Shown here: positions 1-64,000 of the stretch, piece after piece
How positions within the stretch are numbered: the first letter of the stretch is position 1
How the letters are laid out: each line of letters begins with the position of its first letter
Source: an uncultured Chitinophagaceae bacterium
Lineage (GTDB): Bacteria; Bacteroidota; Bacteroidia; Chitinophagales; CAIOSU01
Length of the DNA stretch: 64,000 nt
NCBI GenBank assembly: GCA_964543705.1
Contig: CAZIZP010000001.1
Location: 71,583 to 135,582, forward strand
Direction: 5' to 3'
Translations under genes and position numbers: made by a program
Notes under the pieces: generated by a model
Told to the model about the DNA's origin: nothing
Seen by the model: the letters and a program-made list of their open reading frames with translations, nothing else
Database searches by the model: none

Positions 1-563
1 TTCCTGAACTAAATGCCAGCGGGCTAAGTGTATCTACCACAGAATTGGCTTATCAAATAGCACGATATGCACCCATTTTAGGTCAGCCGCCTATTACAGA
101 TTCTTTGTGGAATTCAGGCGGAAACGGTTTATACAACGAAAACTTCAAAAATGCCTTTGGAAAAATTGAAGTATTTGAAGACGATTCGGTAAGCATGTGC
201 ATCATAGATGAAGATAATGTTACACTTTCTTGTATGACAATTTATAAAGACGGTACCGTTTCAAATGTGAAAGACTTAAACCCCGACAAAGACTTAATGA
301 AAGCTACTTGGATAGAAAAAATATATCCTAACCCGAATAGTGGTAATATGATAGTAGAGTTAGACAACACAATGGAAATTGCCAATTTAAAGTCGGTTAA
401 TATAGTTTCTTTAAACGGAAAAATAATTGAGAATGCTGTAATAAAACCCATACATGCCCATAGTTTTGAAATACAAATACCCCAAATAAGTGCAGGAACC
501 TATTATGTCGTTGCTATTGCTAAAGAAGGAAAAAGTGCTTACAAAACATTTACCGTTCAATAG
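1..563 (+). CDS. Secreted protein, 3' fragment (5' end outside window) with T9SS type-A C-terminal sorting domain
   Basis: The frame is open from the window edge. The listed start at 45 is a TTG, and the upstream in-frame codons PELNASGLSVSTTE have no stop. The last ~80 aa (KIYPNPNSGNMIVELDN...LNGKII...GTYYVVAIAKEGKSAYKTFTVQ) fit the Por_Secre_tail (TIGR04183-like) pattern. Confidence 0.7.
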   Translation, partial: PELNASGLSVSTTELAYQIARYAPILGQPPITDSLWNSGGNGLYNENFKNAFGKIEVFEDDSVSMCIIDEDNVTLSCMTIYKDGTVSNVKDLNPDKDLMKATWIEKIYPNPNSGNMIVELDNTMEIANLKSVNIVSLNGKIIENAVIKPIHAHSFEIQIPQISAGTYYVVAIAKEGKSAYKTFTVQ

Positions 564-605
564 TTTACTTAACCTTTTTATTAAAACAACTATAGAGCTT
601 AAAAA

Positions 606-1139
606 TTAATTTACTATAAACGAATCTAACAATTGTACTGAATTTAATATGGGCTTATGTTTTAGCCTATTGAAATATACATTATCAATCTTCCAGCCGT
701 TTTCGTTTATCAAAACAATGCTATCTGTCCATTTTTCATTGTAATAATGATTGGCAAATAATATTTCAGATGACGCCATAGTATCATTTAACATGGTTAC
801 TTCTTTTACACTAAAAGCGGTAAACCCTTCATATAACCCTGAAAAAACTTCACCTTCTAATATCTTAGGTTTATCTGATGGATATCTGCTTGCTTTTACT
901 TCTAAAACCGATTTTTTCTCTTCAGCAATAGCTTTTGAAATTGCATGATTCAACTTATAAGATAAATAAGTGGTATCGGCTAACCTGTAGTTGCCATTAT
1001 AGTTGTTAAAAAAATTGGTGATAGTATTTTTTACAGCTTCATGATTTTCTACAAATGGGTATGTAAAATCAGGTGAAACATTACAACCTGAGAAAGAAGC
1101 CAAAAAAATAAAAAATTGAAATGTGTAAACGTGCTTCAT
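606..1139 (-). CDS. Hypothetical lipoprotein
   Basis: 177-aa ORF. The N-terminus MKHVYTFQFFIFLASFSGC has a lipobox-like signal. No recognisable catalytic motif. Confidence 0.6.
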   Translation of the reverse strand: MKHVYTFQFFIFLASFSGCNVSPDFTYPFVENHEAVKNTITNFFNNYNGNYRLADTTYLSYKLNHAISKAIAEEKKSVLEVKASRYPSDKPKILEGEVFSGLYEGFTAFSVKEVTMLNDTMASSEILFANHYYNEKWTDSIVLINENGWKIDNVYFNRLKHKPILNSVQLLDSFIVN

Positions 1140-1166
1140 GGTTTAATGATTTATGGTTAGCATTTA

Positions 1167-1550
1167 TTATTCAGGAAAACCGCTTTTTGCCCAACAGGTT
1201 AATATTAAAATTTCATTTTCACTAAGCTTTGCTGAAGGTGGCATTGGCATACAATCTTCATCTTGGTTTATGGTACACAAAGTATTATGCTCATTAAATT
1301 GTGAAGAAGCATTTTGGTAGTTAGACAAATCTAAACCATGTTTTGGCCTGGTACCTGCATGGCAGCCACTATAAGCACAGCGGGTGTTTAAAATTTCTTT
1401 TGCATGCAAATTATAAGTGTAGTTTGTATTATCGCAATTGACTTTTTGGGTATATATGTCATTACTTTCGCCACCATGATGATGCTTATGGCACGATGAA
1501 CAAAACAATAGCAGAAAAAAACATAAAACATTTAAACACGCAGTATTCAT
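1167..1550 (-). CDS. Small Cys-rich lipoprotein with a Planctomycete-cytochrome-C-like (PSCyt1-like) C-terminal pattern
   Basis: The internal ATG at 1550 gives MNTACLNVLCFFLLLFCSSC (signal plus lipobox). It has a His-rich linker, then RCAYSGCHAG...CMPMPPSAKLSENEILILTCWAKSGFPE. This resembles the C..CH ... MPP...L...E...L..WI..G layout of PSCyt1 domains, but with CX4CH spacing. Confidence 0.55.
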   Translation of the reverse strand: MNTACLNVLCFFLLLFCSSCHKHHHGGESNDIYTQKVNCDNTNYTYNLHAKEILNTRCAYSGCHAGTRPKHGLDLSNYQNASSQFNEHNTLCTINQDEDCMPMPPSAKLSENEILILTCWAKSGFPE

Positions 1551-1658
1551 ATTCAATACATTTTTTTTAAAAAACAGAGATAAAGCCTTATGAAAATCAG
1601 CTATAAACACTCGGCTTTATCTCGCTTTTGCACCAATACCAACCGTTGCAAAAGAACT

Positions 1659-1838
1659 TTAACTCATGTCAAAAGCAATCCACTCTAATAAATGAAGTCT
1701 CCTTCCATATTCTTCAGGACGTTGCTTACTTCTCTTTTTAATTTTTGAGCTTGCAACATCACTTTTAGCCTTTGCATGAACCGGTTTATTTTTATTACCA
1801 ATTTTTTTTTGAATCTTTTTACTTTCTTTCTGTTCCAT
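1659..1838 (-). CDS. Possible small basic protein (59 aa, just under the 60-aa minimum length seen in the ORF track)
   Basis: Hand translation gives ATG at 1838 and TAA at 1659-1661: MEQKESKKIQKKIGNKNKPVHAKAKSDVASSKIKKRSKQRPEEYGRRLHLLEWIAFDMS. It lies ~80-120 nt downstream of palindrome pair A. There is no homology evidence. Confidence 0.25.
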   Translation of the reverse strand: MEQKESKKIQKKIGNKNKPVHAKAKSDVASSKIKKRSKQRPEEYGRRLHLLEWIAFDMS

Positions 1839-1918
1839 AAATAAAATACACCTCTTTAATAACAGATAATTTCAAGTTATAATAAAAAACTATCAGATTA
1901 AAGCAAACAGGATTAAAT

Positions 1919-1956
1919 TAAGTACAGTTACTTATTAAATTAAGTATGAATACTTA
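1919..1956. promoter_or_regulatory. Composite palindromic site A (16-6-16)
   Basis: TAAGTACAGTTACTTA-ttaaat-TAAGTATGAATACTTA. Same architecture as the sites at 9258, 9783, 12508 and 27153. Confidence 0.5.
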
Positions 1957-1986
1957 TGTGCAATGTTAAAAAAGGGGTAAGTGAAC

Positions 1987-3666
1987 TTAAATTCTTTCAA
2001 TGGCAATGCAGGTAAAATCGTCATCGAATGTTTTTTTACCTGTATGCTTTTGTACTGCCTGTTTTAAAGTGTAAATTAGTTCTGAAGTTGATTTTACTTT
2101 TTGTTTAAGTAAAAATTTATTTACATCTACTTTTTGCTCAAAGAGTATTTCATTTTTATCTACAGCTTCTGTTACACCATCAGTGTATGCAAATAATATA
2201 TCGCCTTTTTTAAAACTTAATTGCTCACTTTTAATTGAAGGTAAAATGTCAAACATTCCTAAAATACAAGTGCCTGCTTCTAATAATAAAGTTTTTTTAT
2301 GGCTTTTAGAGGCTTTTATGAGTATGGCAGAAGGATGACCGGCATTAATGCTGGTAATTAAATTTTGCTTTGTATCTATTATTGCAAGCCATATAGATAC
2401 AAACCTTTCATAGTTGGTAGTTTGGCAAATAATGGTATTGATATTATTAACCAAATCAGTAAGATTTAAATCAGTAAACAATAACTGTGTTTTTATACAG
2501 GCATCTAAATTTGAAACCACTAACGAAGCAGGAACACCTTTGCCTGAAACATCGGCAATAACAACTAAAGACTGATACTCATTAATTTTAAGCAGATTAA
2601 AATAATCACCACCTACATCGGTAGAGGTAATTAAGATACCGTATGCCTGCAAACCATTAATTTTATTAATATTATCGGGAATAATATTCTGAAGTATATT
2701 TTGTGCAAGCTGAATCTCGTTTTTATAAAAAGAGTTTGAAAGGTTTAATAAAGCAATTTCTTTTTCGCGTTGCTCTGCTTTATACTTAGATTCAAGTTCG
2801 GCTATTTTTTTATTACTTAACTCGTTAAGGTATTTATCTTTTACAGCTAAATGTTTTTTAAGATAATAAAACGACTTTTTATAATTTTTCTTAAGGCTGT
2901 AAATTTCTGACAATGCATAAAAGGCATTTTTTTCATGCTCTTTGTCTTTATAAGTTTTGGCAATTGAAAGTGTATTGAGCAATATATCTATAGCACCATC
3001 TAGTTTTTTCTGCTTTACTAATAATTGTGAAATTATATTATAGCAATTCAGTATTCCTGGTTTGTTATCAATTTTACTGAATTCGTTTAGCGACTCGTAA
3101 ACATTTTTTTCAGCTAATGTGGTTTTATTTAACGAAAGATACAAATCTGCCAGATTACTATAGGTACATGCCAACTCGTAATTAGAAGATTTTGCGGTTT
3201 TATTTTCTAAAGCTTTTAAATAATATTTTTCTGCTTGCTCATAAAGCTTTTGATGCTGATAAATTGTTCCAATATTGTTGTATAAATTTTCTATTCCCGG
3301 AAAGTTATTATTCAGCCTTATGTTCAACGATTCTTCAAAATATTTTAGTGCTAAATCATACTGTTGCTGATACTTGTATAGCGAGCCAATATTATTTAAA
3401 ACTTTAGAATAACCAAGCTTATCAACTGCCTCGTTCATATAGTCTAAGGCAATAAGATACTTTTCTAAAGCCAACTCGGGCTTGCCCAATTGAAAATAAC
3501 AAGCACCAATAATATTATTTATTACAGCAATAAAAGCAATATTATTTTCCTTCTCGGCAAGTTTTAAAGCTGAAAAACATTTATTTAAGCAAGCGTTATA
3601 TCTACTGCTAAACAGGAGTTGATTACATTCATCAATACGTAATTTTAAGTTGTTTTGCATCAGCAA
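1987..3666 (-). CDS. TPR-repeat protein fused to a PP2C/SpoIIE-type serine phosphatase (RsbU-like)
   Basis: The N-terminal ~300 aa are TPR-like repeats (..A..YY.KAL..). A coiled coil follows. The C-terminal part carries GGDYF, ADVSGKGVPASL, NAGHP, YTDGVTEA and DDFTCIAIERI motifs typical of SpoIIE/PP2C phosphatases. Confidence 0.85.
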   Translation of the reverse strand: MLMQNNLKLRIDECNQLLFSSRYNACLNKCFSALKLAEKENNIAFIAVINNIIGACYFQLGKPELALEKYLIALDYMNEAVDKLGYSKVLNNIGSLYKYQQQYDLALKYFEESLNIRLNNNFPGIENLYNNIGTIYQHQKLYEQAEKYYLKALENKTAKSSNYELACTYSNLADLYLSLNKTTLAEKNVYESLNEFSKIDNKPGILNCYNIISQLLVKQKKLDGAIDILLNTLSIAKTYKDKEHEKNAFYALSEIYSLKKNYKKSFYYLKKHLAVKDKYLNELSNKKIAELESKYKAEQREKEIALLNLSNSFYKNEIQLAQNILQNIIPDNINKINGLQAYGILITSTDVGGDYFNLLKINEYQSLVVIADVSGKGVPASLVVSNLDACIKTQLLFTDLNLTDLVNNINTIICQTTNYERFVSIWLAIIDTKQNLITSINAGHPSAILIKASKSHKKTLLLEAGTCILGMFDILPSIKSEQLSFKKGDILFAYTDGVTEAVDKNEILFEQKVDVNKFLLKQKVKSTSELIYTLKQAVQKHTGKKTFDDDFTCIAIERI

Positions 3667-3735
3667 ATTTGGTATAAATACTTATTTTATTTTCAGTTTA
3701 ATGAATATAGTTTTACAACGGCTAAATTACTAAAA

Positions 3736-4617
3736 ATGAGAATAAGCAAACTTTTATTTGTAGCAACTTTTTGGGTACTTTTTTCATGCGAGAAAATAGA
3801 TAATATTGTAACTGACCCCAGAGAGGTTGAAGAATATAAAGAAGTAGCTGAGCAAAGCAATGCTGTGCATATAGAAAAAATAAATACCATTACCATAATA
3901 GAAACCGCAATTGCTGAAGAAATGGTAATGAAAAGAGAGAATAGTAATGCCGGATGTTATTCATTAAACATAGATAGCAACTATAATTTTTTAGGAAGCT
4001 TGTATAAAAAAGTAGTTATTGATTATGGAAGCGGATGTGTAGATGCCGATGGCAGAACCCGTAAAGGGCTTATATATTTTTTGTGGCCTAAACAATCGAG
4101 GTTTAGAGACTTGAATAACGATAGTATTTTTATTGTTTTTGATAATCTTGAAGTTAGTGGCAACGGCTATTCATTAACATTAAAAAATGTTCAGGGCAAA
4201 TTCAGATGCATTTATAACGATAGTAATAACCCCGGCATTAGCGATGAATATGTGAAATACAGATTTTCTTTTGACAACTATGAAGCCATATTTAATAATA
4301 CTGATACTTCTGCAGTAAACATAAACTATATTTATAAGAAATATACCGACCCTTCTTATTCTCAATTTGGAGATATAGAATTATTTGATGAATCTTCAAT
4401 AACCACCAACGACAAAACTTTTTCAGTTGTTATTGATAACCAAAAGCCTATTGTTTACAGCAAAAACTGTAACTATTTACAGAAAGGTTTAATATCGCTG
4501 ATAGATAGAAGCAACAATAAAAAAGTTGATTTAAAATTTAGCGAAGATTGTAGTAATAAAGTAAGATGCTCTTGGAATTGGAATGGAAGAAACAAAAATA
4601 TTGACATTACTCTTTAG
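3736..4617 (+). CDS. Hypothetical lipoprotein
   Basis: The ATG at 3736 gives MRISKLLFVATFWVLFSCEK (signal plus lipobox). The 27 codons upstream in the listed ORF overlap the divergent gene's start and look non-coding. Confidence 0.6.
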   Translation: MRISKLLFVATFWVLFSCEKIDNIVTDPREVEEYKEVAEQSNAVHIEKINTITIIETAIAEEMVMKRENSNAGCYSLNIDSNYNFLGSLYKKVVIDYGSGCVDADGRTRKGLIYFLWPKQSRFRDLNNDSIFIVFDNLEVSGNGYSLTLKNVQGKFRCIYNDSNNPGISDEYVKYRFSFDNYEAIFNNTDTSAVNINYIYKKYTDPSYSQFGDIELFDESSITTNDKTFSVVIDNQKPIVYSKNCNYLQKGLISLIDRSNNKKVDLKFSEDCSNKVRCSWNWNGRNKNIDITL

Positions 4618-4749
4618 CAAAAATACTTAAGTATTAATATCATTTATTTTTAAAAACTACAGTAATTTATAAAAATTATTATTTTATTCGATAAGGTTTA
4701 GACAGTAACACTATAATACGTTACTTTATAAATGTTTTTTTATGGTTTG

Positions 4750-4779
4750 GCCTGCTTATAAAAGCAGGCTTTTTTTTTT
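4750..4779 (+). terminator. Rho-independent terminator-like hairpin
   Basis: Stem gcctgctt, loop ataa, stem aagcaggc, followed by T10. It lies downstream of the 3736-4617 gene. Confidence 0.6.
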
Positions 4780-4780
4780 A

Positions 4781-4821
4781 AGCCTCTCACTAAATCCCTC
4801 TCCTGCAGAGAGGGACTTTGA
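4781..4821. repeat. Short hairpin repeat (copy 1 of 2 in window)
   Basis: agcctctcactaaatccctctcctgcagagagggactttga is nearly identical to 9436-9477. It contains a tccctct/agaggga stem. Confidence 0.65.
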
Positions 4822-4844
4822 TATTGAGTTAATGTTTTATGTAC

Positions 4845-5096
4845 TTATTTACTAAACGTAAAAAAATAAGCTAACAAGCCGGCAATTACTGTAATTTGCC
4901 CAATCCAAAAAATAAACATCCATTTTATAAGTTCTGCTTTTGCATTAGCCAAGTCTTCTTTTGTTGCCATTGTTTGTTTAGCGTCTTCAAACTTACGGTC
5001 AACTTTTTTTTCTAAAATTTCTACAAAAGCTTCGGCTTCTTTTTCACCAAGCCTAGCTTTTAGCAGTTCGTAAAGCTTTATTTCAGAAACTATCAT
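4845..5096 (-). CDS. Small coiled-coil plus C-terminal TM protein (DUF1640-like)
   Basis: 83 aa. The KEDLANAKAELIKWMFIFWIGQITVIAGLLAYF layout matches the DUF1640 family as I recall it. Confidence 0.55.
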   Translation of the reverse strand: MIVSEIKLYELLKARLGEKEAEAFVEILEKKVDRKFEDAKQTMATKEDLANAKAELIKWMFIFWIGQITVIAGLLAYFFTFSK

Positions 5097-5159
5097 GTTT
5101 AAGGTTTATGCAAATATAACGAAAGCCTTAATGAAAAGTTGCATCGCTTCTTGATTATT

Positions 5160-5590
5160 GGAGAAATGGTAAATTGGGTAAATTAAGAAAACTGAAAAAG
5201 TTAAGAGAAATGGAAAATTGAGAGAATTGGGATAATTGTGTTTCGTTTGTCTTTTCGACCGCAGGGAGAAATCTCTCTATTGAAATAAAGATACCTCGTG
5301 CCTCGCAGACAAGTAATTGAGGGAATTAAGAGAAATGGAAAATTGAGAGAATTGGGATAATTGTGTTTCGTTTGTCTTTTTCGACCGCAGGGAGAAATCT
5401 CTCTATTGAAATAAAGATGCCTCGTGCCTCGGCATGACAAGTAATTGAGGGAATTAAAAATAATGGAAAATTGAGAGAATTGGTATAATTAGGGGAATTG
5501 AGTTTAATGTTTTGGGTTTTGGGTTTTGTGTTTTGGATTTTGGGTTTTGGGTTTTATGTTTTGGATTTAGAGTTTTGAGTTTATGTTATT
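5160..5590. repeat. Interspersed-repeat cluster: 2.3 tandem units of ~125-128 nt plus a GT-rich TTTTGRG tail
   Basis: Units start at 5201, 5326 and 5454 (partial). Each has a gRRaaattg word run, then tcgaccgcagggagaaatctc, then gatgcctcgtgcctcggcatgacaagtaattgagggaa. The tail at 5505-5585 is (ttttggg/ttttgga/ttttgag)n. Related copies are at 9296-9775 and 41521-41665. Confidence 0.9.
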
Positions 5591-5599
5591 AGCGTTTGT

Positions 5600-5646
5600 A
5601 ATAAAAAATAAAGCCACAAGGTTGTATCATCTATACCTTGTGGCTT
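5600..5646 (-). terminator. Rho-independent terminator of the 5713-9138 gene
   Basis: 12-bp stem aagccacaaggt/accttgtggctt with a 12-nt loop. On the minus strand it is followed by TTTATTTTTTAT. Confidence 0.7.
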
Positions 5647-5712
5647 TACCCGCACTTTATAAAAATTTATAAAGTGCTACTCACAATCTTTATTAGCAAA
5701 ATTGTTATTTAT

Positions 5713-8700
5713 TTATTCATTCACTCTCATTTCTCCACCCAGTAAAAGTTTTCCATTACTTCCCATGTTTACTTTATTGCTTCTTACAATTCGGGTAGCC
5801 GGCACTACAAATTCACCATTGTTTATATAAACTGTACCCGATACTTCTAAGTTTGAATTCATGGTTAACTTACCATTCAATGCTGTATTTTCAATAGTTA
5901 TATCTTTTAAAGAACTACTACCACCACAACTAAATGTTTGGTTGCTGCTACCATTAAATATTACAGTACCTGAAGTGGCATTAAATGTTCCTGCATTATT
6001 CCAGTTGCCTGAAACATTAAAGTTATTATTTGAACCAGCCAATACTACCTGAGAACCAACAGAGATATTAATATCTTTTACTGATTGAACCGGTGCACTA
6101 GCCGGAATAGACACATTATTTGTGTTGCTTACACATTGCCCCGCAGATGCACTGATAAAAACATTGGTTAATGTGGTAGGTAGTGTAGATGCAACTGTGA
6201 AGTTGCTGCCATTAAATACATACCAGTTAGCTATAACATCCCAATTGGCATTATTGCTGCCATTCCACAAATAATCTCCGTTAGAAATATTAATTCCATT
6301 TACAGAAATACTAGTGTTGGGCTCGTTTACTGTTAGTGTTCTATTGGCACTTGAAGTACAACCGTTTGCATCAGTAACAGTTACGGTATAGGTATTTGCA
6401 TTTGCTACTGTTATAGCAGCTGTAGTTACTCCGGTATTCCAGGCATAAGTAGTACCACCGCTGGCGGTAAAAGTGCTATTGCTTCCAACACATACAGCAT
6501 TGGTGCCCGATATGGCAGCAACAGGATTAGCATTTACCGTCCATGAAGCAATGGTATTCCATGAGGTAGTACCACACCCAGATTGACAACTAGTCCTTTT
6601 GGCCTGTATAATATTAGTACCTGTTGCAGCCGTAAAGCTTGGAATAGTGGTGCCTGTTGATGTCCAGTTGGCTCCATTATTTGTGGAGTATTGGTATTCT
6701 ATTGCACAAGACAAACCTGCTTCTCCCCCACTTGCAGCACCCCCTAATGTAAGAGTACTACCTGCACATGCCGTTGCAGTATTAGGTAATTTAACAGCAG
6801 TGGTTGGTGCAGTAGGTTGTGCCACAGCAGTAAAATCTACCGCTATAAAATTGGGACATTTGTTATTGGTATTAAAATCATGCCCGGCTTCATCCCAGCA
6901 AAAGCCACAGCTATTTTGCCATCTGGCATGAATACGATAAGTGCCTGCCGAAGTTGGGGTATAACTATAGCCATTAGAAGAGCTATTAGAAGCCTGATTA
7001 TCAAAAATATTCCATGATGCTGCACCCACAGGACTTTGTATCCAGTATCTGGGATTTCCATCGCCTGAAGCAGCAGTAACTGTAATAGGATTGTTAACAC
7101 AAACACTAGTGTTTGTTGAAGCTGCAAGGCTTCCGTCAATACCATAGTTATCTACGGTAATTACTACATCATCACTAACACTGCAACCATTATAACTTGC
7201 AGTCATAGTATATGTAGTGGTAGCTGTTGGGCTAGCTATTGGGTTGGCGATATTTGCATCGTTTAAACCTGTAGTCGGTGACCATGAATAACTGGCTGTA
7301 GCTGCAGTGGGGTAAGTGTAGTTTACAGTAAAGGATAAATTCATTGTCATCAAATCACAATAAAAATCATTATCCCAAGAATCAATTTCTATTTTTTGCC
7401 CATTGGCTGATTGCCCGTTAAGTCCATTGTATGTAATATTAGTTGCACCACATGTCCAACCAATATAAGTATTGTTAATATAGAGATCCATTTCTGACCA
7501 GCTACATGATACATTCATACTTGCGTTCCAAACGATTGAAGTTATTGTAGCATTTGCTGGCATACCAGATGTTGTACCGCCAACAGTAAAATTATTGCAA
7601 TCATATCCAGAGCCAGAATAACTAAATGTAGAAGAACTATTGACTTGGATATTTGGTGTAACAACATTACCACTTAACTGAAAGCTTTGCCCTTTACAGA
7701 TAGCTTCATCAGTGCCCGCATTAGGTACAGTTGGGCCATTTTTTACAGTTATGGCACTTGTTGTATAAATGCTATTACCAGGTCCACAACTCGCATTATT
7801 ATTTCCAAACCAACAGCTTGCCTCATTAACAACATCAAATACTAAATTATATGTACCCTCAGATAAATTAGTTAAATAGGCTGGACCTGCAGCAGCATTC
7901 ATTGCTTTTATTGTTAATACGTAGGTTTGTGAAGAGCCCGCTGTAAGTGGTCCCGCAGTTACACGCGAATGGTAATCACTCCATGTGTCCCATTTAACTC
8001 CAATATTAGTTGTATATGCAGAATTCCATGTTGCTATTCCAGTATTCTTTACTTCAACCGAAACATTTCTTTCATCACCGGAACACCAATCAGAAGAACC
8101 AAAATTAGCACCTATTATTTGTGCCCTATAGTTAGGTATGTTGGTAGATAATGTTCTAGGAGTACCGTTCCCACACGAGTTACTTGGTGTAACTGAAATA
8201 GTTCCATTTTGTGTGCCAATAGTAACTATAACGCTATTTGTTCCTTGACCACTATTGATAATCCATGTAGGTGGGAAATTCCAATTGTAAGTTACACCAC
8301 CAGTATTAGTGACAAAGTATGTTTGTGTTGAACCTACTTCAGGATCTATTATGCCCGTAATTAAAGAAGGTTGAGCAGGAACACTAGGTTGTAGATTTAT
8401 GATAACACTTGCTGAAGAGGATGAAGTACAATTTGACGAATTTGTAACTGTGAAAGTGTAGGATGCATTTGCCGGTAAATTTGAAATGGTTGTAGATGTA
8501 CCTGAGCCTGTTGTTGTAGTGCCACCAGGACTTCTTGTTATGGTCCAACTGCCTGAAGAAGGCAATCCAGTCAAAAGCACACTTCCAGTAGAAGTAGTAC
8601 AGTTCGGTTGAGTTATTGTACTAACAGTAGGTGCTGTGGGAGCCGAACAAGGTGACCAAACACATACCGTACCATTCATGTCACTGTTTGAATTATATCT

Positions 8701-9138
8701 TTGTATTCTTATAGCATAATTTATTCCAGGGACAGTTGATAAAGTAATCGACTCAGTTCCATTAGATCCAAAATTATCAGAACACGCTAAAGCAGAAGCC
8801 CCTGTACTACAAGCACCAGAAAAAACGTGCAAAACTGCGTCCCTATTTGAGTAATACTCTATATTGGTTGTGGATGCAGTAGCTGTAAACCACCACCAAG
8901 CATCATCTAGGTCACTTGCACCGCAGCCTGAAGCAGAATTCCAATAGTCAGAACTATTAGTTGAATTAAATGTCTGCATATTACAGGTTGTTCCAACAGT
9001 AATTCCAGTGCCAGTATAAGCACAACCATTAGTTTGCGAAATAGAGATTTTAGAAGAATAAATAATTAAGAAAATAATTGTTACTATTTTCAAATTAATC
9101 AAAGAAAAATTAAAATAATTAGAAAAAATTTTCATCAT
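5713..9138 (-). CDS. Giant secreted surface/adhesin-like protein (1141 aa) with Ig-like repeats and a C-terminal MRVNE module; no T9SS CTD
   Basis: N-terminal signal/TM (IVTIIFLIIYSSKISISQ). S/T/N/G-rich with repeated Cys-bracketed Ig-like units (..C.G....L.A.....Y.W......VTVTDANGCTS..). The last 188 aa (5716-6279) are homologous to the tails of 36647-40051 and 48153-50804 and end GGEMRVNE-stop. Confidence 0.85.
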   Translation of the reverse strand: MMKIFSNYFNFSLINLKIVTIIFLIIYSSKISISQTNGCAYTGTGITVGTTCNMQTFNSTNSSDYWNSASGCGASDLDDAWWWFTATASTTNIEYYSNRDAVLHVFSGACSTGASALACSDNFGSNGTESITLSTVPGINYAIRIQRYNSNSDMNGTVCVWSPCSAPTAPTVSTITQPNCTTSTGSVLLTGLPSSGSWTITRSPGGTTTTGSGTSTTISNLPANASYTFTVTNSSNCTSSSSASVIINLQPSVPAQPSLITGIIDPEVGSTQTYFVTNTGGVTYNWNFPPTWIINSGQGTNSVIVTIGTQNGTISVTPSNSCGNGTPRTLSTNIPNYRAQIIGANFGSSDWCSGDERNVSVEVKNTGIATWNSAYTTNIGVKWDTWSDYHSRVTAGPLTAGSSQTYVLTIKAMNAAAGPAYLTNLSEGTYNLVFDVVNEASCWFGNNNASCGPGNSIYTTSAITVKNGPTVPNAGTDEAICKGQSFQLSGNVVTPNIQVNSSSTFSYSGSGYDCNNFTVGGTTSGMPANATITSIVWNASMNVSCSWSEMDLYINNTYIGWTCGATNITYNGLNGQSANGQKIEIDSWDNDFYCDLMTMNLSFTVNYTYPTAATASYSWSPTTGLNDANIANPIASPTATTTYTMTASYNGCSVSDDVVITVDNYGIDGSLAASTNTSVCVNNPITVTAASGDGNPRYWIQSPVGAASWNIFDNQASNSSSNGYSYTPTSAGTYRIHARWQNSCGFCWDEAGHDFNTNNKCPNFIAVDFTAVAQPTAPTTAVKLPNTATACAGSTLTLGGAASGGEAGLSCAIEYQYSTNNGANWTSTGTTIPSFTAATGTNIIQAKRTSCQSGCGTTSWNTIASWTVNANPVAAISGTNAVCVGSNSTFTASGGTTYAWNTGVTTAAITVANANTYTVTVTDANGCTSSANRTLTVNEPNTSISVNGINISNGDYLWNGSNNANWDVIANWYVFNGSNFTVASTLPTTLTNVFISASAGQCVSNTNNVSIPASAPVQSVKDINISVGSQVVLAGSNNNFNVSGNWNNAGTFNATSGTVIFNGSSNQTFSCGGSSSLKDITIENTALNGKLTMNSNLEVSGTVYINNGEFVVPATRIVRSNKVNMGSNGKLLLGGEMRVNE

Positions 9139-9257
9139 TGCGGTGATTTTAAATTTTAGTGATTGAAAAATGCTAGAAACTTTTGCTGCTTTTAGCGTAG
9201 TCCCAATACGGTAATGTATATGCAGGGTTACAAAAAAGAGATCGCTAGTAATGATTT

Positions 9258-9295
9258 TGAGTACACATACTTATAGAATTAAGTATAGATACTTA
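9258..9295. promoter_or_regulatory. Composite palindromic site B (16-6-16)
   Basis: TGAGTACACATACTTA-tagaat-TAAGTATAGATACTTA, 120-157 nt upstream of the ATG at 9138. Confidence 0.5.
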
Positions 9296-9775
9296 GCCTC
9301 GGCTGTGAGAAATAGAAAATTAAGAGAATTGGGAAATCTGAGAAAATTGAGTTAATTGTGTTTGTTCATTCCGACCGAAGGGAGAAATCTCTTAATTGAA
9401 AGAAAGATGCCTCGTGCCTCGGCATAACAAGTAATGAGCCTCTCCCTAAATCCCTCTCCTACAGAGAGGGACTTTGGGTATGGTTTTGGGGTTTGGATAA
9501 ATGGAAAATTGGGAGAATTAAGAAAATTGGGTGAATTGGGATAATTAGAGAATTGAGTTAATTGCGTTTGTCATTTCGACCGAAGGGAGAAATCTCTTTT
9601 ATTGAAAAAGAGATGCCACGTGCCTCGGCATTACAAGTAATTGAGGGAATTAAGAGAAATGGAAAATTGAGAGAATTGAGATAATTAGGGGAATTGAGTT
9701 TTGAGTTTACTGTTTTGAGTTTTGAATTTAGAGTTTTGGGTTTTGAATTTTGGATTTTGAGTTTATGTATTTAAT
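9296..9775. repeat. Interspersed-repeat cluster (two units, hairpin repeat 9436-9477, GT-rich tail)
   Basis: Same family and orientation as 5160-5590. The units carry ccgaccgaagggagaaatctc...gatgcctcgtgcctcggcat and tcgaccgaagggagaaatctc...gatgccacgtgcctcggcat. The tail at 9700-9770 is (gttttgag/gttttggg)n. Confidence 0.9.
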
Positions 9776-9782
9776 GTTCTAA

Positions 9783-9820
9783 TTGGTATTTATACTTAAT
9801 TTACTAAGTATTGATACTAA
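9783..9820. promoter_or_regulatory. Composite palindromic site C (16-6-16, more degenerate)
   Basis: TTGGTATTTATACTTA-atttac-TAAGTATTGATACTAA. Confidence 0.4.
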
Positions 9821-9928
9821 TTTTAGCCAAAAAACTTTGTTACAATAGCAAGATGTATGTTTATTTGCACTTTGTGAATTGTTTTATTTTATAGTTTTCT
9901 TTTCACGGTTTCAAATTTAAGTCCTGTT

Positions 9929-9962
9929 GGGCTTGCTTGTAAAAGCAGGCCCTTCATTTTTT
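9929..9962 (+). terminator. Plus-strand terminator-like hairpin with no plus-strand ORF upstream
   Basis: gggcttgctt-gtaa-aagcaggccc followed by ttcatttttt. The loop and stem core resemble the 4750-4779 hairpin. The T-run is only on the plus side. Confidence 0.45.
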
Positions 9963-9986
9963 GGGGGATATATTGAGTACCCCGCC

Positions 9987-10733
9987 TTAATCGCTGGTAT
10001 TATTTTCAAAGGCAGGCAACAGACTAATTAATGATTGGCCGGTATAGTATAAAATAAAATTAAGCTTATAATCATCTGCCAATGGCACATATAAATCTTC
10101 TTGCAGCCAGGTGTAAAATAGTAATGCATCGGAATAAGGTATTAGTATTGCACCTATAAGAATAATAAAGCCCTTAGGATTTAAATTGATTATAAACAAA
10201 AACCAAATTGCAAAAAGGGGCAATAGTGCATAAATAAAAAAGGTTACAACTATGGTTCCGTATAATAAAAAATAATCGTGCTGGACATTGGGATAAACAA
10301 ATTTTGACCAATTGGCCAACGATATAGCCTGAATAGGCAAAAGCAGCCAGTACTTATATTTACCTATAAAGGTATTATTGATTTTAATGCTTGTAACTTT
10401 CCATAATGCATAACAATAAAAACTATAGCCAATGCTAAATAATACAATAGCAAATTTCAGTTTTAAACTTATTGGCGAAATACCTGAAATACTACTATTT
10501 ATTACATCTCCTGCAAAAGTAAAAAGCATACCGATAGCAAATAAAAATGCTGTTTTACTTTTATTTAAAATACCAAAGGCAGTTAAAAGTATTAGAAGCA
10601 GTAATAACTCTATATAGTGTATAAACGAATAAAGCTTTTCAGATAAAGTAAACATTTCTGCTAATAATGATATTTCAAGCATTACAGAAAATACCATTAA
10701 CAGTATAATGCTGTTTAAAAAGTAATTTTTCAT
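9987..10733 (-). CDS. Polytopic membrane protein (about 8 hydrophobic segments; possibly YhhN/lysoplasmalogenase-like)
   Basis: 248 aa, almost entirely hydrophobic helices. The FAGDVINS motif is reminiscent of the YhhN family, but the family call is weak. It starts 15 nt after the decarboxylase stop. Confidence 0.6.
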   Translation of the reverse strand: MKNYFLNSIILLMVFSVMLEISLLAEMFTLSEKLYSFIHYIELLLLLILLTAFGILNKSKTAFLFAIGMLFTFAGDVINSSISGISPISLKLKFAIVLFSIGYSFYCYALWKVTSIKINNTFIGKYKYWLLLPIQAISLANWSKFVYPNVQHDYFLLYGTIVVTFFIYALLPLFAIWFLFIINLNPKGFIILIGAILIPYSDALLFYTWLQEDLYVPLADDYKLNFILYYTGQSLISLLPAFENNTSD

Positions 10734-10748
10734 TAAAAAATTTATAAG

Positions 10749-12437
10749 CTATAAATAAACCACAATTTCACCCGCAACAGCTTTACAAGATGTTTCGAAT
10801 GAAACTACTGCTTTAGCTTTATGTTTATAATTAGCAGTTACTTTACTTAAGCATAGCCTGAAATTGAAAATTGTATTTGAGGGTAAAGTCTTAAAACAAT
10901 CTAAATGAAGTTTTCGCCCCCATACCGAAATATCTTTTTCATTTTTATTAAGCAAATGTAAAAGGGCTACAATAACTGCATCGCCAAAAATTCTAGTTGC
11001 AAAAGGCATAGAAATAAAACTTACCTGTGACTGTGTAATTGCAGTTACATTATATATATGAGGCTTTACCATTTCAAACTTTAATAATTTATAAGTATCG
11101 TGTTTAGATGTTTCGCTTAAATATTCACTTTGCAAAAGTTTAATTTGTTCAACACCTAAAACTTCAGGCACAGCATTATTATGGTTAACTTCTTCATTAT
11201 CAAACCAATAGTTATGATTTAGTAAAAGTTTACTATAACTATCTTCTGCTCTGGTTTTCAGGTAGTATTTATTGTTTTCGGCAATTACCCATGCAGGCGA
11301 TAACCTACCGTTAAAACTATTTGATAGCGAAAATGTGTATGCACCTGCATTGGTAACCAATAAAGGGTCGCCTATATTAATGCAGCTTACATCGGTATTG
11401 TGCAATAAAGTATCGCCCGCAAAACACAAGGGCCCTGCTACTGCATCGTTACCGTTTAATGGCAATGCTTTATTTTCAGCATTGAGTATGATGTGCTGCC
11501 ATTTAAGTAAGGTTACTTTAGCAAGCTGGTCAGTGCCAATATCGCAAACTGCCCACCGCCTACCTCTTGATTTCTTTATGGTTTTTACAGTGGTAAGCAA
11601 GCCGACTGCATTACCAACCAAAGCATGCCCAGGCTCAACAAAATATTCATAATGAGCTTGCTTATGCTGTAGCAAACGCCTGGTCCAATCTTCAATTTCA
11701 GGAAATACATCGCTCTCAGTAAATGAAATACCTAAGCCGCCACCAATATCTATAGCTGCTACCGGATGACCTAGACCTATTAGTTTATTGCCAATAATAT
11801 TTAAAGAATTTATTGCATTATCAAAAGCTTCTAAATTATCCATTTGAGTACCAACATGAACATGCAAACCGCTAAATTTTAAACTTGTAACACTTAATAA
11901 GTCGAAAATTTCTTCTTCAGGAATACCAAATTTTGAAGATGCATTACCATGGTGCATAAGCTCCTGATTATCAGCTAAAATAGCATAGGTGCTTTGCTGA
12001 AGGGGATTAACTCGAAGCCATATATTTCCGGTGTAATTTTCAGTTTTCAATTTTTCTTCCAGTTGTGTTATAACATTTATATCGTCTAACACTACTGTAG
12101 AGCCATTTTTTAACAGATATACCAAAAAACTTACTTCCTGAACCGGACTATTGTAAACTATATTTTCAAATTTAAAGCCACAAAAAAGTGCATTTATTAC
12201 TTCTTGCTCATTGGCACAGTCGGCACCACAACCTAAGCGCGCCAGTATTTCTAAAACTGCAACCGAGGGGTTGGCTTTAACAGGAAACAATATATTTTTA
12301 TTATTACCCGTAAATTTTTGAAATGCCTGAACATTTTGTTGTAATTGTTCAGCAGAAACTACCCAACAAGAGCTACCATAGGTTGCTTGTATATATTTTA
12401 TATCTACTTGCTGAAACCACTTTGCTACTGCCGCCAT
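10749..12437 (-). CDS. Type-III PLP decarboxylase (Orn/DAP/Arg decarboxylase family) with an extra ~150-aa C-terminal domain
   Basis: Family motifs are present: FPVKANPSVAVLEILARLGCGADCANEQEV (PLP lysine), HVHVGTQ, IDIGGGLGI, EPGHALVGNA, VAGPLCFAGDTL, GAYTFSLSNSFNGR. Typical members are ~400-420 aa. This one is 562 aa, with an unassigned C-terminal extension. Confidence 0.8.
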   Translation of the reverse strand: MAAVAKWFQQVDIKYIQATYGSSCWVVSAEQLQQNVQAFQKFTGNNKNILFPVKANPSVAVLEILARLGCGADCANEQEVINALFCGFKFENIVYNSPVQEVSFLVYLLKNGSTVVLDDINVITQLEEKLKTENYTGNIWLRVNPLQQSTYAILADNQELMHHGNASSKFGIPEEEIFDLLSVTSLKFSGLHVHVGTQMDNLEAFDNAINSLNIIGNKLIGLGHPVAAIDIGGGLGISFTESDVFPEIEDWTRRLLQHKQAHYEYFVEPGHALVGNAVGLLTTVKTIKKSRGRRWAVCDIGTDQLAKVTLLKWQHIILNAENKALPLNGNDAVAGPLCFAGDTLLHNTDVSCINIGDPLLVTNAGAYTFSLSNSFNGRLSPAWVIAENNKYYLKTRAEDSYSKLLLNHNYWFDNEEVNHNNAVPEVLGVEQIKLLQSEYLSETSKHDTYKLLKFEMVKPHIYNVTAITQSQVSFISMPFATRIFGDAVIVALLHLLNKNEKDISVWGRKLHLDCFKTLPSNTIFNFRLCLSKVTANYKHKAKAVVSFETSCKAVAGEIVVYL

Positions 12438-12507
12438 AATACTGTTTTAACATTTGCAATTAAAATTATGCTATAGTTATATGCAACATGTGAAGCGGCA
12501 CTTAAAT

Positions 12508-12545
12508 TAAGTACAGATACTTATGAATATTAGGAGAAATACTTA
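12508..12545. promoter_or_regulatory. Composite palindromic site D (16-6-16)
   Basis: TAAGTACAGATACTTA-tgaata-TTAGGAGAAATACTTA. It lies in the 131-nt gap upstream of the decarboxylase ATG (12437). Confidence 0.5.
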
Positions 12546-12568
12546 GATACTGAAGAAAAAATAATAGA

Positions 12569-13009
12569 TTAAGAATATTGTAAAACAGGAAGTTCATTTA
12601 ATTGTAGCCAGTAATTATTTACAAGTTTTACAGCATTTAAAAACTCTTCAAAATTCACCGGTTTTTTAAGATAACTGTTAGCACCCAGGTTATAGCTTTC
12701 TAATAAATCTTTTTCTTCTAAAGATGAAGTAAGCATAACAACAGGAATACGTTTTAAATTATTGGCAGATTTTAGTTTTTGCAAAACCTGAAGCCCGTTT
12801 ACCATAGGCATGTTTATATCTAATAAAATAAGGTTTACAGTCTTCATGTGATCGCTGTTGGCAGCATTAAAAATAAAATTTAGTGCTTCTACCCCATTGT
12901 TTAAATGAAGAATTTCAATATCGGGATAGTTATTTTTAAAAGCGAGAATAGTTAACTCGGCATCGTCTATATTATCTTCTATAAGAATGATTCTTTTACT
13001 TTTAATCAT
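12569..13009 (-). CDS. Single-domain response-regulator receiver (CheY/Rcp1-like)
   Basis: EDNIDDAEL...LILLDINMPMVNG...VVMLTSS...GANSYLKKP, with a C-terminal NYWLQLNELP tail. No output domain. Confidence 0.9.
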   Translation of the reverse strand: MIKSKRIILIEDNIDDAELTILAFKNNYPDIEILHLNNGVEALNFIFNAANSDHMKTVNLILLDINMPMVNGLQVLQKLKSANNLKRIPVVMLTSSLEEKDLLESYNLGANSYLKKPVNFEEFLNAVKLVNNYWLQLNELPVLQYS

Positions 13010-13883
13010 GTTGTTTATTTAAGGTAAAATAAAATGTTGCGCCTTGATTTATTTTACTTTCGGCCCAAATTTTTCCTGAATGTTTACTAATTATACGACT
13101 TACTATTGACAGGCCTATGCCGGTGCCTGAAAATTCTCCTGAATTGTGTAACCTTTGAAATGGTTGAAACAGCTTATCGGCATATTGCATATCGAAACCA
13201 ACCCCATTGTCTCTTATAAAATAAATGCTTTCATTACCATTTATTACTTTGCCGAATACTATTTCAGCATTGCATGTTTTAGATGTGTATTTAAAAGCAT
13301 TCTCAAGTAGGTTTTTAAAGGCTATAGTAAGTAAATGCTCGTCTCCTTCAGCCAATACATTATTTTCAATTGTTAGTCTCGGCTTCAATTCGGTAAATGA
13401 TGAATCGCTTAAGTCTTTAACGATAGTATTTACAATATTCGACAGGTTTATGGTTTTCTTTTCAGCCTTTTGACGTGTAATTTTTGACAGTTGCAATAAA
13501 TCATCAATCAACTCTGACATCCTTAATCCCGATTCTTTAATTCTGTTTAGATATCTTTTTCCATCTGCATCTAATTTATCGTTATAGCTATCCAGAAGTA
13601 ACTGGCTAAAACCATTCAGGCTTCTTAGTGGGGTTCTTAAATCGTGTGCTACTGAATAGCTGAAACTTTCCAGCTCTTTATTTGAAGCTTCAAGCAATGC
13701 CGTTGCATTTAAAAATTCATTTTCACTAACCTGATAAGCATGTTCAGAAAGCTGTTTGTCTCTTTCAAATGTGAGGTAGTAATTACTTATTGAATTAAAA
13801 AATGGCTTCAAATTTTCATTTTCTGCACATTCTTTTGGAAGCAACTTTTCTATTTGATTTTTTAAAATTTTATGGTAAGGCAT
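13002..13883 (-). CDS. Sensor-less cytoplasmic histidine kinase (HisKA + HATPase_c)
   Basis: H-box SYSVAHDLRTPLRSL. ATPase motifs RDNGVGFD, GTGIGLSIV, GATFYFTL. Only ~70 aa of coiled coil precede the H-box, and there is no TM segment. Confidence 0.9.
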   Translation of the reverse strand: MPYHKILKNQIEKLLPKECAENENLKPFFNSISNYYLTFERDKQLSEHAYQVSENEFLNATALLEASNKELESFSYSVAHDLRTPLRSLNGFSQLLLDSYNDKLDADGKRYLNRIKESGLRMSELIDDLLQLSKITRQKAEKKTINLSNIVNTIVKDLSDSSFTELKPRLTIENNVLAEGDEHLLTIAFKNLLENAFKYTSKTCNAEIVFGKVINGNESIYFIRDNGVGFDMQYADKLFQPFQRLHNSGEFSGTGIGLSIVSRIISKHSGKIWAESKINQGATFYFTLNKQHD

Positions 13884-13897
13884 AAGGTGCTGTAGTA

Positions 13898-15028
13898 TTA
13901 TTCTTCAAATAAAGTAGTAATGGTCATGGTTTGGTTATGCAGTTCGCAACATAAAGCATTACTAAAGGGGGCAATTTCACCATAAGAATAAAATCCGGTA
14001 ATTGTTGCAGATGTTCCTAAAGCATATTTGGCGGCCATTGTTTCTTCAGAAACTCTTTCTCGAAGAATTAATTTTCTGCCTACACAACTTATTAAAATTG
14101 CAAGCTGCGAATGATTTAAACCCGCAACATTACATTTTGTTGCTGCATTCTGTGAGGCTTCTATAAGCTTATCGAAATTGGCTTTCATAAATCTCACCTT
14201 GCTTCCTTCGGGAATATTGCCTGCAAAAGTCATGGTTTTTTCAAGCTCATCAATAGTTAATATGGTTCTTACAATTGTTTTATCGTTTCCTGAAACGGAT
14301 ATGGATAATGGAAAAAGTAATGCAGAACCGGGAAGTTCTTCGGCAAAAGGCCCTAAATATTCTTTATAGAGTTCTAAGGCATTGCGATTATCTATTTCAT
14401 AAAGCACATTTCTGTTAGACTTTGTAACAGTTCTTTCGCGACCAAATTCATCCCAGCCGCCAAATGATGCACAATTAACTTTCATATCATTTCCATAAAA
14501 GCCTATTGCTACAATATTACCCGGTTCGGGTTGTTTATTAAGACTTACAACTGTTTCAGAAAAATTATCGGCATCGCCCGCTAAACCACCCGAAATAATA
14601 GTATTAACGTTGTTATTTATATTTAATCCTGAAACTAATTCGCTTCCATTTACATGTGTTCCATCGGAAATAATAAAAATAGATTTTAATTGATTACTAT
14701 TAAGATTTTGGGTTAAAAATTTACCTGCATCGAAACTTGATTTGTGTTTGTTTATTGAAGTTTCAATACATTGGACATGACTTTTTTCAAGATAAATTGC
14801 CGTTGCTACAACTGTATTATCATAAACTTCACCATCTAATATTTCGCCCGATGTTGATGAAAAAACAATATTTGCATTTGAGAACCTGTTAGTGAGATAA
14901 TTATATACTTCAGTATTACATAACAATAGCTTCGAACCAAAAACCAATACTAATTGAAAATTATGTTCCGCTTCTGGATTTAGGTCAATCCAGTTGTTTT
15001 GTTTAAAGTGTAGTTGTTTTGTTATCAT
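13898..15028 (-). CDS. Stand-alone FIST (FIST_N + FIST_C) sensor-domain protein
   Basis: 376 aa. The ending GFYSYGEIAPFSNALCCELHNQTMTITTLFE is typical of FIST_C. No other domain is fused. Confidence 0.75.
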   Translation of the reverse strand: MITKQLHFKQNNWIDLNPEAEHNFQLVLVFGSKLLLCNTEVYNYLTNRFSNANIVFSSTSGEILDGEVYDNTVVATAIYLEKSHVQCIETSINKHKSSFDAGKFLTQNLNSNQLKSIFIISDGTHVNGSELVSGLNINNNVNTIISGGLAGDADNFSETVVSLNKQPEPGNIVAIGFYGNDMKVNCASFGGWDEFGRERTVTKSNRNVLYEIDNRNALELYKEYLGPFAEELPGSALLFPLSISVSGNDKTIVRTILTIDELEKTMTFAGNIPEGSKVRFMKANFDKLIEASQNAATKCNVAGLNHSQLAILISCVGRKLILRERVSEETMAAKYALGTSATITGFYSYGEIAPFSNALCCELHNQTMTITTLFEE

Positions 15029-15030
15029 TA

Positions 15031-15804
15031 TTATTCAAAATTTATTTCATTACAAACGGCATCCCAAAGTTTTATACGTGCTTCAAGCGATTTTATGGCT
15101 CCCATTTTTGCTTCATGCCATTTAACATTATCGTTTCCACATACTTCTTCAATCATTTTTAATGCCAGATATCTATGATGTTCTCCATCAACCTGAATAT
15201 GCCTTTCCAGATAATAATTGAATGTGCTTAGTTTAGAAGGGTTAATTAATGCAATACAATCTATTACTTCCTGAAACATATCGGGAATTAAATCTTCTCT
15301 GCCAAAAGTGAATGCTCCGCAAACTGAAGCAAGGCTATTACTATTAATTATTTCGAAGGTATTGGCAACAAAAGCTTTAGCGGCTAAACTTTTGGTTACA
15401 CTTATATCAAGACATAATGATACCGGATACTGCAAGGCGATGTTGGAATAAAACAGTTCAATTTCAGAGGTATCGGCTTCAGCCTTCCTCATGGCATTTA
15501 AATAAAGTTCAAAATGAGAAATTCTGTTATTATGCTCATCTATATCACACTCCTCACCCAACACTATTTCATTTATAAAAAATCTGGTATCGGCACTGCC
15601 TTTTGCATACCATGGGGCATTTGTAATAGTTAATTCGCTTTGTAGTTTTTTTAATAACGACATAAAATCCCAAACTGCAAATGCATGGTATTTCATAAAT
15701 ACTCTTAAGTGTTCAATATTCTTTATTGAACTGTAAACCTGGTGTTCTAATAATTTTTCTCGGCAAGGCGCAATTTCTTTAATTAACTTCTCAATTTGTT
15801 TCAT
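15031..15804 (-). CDS. DUF3050-like protein (haem-oxygenase-like helical fold family)
   Basis: HQVYSSI...LRVFMKYHAFAVWDFMSLLKKLQ...PWYAKGSADTRFFINEIVLGEECD...SHFELYLNAM matches my recollection of the DUF3050 signature. Confidence 0.6.
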   Translation of the reverse strand: MKQIEKLIKEIAPCREKLLEHQVYSSIKNIEHLRVFMKYHAFAVWDFMSLLKKLQSELTITNAPWYAKGSADTRFFINEIVLGEECDIDEHNNRISHFELYLNAMRKAEADTSEIELFYSNIALQYPVSLCLDISVTKSLAAKAFVANTFEIINSNSLASVCGAFTFGREDLIPDMFQEVIDCIALINPSKLSTFNYYLERHIQVDGEHHRYLALKMIEEVCGNDNVKWHEAKMGAIKSLEARIKLWDAVCNEINFE

Positions 15805-15817
15805 GGCAAAACAATAG

Positions 15818-16243
15818 TTATGGTTTTAGAGTATTTAAAAAATTGATATTTAACCAATAATTCCCAAGAGTTTTAATGGCATCCTGATAGGCTGAAACAT
15901 CTACAGGCTTCACTATGTAGGAGTTTGCCCCTAAGCTGTAGCATTCTGTAACGTCTCTGCTTTCTTTTGAAGACGAGAGAATAACAACAGGAACATGTTT
16001 GGTGTTTTCATTTTCTTTTAGAATTCGTAAAACCTGAATTCCTGTAAGCTTTGGCATTTTTAAATCAAGCAGAATTAATCCAACATCTTTGGCATTGGTG
16101 GTATCCAGCATATAATCAAGAACAGACTGGCCGTTATCGAAATGTATAATGTCGTTTTGAATATTCATTGCGCGAAGAGAAGCAACTGCCAATTCTTTAT
16201 CGAGCAAGTCGTCTTCTGCCAATAATATTTTAAGTTTAATCAT
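15818..16243 (-). CDS. Single-domain response-regulator receiver (CheY/Rcp1-like)
   Basis: AEDDLLDKEL...ILLDLKMPKLTG...VVILSSS...GANSYIVKP...NYWLNINF. Its start overlaps the upstream kinase stop by 4 nt. Confidence 0.9.
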   Translation of the reverse strand: MIKLKILLAEDDLLDKELAVASLRAMNIQNDIIHFDNGQSVLDYMLDTTNAKDVGLILLDLKMPKLTGIQVLRILKENENTKHVPVVILSSSKESRDVTECYSLGANSYIVKPVDVSAYQDAIKTLGNYWLNINFLNTLKP

Positions 16244-18483
16244 ACTAAATAATTTATGTTTTTAGGAATCGAAAAACTAAATGTAGCCCCTTCTTCAGGT
16301 TGGCTATAAAAAGTAATTTTTCCTCTATGTTTATCTATTATTCGTTTTGAATTAGCCAGCCCTATTCCATTACCATCAAACTCATTGGGACCATGCAGCC
16401 TGTTGAACATTTTAAAAAGGTTTTGAGCATGGGCCATATCAAAACCTGCACCATTATCTTTTACTGTAAAAACATGAAAGTTATTATCCTCATTGTATAA
16501 TACCTGAATTTCAATATTAGATTTTTTTGATGAGTACTTAACTGCATTAGAAATAAGATTACTAAATACTTGTTCAATTAATGTTTCATCGGCATTAATA
16601 AAAGGCATTGAACTAATTGTAAACTCAATATTCAGGTTACCATTAATATTTTTATACATTTCTGCTATTTGTGTAACCATTTTATAAGTATCTATCTCTT
16701 TTAATTCCAGCAGTTTATTACCGATTCTATTAAATTCAAGTAATCCTTCTATAAGCCGTTTCATTTTCTCACCGGCATTGTTAATATTATTTATAAGCTC
16801 CTCTCCTTTCTTATCAATATTGTCTTTTAAATGTTCTTTCAGCAAATGAGAATAAAATAGGGTATGCCTAATGGGTGCTTTTAAATCGTGAGAAATAATG
16901 TAGGATACATTTTGAAGATTATTGTATGATTCTTCTAAATCTTTGGTTCTAGAAACTACACGCTCTTCAAGGGTTCTGTTTAAACTTTCTAATTCTGCTT
17001 CAGCTTTCTTTCTTTCAGTAATATCAATCTCAATTGCCATAAAGCCCATTACTTCATGTTTAGCATCATATAGCGGCTGAATGTATAGCTCTATCCAATA
17101 AACATTACCTGTTTTACCTTTATTCTTAATTTCTGCTTTTACAGGTTCAAAACGTGAAATTTTTTCGTTTATAAATTTTACAGTATCGTGGTTGGTTTCT
17201 TCAAACTGAAAGATTTTAGGTGTTCTGCCTTTAAGTTCTTCAAATGTGTAGCCGCTAATTTTGGTAATGCTATCGTTAATCCAAACAATATTTTTATCCT
17301 TATCAGTAATAATAACACCATTGGTAGTATTTTTTGCAACAAGAGAGAGCTTGTATAGCTCGTTTTCAATTTTTCTTCTTTCAGTTATATCTTGTATAGT
17401 ACCCGAAATTTTTAAAGGTTTTCCGTTTTCAAAATCTATATTGGCAAGGCAATGAATCCATTTTAATTCTTTACTGTAGCCTGTAATAATTCTAAAATCT
17501 TTGTTGAATACTTTTTTGTTTTTAATACAATATTTTATTTCAAATAAAACTTCGTTTCTGTCTTCATCTGCAATATAATTTAGCCAATCGGTGTATAAAT
17601 TATTTTCAGTAAAATCGAATTGTAAAATTTGATTGAAAGTAAATGAGCTATTAGATGTTTTATTTTGTAAATAGAAACAATAGCTTCCAATTCGTGTAGT
17701 TTGCTGTGCCTGGTTTAAGCCATTTAATGCCTGCTGCAACTCTTTTGTTCTTTCTTCAACCTTTAATTCCAGCCCTCTGTTTAGTTCATCATTTTTATTT
17801 TTTTGTACTAGTAAACTTGCTTTTAACGAGTAAAATGCATTTTGTAACAATCCTATTTCATCTTGTGATTCTGATTTTTTAATTGCGACATTATAATTAC
17901 CACTTTCAAGCACTTTGGCAATTTCAGTAACTTGTCTTATTGGGCTGGAAATTCTTTTAGTAATGAAGTAGAAAATAGTTAAAGAGACTACTAACATAGT
18001 AAACAAGAAGGAATAAATGGGATAATGGAGTTTAGCTATTTCCTTGTTTATTTCCAGCATAGAACTTGCTATAAGAATTTTACCATTAACAACTTCTGTA
18101 GTAAAACTGCTTTCATTTACTAAATATTTTTTTGGGTCGTAAGCAGATGCCAGGCTAGTCTTTTCAGCAGGTATAACATTAAATACTTCTTCGTTTCCTA
18201 AAGAGTCAATAGTAATTATAGCAATAAACTCAAAAGATTTTTTGCTAGAAATATAATTAACCGTTTTTTGCAAATTGGTATAATCATTATGAATAAACGA
18301 AACTTCAACAGCATTTGCTATGTTTAATGCCAGTGCCTCAAGTTCTGCTTCTTCATGCTCAAAAAACAACTCTCTTTGTTTTTCAGGATAATACATGGCA
18401 ATGGTTATAGCAATAACCAAAATAATAATGGTATAAGGAATCCATATTTTATAGAAAAGAGAGTTTGAATTTCCTGAAAACAC
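16240..18483 (-). CDS. Transmembrane sensor histidine kinase (extracytoplasmic domain-HAMP-PAS-PAS-HisKA-HATPase_c)
   Basis: Two TM segments (IWIPYTIIILVIAITIAMYY and IYSFLFTMLVVSLTIFYFI) flank a ~125-aa loop. There is a HAMP-like linker and two PAS units ending ..QDITERRK and ..IDITERKK. H-box SYIISHDLKAPIRH. DNGAGFD...GNGIGLANSKRI...GATFSFSIPK. Confidence 0.9.
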   Translation of the reverse strand: MFSGNSNSLFYKIWIPYTIIILVIAITIAMYYPEKQRELFFEHEEAELEALALNIANAVEVSFIHNDYTNLQKTVNYISSKKSFEFIAIITIDSLGNEEVFNVIPAEKTSLASAYDPKKYLVNESSFTTEVVNGKILIASSMLEINKEIAKLHYPIYSFLFTMLVVSLTIFYFITKRISSPIRQVTEIAKVLESGNYNVAIKKSESQDEIGLLQNAFYSLKASLLVQKNKNDELNRGLELKVEERTKELQQALNGLNQAQQTTRIGSYCFYLQNKTSNSSFTFNQILQFDFTENNLYTDWLNYIADEDRNEVLFEIKYCIKNKKVFNKDFRIITGYSKELKWIHCLANIDFENGKPLKISGTIQDITERRKIENELYKLSLVAKNTTNGVIITDKDKNIVWINDSITKISGYTFEELKGRTPKIFQFEETNHDTVKFINEKISRFEPVKAEIKNKGKTGNVYWIELYIQPLYDAKHEVMGFMAIEIDITERKKAEAELESLNRTLEERVVSRTKDLEESYNNLQNVSYIISHDLKAPIRHTLFYSHLLKEHLKDNIDKKGEELINNINNAGEKMKRLIEGLLEFNRIGNKLLELKEIDTYKMVTQIAEMYKNINGNLNIEFTISSMPFINADETLIEQVFSNLISNAVKYSSKKSNIEIQVLYNEDNNFHVFTVKDNGAGFDMAHAQNLFKMFNRLHGPNEFDGNGIGLANSKRIIDKHRGKITFYSQPEEGATFSFSIPKNINYLV

Positions 18484-18486
18484 CGC

Positions 18487-18942
18487 CTATTTATTTTCTA
18501 TTTTAATAATGAATTCTATGGGAATATTTAAACTCTTATTATTGGATATAATGCCAATGGCACCTTCATTTTTCTTAATAAACTGAATAATTTCTTCATC
18601 GGAATCAAGAAACACAGGTGGCTTAGACCTACCTTGAAAAACTTCAGAAAGCCAGAACTTTTGAACCGCAGTAAAAGATGTATTGTATATAAGTTTAGAT
18701 ACTCCTGAAGCATTTGGAGATTTTCCTGAAGGCAGCACAATTATTATTGGACTATTATTCTTCCATGAAGTATTTTTTGCTTTAAATACATTGGTAATGC
18801 TATTAAAGCTCATGGATAGTTCACCTGTACTATTACCCAGAAACACATATTGCTCGTTGACCTGAGCAATTATTTCAGCTTTAAAGAGAAGCTGAATGAA
18901 CAAAAACAGTATGAAGTAGAAATTTTTCATGTTAAAAGCCAT
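18487..18942 (-). CDS. Small secreted periplasmic-binding-protein-like protein (PstS/PBP-like half domain)
   Basis: Signal peptide MKNFYFILFLFIQLLFKAEIIAQ; the ATG at 18930 is an alternative, non-overlapping start. The tail ..WLSEVFQGRSKPPVFLDSDEEIIQFIKKNEGAIGIISNN resembles the C-terminal GAIGY-type end of phosphate-binding-protein-like domains. The family call is tentative. Confidence 0.55.
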   Translation of the reverse strand: MAFNMKNFYFILFLFIQLLFKAEIIAQVNEQYVFLGNSTGELSMSFNSITNVFKAKNTSWKNNSPIIIVLPSGKSPNASGVSKLIYNTSFTAVQKFWLSEVFQGRSKPPVFLDSDEEIIQFIKKNEGAIGIISNNKSLNIPIEFIIKIENK

Positions 18943-20020
18943 AAGAGAGTTGAACTTTAAATTCGTATCGGGTATGCAGATGATTATGATGATTCATTGC
19001 ATGATTGTGCATCAGATTCCCATATCTTTCAGCTTGAAATTTCAGATTAATTAAATGACTTATTTCATAACGGTAACCCGCGCATAATCTAATTGCATTA
19101 AATGGCGATACGTGCAAATCGTTATCTGAAATAGTTAATAAATCTGTCATTAAATATGGCACATGTTTTTCTTTAATTCTGTAACCGCCATATATATAGT
19201 TAGAGAAATTATTGGCCTTACCTAAAGTATCAGTTTGTGTAGCGTTATATACAAACTCATTTAACAACTCAAACTTTTTTCCGAAGTAAGCAAGTGAAAA
19301 GCAATACATTTCAAAGTTTAATGCACCTGAATAGCTAGAAAAAGCATTGATGTGAATATTACCAGTGTGTCCGCTATGAGCGCCTGCCACATTTTGCTCA
19401 AGAAAATCGTTGTAATATGATACTTGGATACGTAAATTATCTACCGGCTTAACATGAACTGATGCGGTAATGGATTTATTTGTACCAATATCAAAAAAAT
19501 CAGTTGAGGCTATGCCATTACCTAAAACAAAATCGTATCCGAAATTTATTTTTCCTAAATTTTGCCCCATAAACCTTAGCCCCAAAGTATGTAACGGTAT
19601 TATGGCACTAAAGGCTATAGGCCTGTCAATGGTAGGAAAAAAAAGTCTGCCATGATGATATACATCATTCCAATAGTTTACAGGCCCATGCATTTTACCT
19701 ACTAAAACACTGTGATTTTTATAATAATCAAATTTCACCTGAGCTCGCTCTATACTGGGCAAAAAACTTGTTGCCGATTTACCATCAAACCTGATAACAC
19801 TTTCGCCTAAGAAGGAAATTTTCTTTGTTATATCAGCAGTAATAAAAAAGTCTTGTTCGCCAAGTGAAAAAAAAGAGTTTCTGTTTTCACCTATATCTTC
19901 CATTCGATATTCAACATGGCCAAAGTAATTAAAGTGAAACTTTTTTTCTTTTGTTTGAGAATACAATGCTGTAATAACAAAGACAAGTGTATAAATACAT
20001 GAAATTTTTTTCATAAACAT
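18932..20020 (-). CDS. Outer-membrane beta-barrel porin-like protein
   Basis: Signal peptide (MKKISCIYTLVFVITALYSQ). Alternating amphipathic beta-strand pattern throughout. The terminal ..YEFKVQLSYGF ends in an aromatic residue, as in OMP beta-signals. Confidence 0.65.
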   Translation of the reverse strand: MFMKKISCIYTLVFVITALYSQTKEKKFHFNYFGHVEYRMEDIGENRNSFFSLGEQDFFITADITKKISFLGESVIRFDGKSATSFLPSIERAQVKFDYYKNHSVLVGKMHGPVNYWNDVYHHGRLFFPTIDRPIAFSAIIPLHTLGLRFMGQNLGKINFGYDFVLGNGIASTDFFDIGTNKSITASVHVKPVDNLRIQVSYYNDFLEQNVAGAHSGHTGNIHINAFSSYSGALNFEMYCFSLAYFGKKFELLNEFVYNATQTDTLGKANNFSNYIYGGYRIKEKHVPYLMTDLLTISDNDLHVSPFNAIRLCAGYRYEISHLINLKFQAERYGNLMHNHAMNHHNHLHTRYEFKVQLSYGF

Positions 20021-20024
20021 TTAA

Positions 20025-20447
20025 TTATCTATGATTAATAAGTGCCCAATAAAAACCAATAGCTCTTACTGAATCTTCGAAATCTTTAATATTTACAGGC
20101 TTAACTACATAAGAATTTGCCCCTACACCGTATGACTCTATCACATCTTTTAATTCTTTAGAAGAGGTTAGCATTATAACCGGTATATGCTTGGTAGCAT
20201 TGGTATTTTTAAGTTGCTTTAAAACTTCAATGCCATCAACTTTTGGCATTTTCAAATCTAGAATAACAAGAGCGGGATCGTCATGATCGGCATTTTCAAA
20301 TTCGCCTTGTTTAAAAATATAATCCAACACGGTTTGTCCATTATCAAAATGCACAATCTCATTTAAAATGGGAATACTTTTAAGAGTAGTTACCGTTAAC
20401 TCTTTGTCTAAGTAATCATCTTCTCCAAGAATAATTTTCTTTATCAT
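20025..20447 (-). CDS. Single-domain response-regulator receiver (CheY/Rcp1-like)
   Basis: GEDDYLDKEL...VILDLKMPKVDG...VIMLTSS...GANSYVVKP...FYWALINH. Clear paralogue of 15818-16243 (similarity judged by eye). Confidence 0.9.
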   Translation of the reverse strand: MIKKIILGEDDYLDKELTVTTLKSIPILNEIVHFDNGQTVLDYIFKQGEFENADHDDPALVILDLKMPKVDGIEVLKQLKNTNATKHIPVIMLTSSKELKDVIESYGVGANSYVVKPVNIKDFEDSVRAIGFYWALINHR

Positions 20448-20453
20448 AGTTTG

Positions 20454-23400
20454 CTATTTTGGTATAGTAAAATAAAATGTTGCACCTTTATTAGGCTCGC
20501 TGTAAAAATTTATAGTGCCCTTATGTCTCTCAATAATTCGTTTGGTATTAGCAAGGCCAATTCCATTGCCTTCAAATTCATTGGGTGTATGTAGCCTCGT
20601 AAACATGTTAAACATATTTGCGCTGTGCTTCATATCGAAACCGGTACCATTATCTGTTATAGTAAATTGGTGATATTTACCTGTATCATTATATCTTATT
20701 TCCACTTTAACTACCGGCTGCTTAGAAGAATATTTAATAGCATTTGATATTAAATTGGTGAATACTTGTTCTATTAATGCATCATCAGCATTAATATCAG
20801 GAAGTTGGTCTATTTCAATATTTAAATTCAAATTGGCATTTAAGGTTTTATACATCTCTAATAATCTTGTTACCAATTGAAATGTATTAATCTGTTTAAT
20901 AATCAAAGGCTTATTACCAAGCTTATTAAACTCTAACATTCCATCAATAAGTTTACCCATTTTATCACCCGCTAAACTTATGTTATTTAGCAACCTCAGT
21001 TCATCCTCGTTCAGTTTACCTTCTATTTTAGTTTTCAGCATTTGTGTAAACATAGTAGTGTGGCGAACCGGTGCTTTTAAATCATGAGAAATTACGTAAG
21101 CAAAATTTTGAAGATTTTTGTTTGTTTCATTTAATTCTAAGGTTCTTTCTTCTACAAGCTGCTCAAGATTTTCATTAAGTTTTTCAAGTTCTCTCTCGGC
21201 CTGTTTTATTTTAGTAATATCATGCAAATAGGCTTGTGAGCCTACCAGAATATTATCTTTGTAAAGTGGAATAACCCTGCCCTGTAAAAGCAAAGCATCA
21301 CCATTTTTGGAAAGGAATGTACAGTTCAAATCAGTAACTATTTTACCTTCCATTACTTGAGGAATAACTCTTGAAAACTCTTCCAAGGTAGGTTCATCCA
21401 AAAATTGAGTTAATTCTTTACCTATAAAGTTATGCTCGCTAAGCAATCCCAGCTTTTCTTTCCACGAACGATTTGTCCAAACAATTTTACCTTCAAGATC
21501 AAGTGTCTGAATCATTTCAGAAGAATTTTCCAGAATGGTTCTATATTCATATTCTGCCTGAATAATTTTGGTTATATCATGCAAATATGCCTGTGAGCCA
21601 ATAAGTACATTGTTTTTATATAGTGGTATTGCCCTGCCTTGAAGTATTAATGAATTACCCTTCTTAGATAAGAAAGTACATTGCAAATCGGTTACTATTT
21701 TGCCTTCCATTACTTGGGGAATAACTCTGTTAAATTCCTCCAGTGTTGCTTTATCAAAAAATTGAGTTATGCTTTCACCAGTTATAAGTTCATCTGTAAC
21801 ACCTAGTTTTTCTTTCCACGAACGGTTAGTCCAAACAATTTTACCTTCAAGGTCAAGAGTCTGAATCATTTCAGAAGAATTATCAAGAATTATTCTATAT
21901 CGCTCTTCACTTTCTTTTATTTCTTTCTCATAACTTTTTTGATTGGTAATATCAGTAGCATAACCATCCATTCTTATAGCTATACCTTTTTCGTAAATAA
22001 CTTTTATTTTGTTTTTTATCCATTTAACATTACCACTCTTAGTAATAACTCTGTATTCAACATCTGAATTTCCGTATTTATAAACATTCTCATTAATTAC
22101 ATTAATAAAATGTCTATCCTCCGGATGAATCATTTTTTCCCATAAACTGTGGTCTGATTCAAATTCTGTTGTTGAATAACCATACATTTTTTCAATTGAA
22201 GGTGTAATGAAGATGTATTTCTTGGAAACAATATCTAAAGACCACAGCACATCCTGAATCTCGTTTAATATACTTTCCAGCTTTCGTTTAGCCTCTTTTA
22301 CCTCATTTTCTGCAATTTTTCGGTGAGTAATATCTCTTGCATAAGTTGCAATGTATATTACTTCGTTATTATCGTTTAAAACCGGATGAATGTTGGTTTC
22401 AAAAATGTAGCCGTCTCTTGTATCTTCAAAAAAAACAGGCGTTTTGGTTTTTAATACTTGTAAACCATACTCCAACCTTTTTGCTGATGTACTACTACTG
22501 AACATATTCCTGATGTCTTTACCAATCATTTGTTCAGGTGAAATATTAAGCGTTTCCTTATATCTGTAATTTGCCTCTACTATTGTTCCGTCAGCTTTAA
22601 CAAGCATAATATTATCAGGTGAAGCATCTAATAATGTTTTTTGTATTAGTTGCTTTTCATGCAATTCATCTAAAAGCTTTTGCCTGTGTAGTGTGCCTAT
22701 AATATAATCCAGAAAGGTTCTAATAATATCAGCTTCAAACTCATTCCATTTCTTTTGTGAATTTTTGAAATGAAATGCTATAATAATATTGGTCTCGGTA
22801 CTTAACTCTTGTGAGTATGCAGTAAAACTTTCAGTATTACTATTATCAAACAGGCTATAAATATTGTTTTCAGAATTGCTGACTATGTGTAATAAATTAT
22901 TGTCTAACAATTGTTTTGAAAAAGCTTTATGACTTAAAACACTTTTATAAATAGATAAATAGCTTTCGTCTTTTACGCCTTCTCTGTTCCACTTTGCAAT
23001 AACATCATAAGAACTAGCTTTTTTATTAAAAGTTATTATATGGCACTCGTAGGCTACAGTATTCACGCCTATATATGCTAAAGATTTATAGAGCCTTGAA
23101 TCTAAAGACTCATCTGAAAGTAATGCGGCAGCAGCCTCTGAAAGGCTTCTTAACAAGATATCTGTTTGTCTTATTAAATCTTCTTGCTTCTTCCTTTCCG
23201 TTATATCTTCTGCATAAAAATTGGCATACATTTTTGCCTTATTGGGATGTATGTTGTATTTAAAAACAAAATTTTCTACAAAAATCTCCCCATTATAAGA
23301 CTGCTCGTGAATTATTGAGTCTCTAATTTGCTTAGATATTTTAGCGGGAAGTTTATTCTGATATTGTTTATTGAAAAGTTTTATTAGCGTTTCGCTTGAA

Positions 23401-25595
23401 GTATTACTAAATAATAAATTACCTTCTATATCATACCTTAAAACCGGATTAGGATTTTCTAATGGAAATGATGCAAGGCTTTTAATTTCATCAAGTGCAG
23501 TAACCTTATCAGAAATATCGGTAATAATAAGCGCTAGTCCGCTTTCATTATTAGCATTATTCCTGAGTATTATTTCATCGGCATAAAATGAAGAAGAATT
23601 TTTCCTGTTAATTTTTACTTCACCACGCCAATAACCTTCTTTATTTACAGCTTTAATGCCCTCGTTAATTACCAGGTCGAAAGAAGCTTCATCGTGTAAA
23701 TTTTCTAAAGACAGCCATGAAAAATCTTCGGCATTATAAATACCAAGCTGTTTTTTACCAAATTCATTTATAAAGAAATCTTTGTTATTGTTTGCATAGT
23801 ATATTACTGAGGCAGGTATGTTTTCAATTATAGAAAGAAGAATATTTTGATTTCTTTCCATATTAAACATATTAGTTACGTTAATACCATAACCAATCAT
23901 CATTTTTAATGACCCATCAGTATTAAATACGGGGTAATAGTTTCTATTTATTACTTCTTTATCTCCTTCTTTATTTTTATAAATATCATTCCACGAAACT
24001 TTGCATTTTTCATTAGCTGCCTTTAAAAAATACTTTCTTCTTTCAATAGCTCTTTCAGCAGGTACTTTTCTTTTCTCTACATAATCAAAATCAGTTCTTC
24101 CTTTTATCCACTTCCTTATAGAATTATCTTTAATTCCTGCCGGATTTACAAACTGATACTTATGCTGCTCATCAAAAACAGCAAGGTCATTTGGCAATTC
24201 ATTTAAAATGGTTTCATAAAATTGTTTTGTTTCTTCCAGTTTTTTATTTTGCCTGTATCTGGCAAGTGAATTAGAAACTATATTTAATGAAATTTTTACA
24301 ATTGAAACAACCTCTTCATGCCAATCGGCTAGTGTAAAAACAGAATCAATGCCTGCAAAGCCGGTTATTTTGTCTTCAAACAAAATAGGTACTATTAGCG
24401 TACTGGTTTCGAGAGTATTAAACAGTTTTATGTTTTGAATTAAATCGGGTTCATTTTTATAATTATAAATTACATGTTGCTTTTTATATAAGTCCGAAAT
24501 AAATGTTTCATTACCTTTTAAGTCTATATTTTTTGCCAACACACCAGTTTCTCTTTCAGAATTAGAGTGCCATTCTATAGTATTAACTATTTGTTTCTTA
24601 GTGTCACTAAACTCATACAAATAAATTCTAACTGCACTTAGCTGTTTGCTAAGCAACGCAAAAGCATCTTTAATTAAAATATTTGTGTGGTTTATATTGC
24701 CTGTAAGTAACTGTGATGATATCTTTAAAAGACTACTGTAAATTTCATTTAGACTCTTAATTCTATCTTCATTTTTTTTCCTTTCAGTTATATCTCTTGA
24801 TATTGCAACAATGTATTCTTTATTATTTGTTTGGGTAATATTAACACTAACTTCAACATCAATATTTTTGTTATCGCCTACATGATAGTTTTGACTTTCA
24901 ATTATTTGTTGTTTTAATCTTATATGTTGTACATGGTCTTCCCATGCTTTTTTATCTCTGAAACCGGGTTCAAAATCTTTTACATTTAAAGAATAATCTG
25001 CTTCATTGTTAATGCCAAATTTTCTTGCTGCCTCTTTATTTAAATAAATTATATCACCATTAATATCGCTGGCTTGAAAAGAATCTTTACTGTTATTCAC
25101 AAAAGCCTCTAAAAGAGATAGTTTTTCATTTAATTTAACGGTTTTCTTTATTTCTCTAGTAAGGCGCAACGATTTTCCCAGATTATTTATTATTGGTTTT
25201 AATTCATAAATAAACTCATTATAAAAAGGTATTGACCTACCTATTATTATTATGCCATAAGAGGCTATCTCAAAACCATAATAAAATCTTTCATTATGTT
25301 CAGATATGTATATATTGCCCTTACTTTCTGTAAAAAAATTTAGCACTTCATTTCTTACGGCATTTAACTCATCGCTGTTTTTATGCGCCAAAGGCAACAC
25401 GTAATCATCATCAGTTACATCATCATTTTCTGAATAAAAAATTGCAGCAGCAAGAAAACAATTTAGTTTTCTTAAATAAAGGTTTAGTGTTTTTTTTAGC
25501 ATTGTTTCTTCATCATACTCACCGGATGATGCTAATGCCAATTCAATTAATATTTGAGAAGTTATTTTGTTTCCTAGTGGCATAATACTACACAA
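20454..25595 (-). CDS. Giant cytoplasmic multi-PAS/GAF sensor histidine kinase (1713 aa)
   Basis: C-terminal H-box AYVISHDLKAPVRH plus HATPase_c (DNGTGFD, GNGIGLANTKRI, GATFYFTIPK). About 1450 aa of PAS/GAF-like units precede it, with recurrent PAC ends (DITERKK, DITHRK, DITNQK, HDITKI). No TM segment seen. Alternative start at M5 (25583). Confidence 0.9.
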   Translation of the reverse strand: MCSIMPLGNKITSQILIELALASSGEYDEETMLKKTLNLYLRKLNCFLAAAIFYSENDDVTDDDYVLPLAHKNSDELNAVRNEVLNFFTESKGNIYISEHNERFYYGFEIASYGIIIIGRSIPFYNEFIYELKPIINNLGKSLRLTREIKKTVKLNEKLSLLEAFVNNSKDSFQASDINGDIIYLNKEAARKFGINNEADYSLNVKDFEPGFRDKKAWEDHVQHIRLKQQIIESQNYHVGDNKNIDVEVSVNITQTNNKEYIVAISRDITERKKNEDRIKSLNEIYSSLLKISSQLLTGNINHTNILIKDAFALLSKQLSAVRIYLYEFSDTKKQIVNTIEWHSNSERETGVLAKNIDLKGNETFISDLYKKQHVIYNYKNEPDLIQNIKLFNTLETSTLIVPILFEDKITGFAGIDSVFTLADWHEEVVSIVKISLNIVSNSLARYRQNKKLEETKQFYETILNELPNDLAVFDEQHKYQFVNPAGIKDNSIRKWIKGRTDFDYVEKRKVPAERAIERRKYFLKAANEKCKVSWNDIYKNKEGDKEVINRNYYPVFNTDGSLKMMIGYGINVTNMFNMERNQNILLSIIENIPASVIYYANNNKDFFINEFGKKQLGIYNAEDFSWLSLENLHDEASFDLVINEGIKAVNKEGYWRGEVKINRKNSSSFYADEIILRNNANNESGLALIITDISDKVTALDEIKSLASFPLENPNPVLRYDIEGNLLFSNTSSETLIKLFNKQYQNKLPAKISKQIRDSIIHEQSYNGEIFVENFVFKYNIHPNKAKMYANFYAEDITERKKQEDLIRQTDILLRSLSEAAAALLSDESLDSRLYKSLAYIGVNTVAYECHIITFNKKASSYDVIAKWNREGVKDESYLSIYKSVLSHKAFSKQLLDNNLLHIVSNSENNIYSLFDNSNTESFTAYSQELSTETNIIIAFHFKNSQKKWNEFEADIIRTFLDYIIGTLHRQKLLDELHEKQLIQKTLLDASPDNIMLVKADGTIVEANYRYKETLNISPEQMIGKDIRNMFSSSTSAKRLEYGLQVLKTKTPVFFEDTRDGYIFETNIHPVLNDNNEVIYIATYARDITHRKIAENEVKEAKRKLESILNEIQDVLWSLDIVSKKYIFITPSIEKMYGYSTTEFESDHSLWEKMIHPEDRHFINVINENVYKYGNSDVEYRVITKSGNVKWIKNKIKVIYEKGIAIRMDGYATDITNQKSYEKEIKESEERYRIILDNSSEMIQTLDLEGKIVWTNRSWKEKLGVTDELITGESITQFFDKATLEEFNRVIPQVMEGKIVTDLQCTFLSKKGNSLILQGRAIPLYKNNVLIGSQAYLHDITKIIQAEYEYRTILENSSEMIQTLDLEGKIVWTNRSWKEKLGLLSEHNFIGKELTQFLDEPTLEEFSRVIPQVMEGKIVTDLNCTFLSKNGDALLLQGRVIPLYKDNILVGSQAYLHDITKIKQAERELEKLNENLEQLVEERTLELNETNKNLQNFAYVISHDLKAPVRHTTMFTQMLKTKIEGKLNEDELRLLNNISLAGDKMGKLIDGMLEFNKLGNKPLIIKQINTFQLVTRLLEMYKTLNANLNLNIEIDQLPDINADDALIEQVFTNLISNAIKYSSKQPVVKVEIRYNDTGKYHQFTITDNGTGFDMKHSANMFNMFTRLHTPNEFEGNGIGLANTKRIIERHKGTINFYSEPNKGATFYFTIPK
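21205..21915 (-). repeat. Intragenic tandem duplication of a 354-nt (118-aa) PAS unit
   Basis: ccaaacaattttaccttcaag recurs at 21477 and 21831, giving a 354-nt period. The protein copies are SSEMIQTLDLEGKIVWTNRSWKEKLG...VIPQVMEGKIVTDL.CTFLSK.G..L.LQGR.IPLYK.N.L.GSQAYLHDITKI. Coordinates are approximate. Confidence 0.85.
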
Positions 25596-26697
25596 TAACT
25601 ACAACCGTTTTATTAAAAATATCTAAGTAGCCATCTCCTGAATTTGCTACTTCACCTATTGTAAGTATTCCATGCAATTCTTTTCCATTAGAAATTTGCT
25701 GTATCTCGCTTTCAAAATCGTTTTGAAGATAAAGTACACGTGAAATACAGTCTATACAAAACATGTTGAGTGTATTTCCTGAATTATCATGGCTATTTAC
25801 AGCTGTTTGCGAGGCTCTTTGGGCACTTTTTAATAAAGAATCTTTATTACCATTTAAAACCTGAACAAATTCGCCCTGAGGCACTTCATCTACAATTACT
25901 AAAGCGTTATCTTTTTCAAATAGCGGGTCTCTTACTATAATTTCAGAATCTAATTTTGAAATACCTAATGGATAAGATTTCGCAATATCAAAAAAATTGT
26001 CGGCAGTAAATTTCTTACCCGAGTGGTTTTCAACAATGTTTTTATACACTTCAAAAGCAGGCTTCCAGTTTAGCTCATAAACTGTATTTTTCTCTGCTTT
26101 AGATACTTTAACCGGTTCTGATATAGGCTCCCAGCCATGCGCCACACCAATAGACTGTTCTTTTTCAGAAAGCACAATCAATGCCTTATTAATATGTATT
26201 TCACTATTTAGCAATACACATGGTTCTTGCTTAAAAGAAAGTCGTCCGGCACCACCACCTATATACTTTACTGTTGTGCCAAAAAAATCATATAGTGCAT
26301 TAAGGAAAATAGATTTGTTGGCATTAAAAGCATCTAAAAAAACAAAAATAGTTTTGTGCTTAAAGCTTTTTACATCTTTAATGTTAGCAATTTGTGTAAG
26401 ATAATCATCTACACTTTCAGTGGTTAGGTCAATTAAAGCAGCAGTAACATTAAAATTTATCTCTGTAATCAGTATTCCCTCACTGAATCTTTTATTATTA
26501 TAAATAAGTTCAGGAAATACACCACCAAAAACGGGCACATTAGTATCAGCCAATAGCCGACTTAAATACTCAAAGTCAATAAATGTGTTTTCGGCTATAA
26601 CTACACCTAATGCTTTACAATCAGGGTTTTCTGTAGCAATTTTAATATAATCTGAAATATGCTCTACCTCGCTATTGCTAATATATGAAACCTTCAT
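25588..26697 (-). CDS. Stand-alone FIST sensor-domain protein
   Basis: 369 aa. The ending HGILTIGEVANSGDGYLDIFNKTVVV has the FIST_C-type GEI...N.T pattern. Its stop overlaps the start of the giant kinase by 8 nt. Confidence 0.7.
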   Translation of the reverse strand: MKVSYISNSEVEHISDYIKIATENPDCKALGVVIAENTFIDFEYLSRLLADTNVPVFGGVFPELIYNNKRFSEGILITEINFNVTAALIDLTTESVDDYLTQIANIKDVKSFKHKTIFVFLDAFNANKSIFLNALYDFFGTTVKYIGGGAGRLSFKQEPCVLLNSEIHINKALIVLSEKEQSIGVAHGWEPISEPVKVSKAEKNTVYELNWKPAFEVYKNIVENHSGKKFTADNFFDIAKSYPLGISKLDSEIIVRDPLFEKDNALVIVDEVPQGEFVQVLNGNKDSLLKSAQRASQTAVNSHDNSGNTLNMFCIDCISRVLYLQNDFESEIQQISNGKELHGILTIGEVANSGDGYLDIFNKTVVVIV

Positions 26698-26725
26698 GTT
26701 GAGTAATTTTTATTAAATATTTTTA

Positions 26726-27088
26726 TTATAATTTTTGAAACTCGTTTTTGATAAATTCTAAGCATGCAAGCTCAGCGGCACTATTATTTCCTGATATTGA
26801 AACAGCACCAATTAATTCATTATGATATAGTAGTGGAAGACCTTTACAAGTATCAGTCACCGTTTCTTCATGCTTAAAAAAAACAATTTCTTTTGCATTT
26901 TCCTTTGCATTATTCAAAGTGGCTAAGGAAGCGTTATCCATTCTAAGACTAATAATCTCGTTTCCTGACGAATCGACAATACAAATAGAAAAAGGCACTT
27001 TTAAGTCGTTAGATTTTTGAATACAAATATTCAAAAGCTCTAACGCAGTAACGTGAGATATTGATAATGTGCTGATAAAATGAATCAT
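26726..27088 (-). CDS. GlcG/HbpS-like (DUF336) putative haem-binding protein
   Basis: 120 aa. VPFSICIVDSSGNEIISLRMDNASLATLNNAKENAKE and GLPLLYHNELIGAVSISGNNSAAELACLE match the DUF336 pattern (..vaVvD.gG.l....rmDga...s...A..KA ... liGaiGvSG...). No signal peptide. Confidence 0.7.
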   Translation of the reverse strand: MIHFISTLSISHVTALELLNICIQKSNDLKVPFSICIVDSSGNEIISLRMDNASLATLNNAKENAKEIVFFKHEETVTDTCKGLPLLYHNELIGAVSISGNNSAAELACLEFIKNEFQKL

Positions 27089-27152
27089 ATAAATTCAATT
27101 TTACCCTAAATCTCATATTTGTCAATAGGTTAATAAAATATTAGCTGAAAAT

Positions 27153-27190
27153 ATGGTAACTATACTTATGATTTTAAGTACACATACTTA
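27153..27190. promoter_or_regulatory. Composite palindromic site E (16-6-16) in the divergent promoter region
   Basis: ATGGTAACTATACTTA-tgattt-TAAGTACACATACTTA. It lies 65-102 nt upstream of the minus-strand array start (27088). It ends 23 nt upstream of a TATTTTTG box preceding the LuxR gene. Confidence 0.55.
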
Positions 27191-27212
27191 AATAATTCGA
27201 CCTACAAAGGTT

Positions 27213-27220
27213 TATTTTTG
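27213..27220 (+). promoter_or_regulatory. Candidate Bacteroidetes-type -7 promoter box (TAnnTTTG)
   Basis: TATTTTTG lies 21 nt upstream of the ATG at 27241. No good TTTG -33 element is seen at the expected spacing. Confidence 0.35.
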
Positions 27221-27240
27221 TAAAAAAATGAAACCTATTT

Positions 27241-27897
27241 ATGAAAAAAATACTAATCATTGATGACCATGAGTTAATGTGTTATTCTATAAAACATGTT
27301 CTCGACAGCACTAATAAATATTCAGTTCATATATGCAATGAAAGTACTAAGGCATTAGACATGATTAATGATATGGAATATGACCTATTAATGATTGACA
27401 TAGAAATGCCAGGCATAAACGGGATTCAGCTTGCTAAAAAAATTTTAAAGAAAATTCATGGTCAAAAAATACTTTTTATAACCGGATTAGATTATACAAA
27501 TCATCTTGATGACATTATATCTCTTGAAACAAATGGTTTCATACTAAAAAGTATCGAATCTAATGATTTAATACATGCTGTAGATTCTGTTATTAAAGGA
27601 AGTTACTACTACGGCAGCGAAATTGTGAAAGAGTTTTTGGTAAAATTAAAACGGGGAAAAAGCGTAACACTTCCCGTAACCAATAATGAAGAAATAGGAA
27701 AAAGATTATCATATCGTGAGTTTCAGATTGTAAAATACATATGTGAAGGCTTAACCAGTGGGGCAATTGCAGAAAAAATGTTTTTAAGTAAAAGAACAGT
27801 TGATGCTCACAGGTATAATATACTTAAAAAGTTAAACCTTAAAAACACCACTGAATTAATTGCCGTATTTGCAGGAACTTACAAAAAACAAAACTAA
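27241..27897 (+). CDS. NarL/FixJ-family response regulator (REC + LuxR-type HTH)
   Basis: IIDDHELM...LLMIDIEMPGINGIQL...ILFITG. The C-terminal part LSYREFQIVKYICEGLTSGAIAEKMFLSKRTVDAHRYNILKKL is a LuxR/GerE HTH. Confidence 0.9.
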   Translation: MKKILIIDDHELMCYSIKHVLDSTNKYSVHICNESTKALDMINDMEYDLLMIDIEMPGINGIQLAKKILKKIHGQKILFITGLDYTNHLDDIISLETNGFILKSIESNDLIHAVDSVIKGSYYYGSEIVKEFLVKLKRGKSVTLPVTNNEEIGKRLSYREFQIVKYICEGLTSGAIAEKMFLSKRTVDAHRYNILKKLNLKNTTELIAVFAGTYKKQN

Positions 27898-28155
27898 TTT
27901 CATTAAATGATGTTATGTAATAAGCCAATAATGAATTTAAGTTTTTTAATAAAACTATTCCTCTCCTCCTTGTTCATTTAGACTACTTCCGGCATTTAAA
28001 GCAACTAACAATTACATATTAATTATTTAGGTTTATTTACTTAAATTAAGTGTTCAAACTAGGTATTCTTTACATAAATGTTTCCCTATTAGCTGTAAAA
28101 CAGGAAATTAAACGTTAACTGAATATACTTTTACAGTTAAACAAAATTCTACGTA

Positions 28156-28836
28156 ATGAAAACTATACTTGTTTTAGATGACAACTCATTGTTCAGATTT
28201 TCTGTTAAGGCATTGTTATATGAACATGAAGATTACAAAGTTATTGAGGCTAATAACATTTCAGAAGCATTAGATATATCACAAAAAAATGATATTGACC
28301 TTGCAATAATAGACATAGAGTTGAGGAATGAGAGTGGAGTTGATTTTGCAAATGAGCTAAAAATAAATAAACCAAAAACTGAAATTTTATTTGTTACAAT
28401 ATTTGATATAGGATTGAAACTATCAAAGCTATTTTCAGCTTCTCCGGCTGGCATAATATACAAAGACGTGAGCCCTGAATTATTTACAACAGTTATAAAG
28501 CTAATTCTTGCAGGTGGAAAATATTTTGACCAAAGACTGCCTATGCAAAATTTATATAGTAATGAAAATGACGGTAAAAAAAGAAATAAGCGAACCTATT
28601 TTTTGGATAATGAAAAAAATATAAAATTAACCAAGAGAGAATGTGAAATTGCCATAGGAATTTCAAAAGGTAAAACCAGTCTTGAGATAGCAAATGATTT
28701 AAAAGTATCGAATAGAACTATTGATACTCATAAAAGAAACATGTTTATTAAGCTAGGTATAAACAAAAACATTCAATTGGTTCATTACGTAAACGAGAAA
28801 TTAATTAATGCAGGTTTACAATCTATTTACCTATAA
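28156..28836 (+). CDS. NarL/FixJ-family response regulator (REC + LuxR-type HTH), divergent receiver
   Basis: VLDDNSLF...LAIIDIELRNESG...ILFVT. The HTH is LTKRECEIAIGISKGKTSLEIANDLKVSNRTIDTHKRNMFIKL. Confidence 0.85.
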   Translation: MKTILVLDDNSLFRFSVKALLYEHEDYKVIEANNISEALDISQKNDIDLAIIDIELRNESGVDFANELKINKPKTEILFVTIFDIGLKLSKLFSASPAGIIYKDVSPELFTTVIKLILAGGKYFDQRLPMQNLYSNENDGKKRNKRTYFLDNEKNIKLTKRECEIAIGISKGKTSLEIANDLKVSNRTIDTHKRNMFIKLGINKNIQLVHYVNEKLINAGLQSIYL

Positions 28837-28846
28837 CCTAATTTAA

Positions 28847-31800
28847 ATGCTGGCTGAATTTTTAGAAAATATTCACAAAAAGTTTGTAGCTGAAGAATAT
28901 AGTGCAAACGAAGTTTTTACATTAATTCTTAACAGAATTATTGAAATAACTAAAAGTGAATATGGTTTTATAGGTATTATAAAATATGACGAATCAAATA
29001 ATCCTTATTTAAGAACCTATCACATTACCGACATTTCGTGGAACGAAGAAACCAAAAATCTATACGAAAAAAACAAAGAAAAAGGTTTTGAATTTAGAAA
29101 TCTGAATACCTTATTTGGTTGGGTAATGGTAAATAAGAAGCCTCTATTAACCAACGATGCACCCAATGATCCAAGAGCCGGTGGCATACCTAAAGGTCAC
29201 CCGCCATTAAAGAAGTTTTTAGGCTTGCCATTTATGTTTGGCAAAGAAATTATAGGAATGGTTGGTCTTGCCAATAAACCTGACGGTTATAATGATAAAA
29301 CTTTAGCCGAATTAGACCCCTTTATTCAAACCAGTACCATAATATTATCAGGCATAATCAGAAATGAAATGATGCTTGAAATGCAAAAAAAGAATGAAAG
29401 GTCAGAAAAGTTTTTGCAATTCGCCATATCTAAAAAAGCAGACTTAATTGTAGAAATAGACTATAGCACAAAAACATTTACCGATTTTTTTGTATTTAAC
29501 AATAATTCTTTAGTTAGAAAACCGGAAGATTTCTTAGGAAAAAAAATAGATCAGGTTTTTAATGAAGAAAACTCGAAAATATTTTATGATAGAATAGAAT
29601 ATTGCATAAAAAATGGTAACGTAGAATTTGAATTTAATTCTGAACCCAGATTTAGCAACAAAACCTACAAATTATCTGCTGAAAATAATGGTAATATAAA
29701 CGACTCAATAAAAATTACAGCTGCTATAACCGATATTACAAAAGAAAAAAACTATGAAGATTTAATTTCTAATCAGCAACAAATAATTGAAAACATAAGC
29801 GAGAATAATTACATCGGGAAAGTTGCAGTAGATGTAAATAATAAAAATGTAATTGAACACGATACTGATTTATTAGAATTCTTTAATGCTGATACTATTT
29901 CTTATGATTCAAAATATTTACTAAATATTTTTAAAGAAATAAGTTTTGAGTGTAGTGAGAAGATAAAACAGTTTTTAAAAGAATTTAATAAAAAAACAAA
30001 CCCCAACAATTTATTATCACAAGAAAATTGTGATATAGATTTTGGTAATAAATTAATAAGAATAAAACTTATTAATACAGATGAAAAAACCATTGAAATT
30101 AAGTTTTATGATATCACATCATCTTATCTGTTAGAGTTAAACAACAAAAGGCTTACGCTTAAATACGATTTACTTTTAGATAATCTTCATAATTACGTAA
30201 TACTAACAGACAAAAACGATAGAATAATTGAGGTTAATAATTCTTTAGCATTAAAATTTAACACAAGCAAATCTTTTTTTACCGGTAAAAAAATTACTGA
30301 AATAGTTAATAATATAAAAAGTGAAATAAAAGAAGATAACGAAACACAAACAGAACATTATGTAAATATAAACGGCAACATATATGCTGAAATTAAAAAA
30401 TCAAAATATTATATAAATAATGACAACTTCTATAATCTCTATGTCATATCGGATTTAAGTGAAATCATTAATACAAGAGAAAGATTATCAAACACAACAA
30501 AGACATTGATAACCATTATAGATAATCTTCATTATGGAATACTATTCGAGTCGAATAATGGCACAATATTACACGTTAATGAAACATTTAACGAGTATTT
30601 TAATATCAAAAAAAGCCCCTCAGAAATTATTAATACACAATGCATTGACCTACTGAAAAATTTGGCAAGTGCATTTAAGAAACCTGAGGAGGTATTTGGC
30701 AGAGTACAAGAAATATTAGCTGAAAAAAAACCTGTTTTTAACGATTTGGTAGAGTTTTCTACTGACAAGAAGTATTACCGAACATTTGTACCTATAATAG
30801 ATAATGAAAAATATATAGGCCATTTATGGATTTATAATGATATAACCGAGAAACTAGAGCAAGAAAGAAAAATAGTTGAAAATGAACAAAGGCTAAATCT
30901 TGCTATAGCAGCAAGTAACGATGGATTCTGGGACTGGGATCTCGTTAAGGATACTATTTATTTTTCTCCAAGATGGAAATCAATGTTTGGATATAAAGAT
31001 TCAGAAATTGAAAATACAATGGAATCGTGGGAGAAACTTATTATTCCCGATGATAAAGAAACAGCGTTACAACTTGTAAACAGGTTTATAAAAGGAGACA
31101 TTTCAGAATTTAATGTAAAACAGCGATTTGTTCATAAAAACAAGTCAATAGTACATGTTTTGTCAAAGGCTGTTGTAATTAGAGATAATACAGGTAAGGC
31201 TACCAGAATTGTTGGTGCACACACTGATATTACCTCTACTATTGATAATGAAATAAACTTGCTACAGCAAAAAGAAAAGGCCGAACGTTCAGAAAAAATT
31301 ATGCAGCAATTTATTTCTAACATTAGCCATGAGATGAGAACGCCTTTAAATTCAATTATCGGCTATGTAAACCTTTTAAAAAATACTGAACTTAATGAAA
31401 AACAAAGTGAATATTTAAATGACCTTAAATTCTCGTCTATTGGTCTTTTAAAACTTATTAATGACATTCTTGATTTGGGCAAAATACAATCGGGTACATT
31501 AAGTATAGAAGAAGAAACCTACTCATTTAAGGAAAATTTAAAGTACGTTATTAATCAAATAAGCACTAGGGCTTCAGAAAAGAAATTGCAGTTAGAATGT
31601 AATATTGACGAAATAAGCCATAGTCTTATTGTTGAATCAGATAAGATAAGGCTAAACCAAATACTTATAAATATTTTAACGAATGCTGTAAAGTTTACAG
31701 AAAAAGGATATGTTAAGTTATCAGTAAAAATAGTTGAACAAAAAAACGAAAACATAAAAGTAAAATTCAACATAGAAGATTCAGGAATAGGAATTGCAAA

Positions 31801-32827
31801 AGAAAAACAAAAATTAATTTTTGACGATTTTTTTCAGGTTAACAGCAATAGAAGCTATACCGAGGGTGTAGGTTTAGGATTATCAATAGTAAAAAAAATA
31901 ATTACATTACTTGGTGGCACCATAAACTTACAAAGCACTTTAGGATTAGGAAGTAATTTTGAAATAGTACTTCCGTTTAAAATTTCAGATAAAAACCAAA
32001 GTGAAACCAATATTTCTGATTCAGAATTTGAAAACATTTTTTCAACTAACGAACAAGAAAATCTAAAAAATATAAATGTTCTTGTTGTTGAAGACAATCC
32101 AATGAGCCTGAAAGTATTTCAGGAATTTCTGAATACTCATAATATTCCGCATGAATCGGCTATTAATGGTGAAGAAGCCGTAAAGCTAGTAAGTCAAAAA
32201 AATTATGACATTATTTTTATGGATTACCAAATGCCTGTACTAGACGGCATAGAGGCAACAAAAATTATTCGTCATTTACCTGATATCAAGAAATCAACTA
32301 TCCCGATAATTGCACTATCTGCAGCTGTTTTAAAAGATGACCGGACAAAATTTTTTGAATGTGGCATGAATGATATTATTGAAAAGCCATACTCTGAAGA
32401 AAGAGTATTTTCAGTAATTAAATCTAATGTTAATCTTAAGAAAAACATCAACCAAGAAAATGAAATAAAAAAAGGAAATGATTTTAAATATTTCGATATA
32501 GCATACTTCAGAAAGAGAAATATGAATAAGAAAATGGTTTCTGAATTAATAGAAATGTATGAAAAACATGTTATTGAAATAAGCAATCAGTTTCTACCAA
32601 AGCAAGAGATAAATCATTTTGAGCAAATACGATTCACTAACCATGATTTAGCAAATAGTTTTTTGGCATTAGGAATAACATCGTTATACCATGAATCAAA
32701 AAAAATGAGTGAATTGCTATCATCGAAAAACACATCTAAAGAAGACAAAATAAAACAGTGGTACAATATCATTGCATTAATGAATGATTCGCTTACTGAA
32801 ATACCATATATTATAAATGAGCTATAA
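28847..32827 (+). CDS. Hybrid sensor kinase: GAF-PAS(n)-HisKA-HATPase_c-REC-HPt-like (1326 aa)
   Basis: N-terminal GAF-like region (..GFIGIIKYDE...FLGLPFMFGKEIIGMVGLANK). PAS unit (NDGFWDWDLVKDTIYFSPRWKSMFGY). H-box ISNISHEMRTPLNSIIGY. EDSGIGI...GVGLGLSIVKKI. Receiver VLVVEDNPMS...IIFMDYQMPVLDG...IIEKP. C-terminal FTNHDLANSFLALG helix (HPt-like). Confidence 0.9.
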   Translation: MLAEFLENIHKKFVAEEYSANEVFTLILNRIIEITKSEYGFIGIIKYDESNNPYLRTYHITDISWNEETKNLYEKNKEKGFEFRNLNTLFGWVMVNKKPLLTNDAPNDPRAGGIPKGHPPLKKFLGLPFMFGKEIIGMVGLANKPDGYNDKTLAELDPFIQTSTIILSGIIRNEMMLEMQKKNERSEKFLQFAISKKADLIVEIDYSTKTFTDFFVFNNNSLVRKPEDFLGKKIDQVFNEENSKIFYDRIEYCIKNGNVEFEFNSEPRFSNKTYKLSAENNGNINDSIKITAAITDITKEKNYEDLISNQQQIIENISENNYIGKVAVDVNNKNVIEHDTDLLEFFNADTISYDSKYLLNIFKEISFECSEKIKQFLKEFNKKTNPNNLLSQENCDIDFGNKLIRIKLINTDEKTIEIKFYDITSSYLLELNNKRLTLKYDLLLDNLHNYVILTDKNDRIIEVNNSLALKFNTSKSFFTGKKITEIVNNIKSEIKEDNETQTEHYVNINGNIYAEIKKSKYYINNDNFYNLYVISDLSEIINTRERLSNTTKTLITIIDNLHYGILFESNNGTILHVNETFNEYFNIKKSPSEIINTQCIDLLKNLASAFKKPEEVFGRVQEILAEKKPVFNDLVEFSTDKKYYRTFVPIIDNEKYIGHLWIYNDITEKLEQERKIVENEQRLNLAIAASNDGFWDWDLVKDTIYFSPRWKSMFGYKDSEIENTMESWEKLIIPDDKETALQLVNRFIKGDISEFNVKQRFVHKNKSIVHVLSKAVVIRDNTGKATRIVGAHTDITSTIDNEINLLQQKEKAERSEKIMQQFISNISHEMRTPLNSIIGYVNLLKNTELNEKQSEYLNDLKFSSIGLLKLINDILDLGKIQSGTLSIEEETYSFKENLKYVINQISTRASEKKLQLECNIDEISHSLIVESDKIRLNQILINILTNAVKFTEKGYVKLSVKIVEQKNENIKVKFNIEDSGIGIAKEKQKLIFDDFFQVNSNRSYTEGVGLGLSIVKKIITLLGGTINLQSTLGLGSNFEIVLPFKISDKNQSETNISDSEFENIFSTNEQENLKNINVLVVEDNPMSLKVFQEFLNTHNIPHESAINGEEAVKLVSQKNYDIIFMDYQMPVLDGIEATKIIRHLPDIKKSTIPIIALSAAVLKDDRTKFFECGMNDIIEKPYSEERVFSVIKSNVNLKKNINQENEIKKGNDFKYFDIAYFRKRNMNKKMVSELIEMYEKHVIEISNQFLPKQEINHFEQIRFTNHDLANSFLALGITSLYHESKKMSELLSSKNTSKEDKIKQWYNIIALMNDSLTEIPYIINEL

Positions 32828-32829
32828 GC

Positions 32830-33252
32830 ATGATAACTTCTGAGAATATAATAAATGCTCAAAGAGGTATTGAAGATGATATAAATACTTTAGTTAAGCA
32901 TTATGAAAAATATTGTGTTGCAATATCTAAAACTTATGCCGATGATGACCATGAACAATTCGATTATTTGTTTAAAATTAGTCGTCTAGGAATACTTAAG
33001 TCTATTGAAAAGTACTGTTTCAAAAAAAATATCTCATTCGATAATCATACTGTTTACTGGATTAGAAATTACGTAAGAAAGTATGCTGCAGAAAATAACG
33101 AAATGCATATTTCTGCTAAAATGCTTTCAAATACTTCTTTATTGCAAAATGAAATTCTTAAACAGGCACAATTTGATGCTGAACCAACGGAAGCAGATTT
33201 ACTAACCTTTGGCCAACTTACCGATGATGAAATAGAGATAGTAAATAATTAA
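32830..33252 (+). CDS. Sigma-70-family fragment: regions 2 and 3.0-like only, no region 4 (140 aa)
   Basis: LVKHYEKYCVAISKTYADDDHEQFDYLFKISRLGILKSIEKYCFKKNISFDNHTVYWIRNYVRKY follows the region 2.1-2.4 layout (..DL.QEG..GL..A...FD...G..F.TYA..WIR..I). The MHISAKMLSN...FDAEPTEADLLTF part parallels IRIP.H....LGR.PT..ELA. The ORF then stops. Its ATG is 2 nt after the hybrid kinase stop. Confidence 0.6.
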   Translation: MITSENIINAQRGIEDDINTLVKHYEKYCVAISKTYADDDHEQFDYLFKISRLGILKSIEKYCFKKNISFDNHTVYWIRNYVRKYAAENNEMHISAKMLSNTSLLQNEILKQAQFDAEPTEADLLTFGQLTDDEIEIVNN

Positions 33253-33261
33253 ATTATAAAA

Positions 33262-33468
33262 CTACTCTATTAACTTTTCATCATAATCTAATTCTAAATT
33301 ACTTTCTTCTTTATAAATAAAAACTTTACATAAAGGGCACTGCAATACTTCTTTTTTATCTTTTATGGTTCTTATCCAGTGTAAAGCGTAATGCCAGTTC
33401 CCACAAAAACTACACCTAAACCAGCCTGTTTTAGTATCGTAAAGTATTTTGCAGGTTTTCTTTTGCAT
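33262..33468 (-). CDS. Small zinc-ribbon-like protein (68 aa)
   Basis: CSFCGNWH...CPLCKV gives two CxxC pairs ~22 aa apart. Confidence 0.5.
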   Translation of the reverse strand: MQKKTCKILYDTKTGWFRCSFCGNWHYALHWIRTIKDKKEVLQCPLCKVFIYKEESNLELDYDEKLIE

Positions 33469-33469
33469 T

Positions 33470-33646
33470 CTAAAATTTAAAAACAGATTTAACTAAAAAT
33501 GTTTTAAAAACTACATTATTATATTTTGAATCATAAACTGATATTAACATCAATAAATGTTCACTTGTTATAACCGGCTCTAAACTTGTTTTTACAGCTA
33601 TTAATCTGTTTTTTTCAACACCAAAAGTATTTTTATCTATTATCAT
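33470..33646 (-). CDS. Possible small protein (58 aa, just under the 60-aa minimum length seen in the ORF track)
   Basis: Hand translation: MIIDKNTFGVEKNRLIAVKTSLEPVITSEHLLMLISVYDSKYNNVVFKTFLVKSVFKF. Its TAG (33470-33472) lies 1 nt from the ATG of 33262-33468, suggesting translational coupling. Confidence 0.35.
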   Translation of the reverse strand: MIIDKNTFGVEKNRLIAVKTSLEPVITSEHLLMLISVYDSKYNNVVFKTFLVKSVFKF

Positions 33647-33671
33647 GACTTTTAAAAGATTTTAATAAAGA

Positions 33672-33704
33672 GGGGCAGGCAGAAATCTCAAAACGTCCTG
33701 CCCC
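33672..33704 (-). terminator. GC-rich hairpin, probable minus-strand terminator
   Basis: ggggcagg and cctgcccc form an 8-bp stem with a 17-nt loop. On the minus strand it is followed by tctttattaaaatctttt. It stands out in AT-rich sequence. Confidence 0.4.
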
Positions 33705-33732
33705 CAATTGCACACCTAACCCTAGGAAGCAA

Positions 33733-33900
33733 CTATATTTTCTTAACTTTCCTTAATCCTGTCCAAAAACAAGTTAGGCATTTAAAACGCCTGTATTCAT
33801 ATTGTTTAGAGCAAAATAAGTTGCTTAAAAGCTTATCAAAAGTGCTTCGCTTTGTTCGTTCAATATCTCTGCTTCCACATTTAATACATGTAATTAGCAT
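33733..33900 (-). CDS. Possible small zinc-ribbon protein (55 aa, below the 60-aa minimum length seen in the ORF track)
   Basis: Hand translation: MLITCIKCGSRDIERTKRSTFDKLLSNLFCSKQYEYRRFKCLTCFWTGLRKVKKI. It has CxxC...CxxC and is followed by the 33672-33704 hairpin. Confidence 0.4.
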   Translation of the reverse strand: MLITCIKCGSRDIERTKRSTFDKLLSNLFCSKQYEYRRFKCLTCFWTGLRKVKKI

Positions 33901-34081
33901 AACAGTAAATTATACTTTTATTATTGCTCGTTAATCCTCATCTACGCCATCGGTAGTATTATCACTTGTGATCATTAAAACGAATTTCGTGTTGGTAAAA
34001 ACACCAATAAGGGCATAAAATATATTTGTTTCGTGTGTTAATGAAGCTGCCATCATAAAGGGTAATGAGAAAAAATAACAT

Positions 34082-35239
34082 TCAATCCTTAATACAACGA
34101 ACAGAAAGTCCATAGGCCTGCTGGCTAAGGTCCATTCCACTACCACCACTAAAAAAACCTAAGTAACGTGGAGCATTGCCAAAGTTTACGTCAATAGTGC
34201 TTGTCCAATAGTAGCCATTAAAATCTACTGCCTGAAAAGTACCATCTACCGATCTTCTTCCTCCTCCCATAGGCAATTTAAGTGGAGAATTAAATGCTCC
34301 GGCAGCATCTTGGCTAGCCCAACTTAGGCGTTCAGCATTGAATTCTGCTTCTGTAGGGATACGAAAACCAGACGGACAAGGGTTATTAATACCATTCACG
34401 CCTTGCCATAAATTGGTGTTTTGAGGGTTACGCCAGTCTGGAGGGTTACTTGCTATTATGAAATCACCGTGTGTTGGCTGGTCACTGCAACTCTTTGTGT
34501 TTATAGTGGGTGAGTTCCTGCATTGATGACCATCTGAACCTCTACCCCATTGATATAGATCTCCATAAGCAGCACTATCTGAAATTCCAATTGCTACACG
34601 GCTTGCACCTAAATTTCTGTCCATCCATATTCTACCAGTTAAGCTGGTTACTTCAATAACTGGCGTTGGTACACCTAAACAATAAAATATGGGTGCAGAG
34701 TTACCGTTTACGCTAAGGTTTAGCGTACAACTCCGCCCGCCAATATTCAGTGAAAAGCTAGCTGTTCCATTGCATAAAGGTGTGCCACTTATGGTATAAG
34801 TTAATGTTCCACTACCATTAGCAAAACTTCCTGCCGTAAGTGTTGCAGTTAATCCTGTTACTCCAGTTGAAACAACTGATTGTCCGTTATAAGTGCCACC
34901 GTTTCCACCTGTATAAGATACAACTGCAAATACGCCACTTGCTGTTACTTCTTCAATTAATGCTCCATTAATATTCGCTCCAGCGCAATCTAAAAAAGCT
35001 ACTTCACCAACTAACTGACCTGAAAAGGAAACATTAATAATATCAGACAGGGTGTGACTTTCTACACTTCCATTATTTAAAATAATTTCCATTTCAGTTT
35101 GACTTCCGTTAAAACGAATGCTATCAATGTTGCTTATTAAATTGGATACCGGGCCTTGGGTTTTGTTTACATTTTGTTCAATTTGTCCAAAAACAGAAGC
35201 GCTAATCGTTAATGCAAATACGATGTTTAAAAATTTCAT
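34082..35239 (-). CDS. Secreted protein with FISUMP (Fibrobacter succinogenes major paralogous) domain
   Basis: Signal peptide MKFLNIVFALTISASVFGQ. The C-terminal half GRIWMDRNLGASRV...YGDLYQWGRGSDGHQ...PCPSGFRIPTEAEF...GYYWTST...LSVRCIKD matches the TIGR02145-type pattern. Confidence 0.8.
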   Translation of the reverse strand: MKFLNIVFALTISASVFGQIEQNVNKTQGPVSNLISNIDSIRFNGSQTEMEIILNNGSVESHTLSDIINVSFSGQLVGEVAFLDCAGANINGALIEEVTASGVFAVVSYTGGNGGTYNGQSVVSTGVTGLTATLTAGSFANGSGTLTYTISGTPLCNGTASFSLNIGGRSCTLNLSVNGNSAPIFYCLGVPTPVIEVTSLTGRIWMDRNLGASRVAIGISDSAAYGDLYQWGRGSDGHQCRNSPTINTKSCSDQPTHGDFIIASNPPDWRNPQNTNLWQGVNGINNPCPSGFRIPTEAEFNAERLSWASQDAAGAFNSPLKLPMGGGRRSVDGTFQAVDFNGYYWTSTIDVNFGNAPRYLGFFSGGSGMDLSQQAYGLSVRCIKD

Positions 35240-35292
35240 GATTAGTTTTATTTATTAAATGTACATTGTGTTGGTTATTATTATCTATAAGA

Positions 35293-36582
35293 TTAAAGAA
35301 CAAATAATCTATAGTATTCTTTATCCTGTCCGCTAATTATTTCAATAATGTACATACTGTTATTTAATGAAATTTCTTTAGTGTTTAGCAACAAATCAGA
35401 TTGTTGATTTTGAATGCTCCAGATCATCTTACCTTGTAAATTATAAATATTTACGTCTACTGTTTTAAATACTCCAGAAATAGTAAATCCTTCAGATGTA
35501 GGATTAGGATATATTTTAAATTGTGATGTAGATTTTTCTATTATACCAGAAACTAGTAGTTCTAAACATGCTGACGTATCAGTGCAATTTCCATCAGAAA
35601 TGACAACACTATAAATTCCATCTACAGTAGCTGTAAATGTTTGTTGATCGGCATTGCTAATAGAGATATTACTAGTACAATCAATCCATTGATAGGATGC
35701 GCCACTTTGGGAAACAGAAATAACGTTGTTGCTTGTGCTCAAGGCGGTATCTATAGTATTAACCCCTAGTTTTAAAACAATAGAACTATCACAACCATCT
35801 TCGCTTTGTAAGGGAATGTTGTAGGTGCCTCCCTGAAAATATACATTATTTCCAACTTTCAGGCTATCGCCATTACATATTGTTGTATCTATAATAGATG
35901 TTAAACTGGGTAAAACTGTAAGGTTTAAAATAACCACACTATCACATTGTGAAACTGACTGCAAGGTGTCATAATAGGTATCTGAAGCAATAAGTGATTG
36001 CCCATTAAAAACATAACTTTCGCCAAAACAAATGGTATCATTCAGAGTTATAGATTGCACTACAGAAACAGGAGAAATTATAATATTTACTGATGTAGAG
36101 CAGATTCGGTTAAAGACATCTGCTACAGTTAAAGAATAGTTGCCGCCTGCCAAATCTGAAAACACTCCGGTACTGTTGGTTAAAGGTGCAACTACTGGAG
36201 TAATGCCTTCTAAAGTGTAGGTAATACCAGATGCAGTCGTTGGTGTATTTACGGAAATAGTCCCAGATGAATTGTTGCAAGTTGGTTGTGTAACAGTGTA
36301 GGTTGGTTCGCTACATACAAAGGCATAATTATCAATATCTACAATATCCCAAGCAATAACTGTTCCGTCTAATTTATACAATATCATAGAACTAGCACTA
36401 AACTTTATGCTTTGAATATCTGAGATGGGGAATGATGCCGTGGTAGTGTTAGTTAATGTTACAACCAAATTTTGAGCGTTTAGTCCAACACTTCCAAGCA
36501 TTATCATTAAAACCAATACTAACCTTATTATTTTGCCTTGCATATAATTGCGCTTTAATTTTTTGCCTATATTTTTAAACAA
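35293..36582 (-). CDS. Secreted repeat protein with T9SS type-A C-terminal sorting domain
   Basis: Signal peptide (..LVLVLMIMLGSVGLNAQ; the start could be the ATG at 36543). Contains ~45-aa C.G..Y.F.G......G.Y......GCDS...L.L.V repeats. Tail FKIYPNPTSEGFTISG...VNIYNLQGKMIW...MYIIEIISGQDKEYYRLFVL. Confidence 0.85.
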   Translation of the reverse strand: MFKNIGKKLKRNYMQGKIIRLVLVLMIMLGSVGLNAQNLVVTLTNTTTASFPISDIQSIKFSASSMILYKLDGTVIAWDIVDIDNYAFVCSEPTYTVTQPTCNNSSGTISVNTPTTASGITYTLEGITPVVAPLTNSTGVFSDLAGGNYSLTVADVFNRICSTSVNIIISPVSVVQSITLNDTICFGESYVFNGQSLIASDTYYDTLQSVSQCDSVVILNLTVLPSLTSIIDTTICNGDSLKVGNNVYFQGGTYNIPLQSEDGCDSSIVLKLGVNTIDTALSTSNNVISVSQSGASYQWIDCTSNISISNADQQTFTATVDGIYSVVISDGNCTDTSACLELLVSGIIEKSTSQFKIYPNPTSEGFTISGVFKTVDVNIYNLQGKMIWSIQNQQSDLLLNTKEISLNNSMYIIEIISGQDKEYYRLFVL

Positions 36583-36646
36583 ATTTTGACTTTATCTTTT
36601 TTTTAAACTTATGCAATTAGCATAGCTGTTAATTGTACGCTAATTA

Positions 36647-39600
36647 TTACTCGTTTACCCTCATTTGCCCGCCACTGCCAATATTTATATTACCAATATT
36701 GTTTACTTTTTTACCATACACTTTATATGCTTCTGTGTCTAATGTGCCTGCTGAAACATCAATATCGTTTTGAACAAAACAATCGCCACTAAATTTAAGT
36801 GTACCCGTACCCACTTTGGTAAGTTTATTAAACTGTTTTCCTGTGCCAATTCCACCCGATGTTATTGTTCGAGTATTAGTACCTGAAATATTCATAGTAA
36901 CTGTGCCTGTTCCGGCATTAAATACGCCATTGCTGTTTGTCCAATTACCATCTACCAAAGTAATATTTCTATCGCCTGCTCTTAATTCTCCGCTTAGTAT
37001 ATCAATATTTCCTCTAACTTGAACATCATGTGTTTCTATTTGTACATAACCATCGGTTTTTTCTATTTGTAATCTTCCAAAATTCTTTCTATTACCTGCA
37101 CTATTATTTGTTCCGCCACTATTTAAAAGTTGAATAGCAGCCCCTCTAAATCTAATGGTTCTGGTATTGGTTAAAGCATCTGTAGTGCCATCAAGTACCA
37201 AAGAACCTAGATTGGTGAAATTTCTGTACACATCTAATAACATATTGTTATTCATACCCAAAACAGCACCACTGCCTATATATACATTATGCGCATTGTT
37301 AGGATTTGAATTTACTATTGGAGTAGTGTTTGAAACACAATTTCCTGCATCGGTAGTATTAAAAATAAACACGTTTGTAGAAGTTGTAGGCTCAACACTT
37401 GCTAATTCATAGCCTTGCGAAGTTCGTTTATACCAGTTTGCTGCATTTGACCAATTAGTATTTGTATTACCATTCCATAAATAATCATTATTAAGAATAT
37501 TGATGCCACTTATGGTGGTATTGGGTTGGTTAATAGAAACAGTAGTAGTAGCATCTGGGCTATTGCAACCACCAATATTTATTGTTACTGAATAATCGCC
37601 AACACTATTGGCTGAAAAGTTATTAACTACAGGATTCTGATCAGGAGAGGAAAAACCATTTGGCCCTGTCCATAAATAGGTAGCACCAGCTACAGGGTTA
37701 GCTGTTAAAGTAAGTGTTTGGCCAATACAAACAGGACCATCGTTATTTGCTATTGTTGCATTTGGTGGCGTTAAGACCTTCCAAATGGTATATTCATTTA
37801 CATCTGTGCCGCAACCGGTACGTGTTGCCCTCACTTTCACATAGCCTGTAGCGCCAGTGGTGTTTATAAGGGCACCGGGGGTGTAGGCAATCCAATTTCC
37901 ACCGTTGTTAATACTCACTTCATAGCTGTCGCTGCCTGTGCCGGCACCTGCATTGAAGGTTACAGAGCCATTAGTAGCACCCGGGCAAATGCAGGTAATG
38001 GCATTAACCGTAGTAAAATCTGAATTGGCTGCTGTACAGACGCCACTTTGCACCACTGCTCTGAAACGCGTGGACTGAGCAACCGCAGGGGCGGTATAGC
38101 TAGGACTTGTGTGGCTGATGGTTTGCCAGCTGCCGCCATTATCTACTGACGACTCCCAACGGATAATGCTTCCTGTATAGCCCGACAATGTCAATACACC
38201 ACTGCTTTCGCCAGCGCATATTTCACTGCCACCGGATACCGAACCTGCTACTGTGGCAGCATCTACCATTACTGTAATAATATTTGAAAAAACAGCTGGA
38301 CATACTCCGCTTGTTACTCTTGCCCTGAAATAGCGGGTAGCTGTCAATGCTCCCACTTGTGCACCCGTTAAGGTATTGGAATTGGTACCGACAGCAGTGA
38401 CGTTGGTTGTAAACCCTGCATCATCTGCACGCTGCCACTGTACTGTTCCATTGGCACTTGCTATGGTCATATTAGCCGGCTGGGTGCCTGAACAAATGAT
38501 TTGGTTGGCAGATACCGCACCCACCGCACTTGTTGTATTTCTTGTTACAGTGCCACTAATAGAAGCAGCGGTGCATGGCGAAGTATGACCGCTTGTAGTA
38601 ATTGTGTAGGTGCCCCCAGCTGTTGGTGTTCCCGAAATGGTTACAGTTTTGATTGAAGTATTTACACTTGAAGATAAACCCGCTGGCAAATTAGTAACTA
38701 CAGCATTTGTTGCACTTCCTCCAAAGGTGTAAACTGTGGTAGGTATAGCAAAGCCTGCACATACTGTAGGGTTTTGAGTGCCACTTGTTAAGGCAATGGT
38801 TGAATTGGTACAAGCAACCGGGCAATTAGTTATACTAAATGTTTGCGACCTGGCACCTGTAGATTGACCGACCACCAAAATATAATACTCTACACCCGCG
38901 GTAAGCGATACTGTGCCTACATCACCAACTGAATTTTTAAACCCAATACACGTCCATCCTGAACTATTACAACCGCCACTTGCTGCTTTAAATGCATAAT
39001 TAACAAAACCTCCCGATGCAGCCGAAACGTTGATAGTATGATTACCCGTAACAGTTGGAGTGAAGCTATAGATTCTTTCCTGACCTGAAGAGGCAAATCC
39101 ACATAATGTAGGATTCATTGTGCTGGGGGCATCCAATGCAGCTGTGTATGATACACCACAGCCGGTGATGGTGGTGATGGATGCGCAAGGATTGTATTCA
39201 GTAACAGTTACATTGTCAATCCTATTATTTCCCGTGCCTGTGTAATTTATTTGCGTCCATCTCAAGTATCGTGTAGTCGGAAGAAGAGCATAGTCTCGGG
39301 TTACTGTCGTAGATATAATAGGTGGATTTTGAACTGGATTAGCGACAGTTGTCCAGGTTGAACCATTAGCAGATTGCTCAAGTTTAACCGTGTTATTCAA
39401 GTCTGTATTGACACCAAGACAAAATTCTACGTTTTGTGGAACAAAATTAAACTGCATTTGCATAAAGGAATTGGTTGCTCTCATGCGAATTGCATCATCT
39501 CCTCCGCAAATTTGAGTACCCGTTCCATCATAGTTTCCGGTTATGTAGCAGGGGCGAGAAGCAATAGCCCAGCTTCCGTTGTAATTAAATGAGGTATTAG

Positions 39601-40051
39601 GAGTAGCAGTACATGTCCATTGAACAGTTAGGTCTCTACATGCAGATTCCGTATTACATAAATTGTTTGTGTTAACATGAATAAAATATGTACCAGCTAC
39701 AGTTGAAGTCCACGATAAAGGCGTTTGACCAAAAGCAATCAAAGTACCATTGAATGCGCCTTGTCTTATAGTAATCCAGTCATTAGTAACAGTTGAAGAT
39801 ACTATGTAATCTGTATTTGCAGGAACGCTATTTAAAGTAGAATATTCTCCTGCATATTGACAAGATGGATCCATAGTAACTGAAGCCCCTGCTACAGGAG
39901 CAGTAGCTGAACCATAGGAAGTTGTATTAGTACATTGCCCAAAAACATCAAAAGGCACTATATTAAGCATACTCATTACAAGTATTAGCAGTAATGCAGT
40001 GTGCTGCGTTTTAGCAATATATGTTTCGTTATGGTGTATATACATTCTCAT
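36647..40051 (-). CDS. Giant secreted surface/adhesin-like protein (1134 aa) with C-terminal MRVNE module; no T9SS CTD
   Basis: Signal (..ALLLILVMSMLNIVPFDVFGQ). Ig-like Cys-bracketed repeats. The last 280 aa (36650-37489) start NDYLWNGNTNTNWSNAANW and end GSGGQMRVNE-stop. Confidence 0.85.
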   Translation of the reverse strand: MRMYIHHNETYIAKTQHTALLLILVMSMLNIVPFDVFGQCTNTTSYGSATAPVAGASVTMDPSCQYAGEYSTLNSVPANTDYIVSSTVTNDWITIRQGAFNGTLIAFGQTPLSWTSTVAGTYFIHVNTNNLCNTESACRDLTVQWTCTATPNTSFNYNGSWAIASRPCYITGNYDGTGTQICGGDDAIRMRATNSFMQMQFNFVPQNVEFCLGVNTDLNNTVKLEQSANGSTWTTVANPVQNPPIISTTVTRDYALLPTTRYLRWTQINYTGTGNNRIDNVTVTEYNPCASITTITGCGVSYTAALDAPSTMNPTLCGFASSGQERIYSFTPTVTGNHTINVSAASGGFVNYAFKAASGGCNSSGWTCIGFKNSVGDVGTVSLTAGVEYYILVVGQSTGARSQTFSITNCPVACTNSTIALTSGTQNPTVCAGFAIPTTVYTFGGSATNAVVTNLPAGLSSSVNTSIKTVTISGTPTAGGTYTITTSGHTSPCTAASISGTVTRNTTSAVGAVSANQIICSGTQPANMTIASANGTVQWQRADDAGFTTNVTAVGTNSNTLTGAQVGALTATRYFRARVTSGVCPAVFSNIITVMVDAATVAGSVSGGSEICAGESSGVLTLSGYTGSIIRWESSVDNGGSWQTISHTSPSYTAPAVAQSTRFRAVVQSGVCTAANSDFTTVNAITCICPGATNGSVTFNAGAGTGSDSYEVSINNGGNWIAYTPGALINTTGATGYVKVRATRTGCGTDVNEYTIWKVLTPPNATIANNDGPVCIGQTLTLTANPVAGATYLWTGPNGFSSPDQNPVVNNFSANSVGDYSVTINIGGCNSPDATTTVSINQPNTTISGINILNNDYLWNGNTNTNWSNAANWYKRTSQGYELASVEPTTSTNVFIFNTTDAGNCVSNTTPIVNSNPNNAHNVYIGSGAVLGMNNNMLLDVYRNFTNLGSLVLDGTTDALTNTRTIRFRGAAIQLLNSGGTNNSAGNRKNFGRLQIEKTDGYVQIETHDVQVRGNIDILSGELRAGDRNITLVDGNWTNSNGVFNAGTGTVTMNISGTNTRTITSGGIGTGKQFNKLTKVGTGTLKFSGDCFVQNDIDVSAGTLDTEAYKVYGKKVNNIGNINIGSGGQMRVNE

Positions 40052-40064
40052 AGCTGTATATTTT

Positions 40065-41201
40065 TTAGTTAGGGTCTGTAACAGTGTTCAATGTTGGAGC
40101 AGAAGCTGGTGATTGTATGGTGGGATTAAATGTGGTGGTGCAACCCACACCATTAAGAGTATGTACAACCAAAATATATGGGCTTGCTCCAAATATATTA
40201 GATGTTGTACTATTGGTTATGGTAGTTGAAAAAGTATTATTACTGCCTGAAGTTGGCGTTGCACTTAAGCCTGCTGGTGGGTTAACCGTCCAGCTATAAG
40301 TGCTACCAGCAATACTGGTAGCAGAAAAGTTCAGCTGCGTACCCGAGCATTGGGGTCCCGTGGGCGCATTACGAACTGCGTTAGGAATAACTGTAACAGC
40401 CCTATCTACTGTTGTAGATCCACAGCTATTACTAATAGTAGCTCTTACTGTAAAATTGGAAGTAACTGAGCTAACAACTCCCGTACTTGAATTAATTGAA
40501 GCTCCACCTGAAAGAATGGAGTAGGTAATTGAAAAAGGTGTGGTGCCTACAGCGGCTGTTGCTGTATAGGTACTTGACCCTCCAGCACAAAGTGTAGTAG
40601 CACCGGCAGAAAAACTTGGAGAAGATGGGGCGGTGCAACTATACGTAGATGAATTATTCCATGAGTTAATAACGCCCGTACAATTTAAACAGTTACTATT
40701 TACCCCACTATTTCTAGTAGTGCCTAATAAATACCAGTCTGCCATGCAAGGATGAACAACAAGACTGATATAAATACCAGATGCTGAACCATCAGTGGTA
40801 TTAATAGTAGCACCAGTACCACCTGTACAACTTGAATTAAGAAAAACATAAGCACCCCAACCTTCTCTTTGAAGCTCTAATTTTATAGTAGTACCTCCAC
40901 AATTACCATCGTTCGCACTCGCTTGCCATGTATATGTTCCTGGATTTAAGTAGACTCTGACATATTCTCCAACTCTAAGATTAGGAAAAGTCTCACCTTG
41001 ATAATTGTCATTTTCATATACTTTGCAACTAAATTTTGCAAGGTCACTCTGAGCAGATGTACAAGCGGTTGGATTTGTGCATGTAATTTGGGCCAAACCT
41101 TCATCATAAGAAAACAGCAATATAAAGCCCATCAGTAACAACTTGCTGTATAGACAGATAAAACGCGTTTTTTTAGTGTTTGAGTAAATGTATTTTATCA
41201 T
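40065..41201 (-). CDS. Secreted Cys/Thr/Ser-rich protein (378 aa) without any recognisable C-terminal sorting domain
   Basis: Signal (..LLLMGFILLFSYDEGLAQ). Ig-like units (..C.G..L.F.A....G..Y.W..). It ends ..APTLNTVTDPN, 13 nt upstream of the next gene's ATG. Confidence 0.75.
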   Translation of the reverse strand: MIKYIYSNTKKTRFICLYSKLLLMGFILLFSYDEGLAQITCTNPTACTSAQSDLAKFSCKVYENDNYQGETFPNLRVGEYVRVYLNPGTYTWQASANDGNCGGTTIKLELQREGWGAYVFLNSSCTGGTGATINTTDGSASGIYISLVVHPCMADWYLLGTTRNSGVNSNCLNCTGVINSWNNSSTYSCTAPSSPSFSAGATTLCAGGSSTYTATAAVGTTPFSITYSILSGGASINSSTGVVSSVTSNFTVRATISNSCGSTTVDRAVTVIPNAVRNAPTGPQCSGTQLNFSATSIAGSTYSWTVNPPAGLSATPTSGSNNTFSTTITNSTTSNIFGASPYILVVHTLNGVGCTTTFNPTIQSPASAPTLNTVTDPN

Positions 41202-41520
41202 AGTTGTCGTTTTTTCAGTGGCGAAAAGTATTAAATATGTTTTGTTTAATTATACTTTACGCTAATGTAACCCTAATGTTTACATAATGTAAAAACAGAT
41301 TTTTTTTGAAATGAAGTTTCTGAGAGTAAGTAATTGTACTATATTTTTTATTCACATCGTATATTGAAACATTGTAAAACACCTTCTTAATTGCCTTATT
41401 TTATTGGTGCTTTGGCTATTGTTGCATTATATAAATTCAGTTCATTTAGATTAAAAAGAATTCCAAAAAAAGAAGTTTTTGAGTTTTTTTTGTGAGCAAA
41501 AAAATGCCTTTTGGCAAATA

Positions 41521-41665
41521 GAAAAATGAGAGAATTAAGAGAAGTATGTAATTTGGAAATTGAGTTAATTACGTTTGTAATTTCGACCGAAGGGTGAAAT
41601 CTTTTTATTGAAAGGATGTCTCGTACCTCTGCATGACAGTTTAGTGTTTAGGATTTAAAGTGTTA
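41521..41665. repeat. Single degenerate copy of the interspersed repeat family
   Basis: gagagaattaagagaag...gagttaattacgtttgtaatttcgaccgaagggtgaaatct...gatgtctcgtacctctgcatgac. Same orientation as the copies at 5160-5590 and 9296-9775. Confidence 0.8.
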
Positions 41666-41666
41666 G

Positions 41667-44600
41667 TTATTTAATAATTGTTACACTTCCTTTATAGTTT
41701 TTTTGTTCTCCGTTACAGGTAGTAGTTTTTAAAAAATATACATACACACCAGGAAGTTGCATTATGCCTTTATAGGTGCCATCCCATTTTTCAAAAGGGC
41801 TTGAAGCTTCAAATATTTTTTCACCCCAGCGATTAAATATTTTCAGGTTATAAAAATTAACAGCGGTAGCAAAAACTTCAAAAAAATCATTATTTCCATC
41901 GCCATTAGGTGAGAATGCATTGGGGATATATACAATAGATTTTTTACAATCTTTATTTACAATAATTTGTAAAAGAGCTGTTGCTTCACATCCATATTTA
42001 TCAGCAACCGTTAGTTGATAGTTTGTGTTTTCATAAGGAGTTATGGTTGGGTTTGGACAATTATTACAACTTAAATAGGTATCGGGCACCCATAAATAAG
42101 TAGGAGAAACAGCGTTTGTGGTTACAGATATTTGTAAAGTAGCACCAGTATCAACTACTGCCCGTTGTGGAGTTATAGATAGTTCATTGTTTATCACAAA
42201 AATATTCAGCAATGTTGTACTATCGCAGCCTGTTTCTGAAGTGCTTAACAAAGTATATAATCCGCTTTCAGAAATTTCTATACTATCGAAAATGAGTTTT
42301 TCGCCTTGGCAAATGGTATCGAAAATTACTGTTGAAACACTTGAATTTACTTGTAAATTAAGTAAGACAATAGAATCGCAGCCTAAAATACTTTGTAGCG
42401 TATCGCTATAAACACCAGCAGCATTTAGCTGCATGCCTGCAAATAAATAATTTTGGTTTTCGCAGATGATGGCATTTATAGAAGTAACAGTAGGGCTTAT
42501 AACCGTGAGATTTGTAAATACCAATGAATCGCAACCACCAACTGAAATAAAAGTATCTATATAATTACCACTTGTTTGTTGTAAAGTTCCGCCTGCAAAA
42601 TAGCTTTCACCATTGCAAATGGAAACTGTATCGAAATAAGAAATAAATGAATTGAATGATAATAGTGTAATTATTATTGAATCGCAACCGGAAGAACTTG
42701 TATAGGAATCGGAATAAATACCGGATGTGTTTTGCAAAGCGCCTCCCGCAAAGTAAGATTGTCCTGTGCAACGAGATATCGTTACTGTATCGTTGTAAAT
42801 ATTATTTACAATAAGATTTAGTGTAACTGTGCTATCGCAACCATTTACTGTGTTATAATTAGCAGTATATATACCCGATGAAGTAATGTTTTGATTATTA
42901 AAAACAAAAGTCGAACCTTCGCAAATTTGCTGGTGTATAAAATTCCTTTTAGAATTTGTTATTGATAGATTTAAATCAATAACACTATCGCAGCCATTAA
43001 AAGCAGCATTATTCAAAATTAAATTAGCTGTGTTTGTTGATTCGTAGTAAGTAACTCCGTTTATCCAAGTAAAACTATCGCAGGCAGTAACCACATCGGT
43101 ATATTGAGCAACAGGCTTAACCTCAACTTGTAATGATGTTTGGGTAGCACATTGACCTATAGAAGGAGTAAAAATATAATTGGTAGTAGCGGTATTATTT
43201 AAAGTCGGCAACCATGTGCCATTAATACCATTAGTTGAAGTAGTAGGTAATGGGCTTAATGTTTCGCTTGAACATATTGGCGCAATTTGGTTAAAAAATG
43301 GTGTTATAGATGGAATTACCCTAATTGTAGTGTTTGCAGATATTGCACATTGCCCTATATTGGGCGTAAAAGTATAGTTTGTGGTTGTTAAATTATTTAA
43401 GGCGGGTTGCCATGTTCCATTGATACCATTGTTAGAAGTAGTAGGCAATGGATTTAAAATTTCACCAGAACATATTGAATCAATCTCATTAAATATAGGT
43501 GTAACTATTGGATTTACAATAATAGTCATATTTGCTATTGTAGCGCATTGGTTATTGTTAGGCGTAAAAATATAGCTTGTGGTAGTAGTGTTATTCAGAG
43601 GAGGTTGCCATGTTCCCAAAACTCCATTTATTGAGGTTGATGGAAGTGGATTTAATACATCGCCTGAGCAAATAGGTAATATTTGATTAAATGTAGGAAT
43701 AACCGTTGGGTTTACAATAATTGTTATTGAAGCGGTATCAGCACAGGTATTGGCATTAGGTGTAAAAAAATATGTAGTAGTAGCGGTATTATTTAATGTT
43801 GGCTGCCAGGTTCCGCTTATGCCATTGATTGAGGTGATGGGTAAAGGATTTAATGTTTCTCCCGAGCAAATTGGTGCTATAGTATTGAAAACAGGTTTAG
43901 GTGCATTAGGAATGATGTATGTAATTCTTACTTCACCTCTTTCACCATTACCACCCTCTACTTGCCTATGCGCTGTTTGGCTGCTACCACCTTGTTGAAT
44001 TCTGTTGTGAATTAAGGCACCACTACCGCCACCACCTAAAATAAACCCAGTTATCCCGGCTTGCCCTGTATATCCAAAAAAGCTTGTTATTCTGTTACCG
44101 TTGGCTCCATTGCCTCCATTTGCTGCACCTCCAGTGCCTCCAATTCTTTGCGCTCCACCACCAGGAGATGTGCCATTAGCACCATTTGCATTTGAGCCTG
44201 CACAGCCACCTCCCGCACCACTTACATCAGGATTATTTCCACTGTGAGCACCAGAAGAACCATTACCACCATTAAAAATAATAGACCCTGCAGCACCTGT
44301 CCCTCCATTTCCGCCAGTTCCATTTGCTCCATTATGGCCAAACATGCTATTATTGAAACTGGTATTAACATAGTTAGCACCACCACCACCATTACCGCCA
44401 AAAGCAGTAAGTGACCCAATACCTGAGGTTGCAGGACCTGAAAAAATACTATTCCCACCTTGCAATCCCGCTTGTGCTCTATTAGTATTTAAAGCGGTAT
44501 TTATTATACCCCCAAGACCACCAGCTCCAACAGTAATTGTATAAACTTGTCCAGGCACAACAGTATAAGTTCTTTGAGCAAAGCCACCGCCACCCCCACC

Positions 44601-44864
44601 GCCCCCGGCACAACAAACTTCAGCAGTAGCACAGTCAGGCTGACTACAAGTGCCATTAAATTTAGACCATGCTGCACCACCTCCTCCTCCCCCACCCCAT
44701 GCTTGAACTGTAATTTCAGTTACACATGGTGGTACAGTCCACGAAATAGTTCCTGGACTTGAAAATATAAGTGTACTTTGACTTTGAACGGTTATGTATA
44801 TAAAAATATTGATTGTTGTAATAAATATATTTAAAAAACAAGAACCAAAATAAAATGTGTGCAT
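41667..44864 (-). CDS. Giant secreted protein: glycine-rich N-terminal domain, 4 x 66-aa repeats, 7 GCDS repeats, T9SS type-B (gliding-motility C-terminal) domain
   Basis: VTEITVQAWGGGGGGGAA...CCAGGGGGGGGFAQRTYTVVPGQVYTITVGAGGLGG starts a ~280-aa Gly/Asn-rich domain. The tail IVYIPNAFSPNGDGNNDFFEVF...LKIFNRWGEKIFE...WDGTYKG...LPGVYVYFL..YKGSVTIIK fits the TIGR04131-type CTD. Confidence 0.9.
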   Translation of the reverse strand: MHTFYFGSCFLNIFITTINIFIYITVQSQSTLIFSSPGTISWTVPPCVTEITVQAWGGGGGGGAAWSKFNGTCSQPDCATAEVCCAGGGGGGGGFAQRTYTVVPGQVYTITVGAGGLGGIINTALNTNRAQAGLQGGNSIFSGPATSGIGSLTAFGGNGGGGANYVNTSFNNSMFGHNGANGTGGNGGTGAAGSIIFNGGNGSSGAHSGNNPDVSGAGGGCAGSNANGANGTSPGGGAQRIGGTGGAANGGNGANGNRITSFFGYTGQAGITGFILGGGGSGALIHNRIQQGGSSQTAHRQVEGGNGERGEVRITYIIPNAPKPVFNTIAPICSGETLNPLPITSINGISGTWQPTLNNTATTTYFFTPNANTCADTASITIIVNPTVIPTFNQILPICSGDVLNPLPSTSINGVLGTWQPPLNNTTTTSYIFTPNNNQCATIANMTIIVNPIVTPIFNEIDSICSGEILNPLPTTSNNGINGTWQPALNNLTTTNYTFTPNIGQCAISANTTIRVIPSITPFFNQIAPICSSETLSPLPTTSTNGINGTWLPTLNNTATTNYIFTPSIGQCATQTSLQVEVKPVAQYTDVVTACDSFTWINGVTYYESTNTANLILNNAAFNGCDSVIDLNLSITNSKRNFIHQQICEGSTFVFNNQNITSSGIYTANYNTVNGCDSTVTLNLIVNNIYNDTVTISRCTGQSYFAGGALQNTSGIYSDSYTSSSGCDSIIITLLSFNSFISYFDTVSICNGESYFAGGTLQQTSGNYIDTFISVGGCDSLVFTNLTVISPTVTSINAIICENQNYLFAGMQLNAAGVYSDTLQSILGCDSIVLLNLQVNSSVSTVIFDTICQGEKLIFDSIEISESGLYTLLSTSETGCDSTTLLNIFVINNELSITPQRAVVDTGATLQISVTTNAVSPTYLWVPDTYLSCNNCPNPTITPYENTNYQLTVADKYGCEATALLQIIVNKDCKKSIVYIPNAFSPNGDGNNDFFEVFATAVNFYNLKIFNRWGEKIFEASSPFEKWDGTYKGIMQLPGVYVYFLKTTTCNGEQKNYKGSVTIIK
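43098..43889 (-). repeat. Four tandem 198-nt (66-aa) intragenic repeats
   Basis: The unit FN.I.PICSGE.LNPLP.TS.NGI.GTWQP.LNNT.TT.Y.FTP....CA......I.V.P...P occurs four times, spanning aa 326-589. The antisense shadow ORFs at 43180, 43381 and 43750 show the same periodicity. Confidence 0.9.
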
Positions 44865-45039
44865 TTAACTTAGCATTATAGCTATAAAGCTATCTACAGT
44901 TAGAAAAAAGCATTTAATAATTTTTTCGCAAAACGAAGTTTCTAAGGGTTTAAATAGTGATTATATATTGATTGACAATTCTATTAAATAGCATTATTTT
45001 AAGGTGTGTAATTAAAACTTAATTAAATATAAAACCTAT

Positions 45040-46494
45040 ATGCAAAGAAGGAATAAGAATGAGGACGATTTAATGCTATTGATAAAAAGTTTAAGTAGCT
45101 CTGAAAAAAGATACTTTAAAATTTTTTCGCAAAATGAAGTTTCTGAGGGGAAAGCGTATTTGTATTTATTTGATGTTATAAATAACACAAAAACTCCTAT
45201 TAACAATCAAACTTTAAAACAAAAACTTTCTGAAAAAGGCTACAATGTAGATATTGTTAAAACTAAACAATACTTGTTTAACAACATCGTAAAATCGCTA
45301 ATCCTTTTTGATGTAGATAATGACAGCGAAATAGCTATAAAAATGAAAATGCTTGAGGTAAGGGTTTTAGCAAAAAGGAATATGAATTATACTGCTACTC
45401 ACAAATTAAAACTACTTGAAAAAATATGTGCTGAACAAAATAAAACGATTGTTTTATCAGAAATTTACGGACTACAAAAAACAAACATCACTAATTCAAT
45501 AAATAAAGTAAACAGTATAAAAGAAATTGGTACCCTTATTTCAGTAGATAAAGAAAATACTTTAAGACTAGTTAACGAATTGAATTTAAAAAGTATTTTA
45601 TTAGAATTGAGCTATTTAAATTCTCAAGAATTCACAATTAATGAAGATGATTTTATAAACAAATGCAATGATATAATTCAAGATGATAGGTTAAAATTTG
45701 ATGTTGACAAACAAACCTACACAGGTCAAATGCTCTATTTTTTAATTGTAGGATATTTAAATCTAAAACTGAAAAACTATAAAAATGCAGTTGAATATTT
45801 TACCAAATACATCAACCTCCTCGATAAAAACAAATACCTACTGAAACAGAATCAGTTTAATTACATTTCAGGTTTAGGCAACCTAATAGCAGCTTATGGC
45901 AGGCTTAGGAAGTATAAAAAGATTGAAAACATATTAGCCAAGTTGAAAGCTATGAAATTTGAAGATGAAAGGTTGAATATTATGCAGATGAAATCTTATT
46001 ACTTGCATATCTCTCAGCTTTATAGTGAGACCAAAAGATTTAATGATTTAAGCAATTTGTTTTCAGGTTTTCAAACATGGGCATCAAAAAACAGAGATAA
46101 AATAGAAAAGCAAATACTATTAAAAATAGAGTATGGTTTTGCTATATCCTTTTTAGCTACTGGAAATTATGGCAAATCATTAGTTCTAGTTAATAGAATA
46201 TTGTCAGAATCAAAAATAAAGAGCTATATGAAGGTTGCCGTTTCATCCAAAATTATTGCTGCCATATGCCATTATAAAAAAGGCAGTAATGATGTTATGA
46301 AAAGCGTTTTAAAATCTTTAAGCCGACAATTATTAATTGAAGGTCTTAAAGAAACAAAAGAATATGTTTTTTCAAAAAGCTTTCTTAAAGATATTAGAGA
46401 TAATAAAAACGACTTTAAAATTCTTGCTAAGAAATACAATGAACTTAAACATAGTAATGTTTCATTCGATTTCAATGTATTGTATAATATGTAA
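45040..46494 (+). CDS. Helical-repeat (TPR-like) protein of unknown function, paralogue A (484 aa)
   Basis: No signal peptide. The N-terminal box LMLLIKSLSSSEKRYFKIFSQ....KAYLYLFDVI is shared with 46522-47973. The remainder is predicted all-alpha with TPR-like periodicity (..Y.NA..YF.K...). Confidence 0.75.
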   Translation: MQRRNKNEDDLMLLIKSLSSSEKRYFKIFSQNEVSEGKAYLYLFDVINNTKTPINNQTLKQKLSEKGYNVDIVKTKQYLFNNIVKSLILFDVDNDSEIAIKMKMLEVRVLAKRNMNYTATHKLKLLEKICAEQNKTIVLSEIYGLQKTNITNSINKVNSIKEIGTLISVDKENTLRLVNELNLKSILLELSYLNSQEFTINEDDFINKCNDIIQDDRLKFDVDKQTYTGQMLYFLIVGYLNLKLKNYKNAVEYFTKYINLLDKNKYLLKQNQFNYISGLGNLIAAYGRLRKYKKIENILAKLKAMKFEDERLNIMQMKSYYLHISQLYSETKRFNDLSNLFSGFQTWASKNRDKIEKQILLKIEYGFAISFLATGNYGKSLVLVNRILSESKIKSYMKVAVSSKIIAAICHYKKGSNDVMKSVLKSLSRQLLIEGLKETKEYVFSKSFLKDIRDNKNDFKILAKKYNELKHSNVSFDFNVLYNM

Positions 46495-46521
46495 AAAATA
46501 CAATTTCAACAATAAGCTAAG

Positions 46522-47973
46522 CTATTTACATTCTGTTATCCACTCAAAAATATTAAAGGGTATTAAATGAGTATTTAGTCTTTTTTCCTTGTTGAAATAC
46601 TTTTTTGTTTCTTCAATAAAATATTTAAAATTATCTGTCTTATATTTTTTAATAAATAAATTAAGCAAGGTTACCTCGGCTAGTAAGTTTTTTCCATATG
46701 TTGTATTAAATGCTCTTAATGCACCTTCGGCAAGATGCAAAAGAATGCTGTGGTTTTGAAGTTCAAAATGGCATATAAATAACAATGTTTTTGCAGAAGC
46801 AAAATGCGAGTGATTATTTTTTCGGTTAATAATATTCTGAAGATAATGAATAGCATTGTCATAATTTTTTAAATAAAAATGGCTAACCGCAAAACAATAA
46901 TCAAAATGGTTTAGTGCCTCATCGGGAATATTGCTATTTTGGTTTTGCTTTTCGCGCTCAATATACCTTTCTAATTTTATTGTTTTTGAGAATTCTTTTG
47001 TTTCAGTATATAACTTTAATAATGCTGAATAATGAAGCATAAAGAATAGGGATTCGTAGCCTTTATTATAACTTTTATTTTTTTCTAATTCTTCTAAATG
47101 TTTTGCTGCTTCAGAAAATTTTTTAGTGGTAATTAATAAATCAGTAAGCTGATAGTTAATGTTTAAAAAATTGAAGTAGTACTCTTTTTTTATTTTGGGG
47201 TAATTATGGTAAAGCTTAATATGCTCGCGCATAATATTTTTAGCTTTAATGGCATTGCCTTTGTCTGAGTGATAGGTTGCCAGTATATGCAAACGTATAG
47301 ATTGGGCTGAAAATGTACTAAGAGGTTTCTTTTTTTCTAATAGTAATTGTGCTACTATACTATCAGTTTCTGCTTTGTTGTTTGCGCCTTTAGTTTTTGC
47401 TGAAACTGCTCTTGAATAAAAGAATTTCAGCATAATATTTACCTGCACAATAATTTCATTCATTAACGAAAAGGCATGTTGCTCTTCCAGAATAATATTT
47501 TCAATTTCTTCATAACTAGTGTTTTCAAAAAACGATTGGTACAAATTGCTTTTTTTATGAGAATATAACATGGGTAAAAAACCTAGCCTTTCATGTTCAA
47601 GGCTAAGCTTTATTCCTTTATCTATCTTCTTCTTAGCAATAGGGTATAAACCCTTTTTTTGTAGAATTTTGATTTCTCTAATTATAGATAGTATTTCGTG
47701 TTCTATTGAAGAATCGGCATGAAAAGAAGAAAGACTTTTCATTACCTGCTGAAACAATAATTGTTTCAACATTCCAAAATTATCGGCATAGCCACCGGCA
47801 TATTTTTTTTTTGCTTTTTCTTCATCATATACCTGCATTTTTAAAATATCGTCAAAAAGATGAACATAATTTTTTGCTGTTGTGCCATGTAACGAAGTGT
47901 ATCTTTTAAAATATCGTTTTTCTGTTTTCGACAAAGCATGAACTAATTCAAAAAGGTATTCCGAAGACTTCAT
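46522..47973 (-). CDS. Helical-repeat (TPR-like) protein of unknown function, paralogue B (483 aa)
   Basis: N-terminal YLFELVHALSKTEKRYFKRYTS....KNYVHLFDDI, then ..LFQQVMKSLSSFHAD (compare ..LFNNIVKSLILFDVD in paralogue A). Same length and architecture. Convergent with paralogue A, 27-nt gap. Confidence 0.75.
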   Translation of the reverse strand: MKSSEYLFELVHALSKTEKRYFKRYTSLHGTTAKNYVHLFDDILKMQVYDEEKAKKKYAGGYADNFGMLKQLLFQQVMKSLSSFHADSSIEHEILSIIREIKILQKKGLYPIAKKKIDKGIKLSLEHERLGFLPMLYSHKKSNLYQSFFENTSYEEIENIILEEQHAFSLMNEIIVQVNIMLKFFYSRAVSAKTKGANNKAETDSIVAQLLLEKKKPLSTFSAQSIRLHILATYHSDKGNAIKAKNIMREHIKLYHNYPKIKKEYYFNFLNINYQLTDLLITTKKFSEAAKHLEELEKNKSYNKGYESLFFMLHYSALLKLYTETKEFSKTIKLERYIEREKQNQNSNIPDEALNHFDYCFAVSHFYLKNYDNAIHYLQNIINRKNNHSHFASAKTLLFICHFELQNHSILLHLAEGALRAFNTTYGKNLLAEVTLLNLFIKKYKTDNFKYFIEETKKYFNKEKRLNTHLIPFNIFEWITECK

Positions 47974-48152
47974 TGGGAGATATTTAATATTATGTATAAA
48001 TATGGTTTTTTATAGTGCTTTATACAATTTTTATAAATAGTTAGACAACTTATTTTTTAAGCAAGAATAAATTGACCCAGCATTAAGCATTGGTTACATT
48101 TAAGTTAATAAATCCAATAACTGTAATTAAACAAGTGTATAACCAATCTAAA

Positions 48153-50804
48153 ATGAAACATTTGTACTCAATAATATTATTTTTGGCTCTTACATCAATA
48201 CAGTCAGGTTTTTGTCAAAATCCTGGGTTTGAGACAACACCAGCTTCTACAAATGGGTGGACATTAGAGTCAGGCAGCACAACATGGTCAATTCCTTCTG
48301 GAGCGCCCTTACGTTCAGGCAATAACACACTAAGAGTAGTGGTGACCACTTCTAGTGCTCGTCATGCAAGACATACTTCTGGATATTCCGTGAGCATTCC
48401 AGCCTCAGGAACAAATTACGTGCATGTAATAGGCTATGCCCTTGCAGGAACTACTAGTGATCAGGCACGTATGCAGGCCATTAGTGCCACAGGCACAGAT
48501 GTTTTGGGCACGTATGTAAATTTTGCTTCCACAAACACTTGGCAACGTTTCACTTGCAGTGGGATTGCCACTAATAGCGCATCTTACTATCCAGGCTTTC
48601 AGGTTGACGGAGACTACTCTTCAGGTGGAGATATTTACCGATTCGATGACATTATCATCTATACCTCAACGAGTGCGGGAGTTGACCTAACTGCCCCAAA
48701 TTCCGCAACAGGGTTATCGGCAACTAAAAACGGCAGCGATGTTGATTTAGCCTGGGCTGATGGCACTGATAATGCTACAAACATAAGTGGTGTTGAGGGA
48801 ACACTTATTTTAAGAATAGCTGGAGATAAAACAACTGCTGTGCCCGTACCTCAATCTCAAACATGGTACTCCACCAATTCTGGAATAGGGCCAACAACTA
48901 TTGTAAATGGTAGTGATACCTGGACTGTTTTGCAAAATGGCTCCGCTTCAGGAAGTTATACAAATGCTGGTGCTTCAGGAAGCGACTACACCTATGTAGT
49001 TTACATGCGAGATAAAGCTTTTAACTATTCAACAGGAACTGCTATTTTTTATGAAGCAACTGTATTTGAAAACCCTACTTCAGGCGGCACAATAGGTAAT
49101 GCACAATCGGGCTGCGATGAACTAAACCCAAGCACAATTTCCAATGTTGCCGGAGCAAGTGGTCATTCAGGCACTTTGGTTTATAAATGGCAACATTCTA
49201 CTACAATTAATTCTTCGGGCTTTTCAGATATTTCAAGCTCTAACAACGCTACCTATGACCCTCCTTTAATTACCCAAACCACCTGGTATAGAAGATTAGC
49301 AATAGTTTCTGAAATAAATGATTGGGATGAAGCAGCTATTTCTAATGTTATTGAAATGTCTGTATTAGCCGCGCCTTCATCGGTAACGGCTGGTGTTACT
49401 CCAAATCCTGTATGCATAGGAGATACTGTATTTCTTACAGCTTCAGCATCGGGAGCCGATTCATGGATGTGGAATGGGCCAAATGGATTTATAGCTGAAG
49501 TGAAAGATACTTTTTTAGCCGATATAAGCATGAGCGAAGGAGGTAATTATTTTGTAACAGCCGAAAATGCTTGTGGTAATGGGGGGCAAGAAAAAACATT
49601 TAACCAAACTGATTTATCTCCATGGGCCGTTCAAGCAGGAGATTTTGCCGATGCAGGTTTTTGGAATTATTTAAGAGGTAATAATTGCTGTGAAGATGAT
49701 AGAATTTCTGCTCCTTCAACCCAAGCTTACGGTACATGGGAATTTGAATATCAGTTCTACAGCACTTCTACAACATGCCCTTCAAATAATCAAGTAGTTC
49801 GTTTTTTCCTTACTTCAAGCACTGCAGGTATGACAAGTGCAAACGGATATTACGTATATGTTGATGTTTGCAACAATGCTTTTCAGCTTAGAAAACTTAC
49901 AGCAGGCACGCCTTCTACAATAATTAGCGGCACATGGTCTCCTAATACAACTTCGTGGCACCACGTAAAAATTACCAGAAGTGCTGATAATACTTTCGAA
50001 CTGTTTCATAATGGTGTGTCTAAAGGAACCGGAATTGATGCTTCTTTTACTTCATCTAACCATATGGGTATTTGGACAACAGGTGCTTTTGTATCCGATA
50101 ACCACAGGATTAAATACGTAAAGGCAATTTCTAATTATTCCAATGGGCCTATTGTGGTTATTCAGCCAAATTTGACAAGTATAAACAATGCTATAACCCC
50201 CAACATGGCCGTTGGTGATTATTTATGGAGTGGAAAAACAAATACACCAAACTGGGAAACCCGCAGAAACTGGTTTGAATTGGTTTTTAATGACACTTTT
50301 TATATCGCTCCAACAATACCAAATGCAACAAAGAATGTTTATTTAATTACTTCGACAATTGCCGCCCAATGCGTAATATCAGAAGAAATTGAAGTGCTTG
50401 ATATTGCAGGAAATGTAGCAAAGAATTTAGTAATAGAATCAGGCACTACTCTTCAAATGACTCAAGATGCAGAACTTTCAATATTTGGAAATTGGATTAA
50501 TAATGGTGGAACATTTATTCCCGCTCAATCAACAGTTACATTTAAGGGCATTGAACAAACAATCAAATCATCGTGGACATCGGGTAATGAAAATTCATTT
50601 TATCATCTGATAATAGACAACAACGATACTGTTACAATATCAGATAATGTAAATGTCTTGAATAAAACAACCATTGAAAAAGGGGAGTTTATTATACCTG
50701 AAGACAGAGTGGCACGTTCTAAAAAAGTAGAATTAAAGGATAAACTACTTATAAAAGATAAAGGAACAGGCTCTAAAGGTGGTGAAATGAGGGTTAATGA
50801 ATAA
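48153..50804 (+). CDS. Giant secreted surface protein (883 aa): CBM-like N-terminus, LamG/concanavalin-like region, C-terminal MRVNE module; no T9SS CTD
   Basis: The ATG at 48153 gives MKHLYSIILFLALTSIQSGFCQ (signal). QNPGFETTPASTNGWTLESG.. is CBM4_9-like. ..VRFFLTSS...NGYYVYVD...FQLRKL...WHHVKITR..NTFELFHNG is LamG-like. The last 196 aa (50214-50801) start GDYLWSGKTNTPNWETRRNW and end SKGGEMRVNE-stop. Confidence 0.85.
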   Translation: MKHLYSIILFLALTSIQSGFCQNPGFETTPASTNGWTLESGSTTWSIPSGAPLRSGNNTLRVVVTTSSARHARHTSGYSVSIPASGTNYVHVIGYALAGTTSDQARMQAISATGTDVLGTYVNFASTNTWQRFTCSGIATNSASYYPGFQVDGDYSSGGDIYRFDDIIIYTSTSAGVDLTAPNSATGLSATKNGSDVDLAWADGTDNATNISGVEGTLILRIAGDKTTAVPVPQSQTWYSTNSGIGPTTIVNGSDTWTVLQNGSASGSYTNAGASGSDYTYVVYMRDKAFNYSTGTAIFYEATVFENPTSGGTIGNAQSGCDELNPSTISNVAGASGHSGTLVYKWQHSTTINSSGFSDISSSNNATYDPPLITQTTWYRRLAIVSEINDWDEAAISNVIEMSVLAAPSSVTAGVTPNPVCIGDTVFLTASASGADSWMWNGPNGFIAEVKDTFLADISMSEGGNYFVTAENACGNGGQEKTFNQTDLSPWAVQAGDFADAGFWNYLRGNNCCEDDRISAPSTQAYGTWEFEYQFYSTSTTCPSNNQVVRFFLTSSTAGMTSANGYYVYVDVCNNAFQLRKLTAGTPSTIISGTWSPNTTSWHHVKITRSADNTFELFHNGVSKGTGIDASFTSSNHMGIWTTGAFVSDNHRIKYVKAISNYSNGPIVVIQPNLTSINNAITPNMAVGDYLWSGKTNTPNWETRRNWFELVFNDTFYIAPTIPNATKNVYLITSTIAAQCVISEEIEVLDIAGNVAKNLVIESGTTLQMTQDAELSIFGNWINNGGTFIPAQSTVTFKGIEQTIKSSWTSGNENSFYHLIIDNNDTVTISDNVNVLNKTTIEKGEFIIPEDRVARSKKVELKDKLLIKDKGTGSKGGEMRVNE

Positions 50805-50911
50805 TAGTTTAGAAAACTTATTTATCAGCATAAAATTATCCTTTTTTCGTTTTTCCTGTAAATAAATTCACACAGAGTTAATCTGAACATCAAACAATAT
50901 TATTAATTCGT

Positions 50912-53839
50912 ATGAAAGGTCTATCCGACTTTACAGTCAACCACCGCCTCATAGCACTACTTGTATTTTGTATAGTATTTGTTTTTTCATTTTCTGTCAA
51001 TGCACAAGTAGTGCTGAATGAGGTGTCGGTAAGACCGGGAGGTAATCAGGGGTTAATTGTGTTTAATGGTAATTCGGGAAATGAGTATGTTGAATTATAT
51101 AATCCATCTTGCAGCCCTGTAGATGTATCGGGTTTTTTTATTGCTTGCAGGCAAGAATTTGCTGGCACAACCTCGGGTGGCGCATTTAGAATCCCTAATA
51201 TTCCCTCAGCTATAATTGCTCCTGGAGATCATTTGGTGCTGGGCACATCTACTTCTTCTGCTGACCCCAATAGTATAGATATAAAACTACCAGACTATAC
51301 AACCAACTACTGCTTAAACAATAGTGGATTTAATTTTATATTGGCTAATGCAGACGGCTGGGTGGCTCTATATGATGCATCAGGAACGCCTGTAGATGCA
51401 ATTTACTGGAGCAGCAGTGCAGGTAATATTTCTCAGGCTGCTGATTTTGCTGGAATTCCATGTTTGCCTGTCGGTAGCCCTGTTGGTATCACATTAGAAA
51501 GTGCACAACAAATAAATACATCTTTTCCAGGCGTATTATCATATGTAGGAGGTAATCCTTCAGCTGGGTTAACTTACAGCAGAATACCAGATGGCAGCAC
51601 TTGGCAAAGAGAAATTACCCCAACTATAAACAGAACTACAGTTGGCAATTGTAATGGTGGTAATTGTGTGCCTGTGTCAACTATAACTTTTACTGCTGCT
51701 GTTACCAATCCTTCTTGTGCACAAAATAATGGCAGTATTACCATGAATGTTATTTCAACAGGAACAGCATCTTATGCATGGAGTGCAAATGCCAATACAG
51801 GAAATAATAACACAGCAAATAATTTAACTGCTGGCACTTATAATGTTACAATTACTCAAAGTGGTTGCACTAAAGACACCGCTATTACTTTGGTTGCCCC
51901 CAATTCTCCAACACTTATAATAAGCAATATTCAAAATCCTACGTGTGCAGGAAATGATGGCTCATTGAATGCTGCAATTGCAGGTGGAACTGCACCTTAT
52001 AGTGTAAGTATAGATACCGGCTCAGGAACACCAATAAATATTACTGTCCCTTTTGCTACCTCTGCACCTGTAAACAATTTACCTGCACGCACTATAACCA
52101 TAAATATTACCGATGCAGCAGGATGTACAGTAACACAATCGGCAACACTTACTGCGCCAACCAACTGTTGCCAGTTTAGTTTTTCAGCATCTGTAACACA
52201 ACCTAATTGTGGCGCAACGAATGGTTCTATTGCTATTACGGTGACAAACGGTTCGGGCAATTACTCTTATACATGGAGCAGTAATGCCAATACGGGCAAT
52301 GTTTCTCAAGCAACTAATTTAGGTGCCGGAAATTATTTGGTAACTATTACCGATTTAGGATTTTCTAATTGCACAAAAGACACTGCTATATCTCTTGCCA
52401 GTGCAGGTGCTCCTATTATAAATTCAATTAACAAAACCGATGAAAATTGCTTAGGTAGTAATAATGGCAGCGCAACAGTTGCAGCAAGTGGTGGCACAGG
52501 AACTTTGAGTTATTTATGGAGTTCAGGGCAACAAACGCCAACTATTAATAATCTTTCACCGGGAAATTATATTGTTTCTGTAACCGATGCCAATGGATGT
52601 GTTGCCGTAGGTAACATCACAATTTTACAAGGGCCTGTTTGTTGTGTACTTACAGCATCTGTTAATACTCAACAAACTGATTGCAATGCAGCAACAGGAA
52701 GCATAACAATTACAGTTGATGCAAATTCCGGAGATGCACCTTTTCAATACAGTATTAATGGCGGCACCACATTTTCTGCAAACAATCAATTTAACCTACT
52801 TGCTGCTGCCACCTATTTTATAGAAGTGATAGATGCCAACAATTGTATCTTCAGAGATACAGTAATAGTTACTGAAGCTAATAATGATATTACTATTAGC
52901 ATTTCACAAACAGATGTTTCTTGTTTTGGATTGAATGATGCATCTATTGTATTGAATATTTCAGGAAGCAATACACCTTTCAGTATTGAATGGTCAGATG
53001 GTGTATCTCAACAATCTTCAAGAAACAGTCTTGCATCAGGAATTTATGATGTTACAATTACCGACCAGTTAGGTTGTACCGAAAATGCAAGTATTACATT
53101 AACAGAACCATCACCGGTTAGTGTTGACTTAGGCGAAAATCAAACAATTTGTAATGGAAGCAGTATTGTCTTGGATGCCGGAAATAACAACTCTTATGAA
53201 TGGTCTAATGGTTCAACACAAAGCAGTATTACAGTTTCTGAAGCGGGTATTTATTCGGTAACAGTGGCAAACGCTAACTCATGCACAGCAACAGATTCGG
53301 TAGAGATATTTTTAAGTGATGTAACCGTTAATGCGGGCAATGATACTTCAATAATTGAAAATAATGCTGTTGTATTAGATGCAATAAGCAACTCAAATGG
53401 CGGTTCATTTATTTGGTCACCATCAACTTCATTATCGTGCAATAATTGCAACAACCCTGTTGCTACTCCAAGAGAAACCACTACTTACACTGTAACCTAT
53501 ACCAATGAGTTTAGTTGTGTAGCTTCCGATGATATTACTATTATAGTTATTGAAGGAGAATATTATTTTTATATGCCCAATATTTTTTCGCCTAATGCCG
53601 ATGGTAATAACGATTTGGTTTTCCCTATTTATAATGGCACCAAGCAATTTACTTTACGCATTTGGAATCGTTGGGGACAAAAAGTTTTTGAATGTGTGAA
53701 TGTTAACGAAGGGTGTGTTTGGGACGGCACTGTGAAAGGCAAACTATTAGACCCAACGGTATTGACTTGGGAAGCAGTAGTTGAATTTAAAATACCCAGT
53801 ATTGAAAGATATAAAGGTAGTATTACACTCATAAAATAA
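50912..53839 (+). CDS. Secreted protein: lamin-tail (LTD) domain, SprB-type repeats, T9SS type-B C-terminal domain (975 aa)
   Basis: Signal ..VFVFSFSVNAQ. VVLNEVSVRPGG...EYVELYNPSCSPVDVSGFFI is LTD-like. Repeated units C...NGSI.......G...Y.Y.WS are SprB-repeat-like. Tail YFYMPNIFSPNADGNNDLVFPIY...LRIWNRWGQKVFE...WDGTVKG...YKGSITLIK. Confidence 0.9.
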   Translation: MKGLSDFTVNHRLIALLVFCIVFVFSFSVNAQVVLNEVSVRPGGNQGLIVFNGNSGNEYVELYNPSCSPVDVSGFFIACRQEFAGTTSGGAFRIPNIPSAIIAPGDHLVLGTSTSSADPNSIDIKLPDYTTNYCLNNSGFNFILANADGWVALYDASGTPVDAIYWSSSAGNISQAADFAGIPCLPVGSPVGITLESAQQINTSFPGVLSYVGGNPSAGLTYSRIPDGSTWQREITPTINRTTVGNCNGGNCVPVSTITFTAAVTNPSCAQNNGSITMNVISTGTASYAWSANANTGNNNTANNLTAGTYNVTITQSGCTKDTAITLVAPNSPTLIISNIQNPTCAGNDGSLNAAIAGGTAPYSVSIDTGSGTPINITVPFATSAPVNNLPARTITINITDAAGCTVTQSATLTAPTNCCQFSFSASVTQPNCGATNGSIAITVTNGSGNYSYTWSSNANTGNVSQATNLGAGNYLVTITDLGFSNCTKDTAISLASAGAPIINSINKTDENCLGSNNGSATVAASGGTGTLSYLWSSGQQTPTINNLSPGNYIVSVTDANGCVAVGNITILQGPVCCVLTASVNTQQTDCNAATGSITITVDANSGDAPFQYSINGGTTFSANNQFNLLAAATYFIEVIDANNCIFRDTVIVTEANNDITISISQTDVSCFGLNDASIVLNISGSNTPFSIEWSDGVSQQSSRNSLASGIYDVTITDQLGCTENASITLTEPSPVSVDLGENQTICNGSSIVLDAGNNNSYEWSNGSTQSSITVSEAGIYSVTVANANSCTATDSVEIFLSDVTVNAGNDTSIIENNAVVLDAISNSNGGSFIWSPSTSLSCNNCNNPVATPRETTTYTVTYTNEFSCVASDDITIIVIEGEYYFYMPNIFSPNADGNNDLVFPIYNGTKQFTLRIWNRWGQKVFECVNVNEGCVWDGTVKGKLLDPTVLTWEAVVEFKIPSIERYKGSITLIK

Positions 53840-53865
53840 TAACTCAAATAAGTAAACCTAATTCA

Positions 53866-55779
53866 ATGAAAAAAATAGTTCGCTTTTCTGCTTTAATCAC
53901 AATAGCTTTGTTTTGGTCTAATCTGCTTTCAGCACAAATTCTTTCAGAAAGCTTTGATGGCGCTACTTTTCCACCTACAGGCTGGACAAATGTAAGGGTT
54001 GCCGGCAGCGCAACACCCGGTACATGGGCAAGAGTAACTTCTGGCAGCAACCCTACTGCTTCTCCTTATAGCGGTGCAGGTATGGCACAATATAATTCTT
54101 ATAGCTGGTCTTCAGGAAATGCAGCTGATTTGGTAACGCCTGTATTAGATTTCTCAGCGGGTAATTTTGCCGTTTCTTTTTGGATGTATCGCGATGCAGG
54201 TCAAGCAGTAAAAAATGACAGAGTAGAAGTTTTTGTAAATACAACGGGGGCATCTGCTGGAGGAACACTATTGGGCACCATTAATCGTAGCACAGCATTG
54301 ACTCCTAATGTTGCAGCTACAGGTTGGTATCAATACACTTTTACAATTCCTGCTTCATTTAACACAGCAAACAATCATATAATTTTCAAGGCCATTTCTA
54401 ACTTCGGAAACAGAATTTATTTAGATGATGTGCAGGTGTTTTTAAATAATGCTCCCGATGATATAACATCTGTAATTGCTTCAGACAATGAAGTGTGTAG
54501 TAATACTTCAGTAATACTTACTGCTAATGGCGTAATAGGTGAAGTATATTGGTATGACGATGCTTGTGGCGGAAACTTGGTTGGCACAGGCAACCCGTTA
54601 ACTATAAACCTAACACAAACTACCACTTACTATGCACGCAATTTTGATAATGGCGTTTTCAGCTTAAATTGCGCTTCTGCAACAGTAACAGTTAATCCTG
54701 TTTACAATATTTCTATTTCAGCAAGTATATGTCCGGGAGCAACCTATACATTGCCCGATGGCTCTACTACCGATATTGACAATGTTTACACCTTTAATCT
54801 TACAAGTGCTCTGGGCTGCGATAGTATTGTTGAAATTACACTTACTACTTCAAGTGTAATTAACACAAGTGTAAGCGAAAGTATTTGCAGGGGAGCAAGT
54901 TATGTTTTTGATGGAAATACTTACACCGATGCTGGGCAATATACTGCTACTTTCACTTCGTCAGGTGGCTGTGATAGCGTAGTTACTTTAGATTTAGCAG
55001 TTATTGAACCTGTTTCAGAAAATATTACAGAAACTATTTGTGAAGGAAAAGAGTATGTGTTTAACGGTAATGCCATAACTGATGAAGGAAATTATAATGC
55101 AACCTTTGTGGCAGCATCTGGTTGCGACAGTATTGTAACCCTTAACTTGGTTGTTGTTGAGTCAGTAATTACTAATTTATCGGAAAGTATTTGCGAAGGC
55201 GATTCTATATTATTTAAAGGAGAATTTATTAAGCTTACAAATAATTACTACGATACGTTGTTGGCCACATCAGGCTGCGATAGCATTGTTATATTGGCAT
55301 TAACAGTTAATGCATTGCCGCAAATTTCGGTTAATGAAAATAACGGAATACTTGAAGCCGATAATTCCACATTTATTTCTTACCAATGGTACCAAAATGG
55401 CAATTTGTTACAAAATGCTGAAAGCAACACGCTAACACCCACAGAAAACGGACTATACTCTGTAATGGTAGAAGATGCAAACGGCTGTAAAAATATTTCT
55501 GATGAATTTGAATTTATTATAGTTGGTAATGCTTTGTTTAGAAATAATGCTGAATGGGCAATCTATCCAAATCCCGCAAAAGATATTATATCTATTAAAT
55601 CTAGCAGCAATAATACCAACTATAAAATAGTTGCTGTTGATGGAAAAGTAGTTATGGATGGTATTATTACAAATTATTTTTCTTCAATAAACATTAGCAA
55701 ATTGAATAGTGGGGTTTATTTTGTTCAGCTTACAAATCATGAAGGCATAATAAGCAATAATGTTTTAGTAAAAGAATAA
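53866..55779 (+). CDS. Secreted protein: choice-of-anchor-J-like N-terminal domain, GCDS repeats, T9SS type-A C-terminal domain (637 aa)
   Basis: Signal MKKIVRFSALITIALFWSNLLSAQ. ILSESFDGATFPPTGWTNVRVAGSATPGTWARV.. Four C.G..Y.F.G......G.Y......GCDS...L.L.V repeats. Tail WAIYPNPAKDIISIKSS...VAVDGKVVM...LNSGVYFVQLTNHEGIISNNVLVKE. Confidence 0.9.
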   Translation: MKKIVRFSALITIALFWSNLLSAQILSESFDGATFPPTGWTNVRVAGSATPGTWARVTSGSNPTASPYSGAGMAQYNSYSWSSGNAADLVTPVLDFSAGNFAVSFWMYRDAGQAVKNDRVEVFVNTTGASAGGTLLGTINRSTALTPNVAATGWYQYTFTIPASFNTANNHIIFKAISNFGNRIYLDDVQVFLNNAPDDITSVIASDNEVCSNTSVILTANGVIGEVYWYDDACGGNLVGTGNPLTINLTQTTTYYARNFDNGVFSLNCASATVTVNPVYNISISASICPGATYTLPDGSTTDIDNVYTFNLTSALGCDSIVEITLTTSSVINTSVSESICRGASYVFDGNTYTDAGQYTATFTSSGGCDSVVTLDLAVIEPVSENITETICEGKEYVFNGNAITDEGNYNATFVAASGCDSIVTLNLVVVESVITNLSESICEGDSILFKGEFIKLTNNYYDTLLATSGCDSIVILALTVNALPQISVNENNGILEADNSTFISYQWYQNGNLLQNAESNTLTPTENGLYSVMVEDANGCKNISDEFEFIIVGNALFRNNAEWAIYPNPAKDIISIKSSSNNTNYKIVAVDGKVVMDGIITNYFSSINISKLNSGVYFVQLTNHEGIISNNVLVKE

Positions 55780-55800
55780 TTTTCAGCAAGAATTACTTGT

Positions 55801-55838
55801 GTCGCTAAAGGTTTGGGGTTCGAATCCCTACGGGTGCA
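55801..55838 (+). other. tRNA 3'-half-like fragment (T arm plus 3' acceptor strand), not a complete tRNA
   Basis: tgggg-ttcgaat-cccta forms a canonical T stem-loop (55814-55830). cgggtgc follows as the 3' acceptor strand, then a discriminator a. The complementary 5' acceptor strand gcacccg and a D arm are absent from the preceding ~75 nt, which are the end of the 53866-55779 CDS. Confidence 0.5.
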
Positions 55839-55842
55839 CTAA

Positions 55843-55886
55843 TAAAAGAAAGGATTTCAGAGTTTTTACTTTGAAGCCCTTTCCCT
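55843..55886 (-). terminator. Imperfect hairpin, possible terminator downstream of def
   Basis: agaaaggatttcagag and ctttgaagccctttcc pair imperfectly. On the minus strand the hairpin is followed by ttttattag. Confidence 0.35.
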
Positions 55887-55941
55887 TAGTATACCAAATG
55901 TAATAAACTTACACAGAAAAAATATCAAAGTCACTTTCAGC

Positions 55942-56565
55942 TTATCTTCTATTTGTCTTTAATGGAAATTTCATTTTGTATTTTACATCTACAAAGCCTT
56001 TTGAAATATTATCAAGCTTATTTTTCAAAAAGCGTTTCTTAATAGGGTTCAGCTTATCGGTAAACAGTATGCCTTGAATGTGATCATATTCATGTTGAAT
56101 AACTCTGGCAGTAAATCCGGTGTATTCTTCAGTATATTTGTTAAAATTTTCATCATAATATTCTATTACTATTGAGTCTAAACGATTCACATCTTCCCTT
56201 ATGCCGGGAATACTTAAACAGCCTTCATTATAAGGCCATGATTTACCAAATTCTTTTAACATTGTAGCATTAATAAACGCTTTTTTTACTCCTGTCTCCC
56301 CTGCAAATTCATCATCATCACTATCAGCAGGTGCTTCATCTATATCGGGCGTCCCTTCTTCTTTTTGCAATACATATGCACTGTCCACTATAAATAAACG
56401 GATGTCTAAGCCAATTTGTGGTGCGGCAAGCCCAACCCCAGATGCTGCATACATGGTTTCAAACATATCATCAATTAGTACCTGTAGGTTATTATAATTT
56501 TTATCAATAGGTCGTGCCACTTTTCTTAAAACAGGGTCACCGTATGCAACAATGGGTAAAATCAT
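55942..56565 (-). CDS. def: Peptide deformylase
   Basis: GVGLAAPQIG, EGCLSIPG and QHEYDHIQG motifs. Contains an acidic insertion (EEGTPDIDEAPADSDDDEFAGETG). Confidence 0.95.
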   Translation of the reverse strand: MILPIVAYGDPVLRKVARPIDKNYNNLQVLIDDMFETMYAASGVGLAAPQIGLDIRLFIVDSAYVLQKEEGTPDIDEAPADSDDDEFAGETGVKKAFINATMLKEFGKSWPYNEGCLSIPGIREDVNRLDSIVIEYYDENFNKYTEEYTGFTARVIQHEYDHIQGILFTDKLNPIKKRFLKNKLDNISKGFVDVKYKMKFPLKTNRR

Positions 56566-56978
56566 TTTTTTATACTTTCTAAATACGATTGTAAAATAAT
56601 AACTGCGCTAATTTTATCAATATTTTCTTTATTTCTTCTTTCGCTTTTTTTCATTCCTGAGTCTATCATGCTTTGAAACGCCATTTTTGAAGTAAACCGT
56701 TCATCATGCAATATTACCGGAATATCAGGAAACTGCTTTTGCAATTGTTTCACAAAGTTATTTACCAATGGGGCCGATTGTGCAGGTAAATTATTTAATC
56801 TTTTTGGCTCACCAACAACAAATAACTCAACAATTTCAGTTTGAATATACTTTTTTAAAAACTCAATTGTTTGGTAACTTGGCACAACATCTAATGATGT
56901 AGCTATTATCTGAAGTGGGTCGGTAACAGCCAAACCTACCCTCTTACTTCCGTAATCTATTGCCAAAATTCTTGCCAT
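56562..56978 (-). CDS. ruvX: Holliday-junction resolvase-like nuclease RuvX/YqgF
   Basis: The ATG at 56978 gives MARILAIDYGSKRVGLAVTD. The listed start at 57002 is a GTG 8 codons upstream. DERFTS motif present. Confidence 0.9.
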   Translation of the reverse strand: MARILAIDYGSKRVGLAVTDPLQIIATSLDVVPSYQTIEFLKKYIQTEIVELFVVGEPKRLNNLPAQSAPLVNNFVKQLQKQFPDIPVILHDERFTSKMAFQSMIDSGMKKSERRNKENIDKISAVIILQSYLESIKK

Positions 56979-57039
56979 TTCTAAACAAAAAAACCGCTCC
57001 ACAAATGTAGAACGGTTAATAAATATATGTTTATTTCAA

Positions 57040-57309
57040 TTAATTTGCGGTCGTATCAAAAGGTGTTACGCTAACAAACTGTTTGTCGTTTTTACCTTTT
57101 TTAAATTCAACAGTGCCATCAACTAAAGCAAAAATAGTATGGTCTTTTCCTAAACCAACATTCTTACCCGGATGAAACTTAGTACCTCTTTGGCGAACAA
57201 TTATATTGCCTGCAATGGCCAATTGACCACCGTACAATTTTACGCCCAATCGTTTACTGTGCGATTCTCTGCCATTACTTGAACTACCTTCACCTTTTTT
57301 ATGTGCCAT
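57040..57309 (-). CDS. rpmA: 50S ribosomal protein L27
   Basis: [39 protein letters not shown]. Confidence 0.97.
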
Positions 57310-57336
57310 GGTATTATAATTTTAACTTTTAAAATA

Positions 57337-57645
57337 TTATGCTATGTTTTCTATTTCAATTTTAGTAAAACTTTGGCGATGGCCATTTTTTACTTTATAT
57401 CCTTTTCTTCTTTTTTTCTTAAATACAATAACCTTATCGCCTTTTAAATGCTGAAGAATTTTAGCTTTTACAGAAGAATTAGCTAATGTTGGAGTTCCAA
57501 CGGTAACACTGCCGTTATCGTCTTTCAGCAATACATTATTTAATTCTACTGAAGCACCTTCTTCACCTGCTAAACGATGAACAAATAATTGCTGACCTTT
57601 TTCAACTTTAAATTGTTGCCCAGCTATTTCTACAATTGCAAACAT
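57337..57645 (-). CDS. rplU: 50S ribosomal protein L21
   Basis: MFAIVEIAGQQFKVEKGQ...KVIVFKKKRRKGY. Immediately upstream of rpmA, as in most bacteria. Confidence 0.95.
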   Translation of the reverse strand: MFAIVEIAGQQFKVEKGQQLFVHRLAGEEGASVELNNVLLKDDNGSVTVGTPTLANSSVKAKILQHLKGDKVIVFKKKRRKGYKVKNGHRQSFTKIEIENIA

Positions 57646-57727
57646 GACTTTTCTTTTATTAGGAGTGCAAAGATAAATGTTTATCTGAATTATTCAAACT
57701 GAAATATAACACTATTATTGAATTGCA

Positions 57728-58360
57728 CTAAAAAACATACAGTTTCAGCACAAAAAGCAAGTATATCATAATCCAAAGAGCATCTACAAAGTGCCAGTAA
57801 AATGCCAATAATTCAATATTTAGCTTCTTGTGAAAATCGGTACTAAACAATAATTCATCTATCGGATTATATAAGCGCATAACAGATTTAATGAAAGATA
57901 TTGCTAAAACCACTATTCCGGGTATAAAATGTAATGCATGCAAGCCTGAAATCATATACAAATAAGAACCTGTTGGAACTGTAGTTATGGTTATACCTGC
58001 AGAAGTAAGCTCATACCAGCCTAATATTTGAAACAAAACGAAAGCAATTCCCAATACAATAGTTATACCTAAAGCATAACGGTAATTCTTCATTTCATCT
58101 TTCTTTAAAGAATGAAGGGCAAAGTGCATTGTAAAACTGCTTATGAGCATTATTAGGGTATTAGCATGAAAAATTGCAGGCAGCGAAAACTTTTGAAAGC
58201 CTTTATTTATTCCTGAATAGAAAAAAGCGGCTATTAATCCTCCAAACAGAAAGGTAATAGCCGCAATAGCAAAAAATAAAAAGAGCTTATTCATGGGTAC
58301 TACCATACCACCCGAATTCCCCCTAAATCTTGCTTGTTCTTTGTACTTAATTTCTTTCAT
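57728..58360 (-). CDS. Haem-copper oxidase subunit III-like membrane protein
   Basis: ..GLHALHFIPGIVVL... and FYWHFVDALWIMIYLLF (the COX3 YWHFVD.VW signature). The start is uncertain. The ATG at 58360 (MKEIKYKEQ..) is preferred over the listed 58441. Confidence 0.75.
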   Translation of the reverse strand: MKEIKYKEQARFRGNSGGMVVPMNKLFLFFAIAAITFLFGGLIAAFFYSGINKGFQKFSLPAIFHANTLIMLISSFTMHFALHSLKKDEMKNYRYALGITIVLGIAFVLFQILGWYELTSAGITITTVPTGSYLYMISGLHALHFIPGIVVLAISFIKSVMRLYNPIDELLFSTDFHKKLNIELLAFYWHFVDALWIMIYLLFVLKLYVF

Positions 58361-58540
58361 AACTGAAAAACAATAATAAAAACCTAAAGTTGCAAAAATT
58401 TTGACATTTTCATTTTTTCTCTTCATTTTAAGAAAAAACACAGTTTTATATCAATGGAAATGTTTTTAATTGAAAGACATTAATAAAAGAACATAAAATA
58501 CTATGGTATATTTTTGACCTGAATTTACAAGCATACAAAA

Positions 58541-59587
58541 ATGATTAAATACGCGTCTGCACATATAAAGCAACTTATTGTACATCAGGTTGGAAATAAA
58601 CAAGAGGGCGAAGATTTGTTTCTTTCTGAAGAAAACTTAATAGTGAACAAATCTGAATTACATAAAATATTGCTGAAATATTTTTTAAATAGTTTTTCAT
58701 CGCCTGAAAGATATGAATTTACAGCTTCAAATAACGACCCTCAACTAAACCCACTATTTCTATTTTCAAACACAGTTTTTGAAAAGCCACGAAAATTTAC
58801 AGAGCAAAGTACAAACTTCGCCAAGCATTTATATGAGAACACACTACACCCAAACATTAAATCGGGCGATTTTTATGTTGCTTTAATAGAAAACATTGAA
58901 GTTGACGGTGAACTTATTGATGCAATTGGTTTATTCAAGTCGGAAAATAAAGATGTGTTTTTGCAACTAAAACAAAACAATGGCAATTTTGAAATTATTC
59001 ATGAATCGGGCATCAACACCGAAAAGCTAGATAAAGGATGTTTAATTCTGAATATAAACAAGGACAAAGGTTTTAAAATTTGTATAGTAGATAAATCAAA
59101 TAAAGGAACGGAGGCACATTACTGGAAAGAGCAGTTTTTAAATTTGAAGCCATGTGCTGATGAATATCATTACACGCAGAACTTTTTAAGCATTGCCAGG
59201 AATTTTGTTACCAAACAACTTGCCGAAGAATATGAAGTAACAAAAGCCGATCAAGCAGCTTATCTCAATAAGTCTATTGAATATTTTAAACAAAATGAAG
59301 AGTTTGACACCACCACTTTTGCAAAAAAAGTTTTTGAGCAACCTGATGTAATTGAATCGTTTAGCAAGTTTAAAAACAATTTTCAAGCTGAAAAAAATAT
59401 AGAAATAGCCGAAGACTTCGCTATTTCAACATCGGCAGTCAAAAAACAGGCTCGTATATTTAAAAGCGTTATAAAACTTGATAAAAACTTTCATATTTAT
59501 GTTCATGGTAAACGCGAGCTTATAGAAAGAGGTGTAGAGCCTGACGGCAGAAAATTTTACAAGATTTATTATACCGAAGAAACCTAG
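58541..59587 (+). CDS. Nucleoid-associated protein (NdpA/YejK-like, Bacteroidetes type)
   Basis: The N-terminal IKQLIVHQVGNK box and ~348-aa length fit the family as I recall it. Confidence 0.6.
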   Translation: MIKYASAHIKQLIVHQVGNKQEGEDLFLSEENLIVNKSELHKILLKYFLNSFSSPERYEFTASNNDPQLNPLFLFSNTVFEKPRKFTEQSTNFAKHLYENTLHPNIKSGDFYVALIENIEVDGELIDAIGLFKSENKDVFLQLKQNNGNFEIIHESGINTEKLDKGCLILNINKDKGFKICIVDKSNKGTEAHYWKEQFLNLKPCADEYHYTQNFLSIARNFVTKQLAEEYEVTKADQAAYLNKSIEYFKQNEEFDTTTFAKKVFEQPDVIESFSKFKNNFQAEKNIEIAEDFAISTSAVKKQARIFKSVIKLDKNFHIYVHGKRELIERGVEPDGRKFYKIYYTEET

Positions 59588-59592
59588 AAAAC

Positions 59593-60486
59593 TTAAAATT
59601 TTTCGACTCCATTGTATTCACCGGGTCTTCCAAACAAGGCTTTGCGTTTATCTGCCCACGTTTTAGCATGTTTTACATCTCTTAGAATATCAACGTATTC
59701 GTGAAACACCAAATATGCCGGGTTGTATGAATTGATAGGCTGTTTCACACCATAATCAGGTTTTTCTCCGGGTTCTACGTAAGTTCCAAATAGTCTGTCC
59801 CAAAAAATAAATAATGAGCCGTAATTTTTATCGATATATACTTCATTTTTCCCATGATGTACTCGATGATTTGTAGGAGTAACAAAAATATATTCTACCC
59901 ATGCGGGTAAAGGTTTTATTAATTCAGTATGTTGCCAAAACTGGTACAAAACATTTATCTGATGAACAATAAAAAACATGATAGGGTCAAAGCCTAAAAT
60001 CACTACCGGCAAGAAGAAAATCAACTTCACTTGGTCAACCCAGCATAACCTGAAAGAAACTGTAAGATTATACTTTTCAGAGGAATGGTGTGTAATATGT
60101 GATGCCCACCAAAACCTTTGTTCATGTGCAATTCTGTGTGCCCAATAGCGACAAAAGTCATAAACAACCATTGCCAGTAAAAACGACCACCATGTTACAG
60201 GCATAATAATATAAGGTGGTGTTATGTAGTAATAAAAAAACCAAACGGTGTAAATAGTAAATATTCCGGTTGCAGCAGTAACTACTAAGTAAACAAGCCC
60301 CACCCCTATTGAGGCTGCCAAATCTTTTTTATTGTATAAATCTAATTTTTTTCGTGTGCTATAGAAATATTCCAAAAAAGCAAAAAAGAACATGAACGGA
60401 GCACCAAGCAACAACAAGTTTGGTGCATTTTTATATTGAGTAAGCATTTCAGTAAAAACTAATTTGCCTGAGGTAAAATCAATCAT
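59593..60486 (-). CDS. Fatty-acid hydroxylase / sterol desaturase family membrane protein
   Basis: His boxes HRIAHE, HITHH and HRVHHG are spread over a TM-rich protein. Confidence 0.8.
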   Translation of the reverse strand: MIDFTSGKLVFTEMLTQYKNAPNLLLLGAPFMFFFAFLEYFYSTRKKLDLYNKKDLAASIGVGLVYLVVTAATGIFTIYTVWFFYYYITPPYIIMPVTWWSFLLAMVVYDFCRYWAHRIAHEQRFWWASHITHHSSEKYNLTVSFRLCWVDQVKLIFFLPVVILGFDPIMFFIVHQINVLYQFWQHTELIKPLPAWVEYIFVTPTNHRVHHGKNEVYIDKNYGSLFIFWDRLFGTYVEPGEKPDYGVKQPINSYNPAYLVFHEYVDILRDVKHAKTWADKRKALFGRPGEYNGVEKF

Positions 60487-60513
60487 TATTAAGTTATGTT
60501 TTTATTAAAAACT

Positions 60514-61524
60514 TTACAAACTTATTAAAAAACTCATAGTATCTATATTATCAGCATAATCCCATAATTCAGGTTGCTGGCTGCTGCCGAAAGGTAAAGC
60601 ATTAAGGTTTTCATTTTCTGCCACTACACATTGTATGGCTTCATTATTACTAGAAATAAATGATTTTACTTCCTGAATATTATTATAAAACTGATAATGT
60701 AATACAGAAACGGGTGTAGCAATTGTTTCGTCTTGATTCAGCATAACATAATCTGAAGCATAGTGCTGTATTTTATTCATAAGTAACAGAGTTCTGTTAT
60801 AGTCATAATTATTTCTGTAGGTCGTTTCATCCATTAAATAGTTAAACTTTCCTTCCCACTCACTCAAAAGCTTTGTAATATCGTACCCTTCAGGTAAAAA
60901 AATCATCGACACATTTCTGCAACCCAAACCGAAATATAGAAACACATCGTTACCTAATTTAAGCAATTGTTCACTAGATTCATTTCCGGTTAATATCGCA
61001 ATTGAGTTTCTGTTTTTTCTAATAATATTAGGATACTTGCCAAAATAATAATCAAAATATCTTGCTGAATTATTGCCTCCTGTTGCAATTACAGCATCAA
61101 TATTTTTAAGCGTTTCAGTAAAAATAATTTTGTCTTTATAATCAGGTTGAATTTCAATAAGTTTAGCTATTATTTCAGGTAATAAAATTTTATCTTTTGA
61201 AGACATTTTTACAACAGCAATGTTGCCCGAAGCCAGTACACACAAAAAATCATGAAACCCTACCAATGGCAAGTTACCAGCCATCACGATTCCTATTCTT
61301 TTGGGCTGATGAATAGGAATTTTGTAACTGCTAAGCCACGTTTTTAGCTTGTTCTCGTTTAAATAATATTCTGAAATAGCTTTTAGCGATAAAATTATAT
61401 TCTCAACCGTAAACCAACGATTGTGGTAATATGCTTTTAGCAGTAATTCATTATTTGTAATAATTTTTTCTTTTATTGCCTTTCCTAATGAAACAAAATC
61501 GGAAATAGTATTGTTAGCGTGCAT
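60514..61524 (-). CDS. Acyl-CoA reductase (LuxC-like) family protein
   Basis: 336 aa. The size, the GIVMAGNLPLVGFHDF and GGNNSARYF motifs, and the divergent ferredoxin neighbour match the Bacteroidetes LuxC-like family as I remember it. Not verified. Confidence 0.55.
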   Translation of the reverse strand: MHANNTISDFVSLGKAIKEKIITNNELLLKAYYHNRWFTVENIILSLKAISEYYLNENKLKTWLSSYKIPIHQPKRIGIVMAGNLPLVGFHDFLCVLASGNIAVVKMSSKDKILLPEIIAKLIEIQPDYKDKIIFTETLKNIDAVIATGGNNSARYFDYYFGKYPNIIRKNRNSIAILTGNESSEQLLKLGNDVFLYFGLGCRNVSMIFLPEGYDITKLLSEWEGKFNYLMDETTYRNNYDYNRTLLLMNKIQHYASDYVMLNQDETIATPVSVLHYQFYNNIQEVKSFISSNNEAIQCVVAENENLNALPFGSSQQPELWDYADNIDTMSFLISL

Positions 61525-61605
61525 AATTAAATGGAAATAAATATTAATTGAAAATCGTGCATTACCTTTACACTCGAATTCAAAAATACCTAAAACACTT
61601 GTTCT

Positions 61606-61953
61606 ATGGCTATAATGATTACTGACGAATGTATAAACTGTGGTGCTTGTGAACCGGAATGCCCTAATAATGCTATTTACGAAGGTGGGGTAGAATGGGC
61701 ATTAAAAGATGGTACGGGCATAAAAGATTCGCTTAAGCTTGTTGACGGCAGAACTGTTACGCCCGATGAAAAAAACAATCCTATTTCAGAAGAGTTTTAT
61801 TACATAGTGCCTGATAAATGTACAGAATGTGTGGGCTTCCATGAAGAACCACAATGTGCGGCTGTTTGTCCGGTAGATTGTTGCGTACCAGACCCAGACC
61901 ACGTTGAAAGCAAAGAAAGCTTATTGGAGAAAAAAGACCGTTTACACATTTAA
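61606..61953 (+). CDS. 4Fe-4S dicluster ferredoxin
   Basis: [12 protein letters not shown] and [22 protein letters not shown] cluster motifs. Confidence 0.9.
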
Positions 61954-61977
61954 AGTATTAAAATCGACTTTATATTA

Positions 61978-62010
61978 GGCTGAAATCTTTAACGGTTTCA
62001 GCCTTTTTTA
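61978..62010 (+). terminator. Rho-independent terminator of the ferredoxin gene
   Basis: ggctgaaa / tttcagcc stem with a 10-nt loop, followed by TTTTTTATTT. Confidence 0.75.
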
Positions 62011-62119
62011 TTTATTTGAAGCAGAACCTATAATTTTATCGCTGAAAAAACACATTCTGAATACCACCATAACACATATAATTAACCCTGCCGATAATGG
62101 TAAGCCTGATTCAGAATTA

Positions 62120-62971
62120 ATGCTTACTCAGCCCTTTGCTTTTGAGAGCATGAGAGTTGCGTACCAAAATTGTAAGCATAGAAATCAAATTACTCTTGTT
62201 ACCACTCAATTCGAAGAAGATAAAAAAATTATACCCGATTATTTCAAAATACTTCCTAATTTAAAAAGAAGCGTTATTGATGTAAAAAAATTTAATAAAA
62301 ACAGAAAACTGCCATTAATTAATGATATTCTTCAACAAGCCTTTAAATATTCTGACTCTGAATATATCATATATACAAATACTGATATCGTTTTAATGCC
62401 CTTTTTCTACGATATGGTTTTTGAATACATCGCGGCAGGATACGATGCTTTTGCAATAAACCGAAGAAGAATTTCAAAACAATTTTTTAATTCTGAGAAT
62501 TTAAATGCAGTTTATGCAGAAGTTGGAAAATCGCACCCAGGCTTTGACTGCTTTGTATTTAAAAGAAGTTTCATTCCGGAAATGGTTTTTGCTGATATAA
62601 GTGTTGGCGTTCCATTTTTAGAAGCTTCGTTATTATATAACTTAATCGCTTTTAGTGAAAACTTTAGGTTATTTTATAATAAACACCTTACTGTTCACAT
62701 TGGCATGGAAGTAATGCCTAAAAGAAATGCTGAATATTATTGGCATAATCGAAATGAATTTTTCAAAAAAGTACTTCCTATTTTAAAACCAAAATTAAAA
62801 GCCAATAACTTGCCCTATTCTGAATTGCCTTTTTTTAGAAGAATGTTGAACTACATGTTAAATCCGGCAGTATTCACTCTAATAAATACCGAGTTGGAAG
62901 CGAAAAATTTTATTGATAAACTTCGACTATTAAAAGACGAAATAAGATTTAGTATTCTTCAAAAAGATTAG
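62120..62971 (+). CDS. Hypothetical protein (possibly glycosyltransferase-like)
   Basis: 283-aa ORF. IIYTNTDIVLMP..YDAFAINRRRI is loosely glycosyltransferase-like. The frame stays open ~85 nt further upstream without an ATG, so the true start is uncertain. Confidence 0.5.
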   Translation: MLTQPFAFESMRVAYQNCKHRNQITLVTTQFEEDKKIIPDYFKILPNLKRSVIDVKKFNKNRKLPLINDILQQAFKYSDSEYIIYTNTDIVLMPFFYDMVFEYIAAGYDAFAINRRRISKQFFNSENLNAVYAEVGKSHPGFDCFVFKRSFIPEMVFADISVGVPFLEASLLYNLIAFSENFRLFYNKHLTVHIGMEVMPKRNAEYYWHNRNEFFKKVLPILKPKLKANNLPYSELPFFRRMLNYMLNPAVFTLINTELEAKNFIDKLRLLKDEIRFSILQKD

Positions 62972-64000
62972 TTTTTGTTTGAAACAATAATTTGTTTTAC
63001 CACTTTATTATTTCTGAATACATTATGCAGGTAATAAATTCCTGACGGCAAGTGCTTAAAAGAAATTTTTATCTCGTTTTCTGAAATGTAACCTACATCA
63101 ACAAGTTGCTTTCTTCCGAGATTATCATAAACTTCTATTAAAATTGGTTTAAATGTGTATTTTACAAAAACATTATCATCAAATGGATTGGGATACACAA
63201 CAATATTATTTTGCATATCTTTTTCTAAAACTGAAAGAAGGGGGTCACTATATTTCAGAAGAAACATATCTGCATCTTGTGTTTGTACCAATGTTGTATC
63301 ATCTAATTGCAACAAAGCATAATAATAACCTGTAACATAAATATTATTATCTTTTCCTATTGCTGCAGCCATTGCTAATTGAAAGTTTGGCCCACCACCT
63401 GTTGTAACCCATTGGTATTGACCATTACGATTCCATTTTGCCAAAAAAATATCTTGTTGTTCGCCAGTGCCGACAAAGTCATTTCCGAAGTAGGCAAAAG
63501 AATCTATGGCCCCACAAACAAATATGCTACCATCATCGGCTACAGCTATACCAGTACCAATGTCAAGCCCATTATATCCTTCATGTGTAGCCCACATACA
63601 CAAGCCTTTAGCACTATATTTTGCAACAAAAATATCGTTATAACCTCGCGCCAATATAGTAAATGAACCAAAATATGCCTCAGCGGAAAAGTAACCAGTA
63701 ACGTAAGCATTTTTATCTTCATCAACAGCAATAGCATACCCCGCATCACCCGTAAGGCTTCCCGCTTGCTCTGCCCATTCCCAGGCACCTAAAGAATCAA
63801 TTTTAGCGATAAAAATTTCAGAACTCACGCTTGGCGTAAATAATTCTACATTACCAAAATCGGCACTATTTTTAAAAGAGCCTGTTATATAGCAGCCTTC
63901 TTCATTATCAGTGGCAATTCCCAATCCCAAATCTTCCTGATTGCTTCCTGCTCTGTTAGACCATATAATATCTCCATTGCTGTTATATTTAGTTACGAAA
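62968..64000 (-). CDS. Beta-propeller repeat (SBBP-like) protein with T9SS type-A C-terminal domain; 5' end outside window
   Basis: The frame is open to the window edge; the listed start at 63930 is a TTG. Repeated ..G.AIAVD..GN.YVTGYF......FG motifs. Tail VVYPNPFDDNVFVKY...IEVYDNLGRKQ...LPSGIYYLHNVFRNNKVVKQIIVSNKN. Confidence 0.8.
   Translation of the reverse strand, partial: FVTKYNSNGDIIWSNRAGSNQEDLGLGIATDNEEGCYITGSFKNSADFGNVELFTPSVSSEIFIAKIDSLGAWEWAEQAGSLTGDAGYAIAVDEDKNAYVTGYFSAEAYFGSFTILARGYNDIFVAKYSAKGLCMWATHEGYNGLDIGTGIAVADDGSIFVCGAIDSFAYFGNDFVGTGEQQDIFLAKWNRNGQYQWVTTGGGPNFQLAMAAAIGKDNNIYVTGYYYALLQLDDTTLVQTQDADMFLLKYSDPLLSVLEKDMQNNIVVYPNPFDDNVFVKYTFKPILIEVYDNLGRKQLVDVGYISENEIKISFKHLPSGIYYLHNVFRNNKVVKQIIVSNKN

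What the first reader, a model, noticed from the sequence alone, without database searches (positions are those of the whole stretch)
27153..27190. Recurrent 38-bp composite palindrome (TAAGTA-N4-TACTTA, 6-bp spacer, TAAGTA-N4-TACTTA) at five intergenic sites: candidate operator of a local regulon
The five aligned copies are as follows. A, 1919-1956: TAAGTACAGTTACTTA-ttaaat-TAAGTATGAATACTTA. B, 9258-9295: TGAGTACACATACTTA-tagaat-TAAGTATAGATACTTA. C, 9783-9820: TTGGTATTTATACTTA-atttac-TAAGTATTGATACTAA. D, 12508-12545: TAAGTACAGATACTTA-tgaata-TTAGGAGAAATACTTA. E, 27153-27190: ATGGTAACTATACTTA-tgattt-TAAGTACACATACTTA. The half-sites are reverse complements of each other. The 16-6-16 layout puts the two dyads 22 bp apart, about two helical turns, so they sit on the same DNA face. 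All copies are intergenic. E lies in the divergent promoter between the signalling array and the first LuxR-type regulator, ending 23 nt before a TATTTTTG -7 box. D precedes the decarboxylase gene and B precedes the MRVNE adhesin. The half-site TACTTA(T) fits the NarL heptamer consensus TACYYMT, and two NarL/LuxR-family regulators are encoded at 27241 and 28156. The spacing differs from the classical 7-2-7. Weaker single or abutted versions occur at 41327-41342 (TAAGTAATTGTACTAT), 4624-4633 (TACTTAAGTA) and 28037-28052. I saw none in the core block at 55.9-64 kb.
Basis: partly seen in the sequence, partly recalled or inferred. Interest (0 to 1): 0.7.

Follow-up and report, generated by a model that had tools for sequence, protein, structure and literature searches.

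The report
Tandem FixJ-type operator of a regulon
The repeated 38-bp double palindrome is real and is most likely the DNA docking site through which one or both neighbouring FixJ/NarL-type response regulators switch on their own gene, a large sensor-kinase cluster and several surface-protein genes in an uncultured Bacteroidota bacterium; this is a well-supported example of a familiar kind of gene switch.

Summary
Exact TAAGTA-N4-TACTTA occurs 5 times against 0.01 expected. These matches lie in four of the five 16-6-16 composites, and all five composites are wholly intergenic (P about 4e-6). Their flanks are unrelated. A sixth copy lies 1.3 kb left of the window.

The site is a conserved operator. 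In genomes whose RR1 is only 49-55% identical, the composite sits at the same place in the HbpS-like/RR1 divergent promoter. A matrix built only from those foreign sites ranks the five window sites first. In a related species each site stays with its own downstream gene although gene order has changed. Bacteroidota-type -7 boxes lie at fixed distances from the site edge, either 23-25 nt or 40 nt.

The binder is inferred, not shown. RR1 (27241) and RR2 (28156) are the only complete DNA-binding proteins conserved in the cluster. RR1's recognition helix is of the FixJ/SsrB type. The 16-mer matches the experimentally determined FixJ site TAAGTAATTTCCCTTA at 10 of 12 positions, and its 4-bp spacer matches SsrB's 7-4-7 layout. 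The classical NarL 7-2-7 comparison fits less well.

Hairpin, transposon-repeat and chance explanations fail. Verdict: a new member of a known kind, of moderate interest.

The parts
1919..1956 (.). Site A. Composite TAAGTACAGTTACTTA-ttaaat-TAAGTATGAATACTTA, upstream of the 59-aa ORF on the minus strand.
   Evidence: The ortholog A' in L127 lies upstream of the orthologous 58-aa ORF. A TAACTTG box lies 40 nt from the site edge in both genomes (read from the output).
9258..9295 (.). Site B, 119 nt upstream of the start codon of the 1141-aa PKD-domain surface protein (5713-9138, minus strand).
   Evidence: The ortholog B' in L127 differs at one base and lies upstream of the 1214-aa Ig-like protein.
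9783..9820 (.). Site C, facing a short plus-strand unit that ends at the terminator 9929-9952.
   Evidence: C' in L127 keeps TTTATTTG at offset 40 and a terminator with compensating changes.
12508..12545 (.). Site D, 70 nt upstream of the PLP-dependent decarboxylase gene (10749-12437, minus strand).
   Evidence: D' in L127 is at the same distance from the gene.
27153..27190 (.). Site E, in the 152-bp divergent region between the HbpS-like gene (first gene of the sensor-kinase array) and RR1.
   Evidence: The composite is conserved at the same position in L090, L092 and L124, where RR1 is 49-55% identical.
27213..27220 (+). TATTTTTG, the -7 box of the RR1 promoter, 22 nt downstream of site E. 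No TTTG -33 element lies between the site and the box.
   Evidence: The same spacing of 23-25 is seen in five orthologous promoters.
27107..27114 (-). GAGATTTA, a -7-like box for the HbpS-like/kinase array, 38 nt from the other edge of site E.
   Evidence: The conserved block is seen. GAnATTTA lies at offset 39-40 in the window, L090 and L092 (read).
12461..12468 (-). TAATTTTA, a -7-like box of the decarboxylase promoter, at offset 40 from site D.
9860..9867 (+). TTTATTTG, a -7-like box at offset 40 from site C, preceded by TTTG at 9836-9839.
1872..1879 (-). TAACTTGA box at offset 40 from site A.
28028..28043 (.). Single 16-mer TAGGTTTATTTACTTA, 112 nt upstream of RR2. It is a possible one-dimer site.
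   Evidence: Single 16-mers ATGGTAATAATACTTA (L092) and ATAGTATTTATACCTA (L090) lie 80-84 nt upstream of the RR2 orthologs.
27241..27897 (+). RR1, a REC + GerE response regulator with a FixJ/SsrB-type recognition helix. It is a candidate binder.
28156..28836 (+). RR2, a REC + GerE response regulator in an operon with the hybrid kinase 28847-32827. It is a candidate binder.
12569..27088 (-). Sensor array that is the putative target on the minus side of site E. It encodes an HbpS-like protein, FIST proteins, multi-PAS kinases, receiver-only proteins and a DUF3050/HamA-like protein.
1659..1838 (-). 59-aa basic protein, the putative target of site A.
   Evidence: called as a gene; conserved, with synonymous changes.

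Best explanation
Each 38-bp element is a tandem operator. It consists of two 16-bp palindromes (TAAGTA-N4-TACTTA) whose centres are 22 bp apart, so both lie on one face of the helix.

Inferred mechanism: each palindrome binds a dimer of a FixJ/NarL-family (GerE helix-turn-helix) response regulator, and the two dimers bind side by side once the regulator is phosphorylated. The most likely binders are RR1 (27241-27897) and/or RR2 (28156-28836), which receive signals from the neighbouring multi-kinase array.

The site lies at one of two fixed distances upstream of Bacteroidota-type -7 boxes. The first is 23-25 nt, which puts the proximal palindrome at about -44; these promoters lack a -33 element. 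The second is 40 nt, which puts the proximal palindrome at about -60. Both positions suit an activator.

The regulon comprises RR1 itself, the divergent HbpS-like/FIST/PAS-kinase array, a PLP-dependent decarboxylase, a PKD surface protein, a conserved 59-aa basic protein, a short terminator-ended transcript, and two T9SS cargo genes just outside the window.

Shown: the motif, its non-random occurrence, its conservation and its phasing. Inferred: the identity of the binder, the stoichiometry, and activation rather than repression.
For: - Non-random and intergenic; similarity is limited to the 38 bp.
- Conserved in the RR1 promoter of three lineages at 49-55% protein identity, 48-50 nt from the RR1 start codon. 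A second composite in those loci lies upstream of a kinase gene.
- A matrix built from the four foreign sites alone ranks the five window sites first, at 18.8-24.5 bits. The next hit scores 15.5. The mean best score over 100 shuffles is 11.6, and the single best shuffle reached 21.9.
- In a related species (decarboxylase 83% identical) sites A', B', C' and D' each stay with the same downstream gene despite rearranged gene order.
- The -7-like boxes are phased. The chance of at least 4 of 8 flanks sharing one offset is 4e-6.
- RR1 and RR2 are the only complete DNA-binding proteins conserved in the cluster. The two conserved unknown proteins carry signal peptides.
- RR1's helix SKRTVDAHRYNILKKL resembles FixJ's SPRTVEVHRANVMAKM and SsrB's SIKTVETHRMNMMRKL.
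- The FixJ site on fixK is TAAGTAATTTCCCTTA, with footprints at -69..-44 and -57..-31 (PMC4999443).
- SsrB uses a 7-4-7 palindrome, and two copies lie at its own operon's promoter (PMC2837388).
- In three distant lineages (L055, L089, L015) the same composite lies next to a HisKA_3 kinase. HisKA_3 kinases typically partner NarL-family regulators (own knowledge). L055 also has a REC-GerE regulator.
Against: - No binding data exist. RR1 cannot be distinguished from RR2, nor either from a regulator encoded outside the 73 kb seen.
- The kinases in the window are of HisKA type, not HisKA_3.
- In other genomes the composite lies next to a LytTR-only protein (L024) or a small XRE protein (L013). Part of the out-group hits are expected by chance: my own estimate is roughly nine for AT-rich genomes.
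- Site B has no clear -7 box at either canonical distance.
- Transcription start sites are inferred from sequence only.
Confidence: 0.65

Rival explanations
1. The element is a genuine operator, but for a different transcription factor encoded outside the region seen, for example an XRE-type or LytTR-type protein or another GerE regulator. RR1 and RR2 would then be targets only.
For: In Vicingaceae loci a 74-aa XRE gene ends 29 nt before the composite. In Flavobacteriales UBA2669-type loci the composite is 39 nt upstream of a LytTR-only protein. The 22-bp direct phasing of TACTTA resembles the 21-22 bp repeats used by LytTR regulators (own knowledge).
Against: No XRE or LytTR gene is present in the window or in the orthologous loci L090, L092, L125 and L127. 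The sites cluster within 29 kb of RR1/RR2, with none in the other 45 kb seen. The half-site equals the FixJ half-site, and RR1 carries a FixJ-type helix. The twofold symmetry of each 16-mer fits a dimer, not tandem LytTR monomers.
Confidence: 0.22
2. The copies are remnants of a mobile repeat, a MITE carrying a 22-bp minisatellite, rather than selected regulatory sites.
For: The genome scan found at least 74 arrays of 2-7 (mostly 4-5) tandem 22-bp units TAAGTAC(G/A)(T/C)GTACTTA+6 in one rumen Prevotellaceae assembly (RUG837). They are flanked by inverted ends TATGATAATCCGCAAAA. A similar array occurs in a metagenome contig (L094). Sites B and C flank other repeats.
Against: The window has no such inverted ends and never more than two units. 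Flanks are unrelated. Copies are orthologously conserved next to specific genes across species, with fixed promoter phasing. The RUG837 units have G, not A/T, before TACTTA, and that genome is 53% GC with no related regulator nearby.
Confidence: 0.03
3. The palindromes act as RNA or DNA hairpins, for example as a terminator, attenuator or cruciform, and not as protein-binding sequence.
For: The 38-mers can fold as an interrupted hairpin of -5.5 to -11.6 kcal/mol in four of the five copies.
Against: Site D folds at -2.6 kcal/mol with z -0.33. Across 16 sites the paired fraction (78%) equals that of shuffles (79%), and there is essentially no compensatory change under either pairing scheme. The sequence itself is invariant, and departures from it break pairs. 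No T-run follows. The sites lie upstream of the inferred -7 boxes, outside the transcripts. There are no Rfam hits.
Confidence: 0.03

Closest known systems
FixJ box of rhizobial fixK promoters (FixL/FixJ two-component system)
   Same: The experimentally determined 16-bp site TAAGTAATTTCCCTTA has the same left hexamer, the same 4-bp spacer and xxCTTA on the right, which is 10 of 12 specified positions. The SELEX consensus GTAMGTAG contains TAAGTA. FixJ footprints at -69..-44 and -57..-31 cover the region predicted here for the 23-25 nt class (PMC4999443). The recognition helices are alike: RTV(E/D)xHRxN.
   Different: The sites here are near-perfect palindromes and occur as phased pairs (16-6-16). 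They serve at least six promoters rather than mainly fixK and nifA. The host is Bacteroidota. The kinases are multi-PAS/FIST/GAF proteins, and it is not known whether any of them binds haem. RR1 is only a generic family member (all NCBIfam scores are below cut-off).
SsrB 7-4-7 palindrome (Salmonella SPI-2)
   Same: It has an inverted repeat with a 4-bp spacer, is AT-rich, and has an ACmTTA-like half-site. One half-site is better conserved than the other, and two palindromes lie at the regulator's own operon (PMC2837388). The SsrB C-terminal domain is the closest solved structure to RR1's DNA-binding domain (2JPC, E 7e-9).
   Different: SsrB sites are degenerate and have no fixed distance to the promoter. 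Here the sites are sharp, paired and phased. The half-site differs by one base in register (ACTTA against ACmTTA).
NarL/NarP 7-2-7 heptamer sites (TACYYMT-N2-AKRRGTA)
   Same: The regulator family is the same (closest full-length PDB match is NarL). TACTTAT formally fits TACYYMT in 5 of 10 half-sites.
   Different: The spacer is 4 bp within a palindrome, or 6 bp between palindromes, not 2. RR1 and RR2 have D/A/Y and D/T/R where NarL has its base-contacting K188/V189/K192 (residue roles from own knowledge).
BrickBuilt MITE of Porphyromonas gingivalis (a minisatellite inside a MITE)
   Same: This is relevant only to the RUG837 arrays found in passing. Both have short tandem units of 22-23 nt between terminal inverted repeats, in many copies per genome (PMC4596501).
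   Different: The BrickBuilt unit AGAYCATARTATCCTCTCRTRTG is unrelated in sequence. The window copies are not MITEs.

Membership tests
Operator of a NarL/FixJ-family (REC-GerE) response regulator | Inverted-repeat half-sites of 6-7 bp, compatible with a GerE-domain dimer | tested here: met
   TAAGTA-N4-TACTTA. A6, T11, C13, A16, A28, T33, A34, C35 and A38 are invariant, and G4 is present in 15 of 16 sites.
Operator of a NarL/FixJ-family (REC-GerE) response regulator | A cognate REC-GerE regulator with a phospho-acceptor Asp is encoded nearby, and its own promoter carries the site | tested here: met
   RR1 and RR2 have REC+GerE domains, and D9 and D53 are invariant. Site E lies 50 nt upstream of RR1 in four lineages.
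Operator of a NarL/FixJ-family (REC-GerE) response regulator | Promoter-linked position, conserved across orthologous genomes | tested here: met
Operator of a NarL/FixJ-family (REC-GerE) response regulator | Direct, sequence-specific binding by the regulator | not testable with these tools
   This needs EMSA, footprinting or DAP-seq.
FixJ box | 16-18 bp imperfect palindrome containing TAAGTA / GTAMGTAG | tested here: met
   10 of 12 specified positions match TAAGTAATTTCCCTTA (PMC4999443).
FixJ box | Regulator with a FixJ-type recognition helix | tested here: inconclusive
   RR1 shares 8 identical and 4 conservative positions out of 16 with FixJ's helix, but the NCBIfam FixJ score of 70 is far below the cut-off of 255.
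FixJ box | Partner haem-PAS oxygen-sensing kinase (FixL) and control of fixK | not tested
   PAS-rich kinases and an HbpS-like protein are present. Haem binding cannot be assessed, and no fixK-like gene was seen.
SsrB-type 7-4-7 site | Inverted heptamers separated by 4 bp | tested here: met
   The 4-bp spacer is invariant in length across 32 palindromes; PMC2837388.
NarL 7-2-7 site | TACYYMT heptamers inverted, with a 2-bp spacer | tested here: not met
   The spacers are 4 and 6 bp. Only 5 of 10 half-sites have T at position 7.
MITE / minisatellite repeat | Terminal inverted repeats, shared flanks and many tandem units | tested here: not met
   No inverted ends are present, flank identity is 0.30 against 0.28 expected by chance, and there are only two units per site.
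LytTR direct-repeat site | Two 9-10 bp direct repeats 12-13 bp apart, and a LytTR regulator | tested here: not met
   The 22-bp direct phasing exists. However, each unit is twofold symmetric, and no LytTR protein is present in the window or in the orthologous loci.
Structured RNA / hairpin | Pairing maintained by compensatory change | tested here: not met

The most novel reading that the evidence does not exclude
The 22-bp-phased FixJ-type double palindrome may be an old operator module shared by a subfamily of NarL/FixJ regulators across Bacteroidota, Ignavibacteria and KSB1. In rumen Prevotellaceae it may have been captured by a MITE and amplified to at least 74 arrays per genome. That would be a bacterial case of a transposable element spreading, or titrating, binding-site arrays for a two-component regulator. 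In the window's lineage, the module would link a many-kinase network that may sense haem or redox state to T9SS surface proteins.
Probability: 0.1. Interest if true: 0.65.

Novelty: new member of a known kind. Interest (0 to 1): 0.38.

Why it matters
The result gives a concrete, testable regulon for an uncharacterised two-component network in an uncultured Bacteroidota lineage, a phylum in which almost no NarL/FixJ-type regulons have been defined. The targets are the regulator itself, a cluster of at least four sensor kinases, surface and T9SS proteins, a decarboxylase, a tiny basic protein and a probable small RNA. It suggests that the FixJ-type half-site TAAGTA is recognised far outside the Alphaproteobacteria. 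It also offers two sharply phased promoter classes that could serve as a model for activation at Bacteroidota -7/-33 promoters. It does not reveal a new mechanism.

Tried and rejected
- **Genome-collection scan.** It was dominated by one Prevotellaceae assembly whose hits are MITE-borne arrays, not relatives of the window. The source genome was not among the hits.
- **Other out-group hits.** Belliella, Tenacibaculum, Treponema and Lentilactobacillus lack the outer TA..TA bases and are probably chance matches. I estimate about nine chance matches in AT-rich genomes. I therefore discounted the REC-GerE gene 1.9 kb from the Belliella hit.
- **Metagenome scan.** The 28 loci were heterogeneous and added little beyond L117 and L094.
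- **Rfam.** Nothing was found.
- **Literature search on the raw hexamers.** It returned mostly primers.
- **BrickBuilt MITE.** It is analogous only to the RUG837 arrays and is unrelated in sequence.
- **NarL 7-2-7 reading.** Rejected on spacing and on contact residues.
- **LytTR and XRE binders.** Considered and not supported locally.
- **Conserved unknown proteins of the array (151 aa and 362 aa).** Rejected as binders because both have signal peptides.
- **The 487 bp between B and C.** It is not unusually structured (z +1.14).
- **Candidate at 47991-48028.** It scores 15.5 bits (ortholog-only matrix) and is left as unproven.
- **Distinguishing RR1 from RR2.** I could not do this, and I could not scan the rest of the source genome.

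Full report
**Observation**

- Exact TAAGTA-N4-TACTTA occurs five times in 64 kb against 0.01 expected from dinucleotide-preserving shuffles. All five exact matches lie within four of the 16-6-16 composites; site C has only near matches.
- TACTTA-N6-TAAGTA is exact in four composites.
- Every 38-mer is fully intergenic. Only 8.2% of the window is intergenic, so five of five by chance has P about 4e-6.
- Outside the 38 bp the copies are unrelated: flank identity is 0.30 against 0.28 expected, while core identity is 0.68.
- Single 16-mers with up to two mismatches are not enriched (15 found, 9.85 expected).
- A sixth composite lies about 1.3 kb to the left of the window, between two divergent T9SS-cargo genes (L122:6566-6603). 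No further site appears in the remaining 8 kb of that flank or in 27.2-64 kb of the window.

**Setting**

The window is about 31% GC and encodes many T9SS-tailed proteins, so the source is a Bacteroidota bacterium.
- Positions 12569-27088 (minus strand) hold an array of an HbpS-like protein, two FIST proteins, multi-PAS kinases, receiver-only proteins and a DUF3050/HamA-like protein.
- Divergent from the array are RR1 (REC+GerE, 27241), RR2 (REC+GerE, 28156) and a GAF-PAS hybrid kinase.
- No other complete DNA-binding protein was found. The two conserved unknown proteins inside the array have signal peptides. The 140-aa ORF after the hybrid kinase is only the N-terminal half of a SigB/F/G-like sigma factor.

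**Comparative evidence**

RR1 has few relatives: one group at 49-55% identity, then a drop to about 35%.
- Loci carrying the 49-55% orthologs keep the arrangement HbpS-like gene, about 152 bp, RR1.
- Within otherwise diverged spacers, these loci keep a composite at the same place:
  - ATAGTATAAATACTTA-gtttat-TTGTTACTTATACCTA
  - ACAGTATTAGTACTTA-caagaa-ATGATATTAATACTTA
  - TATGTATAAGTACTTA-caataa-ATGATATTAATACTTA
- These composites end 48-50 nt before the RR1 start codon.
- The loci hold a second composite, which in L090 lies upstream of a kinase gene and in L092 upstream of a 39-aa ORF.
- A matrix made only from four foreign sites ranks the five window sites first, at 18.8-24.5 bits. The next hit scores 15.5. 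The mean best score over 100 shuffles is 11.6, and the single best shuffle reached 21.9.
- In a related species (decarboxylase 83% identical) gene order is rearranged. Sites A', B', C' and D' nevertheless each remain next to the same downstream unit: the 58-aa ORF, the large surface protein, a terminator-ended short unit and the decarboxylase.

**Anatomy**

Across 16 sites oriented towards their genes, A6, T11, C13, A16, A28, T33, A34, C35 and A38 are invariant, and G4 is present in 15 of 16. The core is GTA-N4-TAC inside TAAGTA-N4-TACTTA. The right-hand hexamers are better kept than the left-hand ones.

Bacteroidota-type -7 boxes (TAnnTTTG; consensus from my own knowledge) lie at two fixed distances from the site edge.
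- 23-25 nt: the RR1 and kinase-879 promoters, which have no -33 TTTG.
- Exactly 40 nt: C, C', D, D' and both directions of the sixth site. A and A' have TAACTTG at that offset, and the array side of E has GAnATTTA at 39-40.

Such boxes occur at 1.6% of intergenic positions. At least 4 of 8 flanks sharing one offset has P = 4e-6, or 2.5e-4 after correction for 60 offsets. If the -7 box starts near -12, the proximal palindrome is centred near -44 or near -60. These are the two classical activator positions. This step is inference.

**Who binds**

Binding cannot be tested with these tools. The case for RR1 and/or RR2 rests on four points.
- They are the only conserved local DNA-binding proteins, and the sites cluster within 29 kb of them.
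- RR1's own promoter carries the site in every lineage examined.
- RR1's recognition helix, SKRTVDAHRYNILKKL, is of the FixJ/SsrB type. FixJ has SPRTVEVHRANVMAKM, verified against 1X3U. SsrB has SIKTVETHRMNMMRKL and is the best solved match to RR1's DNA-binding domain.
- The known sites of those regulators match:
  - FixJ binds TAAGTAATTTCCCTTA on fixK, selects GTAMGTAG in SELEX, and footprints -69..-44 and -57..-31 (PMC4999443; see also PMC13327599).
  - SsrB uses a 7-4-7 AT-rich palindrome with half-site ACmTTA, and two copies lie at its own operon (PMC2837388).

Independent support comes from three distant lineages (Ignavibacteriae, Ignavibacteriales, KSB1). There a full composite lies just downstream of a Reg_prop-Y_Y_Y-HisKA_3 kinase. 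HisKA_3 kinases typically partner NarL-family regulators (own knowledge). One of these loci has a REC-GerE gene in between, and a receiver-only gene follows the site in the two loci where the downstream gene could be read.

NarL itself is a poorer model. Its spacer is 2 bp, and its base-contacting K188/V189/K192 (own knowledge) are D/A/Y in RR1.

**Rivals**

- *Another factor.* An XRE gene abuts the composite in Vicingaceae, and a LytTR-only gene does so in a marine Flavobacteriales lineage. Neither type is present in the window or its orthologous loci. Some out-group hits are expected by chance.
- *A mobile repeat.* One rumen Prevotellaceae assembly has at least 74 arrays of 2-7 (mostly 4-5) tandem 22-bp units TAAGTAC(G/A)(T/C)GTACTTA+6 between inverted ends TATGATAATCCGCAAAA. 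The window has no such ends, never more than two units, unrelated flanks and promoter-linked orthologous conservation. That genome is 53% GC, and 505 kb around its arrays contain no RR1- or RR2-like gene.
- *A hairpin.* Folding energies are modest, and site D is no better than shuffled sequence. Across 16 sites pairing equals the shuffled expectation, with essentially no compensatory change. Rfam finds nothing.

**Verdict**

This is a real, conserved, phased tandem operator of the FixJ/SsrB type. It is most likely used by RR1 and/or RR2 to control a local regulon that includes their own signalling cluster and several surface or secreted proteins. It is a new member of a known kind. Its value is as a clean, testable regulon in an under-studied phylum.

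Noticed in passing
L003-L089 (contigs OMSJ01..., Prevotellaceae RUG837); also L094, L036, L047, L037/L044: These are MITE-like elements of about 190 bp. They have ends TATGATAATCCGCAAAA / TTTTGCGGATTATCATA, a GC-rich hairpin, and 2-7 (mostly 4-5) tandem 22-bp units TAAGTAC(G/A)(T/C)GTACTTA+6. There are 74 arrays in 505 kb of a 53% GC genome. The hexamers and the phase match those of the window's operator. The architecture resembles BrickBuilt, but the unit sequence is unrelated.
   Followed up: partly
window 9821-9965 (+): A short unit follows site C. It has TTTG at 9836-9839, TTTATTTG at 9860-9867, and a terminator GGGCTTGCTTgtaaAAGCAGGCCC plus a T-run at 9929-9962. In L127 the blocks are conserved and the terminator stem has compensating changes. 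This is a possible regulated small RNA or a 13-aa peptide.
   Followed up: partly
window 5180-5590 and 9296-9782: A second repeat family brackets the PKD surface-protein gene. It comprises a unit of about 126 bp with the hairpin GATGCCTCGTGCCTCGGCAT, 9-mer runs (GAGAATTGA) and 7-mer runs (GTTTTGG / TTGAGTT). The same kinds of sequence occur near B', C' and A' in L127. The 487-bp stretch between B and C is only about 107 bp in L127, so it looks like an insertion.
   Followed up: partly
window 1659-1838 (-): A 59-aa lysine-rich protein has a conserved C-terminal motif PEEYGRxxxLLEW. It is called as a gene in public assemblies and is conserved in L127 with synonymous changes. It has no family match.
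   Followed up: partly
window 32830-33252 (+) and 1987-3666 (-): The 140-aa ORF after the hybrid kinase matches only the N-terminal half of SigB/SigF/SigG-type sigma factors, so it is a truncated gene or a fragment. A TPR-SpoIIE (PP2C) phosphatase gene lies next to site A. Orthologous clusters carry a 297-aa sigma-70 paralogue next to a composite site. Together these hint at a partner-switching or alternative-sigma layer.
   Followed up: no
window 18487-20020 (-): Two conserved proteins with no family assignment lie inside the kinase array, and both have signal peptides. The 362-aa protein ends in YGF, like an outer-membrane beta-barrel. The 151-aa protein looks periplasmic.
   Followed up: no
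window 47991-48028: A weak composite-like match (15.5 bits with the ortholog-only matrix) lies in the divergent region upstream of the 904-aa PKD-like protein. It is not distinguishable from chance.
   Followed up: no
L024, L096, L099, L110, L118: A perfect 38-bp palindrome TAAGTATTTATACTTA-TTCAAA-TAAGTATAAATACTTA lies 39 nt upstream of a 153-aa LytTR-only protein in a marine Flavobacteriales lineage (UBA2669-like). It may be an autoregulated LytTR system that uses a look-alike site.
   Followed up: no
window 10749-12437 (-): The 'decarboxylase' belongs to a large Bacteroidota-wide family of about 560-aa DAP/ornithine-decarboxylase-like proteins with an extra C-terminal region. There are hundreds of homologues at 45-50% identity, and it scores below the lysA cut-off. 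Its substrate is unknown.
   Followed up: no

What the first reader, a model, noticed from the sequence alone, without database searches (positions are those of the whole stretch)
45040..47973. Two convergent paralogous ~484-aa helical proteins, each divergently paired with an adhesin locus: candidate uncharacterised regulators
45040-46494 (+) and 46522-47973 (-) are the same length. They share an N-terminal box (L...SLS..EKRYFK...S.....K.Y..LFD.I), a second box (K..LF..(I/V)(V/M)KSL..F..D) and an all-helical TPR-like remainder. Neither has a signal peptide, a TM segment or a recognisable DNA-binding or enzymatic domain. Each is transcribed divergently from a giant secreted-protein gene (starts at 44864 and 48153). 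That is the classic regulator-target arrangement, here duplicated with mirror symmetry.
Basis: inference. Interest (0 to 1): 0.55.

Follow-up and report, generated by a model that had tools for sequence, protein, structure and literature searches.

The report
RusR-like regulators paired with secreted-protein genes
Two distantly related cytoplasmic helical proteins belong to a very large, almost unstudied Bacteroidota family whose only tested member (RusR) switches on a sugar-use locus, and each stays next to its own set of secreted surface-protein genes across related genomes, so they are probably local gene switches, although DNA binding is unproven.

Summary
A (45040-46494 +, 484 aa) and B (46522-47973 -, 483 aa) are convergent paralogues (22% identity, E=2e-16). 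They share the EKRYFK and K..L..SL boxes, are all-helical, and have no signal peptide or TM segment.

They are not orphans. Both align full-length to NCBIfam NF058569 (BT2802/RusR), but far below its cutoff. The wider family has more than 10,000 50%-identity clusters across Bacteroidota and allies, no Pfam model, and only "hypothetical" annotations. RusR is a genetically supported activator of the ribose locus.

Each gene forms a conserved module with its divergent neighbour.
- B orthologues (46-87% identity) in four other contexts face the same LTD/SprB/CHU_C + Ig_7/Por_Secre_tail genes, while the other flank changes.
- A orthologues face the Gly_rich_2/CHU_C protein.
- Conserved non-coding motifs lie upstream of the target genes.

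The "mirror duplication" idea fails. The two divergent target genes are unrelated, and A and B are adjacent only in this lineage.

Family-wide, 86% of members are divergent from their upstream gene. Only about 14% face a T9SS cargo gene (background 3.5%).

The conserved N-terminal domain has no significant match to any DNA-binding fold, so direct DNA binding is inferred, not shown.

Verdict: plausible local regulators, a new variant of the RusR kind. Interest is moderate.

The parts
45040..46494 (+). Gene A, 484 aa. RusR-superfamily cytoplasmic all-alpha protein with a conserved 5-helix N-terminal domain (about residues 10-95) and a TPR-like superhelix.
   Evidence: ORF. NF058569 full-length hit, E=9e-29, 100.8 bits, below the 550-bit cutoff. 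AF2 pLDDT 88.3. TPR fold matches. No TM segment or signal peptide.
46522..47973 (-). Gene B, 483 aa. Ancient paralogue of A (22% identity), same family.
   Evidence: NF058569 hit, E=1e-17, 64.4 bits. Orthologues at 46-87% identity.
41667..44864 (-). T1, 1065 aa secreted protein (Gly_rich_2 + cysteine-rich repeats + CHU_C type B T9SS sorting domain). Divergent partner of A.
   Evidence: Pfam/NCBIfam. Signal-like N-terminus. An orthologue is paired with the A orthologue in L085 (56% identity) and in L091 (partial, 61%).
44921..44946 (+). Candidate cis-element of module A in the A/T1 divergent intergenic region: TTTTTTCGCAAAACGAAGTTTCTAAG. The core GAAG(C/T)TTC is nearly palindromic.
   Evidence: It is the best-conserved block of the intergenic region in orthologous loci L091, L085 and (weakly) L003. 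0 of 2000 shuffles reach the match to the copy inside the A coding sequence.
45122..45147 (+). Second copy of the module-A element, inside the A coding sequence (codons for KIFSQNEVSEG), exactly 201 nt downstream of the intergenic copy.
   Evidence: 45-nt direct repeat, 82% identity. The 201-202 nt offset is conserved in L085, L091 and L003.
41299..41324 (+). Third copy of the module-A element (ATTTTTTTTGAAATGAAGTTTCTGAG), in the 465-nt intergenic region upstream of the 378-aa gene. A weaker copy lies at 41471-41483.
   Evidence: Four of the five matches in the window (up to 2 mismatches) to TGAAGTTTCTGAG lie between 41312 and 45147, all on the + strand. Chance expectation is 1.78 per 64 kb.
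36647..41201 (-). Two genes of unknown function (378 aa and 1134 aa, no Pfam or NCBIfam hit) downstream of T1. Possible further members of an A regulon; this link is weak.
   Evidence: ORFs. No family hits. The element copy lies upstream. The same gene order is found in L001 and L002.
48040..48055 (+). Candidate cis-element of module B, site 1 (GTTAGACAACTTATTT), about 100 nt upstream of the T2 start codon in the B/T2 divergent intergenic region.
   Evidence: The motif is identical in L088, L089 and L090 and has one mismatch in L083.
48153..50804 (+). T2, 883 aa secreted protein (signal peptide, PKD-like domain, no recognised T9SS sorting domain). Divergent partner of B.
   Evidence: Orthologues at 77-82% identity lie next to B orthologues in L083, L088 and L089.
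50808..50823 (+). Module-B element, site 2 (TTTAGAAAACTTATTT), in the T2-T3 intergenic region about 90-104 nt upstream of the T3 start codon. A second conserved block, AAATAAATTCAC, follows at 50860-50871.
   Evidence: The motif is identical in L083, L088 and L089 and has one difference in L086, the 46% orthologue locus where B faces T3 directly. Both blocks are also shared with the T2 upstream region, at different spacing.
50912..53839 (+). T3, 975 aa (lamin-tail domain + SprB repeats + CHU_C type B T9SS sorting domain).
   Evidence: Conserved next to every B orthologue examined.
53866..55779 (+). T4, 637 aa (choice-of-anchor J + Ig_7 + Por_Secre_tail type A T9SS sorting domain). Lies 26 nt after T3, so it is probably co-transcribed.
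   Evidence: Conserved in all B-orthologue loci.

Best explanation
A and B are two divergent members of the RusR (BT2802)-like superfamily. This is a phylum-wide family of roughly 500-aa cytoplasmic proteins built from a highly conserved 5-helix N-terminal domain (EKRYFK box) and a TPR-like superhelix. Each most likely acts as a local, one-component-style transcription activator of the secreted-protein genes transcribed divergently from it. A would control T1 and perhaps the 378-aa and 1134-aa genes beyond it. B would control T2 and the T3-T4 pair.

The proposed mechanism is inferred. The TPR body would sense a ligand or partner protein. The conserved N-terminal domain would contact DNA, or RNA polymerase, at short conserved motifs about 60-120 nt upstream of the target start codons. 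For B that motif is TTAGAMAACTTATTT. For A it is TTTTTTC..AAA.YGAAGYTTCT.

Shown here: the homology, the fold, the cytoplasmic location, the conserved gene pairing and the conserved upstream motifs.

Inferred: that the proteins regulate transcription, that they bind DNA, that the motifs are their binding sites, and what signal they respond to.

The convergent A-B adjacency is a lineage-specific juxtaposition of two independent modules, not a duplicated unit.
For: Homology to RusR:
- Both proteins align end to end with NF058569: A 7-457 against 3-449 of 502, E=9e-29; B 1-450, E=1e-17.
- Deleting rusR abolishes growth on ribose and cuts rus induction to about 10% (bioRxiv 10.1101/574913).
- BT2802 has fitness -4.3 on ribose (PMC8121099).
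- rusR itself is not ribose-induced.

Module conservation:
- B orthologues at 87, 79, 75 and 46% identity all face the T3-like LTD/SprB/CHU_C and T4-like Ig_7/Por_Secre_tail genes. A T2-like gene precedes them in the 75-87% loci.
- The gene downstream of B differs each time: A, LysM/SPOR, homoserine dehydrogenase, or alanine dehydrogenase.
- A orthologues face a T1 orthologue in L085 and L091, without B nearby.

Cis-elements:
- The B-module 15-mer is conserved upstream of both T2 and T3 in every orthologous locus, including the 46% one.
- The A-module element is the best-conserved block of its intergenic region and recurs upstream of the next gene cluster.

Family level:
- The upstream neighbour is divergent in 66/77 cases against 366/977 for other genes in the same loci (p=7e-17).
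- The upstream neighbour is T9SS cargo in 10/74 cases against 32/906 background (odds ratio 4.3, p=7e-4).
- One clade of 7 members is entirely paired with T9SS cargo genes.
- An unrelated subfamily member, P0015, also faces a Por_Secre_tail protein.
- Several genomes carry multiple copies, as expected for specific regulators.
- The N-terminal domain is the most conserved part of the family and is net basic (+6.3 per 100 aa against +2.3 for the rest).
Against: - No DNA-binding domain is detectable by sequence.
- The N-terminal domain model (pLDDT 84) has no significant structural match. The best hits are Fur/PerR-type winged helices at E=1.5-5 and TM 0.40-0.43, and the model has no beta wing.
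- DNA binding has not been demonstrated for RusR in anything I could read. NCBI names the family only a 'ribose utilization protein'.
- A and B score far below the NF058569 cutoff of 550 bits.
- Most family members examined sit next to metabolic genes: HMGL-like 13, GlutR 7 and Glyoxalase 7 of 74 upstream neighbours, and gamma-glutamyltranspeptidase 12 of 78 downstream. Much of that looks like inherited synteny.
- The loci sampled are not phylogenetically independent, so the p-values are optimistic.
- The candidate motifs could be promoter elements rather than operators.
- No shared motif was found across other family members.
- In L003, the A orthologue faces a different secreted protein.
Confidence: 0.55

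Rival explanations
1. A and B are non-DNA-binding TPR scaffolds or chaperones that act after transcription on the neighbouring giant secreted proteins. They might hold them export-competent in the cytoplasm or assist their delivery. The gene linkage would then reflect a protein-protein partnership rather than transcription control.
For: The body of the protein is a TPR-like superhelix, a typical protein-binding fold. The best structural matches are the peptide-binding TPRs LGN and KLC1 and the adaptor LapB. There is a weak sub-threshold Pfam hit of B to the type III secretion TPR protein HrpB1/HrpK. No DNA-binding fold was found. Linkage with specific cargo genes is conserved.
Against: The one tested homologue, RusR, affects transcript accumulation of its locus, and its neighbours are cytoplasmic kinases and a PUL, not giant secreted proteins. 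Most family members are not next to secreted proteins. The divergent, monocistronic arrangement (86%) is more typical of regulators than of chaperones, which are usually co-transcribed with their client. The most conserved part of the family is the N-terminal domain, not the TPR groove. Cytoplasmic chaperones for T9SS cargo are not known (my own knowledge).
Confidence: 0.15
2. The proteins regulate the neighbouring genes indirectly. They might act as a co-activator or adaptor for another transcription factor or sigma factor, or act on RNA through antitermination or mRNA stability, and would not themselves recognise the conserved DNA motifs.
For: There is no recognisable DNA-binding fold. The delta-rusR mutant keeps about 10% induction. 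The conserved motifs lie 60-120 nt upstream of the start codons and could fall in 5' leaders. One copy of the A element lies inside the A coding sequence, which fits an RNA-level element as well as a DNA site. No canonical TAnnTTTG promoter box is present in either intergenic region, so the transcription start sites are unknown.
Against: No partner gene is consistently linked: downstream neighbours are heterogeneous and sigma-70 domains appear in only 2 of 78. The conserved basic N-terminal domain is present in every member and is never found alone or fused to another domain in what I sampled.
Confidence: 0.15
3. The proteins have a general cellular role unrelated to their neighbours, and the adjacency to secreted-protein genes is inherited synteny in a small group of related genomes.
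For: Large clades of the family show lineage-specific synteny with housekeeping genes such as HMGL-like synthase, glutamyl-tRNA reductase and gamma-glutamyltranspeptidase. The orthologous loci for A and B come from fairly close relatives (63-87% identity).
Against: The B pairing survives to 46% protein identity while the other flank changes in every locus. A and B modules are found separately. T9SS cargo is enriched about fourfold among upstream neighbours across distant members. Conserved motifs lie upstream of the neighbours. RusR has a locus-specific phenotype. Multiple paralogues per genome occur.
Confidence: 0.12

Closest known systems
RusR (BT2802) of Bacteroides thetaiotaomicron; NCBIfam NF058569 'BT2802 family ribose utilization protein'
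   Same: It is homologous over the full length, with the same roughly 500-aa single-architecture protein, the same N-terminal box and a helical body. It sits next to the locus it is thought to control. It is a candidate positive regulator that is not itself induced.
   Different: A and B score only 100.8 and 64.4 bits against a 550-bit cutoff and share about 20-26% identity with other family members. Their neighbours are T9SS-secreted surface proteins, not ribokinases, SusC/D or a permease. No ribose link exists. RusR's own mechanism is unresolved.
RRNPP-type regulators (PlcR, NprR, Rgg, PrgX, ComR) of Firmicutes
   Same: The overall logic is shared: a cytoplasmic protein with a small N-terminal domain and a TPR-type sensor, often encoded next to and divergent from its target. 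This comparison rests on established knowledge plus the fold result.
   Different: RRNPP proteins carry an XRE-type HTH that Pfam detects. A and B show none. They share no sequence similarity, occur in a different phylum, are larger (484 aa against about 285-420 aa), and have no adjacent small peptide gene that I noticed.
LysR-type and other divergently transcribed local regulators
   Same: The gene arrangement is shared: a monocistronic regulator divergent from its target, with candidate sites in the shared intergenic region.
   Different: The fold is completely different. There is no winged-helix LysR HTH and no periplasmic-binding-protein-like effector domain.
Generic TPR scaffolds (LGN/Pins, LapB, kinesin light chain, APC/C and CSN subunits)
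   Same: These are the best structural matches to the body of the protein (Foldseek E about 3e-4 to 1e-3, probability 1.0). There is also a weak profile hit to CSN3 (E about 1e-3).
   Different: TM-scores are low (0.25-0.43 on the query), identity is 8-14%, Pfam TPR models are sub-threshold, and none of these proteins has the EKRYFK N-terminal domain.

Membership tests
BT2802/RusR family (NCBIfam NF058569) | Full-length alignment to the family HMM | tested here: met
   A residues 7-457 align to profile positions 3-449 of 502, E=9e-29. B residues 1-450 align to 1-453 of 502, E=1e-17.
BT2802/RusR family (NCBIfam NF058569) | Score at or above the curated cutoff (550 bits) | tested here: not met
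   A scores 100.8 bits and B 64.4 bits. Ten other members of the wider family also score only 76-212 bits. A and B are therefore superfamily relatives, not RusR orthologues.
BT2802/RusR family (NCBIfam NF058569) | Linked to a ribose-utilisation locus (ribokinases, SusC/D, permease) | tested here: not met
   The neighbours are T9SS cargo genes. No ribokinase or SusC/D was seen among the window ORFs that were scanned, which were the neighbours of A and B plus ten large ORFs, not every ORF.
BT2802/RusR family (NCBIfam NF058569) | Required for transcriptional activation of the adjacent locus | not testable with these tools
   This needs deletion plus RT-qPCR or RNA-seq. It is known only for RusR itself.
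RusR-like superfamily (as delimited here by profile A1) | A roughly 480-530 aa single-architecture protein with N-terminal L..LI.SL..EKRYFK, Y..LF and K.YL...IL.SL boxes, followed by an all-alpha body | tested here: met
   Invariant E22, K23, R24, Y25, F26, L43 and F44. 83-99% conservation in 150 representatives. 10,073 clusters at E<=1e-3, and the 150 best hits listed are full length. AF2 model is all-helical.
RRNPP regulators | N-terminal XRE-type helix-turn-helix DNA-binding domain | tested here: not met
   No HTH family found for the full proteins at E<0.01. For the first 101 residues of 24 members the only HTH-type Pfam hit is HTH_12 at E=0.17-0.18 in 2 members, not significant. Foldseek search of the N-terminal model gives no hit with E<1.
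RRNPP regulators | C-terminal TPR-type sensor domain | tested here: met
   Foldseek matches to TPR superhelices with probability 1.0. Sub-threshold TPR_8 and ANAPC3 Pfam hits.
Winged-helix (Fur-like) DNA-binding domains | Three-helix core plus beta wing, with significant structural similarity | tested here: inconclusive
   Fur, PerR, Zur and Mur dominate the top hits, but at E=1.5-5, probability 0.15-0.35, TM 0.40-0.43 and rmsd 3.8-7 A. The model has five helices and no strands.
SARP/BTAD-type activators | OmpR-type winged helix followed by a BTAD helical domain | tested here: not met
   No Trans_reg_C or BTAD hit in Pfam.
T9SS cargo (applies to the neighbouring genes, not to A and B) | C-terminal type A (Por_Secre_tail) or type B (CHU_C) sorting domain plus an N-terminal signal peptide | tested here: met
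   T1 CHU_C E=7e-18; T3 CHU_C E=1e-10; T4 Por_Secre_tail E=5e-12. N-termini are hydrophobic. T2 has a signal peptide but no recognised sorting domain.

The most novel reading that the evidence does not exclude
The conserved five-helix EKRYFK domain is a previously undescribed DNA-binding (or RNA-polymerase-contacting) module. It would define a phylum-wide family of one-component regulators in Bacteroidota and related FCB phyla, with more than 10,000 sequence clusters and no Pfam model. Whole subfamilies, including A and B, would be dedicated to switching on specific T9SS-secreted surface proteins through short upstream motifs such as TTAGAMAACTTATTT. If so, RusR would be only the first glimpse of a major regulator class that is missing from current regulon maps of this phylum.
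Probability: 0.35. Interest if true: 0.75.

Novelty: new variant of a known kind. Interest (0 to 1): 0.5.

Why it matters
Transcription control in Bacteroidota is poorly mapped, and little is known about how individual T9SS cargo or surface-protein genes are switched on.

- **Size of the gap.** This family is very large. It is annotated only as "hypothetical", has no Pfam model, and has exactly one genetically studied member.
- **What this window adds.** Distant members form conserved two-part modules with T9SS cargo genes and carry conserved upstream motifs. That gives concrete, cheap experiments: EMSA or DAP-seq on about 180-bp fragments.
- **What a positive result would do.** It would establish the mechanism of RusR-type proteins and open up a regulator class that may control surface-protein repertoires, adhesion and gliding.
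- **What a negative result would do.** The family would still be a conserved partner of secreted proteins that needs explaining.

Tried and rejected
1. **Mirror-symmetric duplication of a regulator-target unit: rejected.** T1 and T2 are not homologous (E=0.15). A and B are only 22% identical, no closer than either is to other family members. The modules occur separately elsewhere.
2. **Cryptic HTH or winged helix in the first ~100 aa: no significant match.** Pfam at E up to 10 on 24 N-terminal domains gave only noise. The AF2 model of residues 1-101 (pLDDT 84) was searched against the PDB with Foldseek and nothing reached E<1.
3. **Solved relatives by sequence.** Only weak CSN3 hits, E about 1e-3.
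4. **N-terminal domain standing alone or fused to other domains.** The profile search returned short proteins. Of the two checked, one was cut off at a contig end and the other came from a frameshift-split gene, so this gave no information. One fragment (P0279) carries a precomputed PF27612.1 label that the local Pfam copy could not reproduce. This is unresolved.
5. **Common operator for the whole family.** The motifs AAGYT[K]TCTRA and GAAGYTTC are not enriched in 75 intergenic regions upstream of other family genes compared with 423 controls.
6. **Direct similarity between the two divergent intergenic regions.** None beyond AT-richness.
7. **Canonical Bacteroidota -7 box TAnnTTTG.** Absent from both intergenic regions. 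The sigma-70 consensus scan found no more sites than in shuffled sequence.
8. **Universal linkage of the family to secreted proteins: rejected.** Only 10 of 74 upstream neighbours are T9SS cargo. Most are metabolic genes.
9. **First genome scan with alignment A1.** It failed because there was no conserved 7-column stretch. It succeeded with alignment A2.
10. **L003 (67% A orthologue).** Its upstream neighbour has a signal-like N-terminus but is not a T1 homologue.


Full report
**1. The observation**

A is at 45040-46494 (+), 484 aa. B is at 46522-47973 (-), 483 aa. They are convergent, with 27 nt between their stop codons.

BLASTP of A against B gives 22% identity over 416 residues, E=2e-16. 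They are true but ancient paralogues. The N-terminal box (L..L(I/V)..LS..EKRYFK ... Y..LFD.I) and the second box (KQ.LF..(I/V)(V/M)KSL..F..D) are both present.

Neither protein has a hydrophobic stretch that could be a signal peptide or membrane helix. The highest Kyte-Doolittle 19-residue window is 1.12 for A and 1.31 for B. Pfam gives only sub-threshold TPR-type hits.

The divergent neighbours are large secreted proteins:
- T1 (41667-44864 -, 1065 aa) has a glycine-rich domain and a CHU_C type B T9SS sorting domain.
- T2 (start codon at 48153, 883 aa) has a signal peptide and a PKD-like domain.
- T3 follows T2 and has a lamin-tail domain, SprB repeats and CHU_C.
- T4 follows T3 and has choice-of-anchor J, Ig_7 and Por_Secre_tail.

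The descriptive part of the finding is confirmed. "T9SS cargo" is what is shown for T1, T3 and T4. "Adhesin" is a guess.

**2. What the proteins are**

They are not orphans. Both align over their whole length to NCBIfam NF058569, "BT2802 family ribose utilization protein". A scores 100.8 bits (E=9e-29) and B scores 64.4 bits (E=1e-17), far below the curated cutoff of 550 bits.

BT2802 is RusR of Bacteroides thetaiotaomicron:
- It lies immediately upstream of the ribose-utilisation PUL.
- It was described as having predicted DNA-binding motifs but no homology to known PUL regulators.
- Its deletion abolishes growth on ribose and leaves only about 10% of rus induction.
- It is not itself induced by ribose (bioRxiv 10.1101/574913).
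- An independent transposon screen gave BT2802 a fitness of -4.3 on ribose (PMC8121099).
- A later regulon study treats the rus genes as the RusR module (PMC12596196).

I found no paper showing DNA binding or a structure.

A profile of A, B and their first homologues (alignment A1) was searched against 1.84 billion representative proteins. It finds 10,073 clusters at E<=1e-3 and 5,216 at E<=1e-30. The best 150 hits listed all match end to end and are 477-535 aa long.

They come from Bacteroidota of many orders and from Ignavibacteria, Kapaibacteria and Calditrichia. Every source name I could retrieve is "hypothetical protein". Other members of this wider family also score only 76-212 bits on NF058569. 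The NCBI model therefore covers the RusR orthologues only, and A and B belong to a much larger, unnamed superfamily.

**3. Structure**

AlphaFold2 on alignment A1 gives a confident all-helical model of A (mean pLDDT 88.3, pTM 0.73, 25 helices).

Foldseek against the PDB returns only generic TPR superhelices: LGN/Pins, LapB, kinesin light chain and APC/C subunits. These have E about 3e-4 to 1e-3 and query TM-scores of 0.25-0.43. A sequence-profile search of the PDB gives only a weak hit to CSN3.

The N-terminal ~95 residues form five helices and are the most conserved part of the family:
- E22, K23, R24, Y25, F26, L43 and F44 are invariant in 19 sequences.
- The same positions are 83-99% conserved in 150 representatives, together with K76 and L79.
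- Across the family this domain is more basic than the rest of the protein, +6.3 against +2.3 net charge per 100 residues.

An AF2 model of residues 1-101 (pLDDT 84) was searched against the PDB. Nothing reached E<1. The top of the list is dominated by the winged-helix DNA-binding domains of Fur, PerR, Zur and Mur (TM 0.40-0.43, probability 0.15-0.35). The model has no beta wing. Pfam on 24 N-terminal domains at E up to 10 gave only noise. A DNA-binding fold is therefore neither shown nor excluded.

**4. Gene neighbourhood, orthologue level**

This is the strongest evidence.

B orthologues were found in four other genomic contexts:

| Locus | Identity to B | Divergent genes (in order) | Gene downstream of B |
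|---|---|---|---|
| window | - | T2, T3, T4 | A |
| L088 | 87% | T2-like, T3-like, T4-like | LysM/SPOR |
| L089 | 79% | T2-like, T3-like, T4-like | contig ends |
| L083 | 75% | T2-like, T3-like, T4-like | homoserine dehydrogenase |
| L086 | 46% | T3-like, T4-like (no T2) | alanine dehydrogenase |

(target homology by tblastn.)

A orthologues:
- In L085 (63% identity) the divergent gene is a T1 orthologue: Gly_rich_2 + CHU_C, 1192 aa, 56% identical over the N-terminal 416 residues.
- In L091 (79%) the partial divergent gene matches the T1 N-terminus at 61% identity.
- In L003 (67%) the divergent partial gene has a signal-like N-terminus but is not a T1 homologue.
- In L085 and L091 the gene downstream of A is not B.

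A and B are adjacent only in the window and in two metagenomic contigs carrying proteins identical to A and B in the same gene order. T1 and T2 are not homologous. The picture is two independent regulator-like gene plus cargo modules that have come to lie back to back in this lineage. It is not a mirrored duplication.

**5. Gene neighbourhood, family level**

I made simple ORF calls in the 80 genome loci and compared family genes with the other genes in the same loci.
- The family gene is divergent from its upstream neighbour in 66 of 77 cases, against 366 of 977 for other genes (p=7e-17). It is usually a stand-alone unit with its own divergent promoter region.
- Pfam on the upstream neighbours is heterogeneous: HMGL-like synthases 13, glutamyl-tRNA reductase 7, Por_Secre_tail 7 and glyoxalase 7 of 74.
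- Among downstream neighbours, gamma-glutamyltranspeptidase accounts for 12 of 78.
- With sorting-domain HMMs built iteratively from the window's own cargo proteins, 10 of 74 upstream neighbours are T9SS cargo, against 32 of 906 background genes (odds ratio 4.3, p=7e-4).

A rough neighbour-joining tree shows one clade of seven members that are all divergently paired with T9SS cargo. It also shows large clades with fixed metabolic neighbours, which look like vertically inherited orthologues.

Two further cases of pairing with T9SS cargo:
- P0015, from another subfamily, faces a Choice_anch_L/PKD/Por_Secre_tail protein.
- A Vicingaceae fragment faces a Peptidase_M1/Por_Secre_tail protein.

Some genomes carry several copies. 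L015 has two copies divergent from each other, L051 has two copies flanking a cargo gene, and three assemblies contribute two loci each.

The loci are not phylogenetically independent, so these p-values overstate the evidence.

**6. Candidate cis-elements**

*Module B.* The 15-mer GTTAGACAACTTATT (48040-48054) lies about 100 nt upstream of the T2 start codon. The motif is identical in L088, L089 and L090 and has one mismatch in L083.

A second copy, TTTAGAAAACTTATT (50808-50822), lies in the 107-nt T2-T3 spacer, about 90-104 nt upstream of the T3 start codon. The motif is identical in L083, L088 and L089. In L086, where B faces T3 directly, the same position reads TTTAGAAACCTTATT.

Alignment of the five T3 upstream regions shows two sharp conserved blocks in otherwise diverged sequence: TTTAGAAA(A/C)CTTATTT and A(T/C)AAATA(A/T)ATTCAC. 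Both blocks recur upstream of T2, but 27 nt closer together. That variable spacing argues that the first block is not a fixed-spacing core promoter element.

*Module A.* The element TTTTTTCGCAAAACGAAGTTTCT (44921-44943) is the best-conserved block of the A/T1 intergenic region in L091 and L085, and weakly in L003.

It has an 82%-identical 45-nt copy inside the A coding sequence exactly 201 nt downstream, covering the codons for KRYFKIFSQNEVSEG. None of 2000 shuffles reached that match, and the 201-202 nt offset is kept in the orthologues.

A third copy (41299-41324) and a weaker fourth (41471-41483) lie in the 465-nt region upstream of the next genes, the 378-aa and 1134-aa proteins of unknown function. 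Four of the five window matches to TGAAGTTTCTGAG cluster between 41312 and 45147, all on the + strand. The core GAAG(C/T)TTC is nearly palindromic.

These are candidates only. They could be operators, promoter parts or leader elements. No canonical Bacteroidota TAnnTTTG box is present in either intergenic region. The two intergenic regions are not similar to each other. A motif combining the A and B elements is not enriched upstream of other family members.

**7. Most likely mechanism**

Putting this together, I think A and B are local, RusR-like activators. The TPR-like body would sense a signal, either a small molecule or a partner protein. The conserved basic N-terminal domain would contact DNA or the transcription machinery at the motifs upstream of the divergent cargo genes.

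The steps that are shown:
- homology to RusR
- the fold
- the cytoplasmic location
- the conserved modules
- the conserved upstream motifs
- the family-wide divergent arrangement

The steps that are inferred:
- regulation itself
- DNA binding
- the assignment of the motifs as binding sites
- the nature of the signal

I put 0.55 on "regulates the adjacent genes at the transcript level", and somewhat less on direct DNA binding. The rivals are a TPR scaffold or chaperone for the cargo proteins (0.15), an indirect or RNA-level regulator (0.15), and a general function with inherited synteny (0.12).

**8. Comparison with known systems and novelty**

The closest known protein is RusR. A and B share its architecture and are homologous to it. 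They fail the curated family cutoff and have no link to ribose genes, so they are superfamily relatives, not RusR orthologues.

In logic they resemble RRNPP regulators (HTH plus TPR) and LysR-style divergent local regulators. They lack the defining DNA-binding domains of both.

I rate this a new variant of a known but barely characterised kind. The new points are the link of RusR-like proteins to T9SS cargo modules, the size and phyletic spread of the family, and the candidate cis-elements. Interest is moderate (0.5). The context evidence is good and the family is a real gap in annotation, but nothing here demonstrates the mechanism.

Noticed in passing
window 44904-44948 and 45105-45149: A 45-nt direct repeat (82% identity) lies between the A/T1 intergenic region and the 5' coding region of A, offset by exactly 201 nt and in frame. 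The upstream copy translates to ...RKKHLIIFSQNEVSKG... and then hits a stop. The offset and the similarity are kept in orthologous loci, so it is either an old partial duplication that has been co-opted or a pair of related binding sites.
   Followed up: yes
window 34082-56000: This stretch is an island of secreted or T9SS-cargo genes. It includes a 385-aa protein with a Fib_succ_major domain, a 429-aa protein with Por_Secre_tail, T1, T3 and T4. The 1134-aa and 378-aa proteins have no Pfam or NCBIfam hit at all.
   Followed up: partly
window 16240-32827 and 1987-3666: This is a signal-transduction-rich region. It holds a 1713-aa multi-PAS histidine kinase (20454-25595), a FIST-domain protein (25588-26697), a 1326-aa GAF/PAS hybrid kinase with a receiver domain (28847-32827), a 747-aa HAMP/PAS kinase (16240-18483) and a TPR-SpoIIE phosphatase (1987-3666).
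   Followed up: no
window 5713-9138: Another 1141-aa protein with a PKD_6 domain, similar in type to T2. It is not next to any family member.
   Followed up: no
L015 7757-11524; L051 5941-11533: Other genomes carry two family paralogues side by side. In L015 they are divergent from each other across a 705-nt spacer. In L051 they flank a 683-aa T9SS cargo gene, and the first copy also faces a 951-aa cargo gene.
   Followed up: partly
P0279 (107-aa fragment): This N-terminal-domain fragment carries a precomputed Pfam label PF27612.1. The local Pfam-A copy gives no hit for it, so a newer Pfam release may already hold a model for this domain. I could not find out what it is.
   Followed up: partly
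L093 4001-5469: A family gene is split into 119-aa and 367-aa ORFs only 5 nt apart. This is probably a frameshift or an assembly error. It shows that the short 'N-domain only' hits in the database can be artefacts.
   Followed up: partly
window 58541-59587: A 37-kDa nucleoid-associated protein (NA37 family, E=3e-39) is encoded a few kb downstream of the cargo island.
   Followed up: no
Protein A C-terminus (window 46380-46494): A lacks several C-terminal residues that are nearly invariant in the family. W483 of the consensus is N in A, E413 is K and E445 is S. A is also about 25 residues shorter than most members. B keeps the tryptophan and E413. A may therefore have a modified C-terminal function.
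   Followed up: partly
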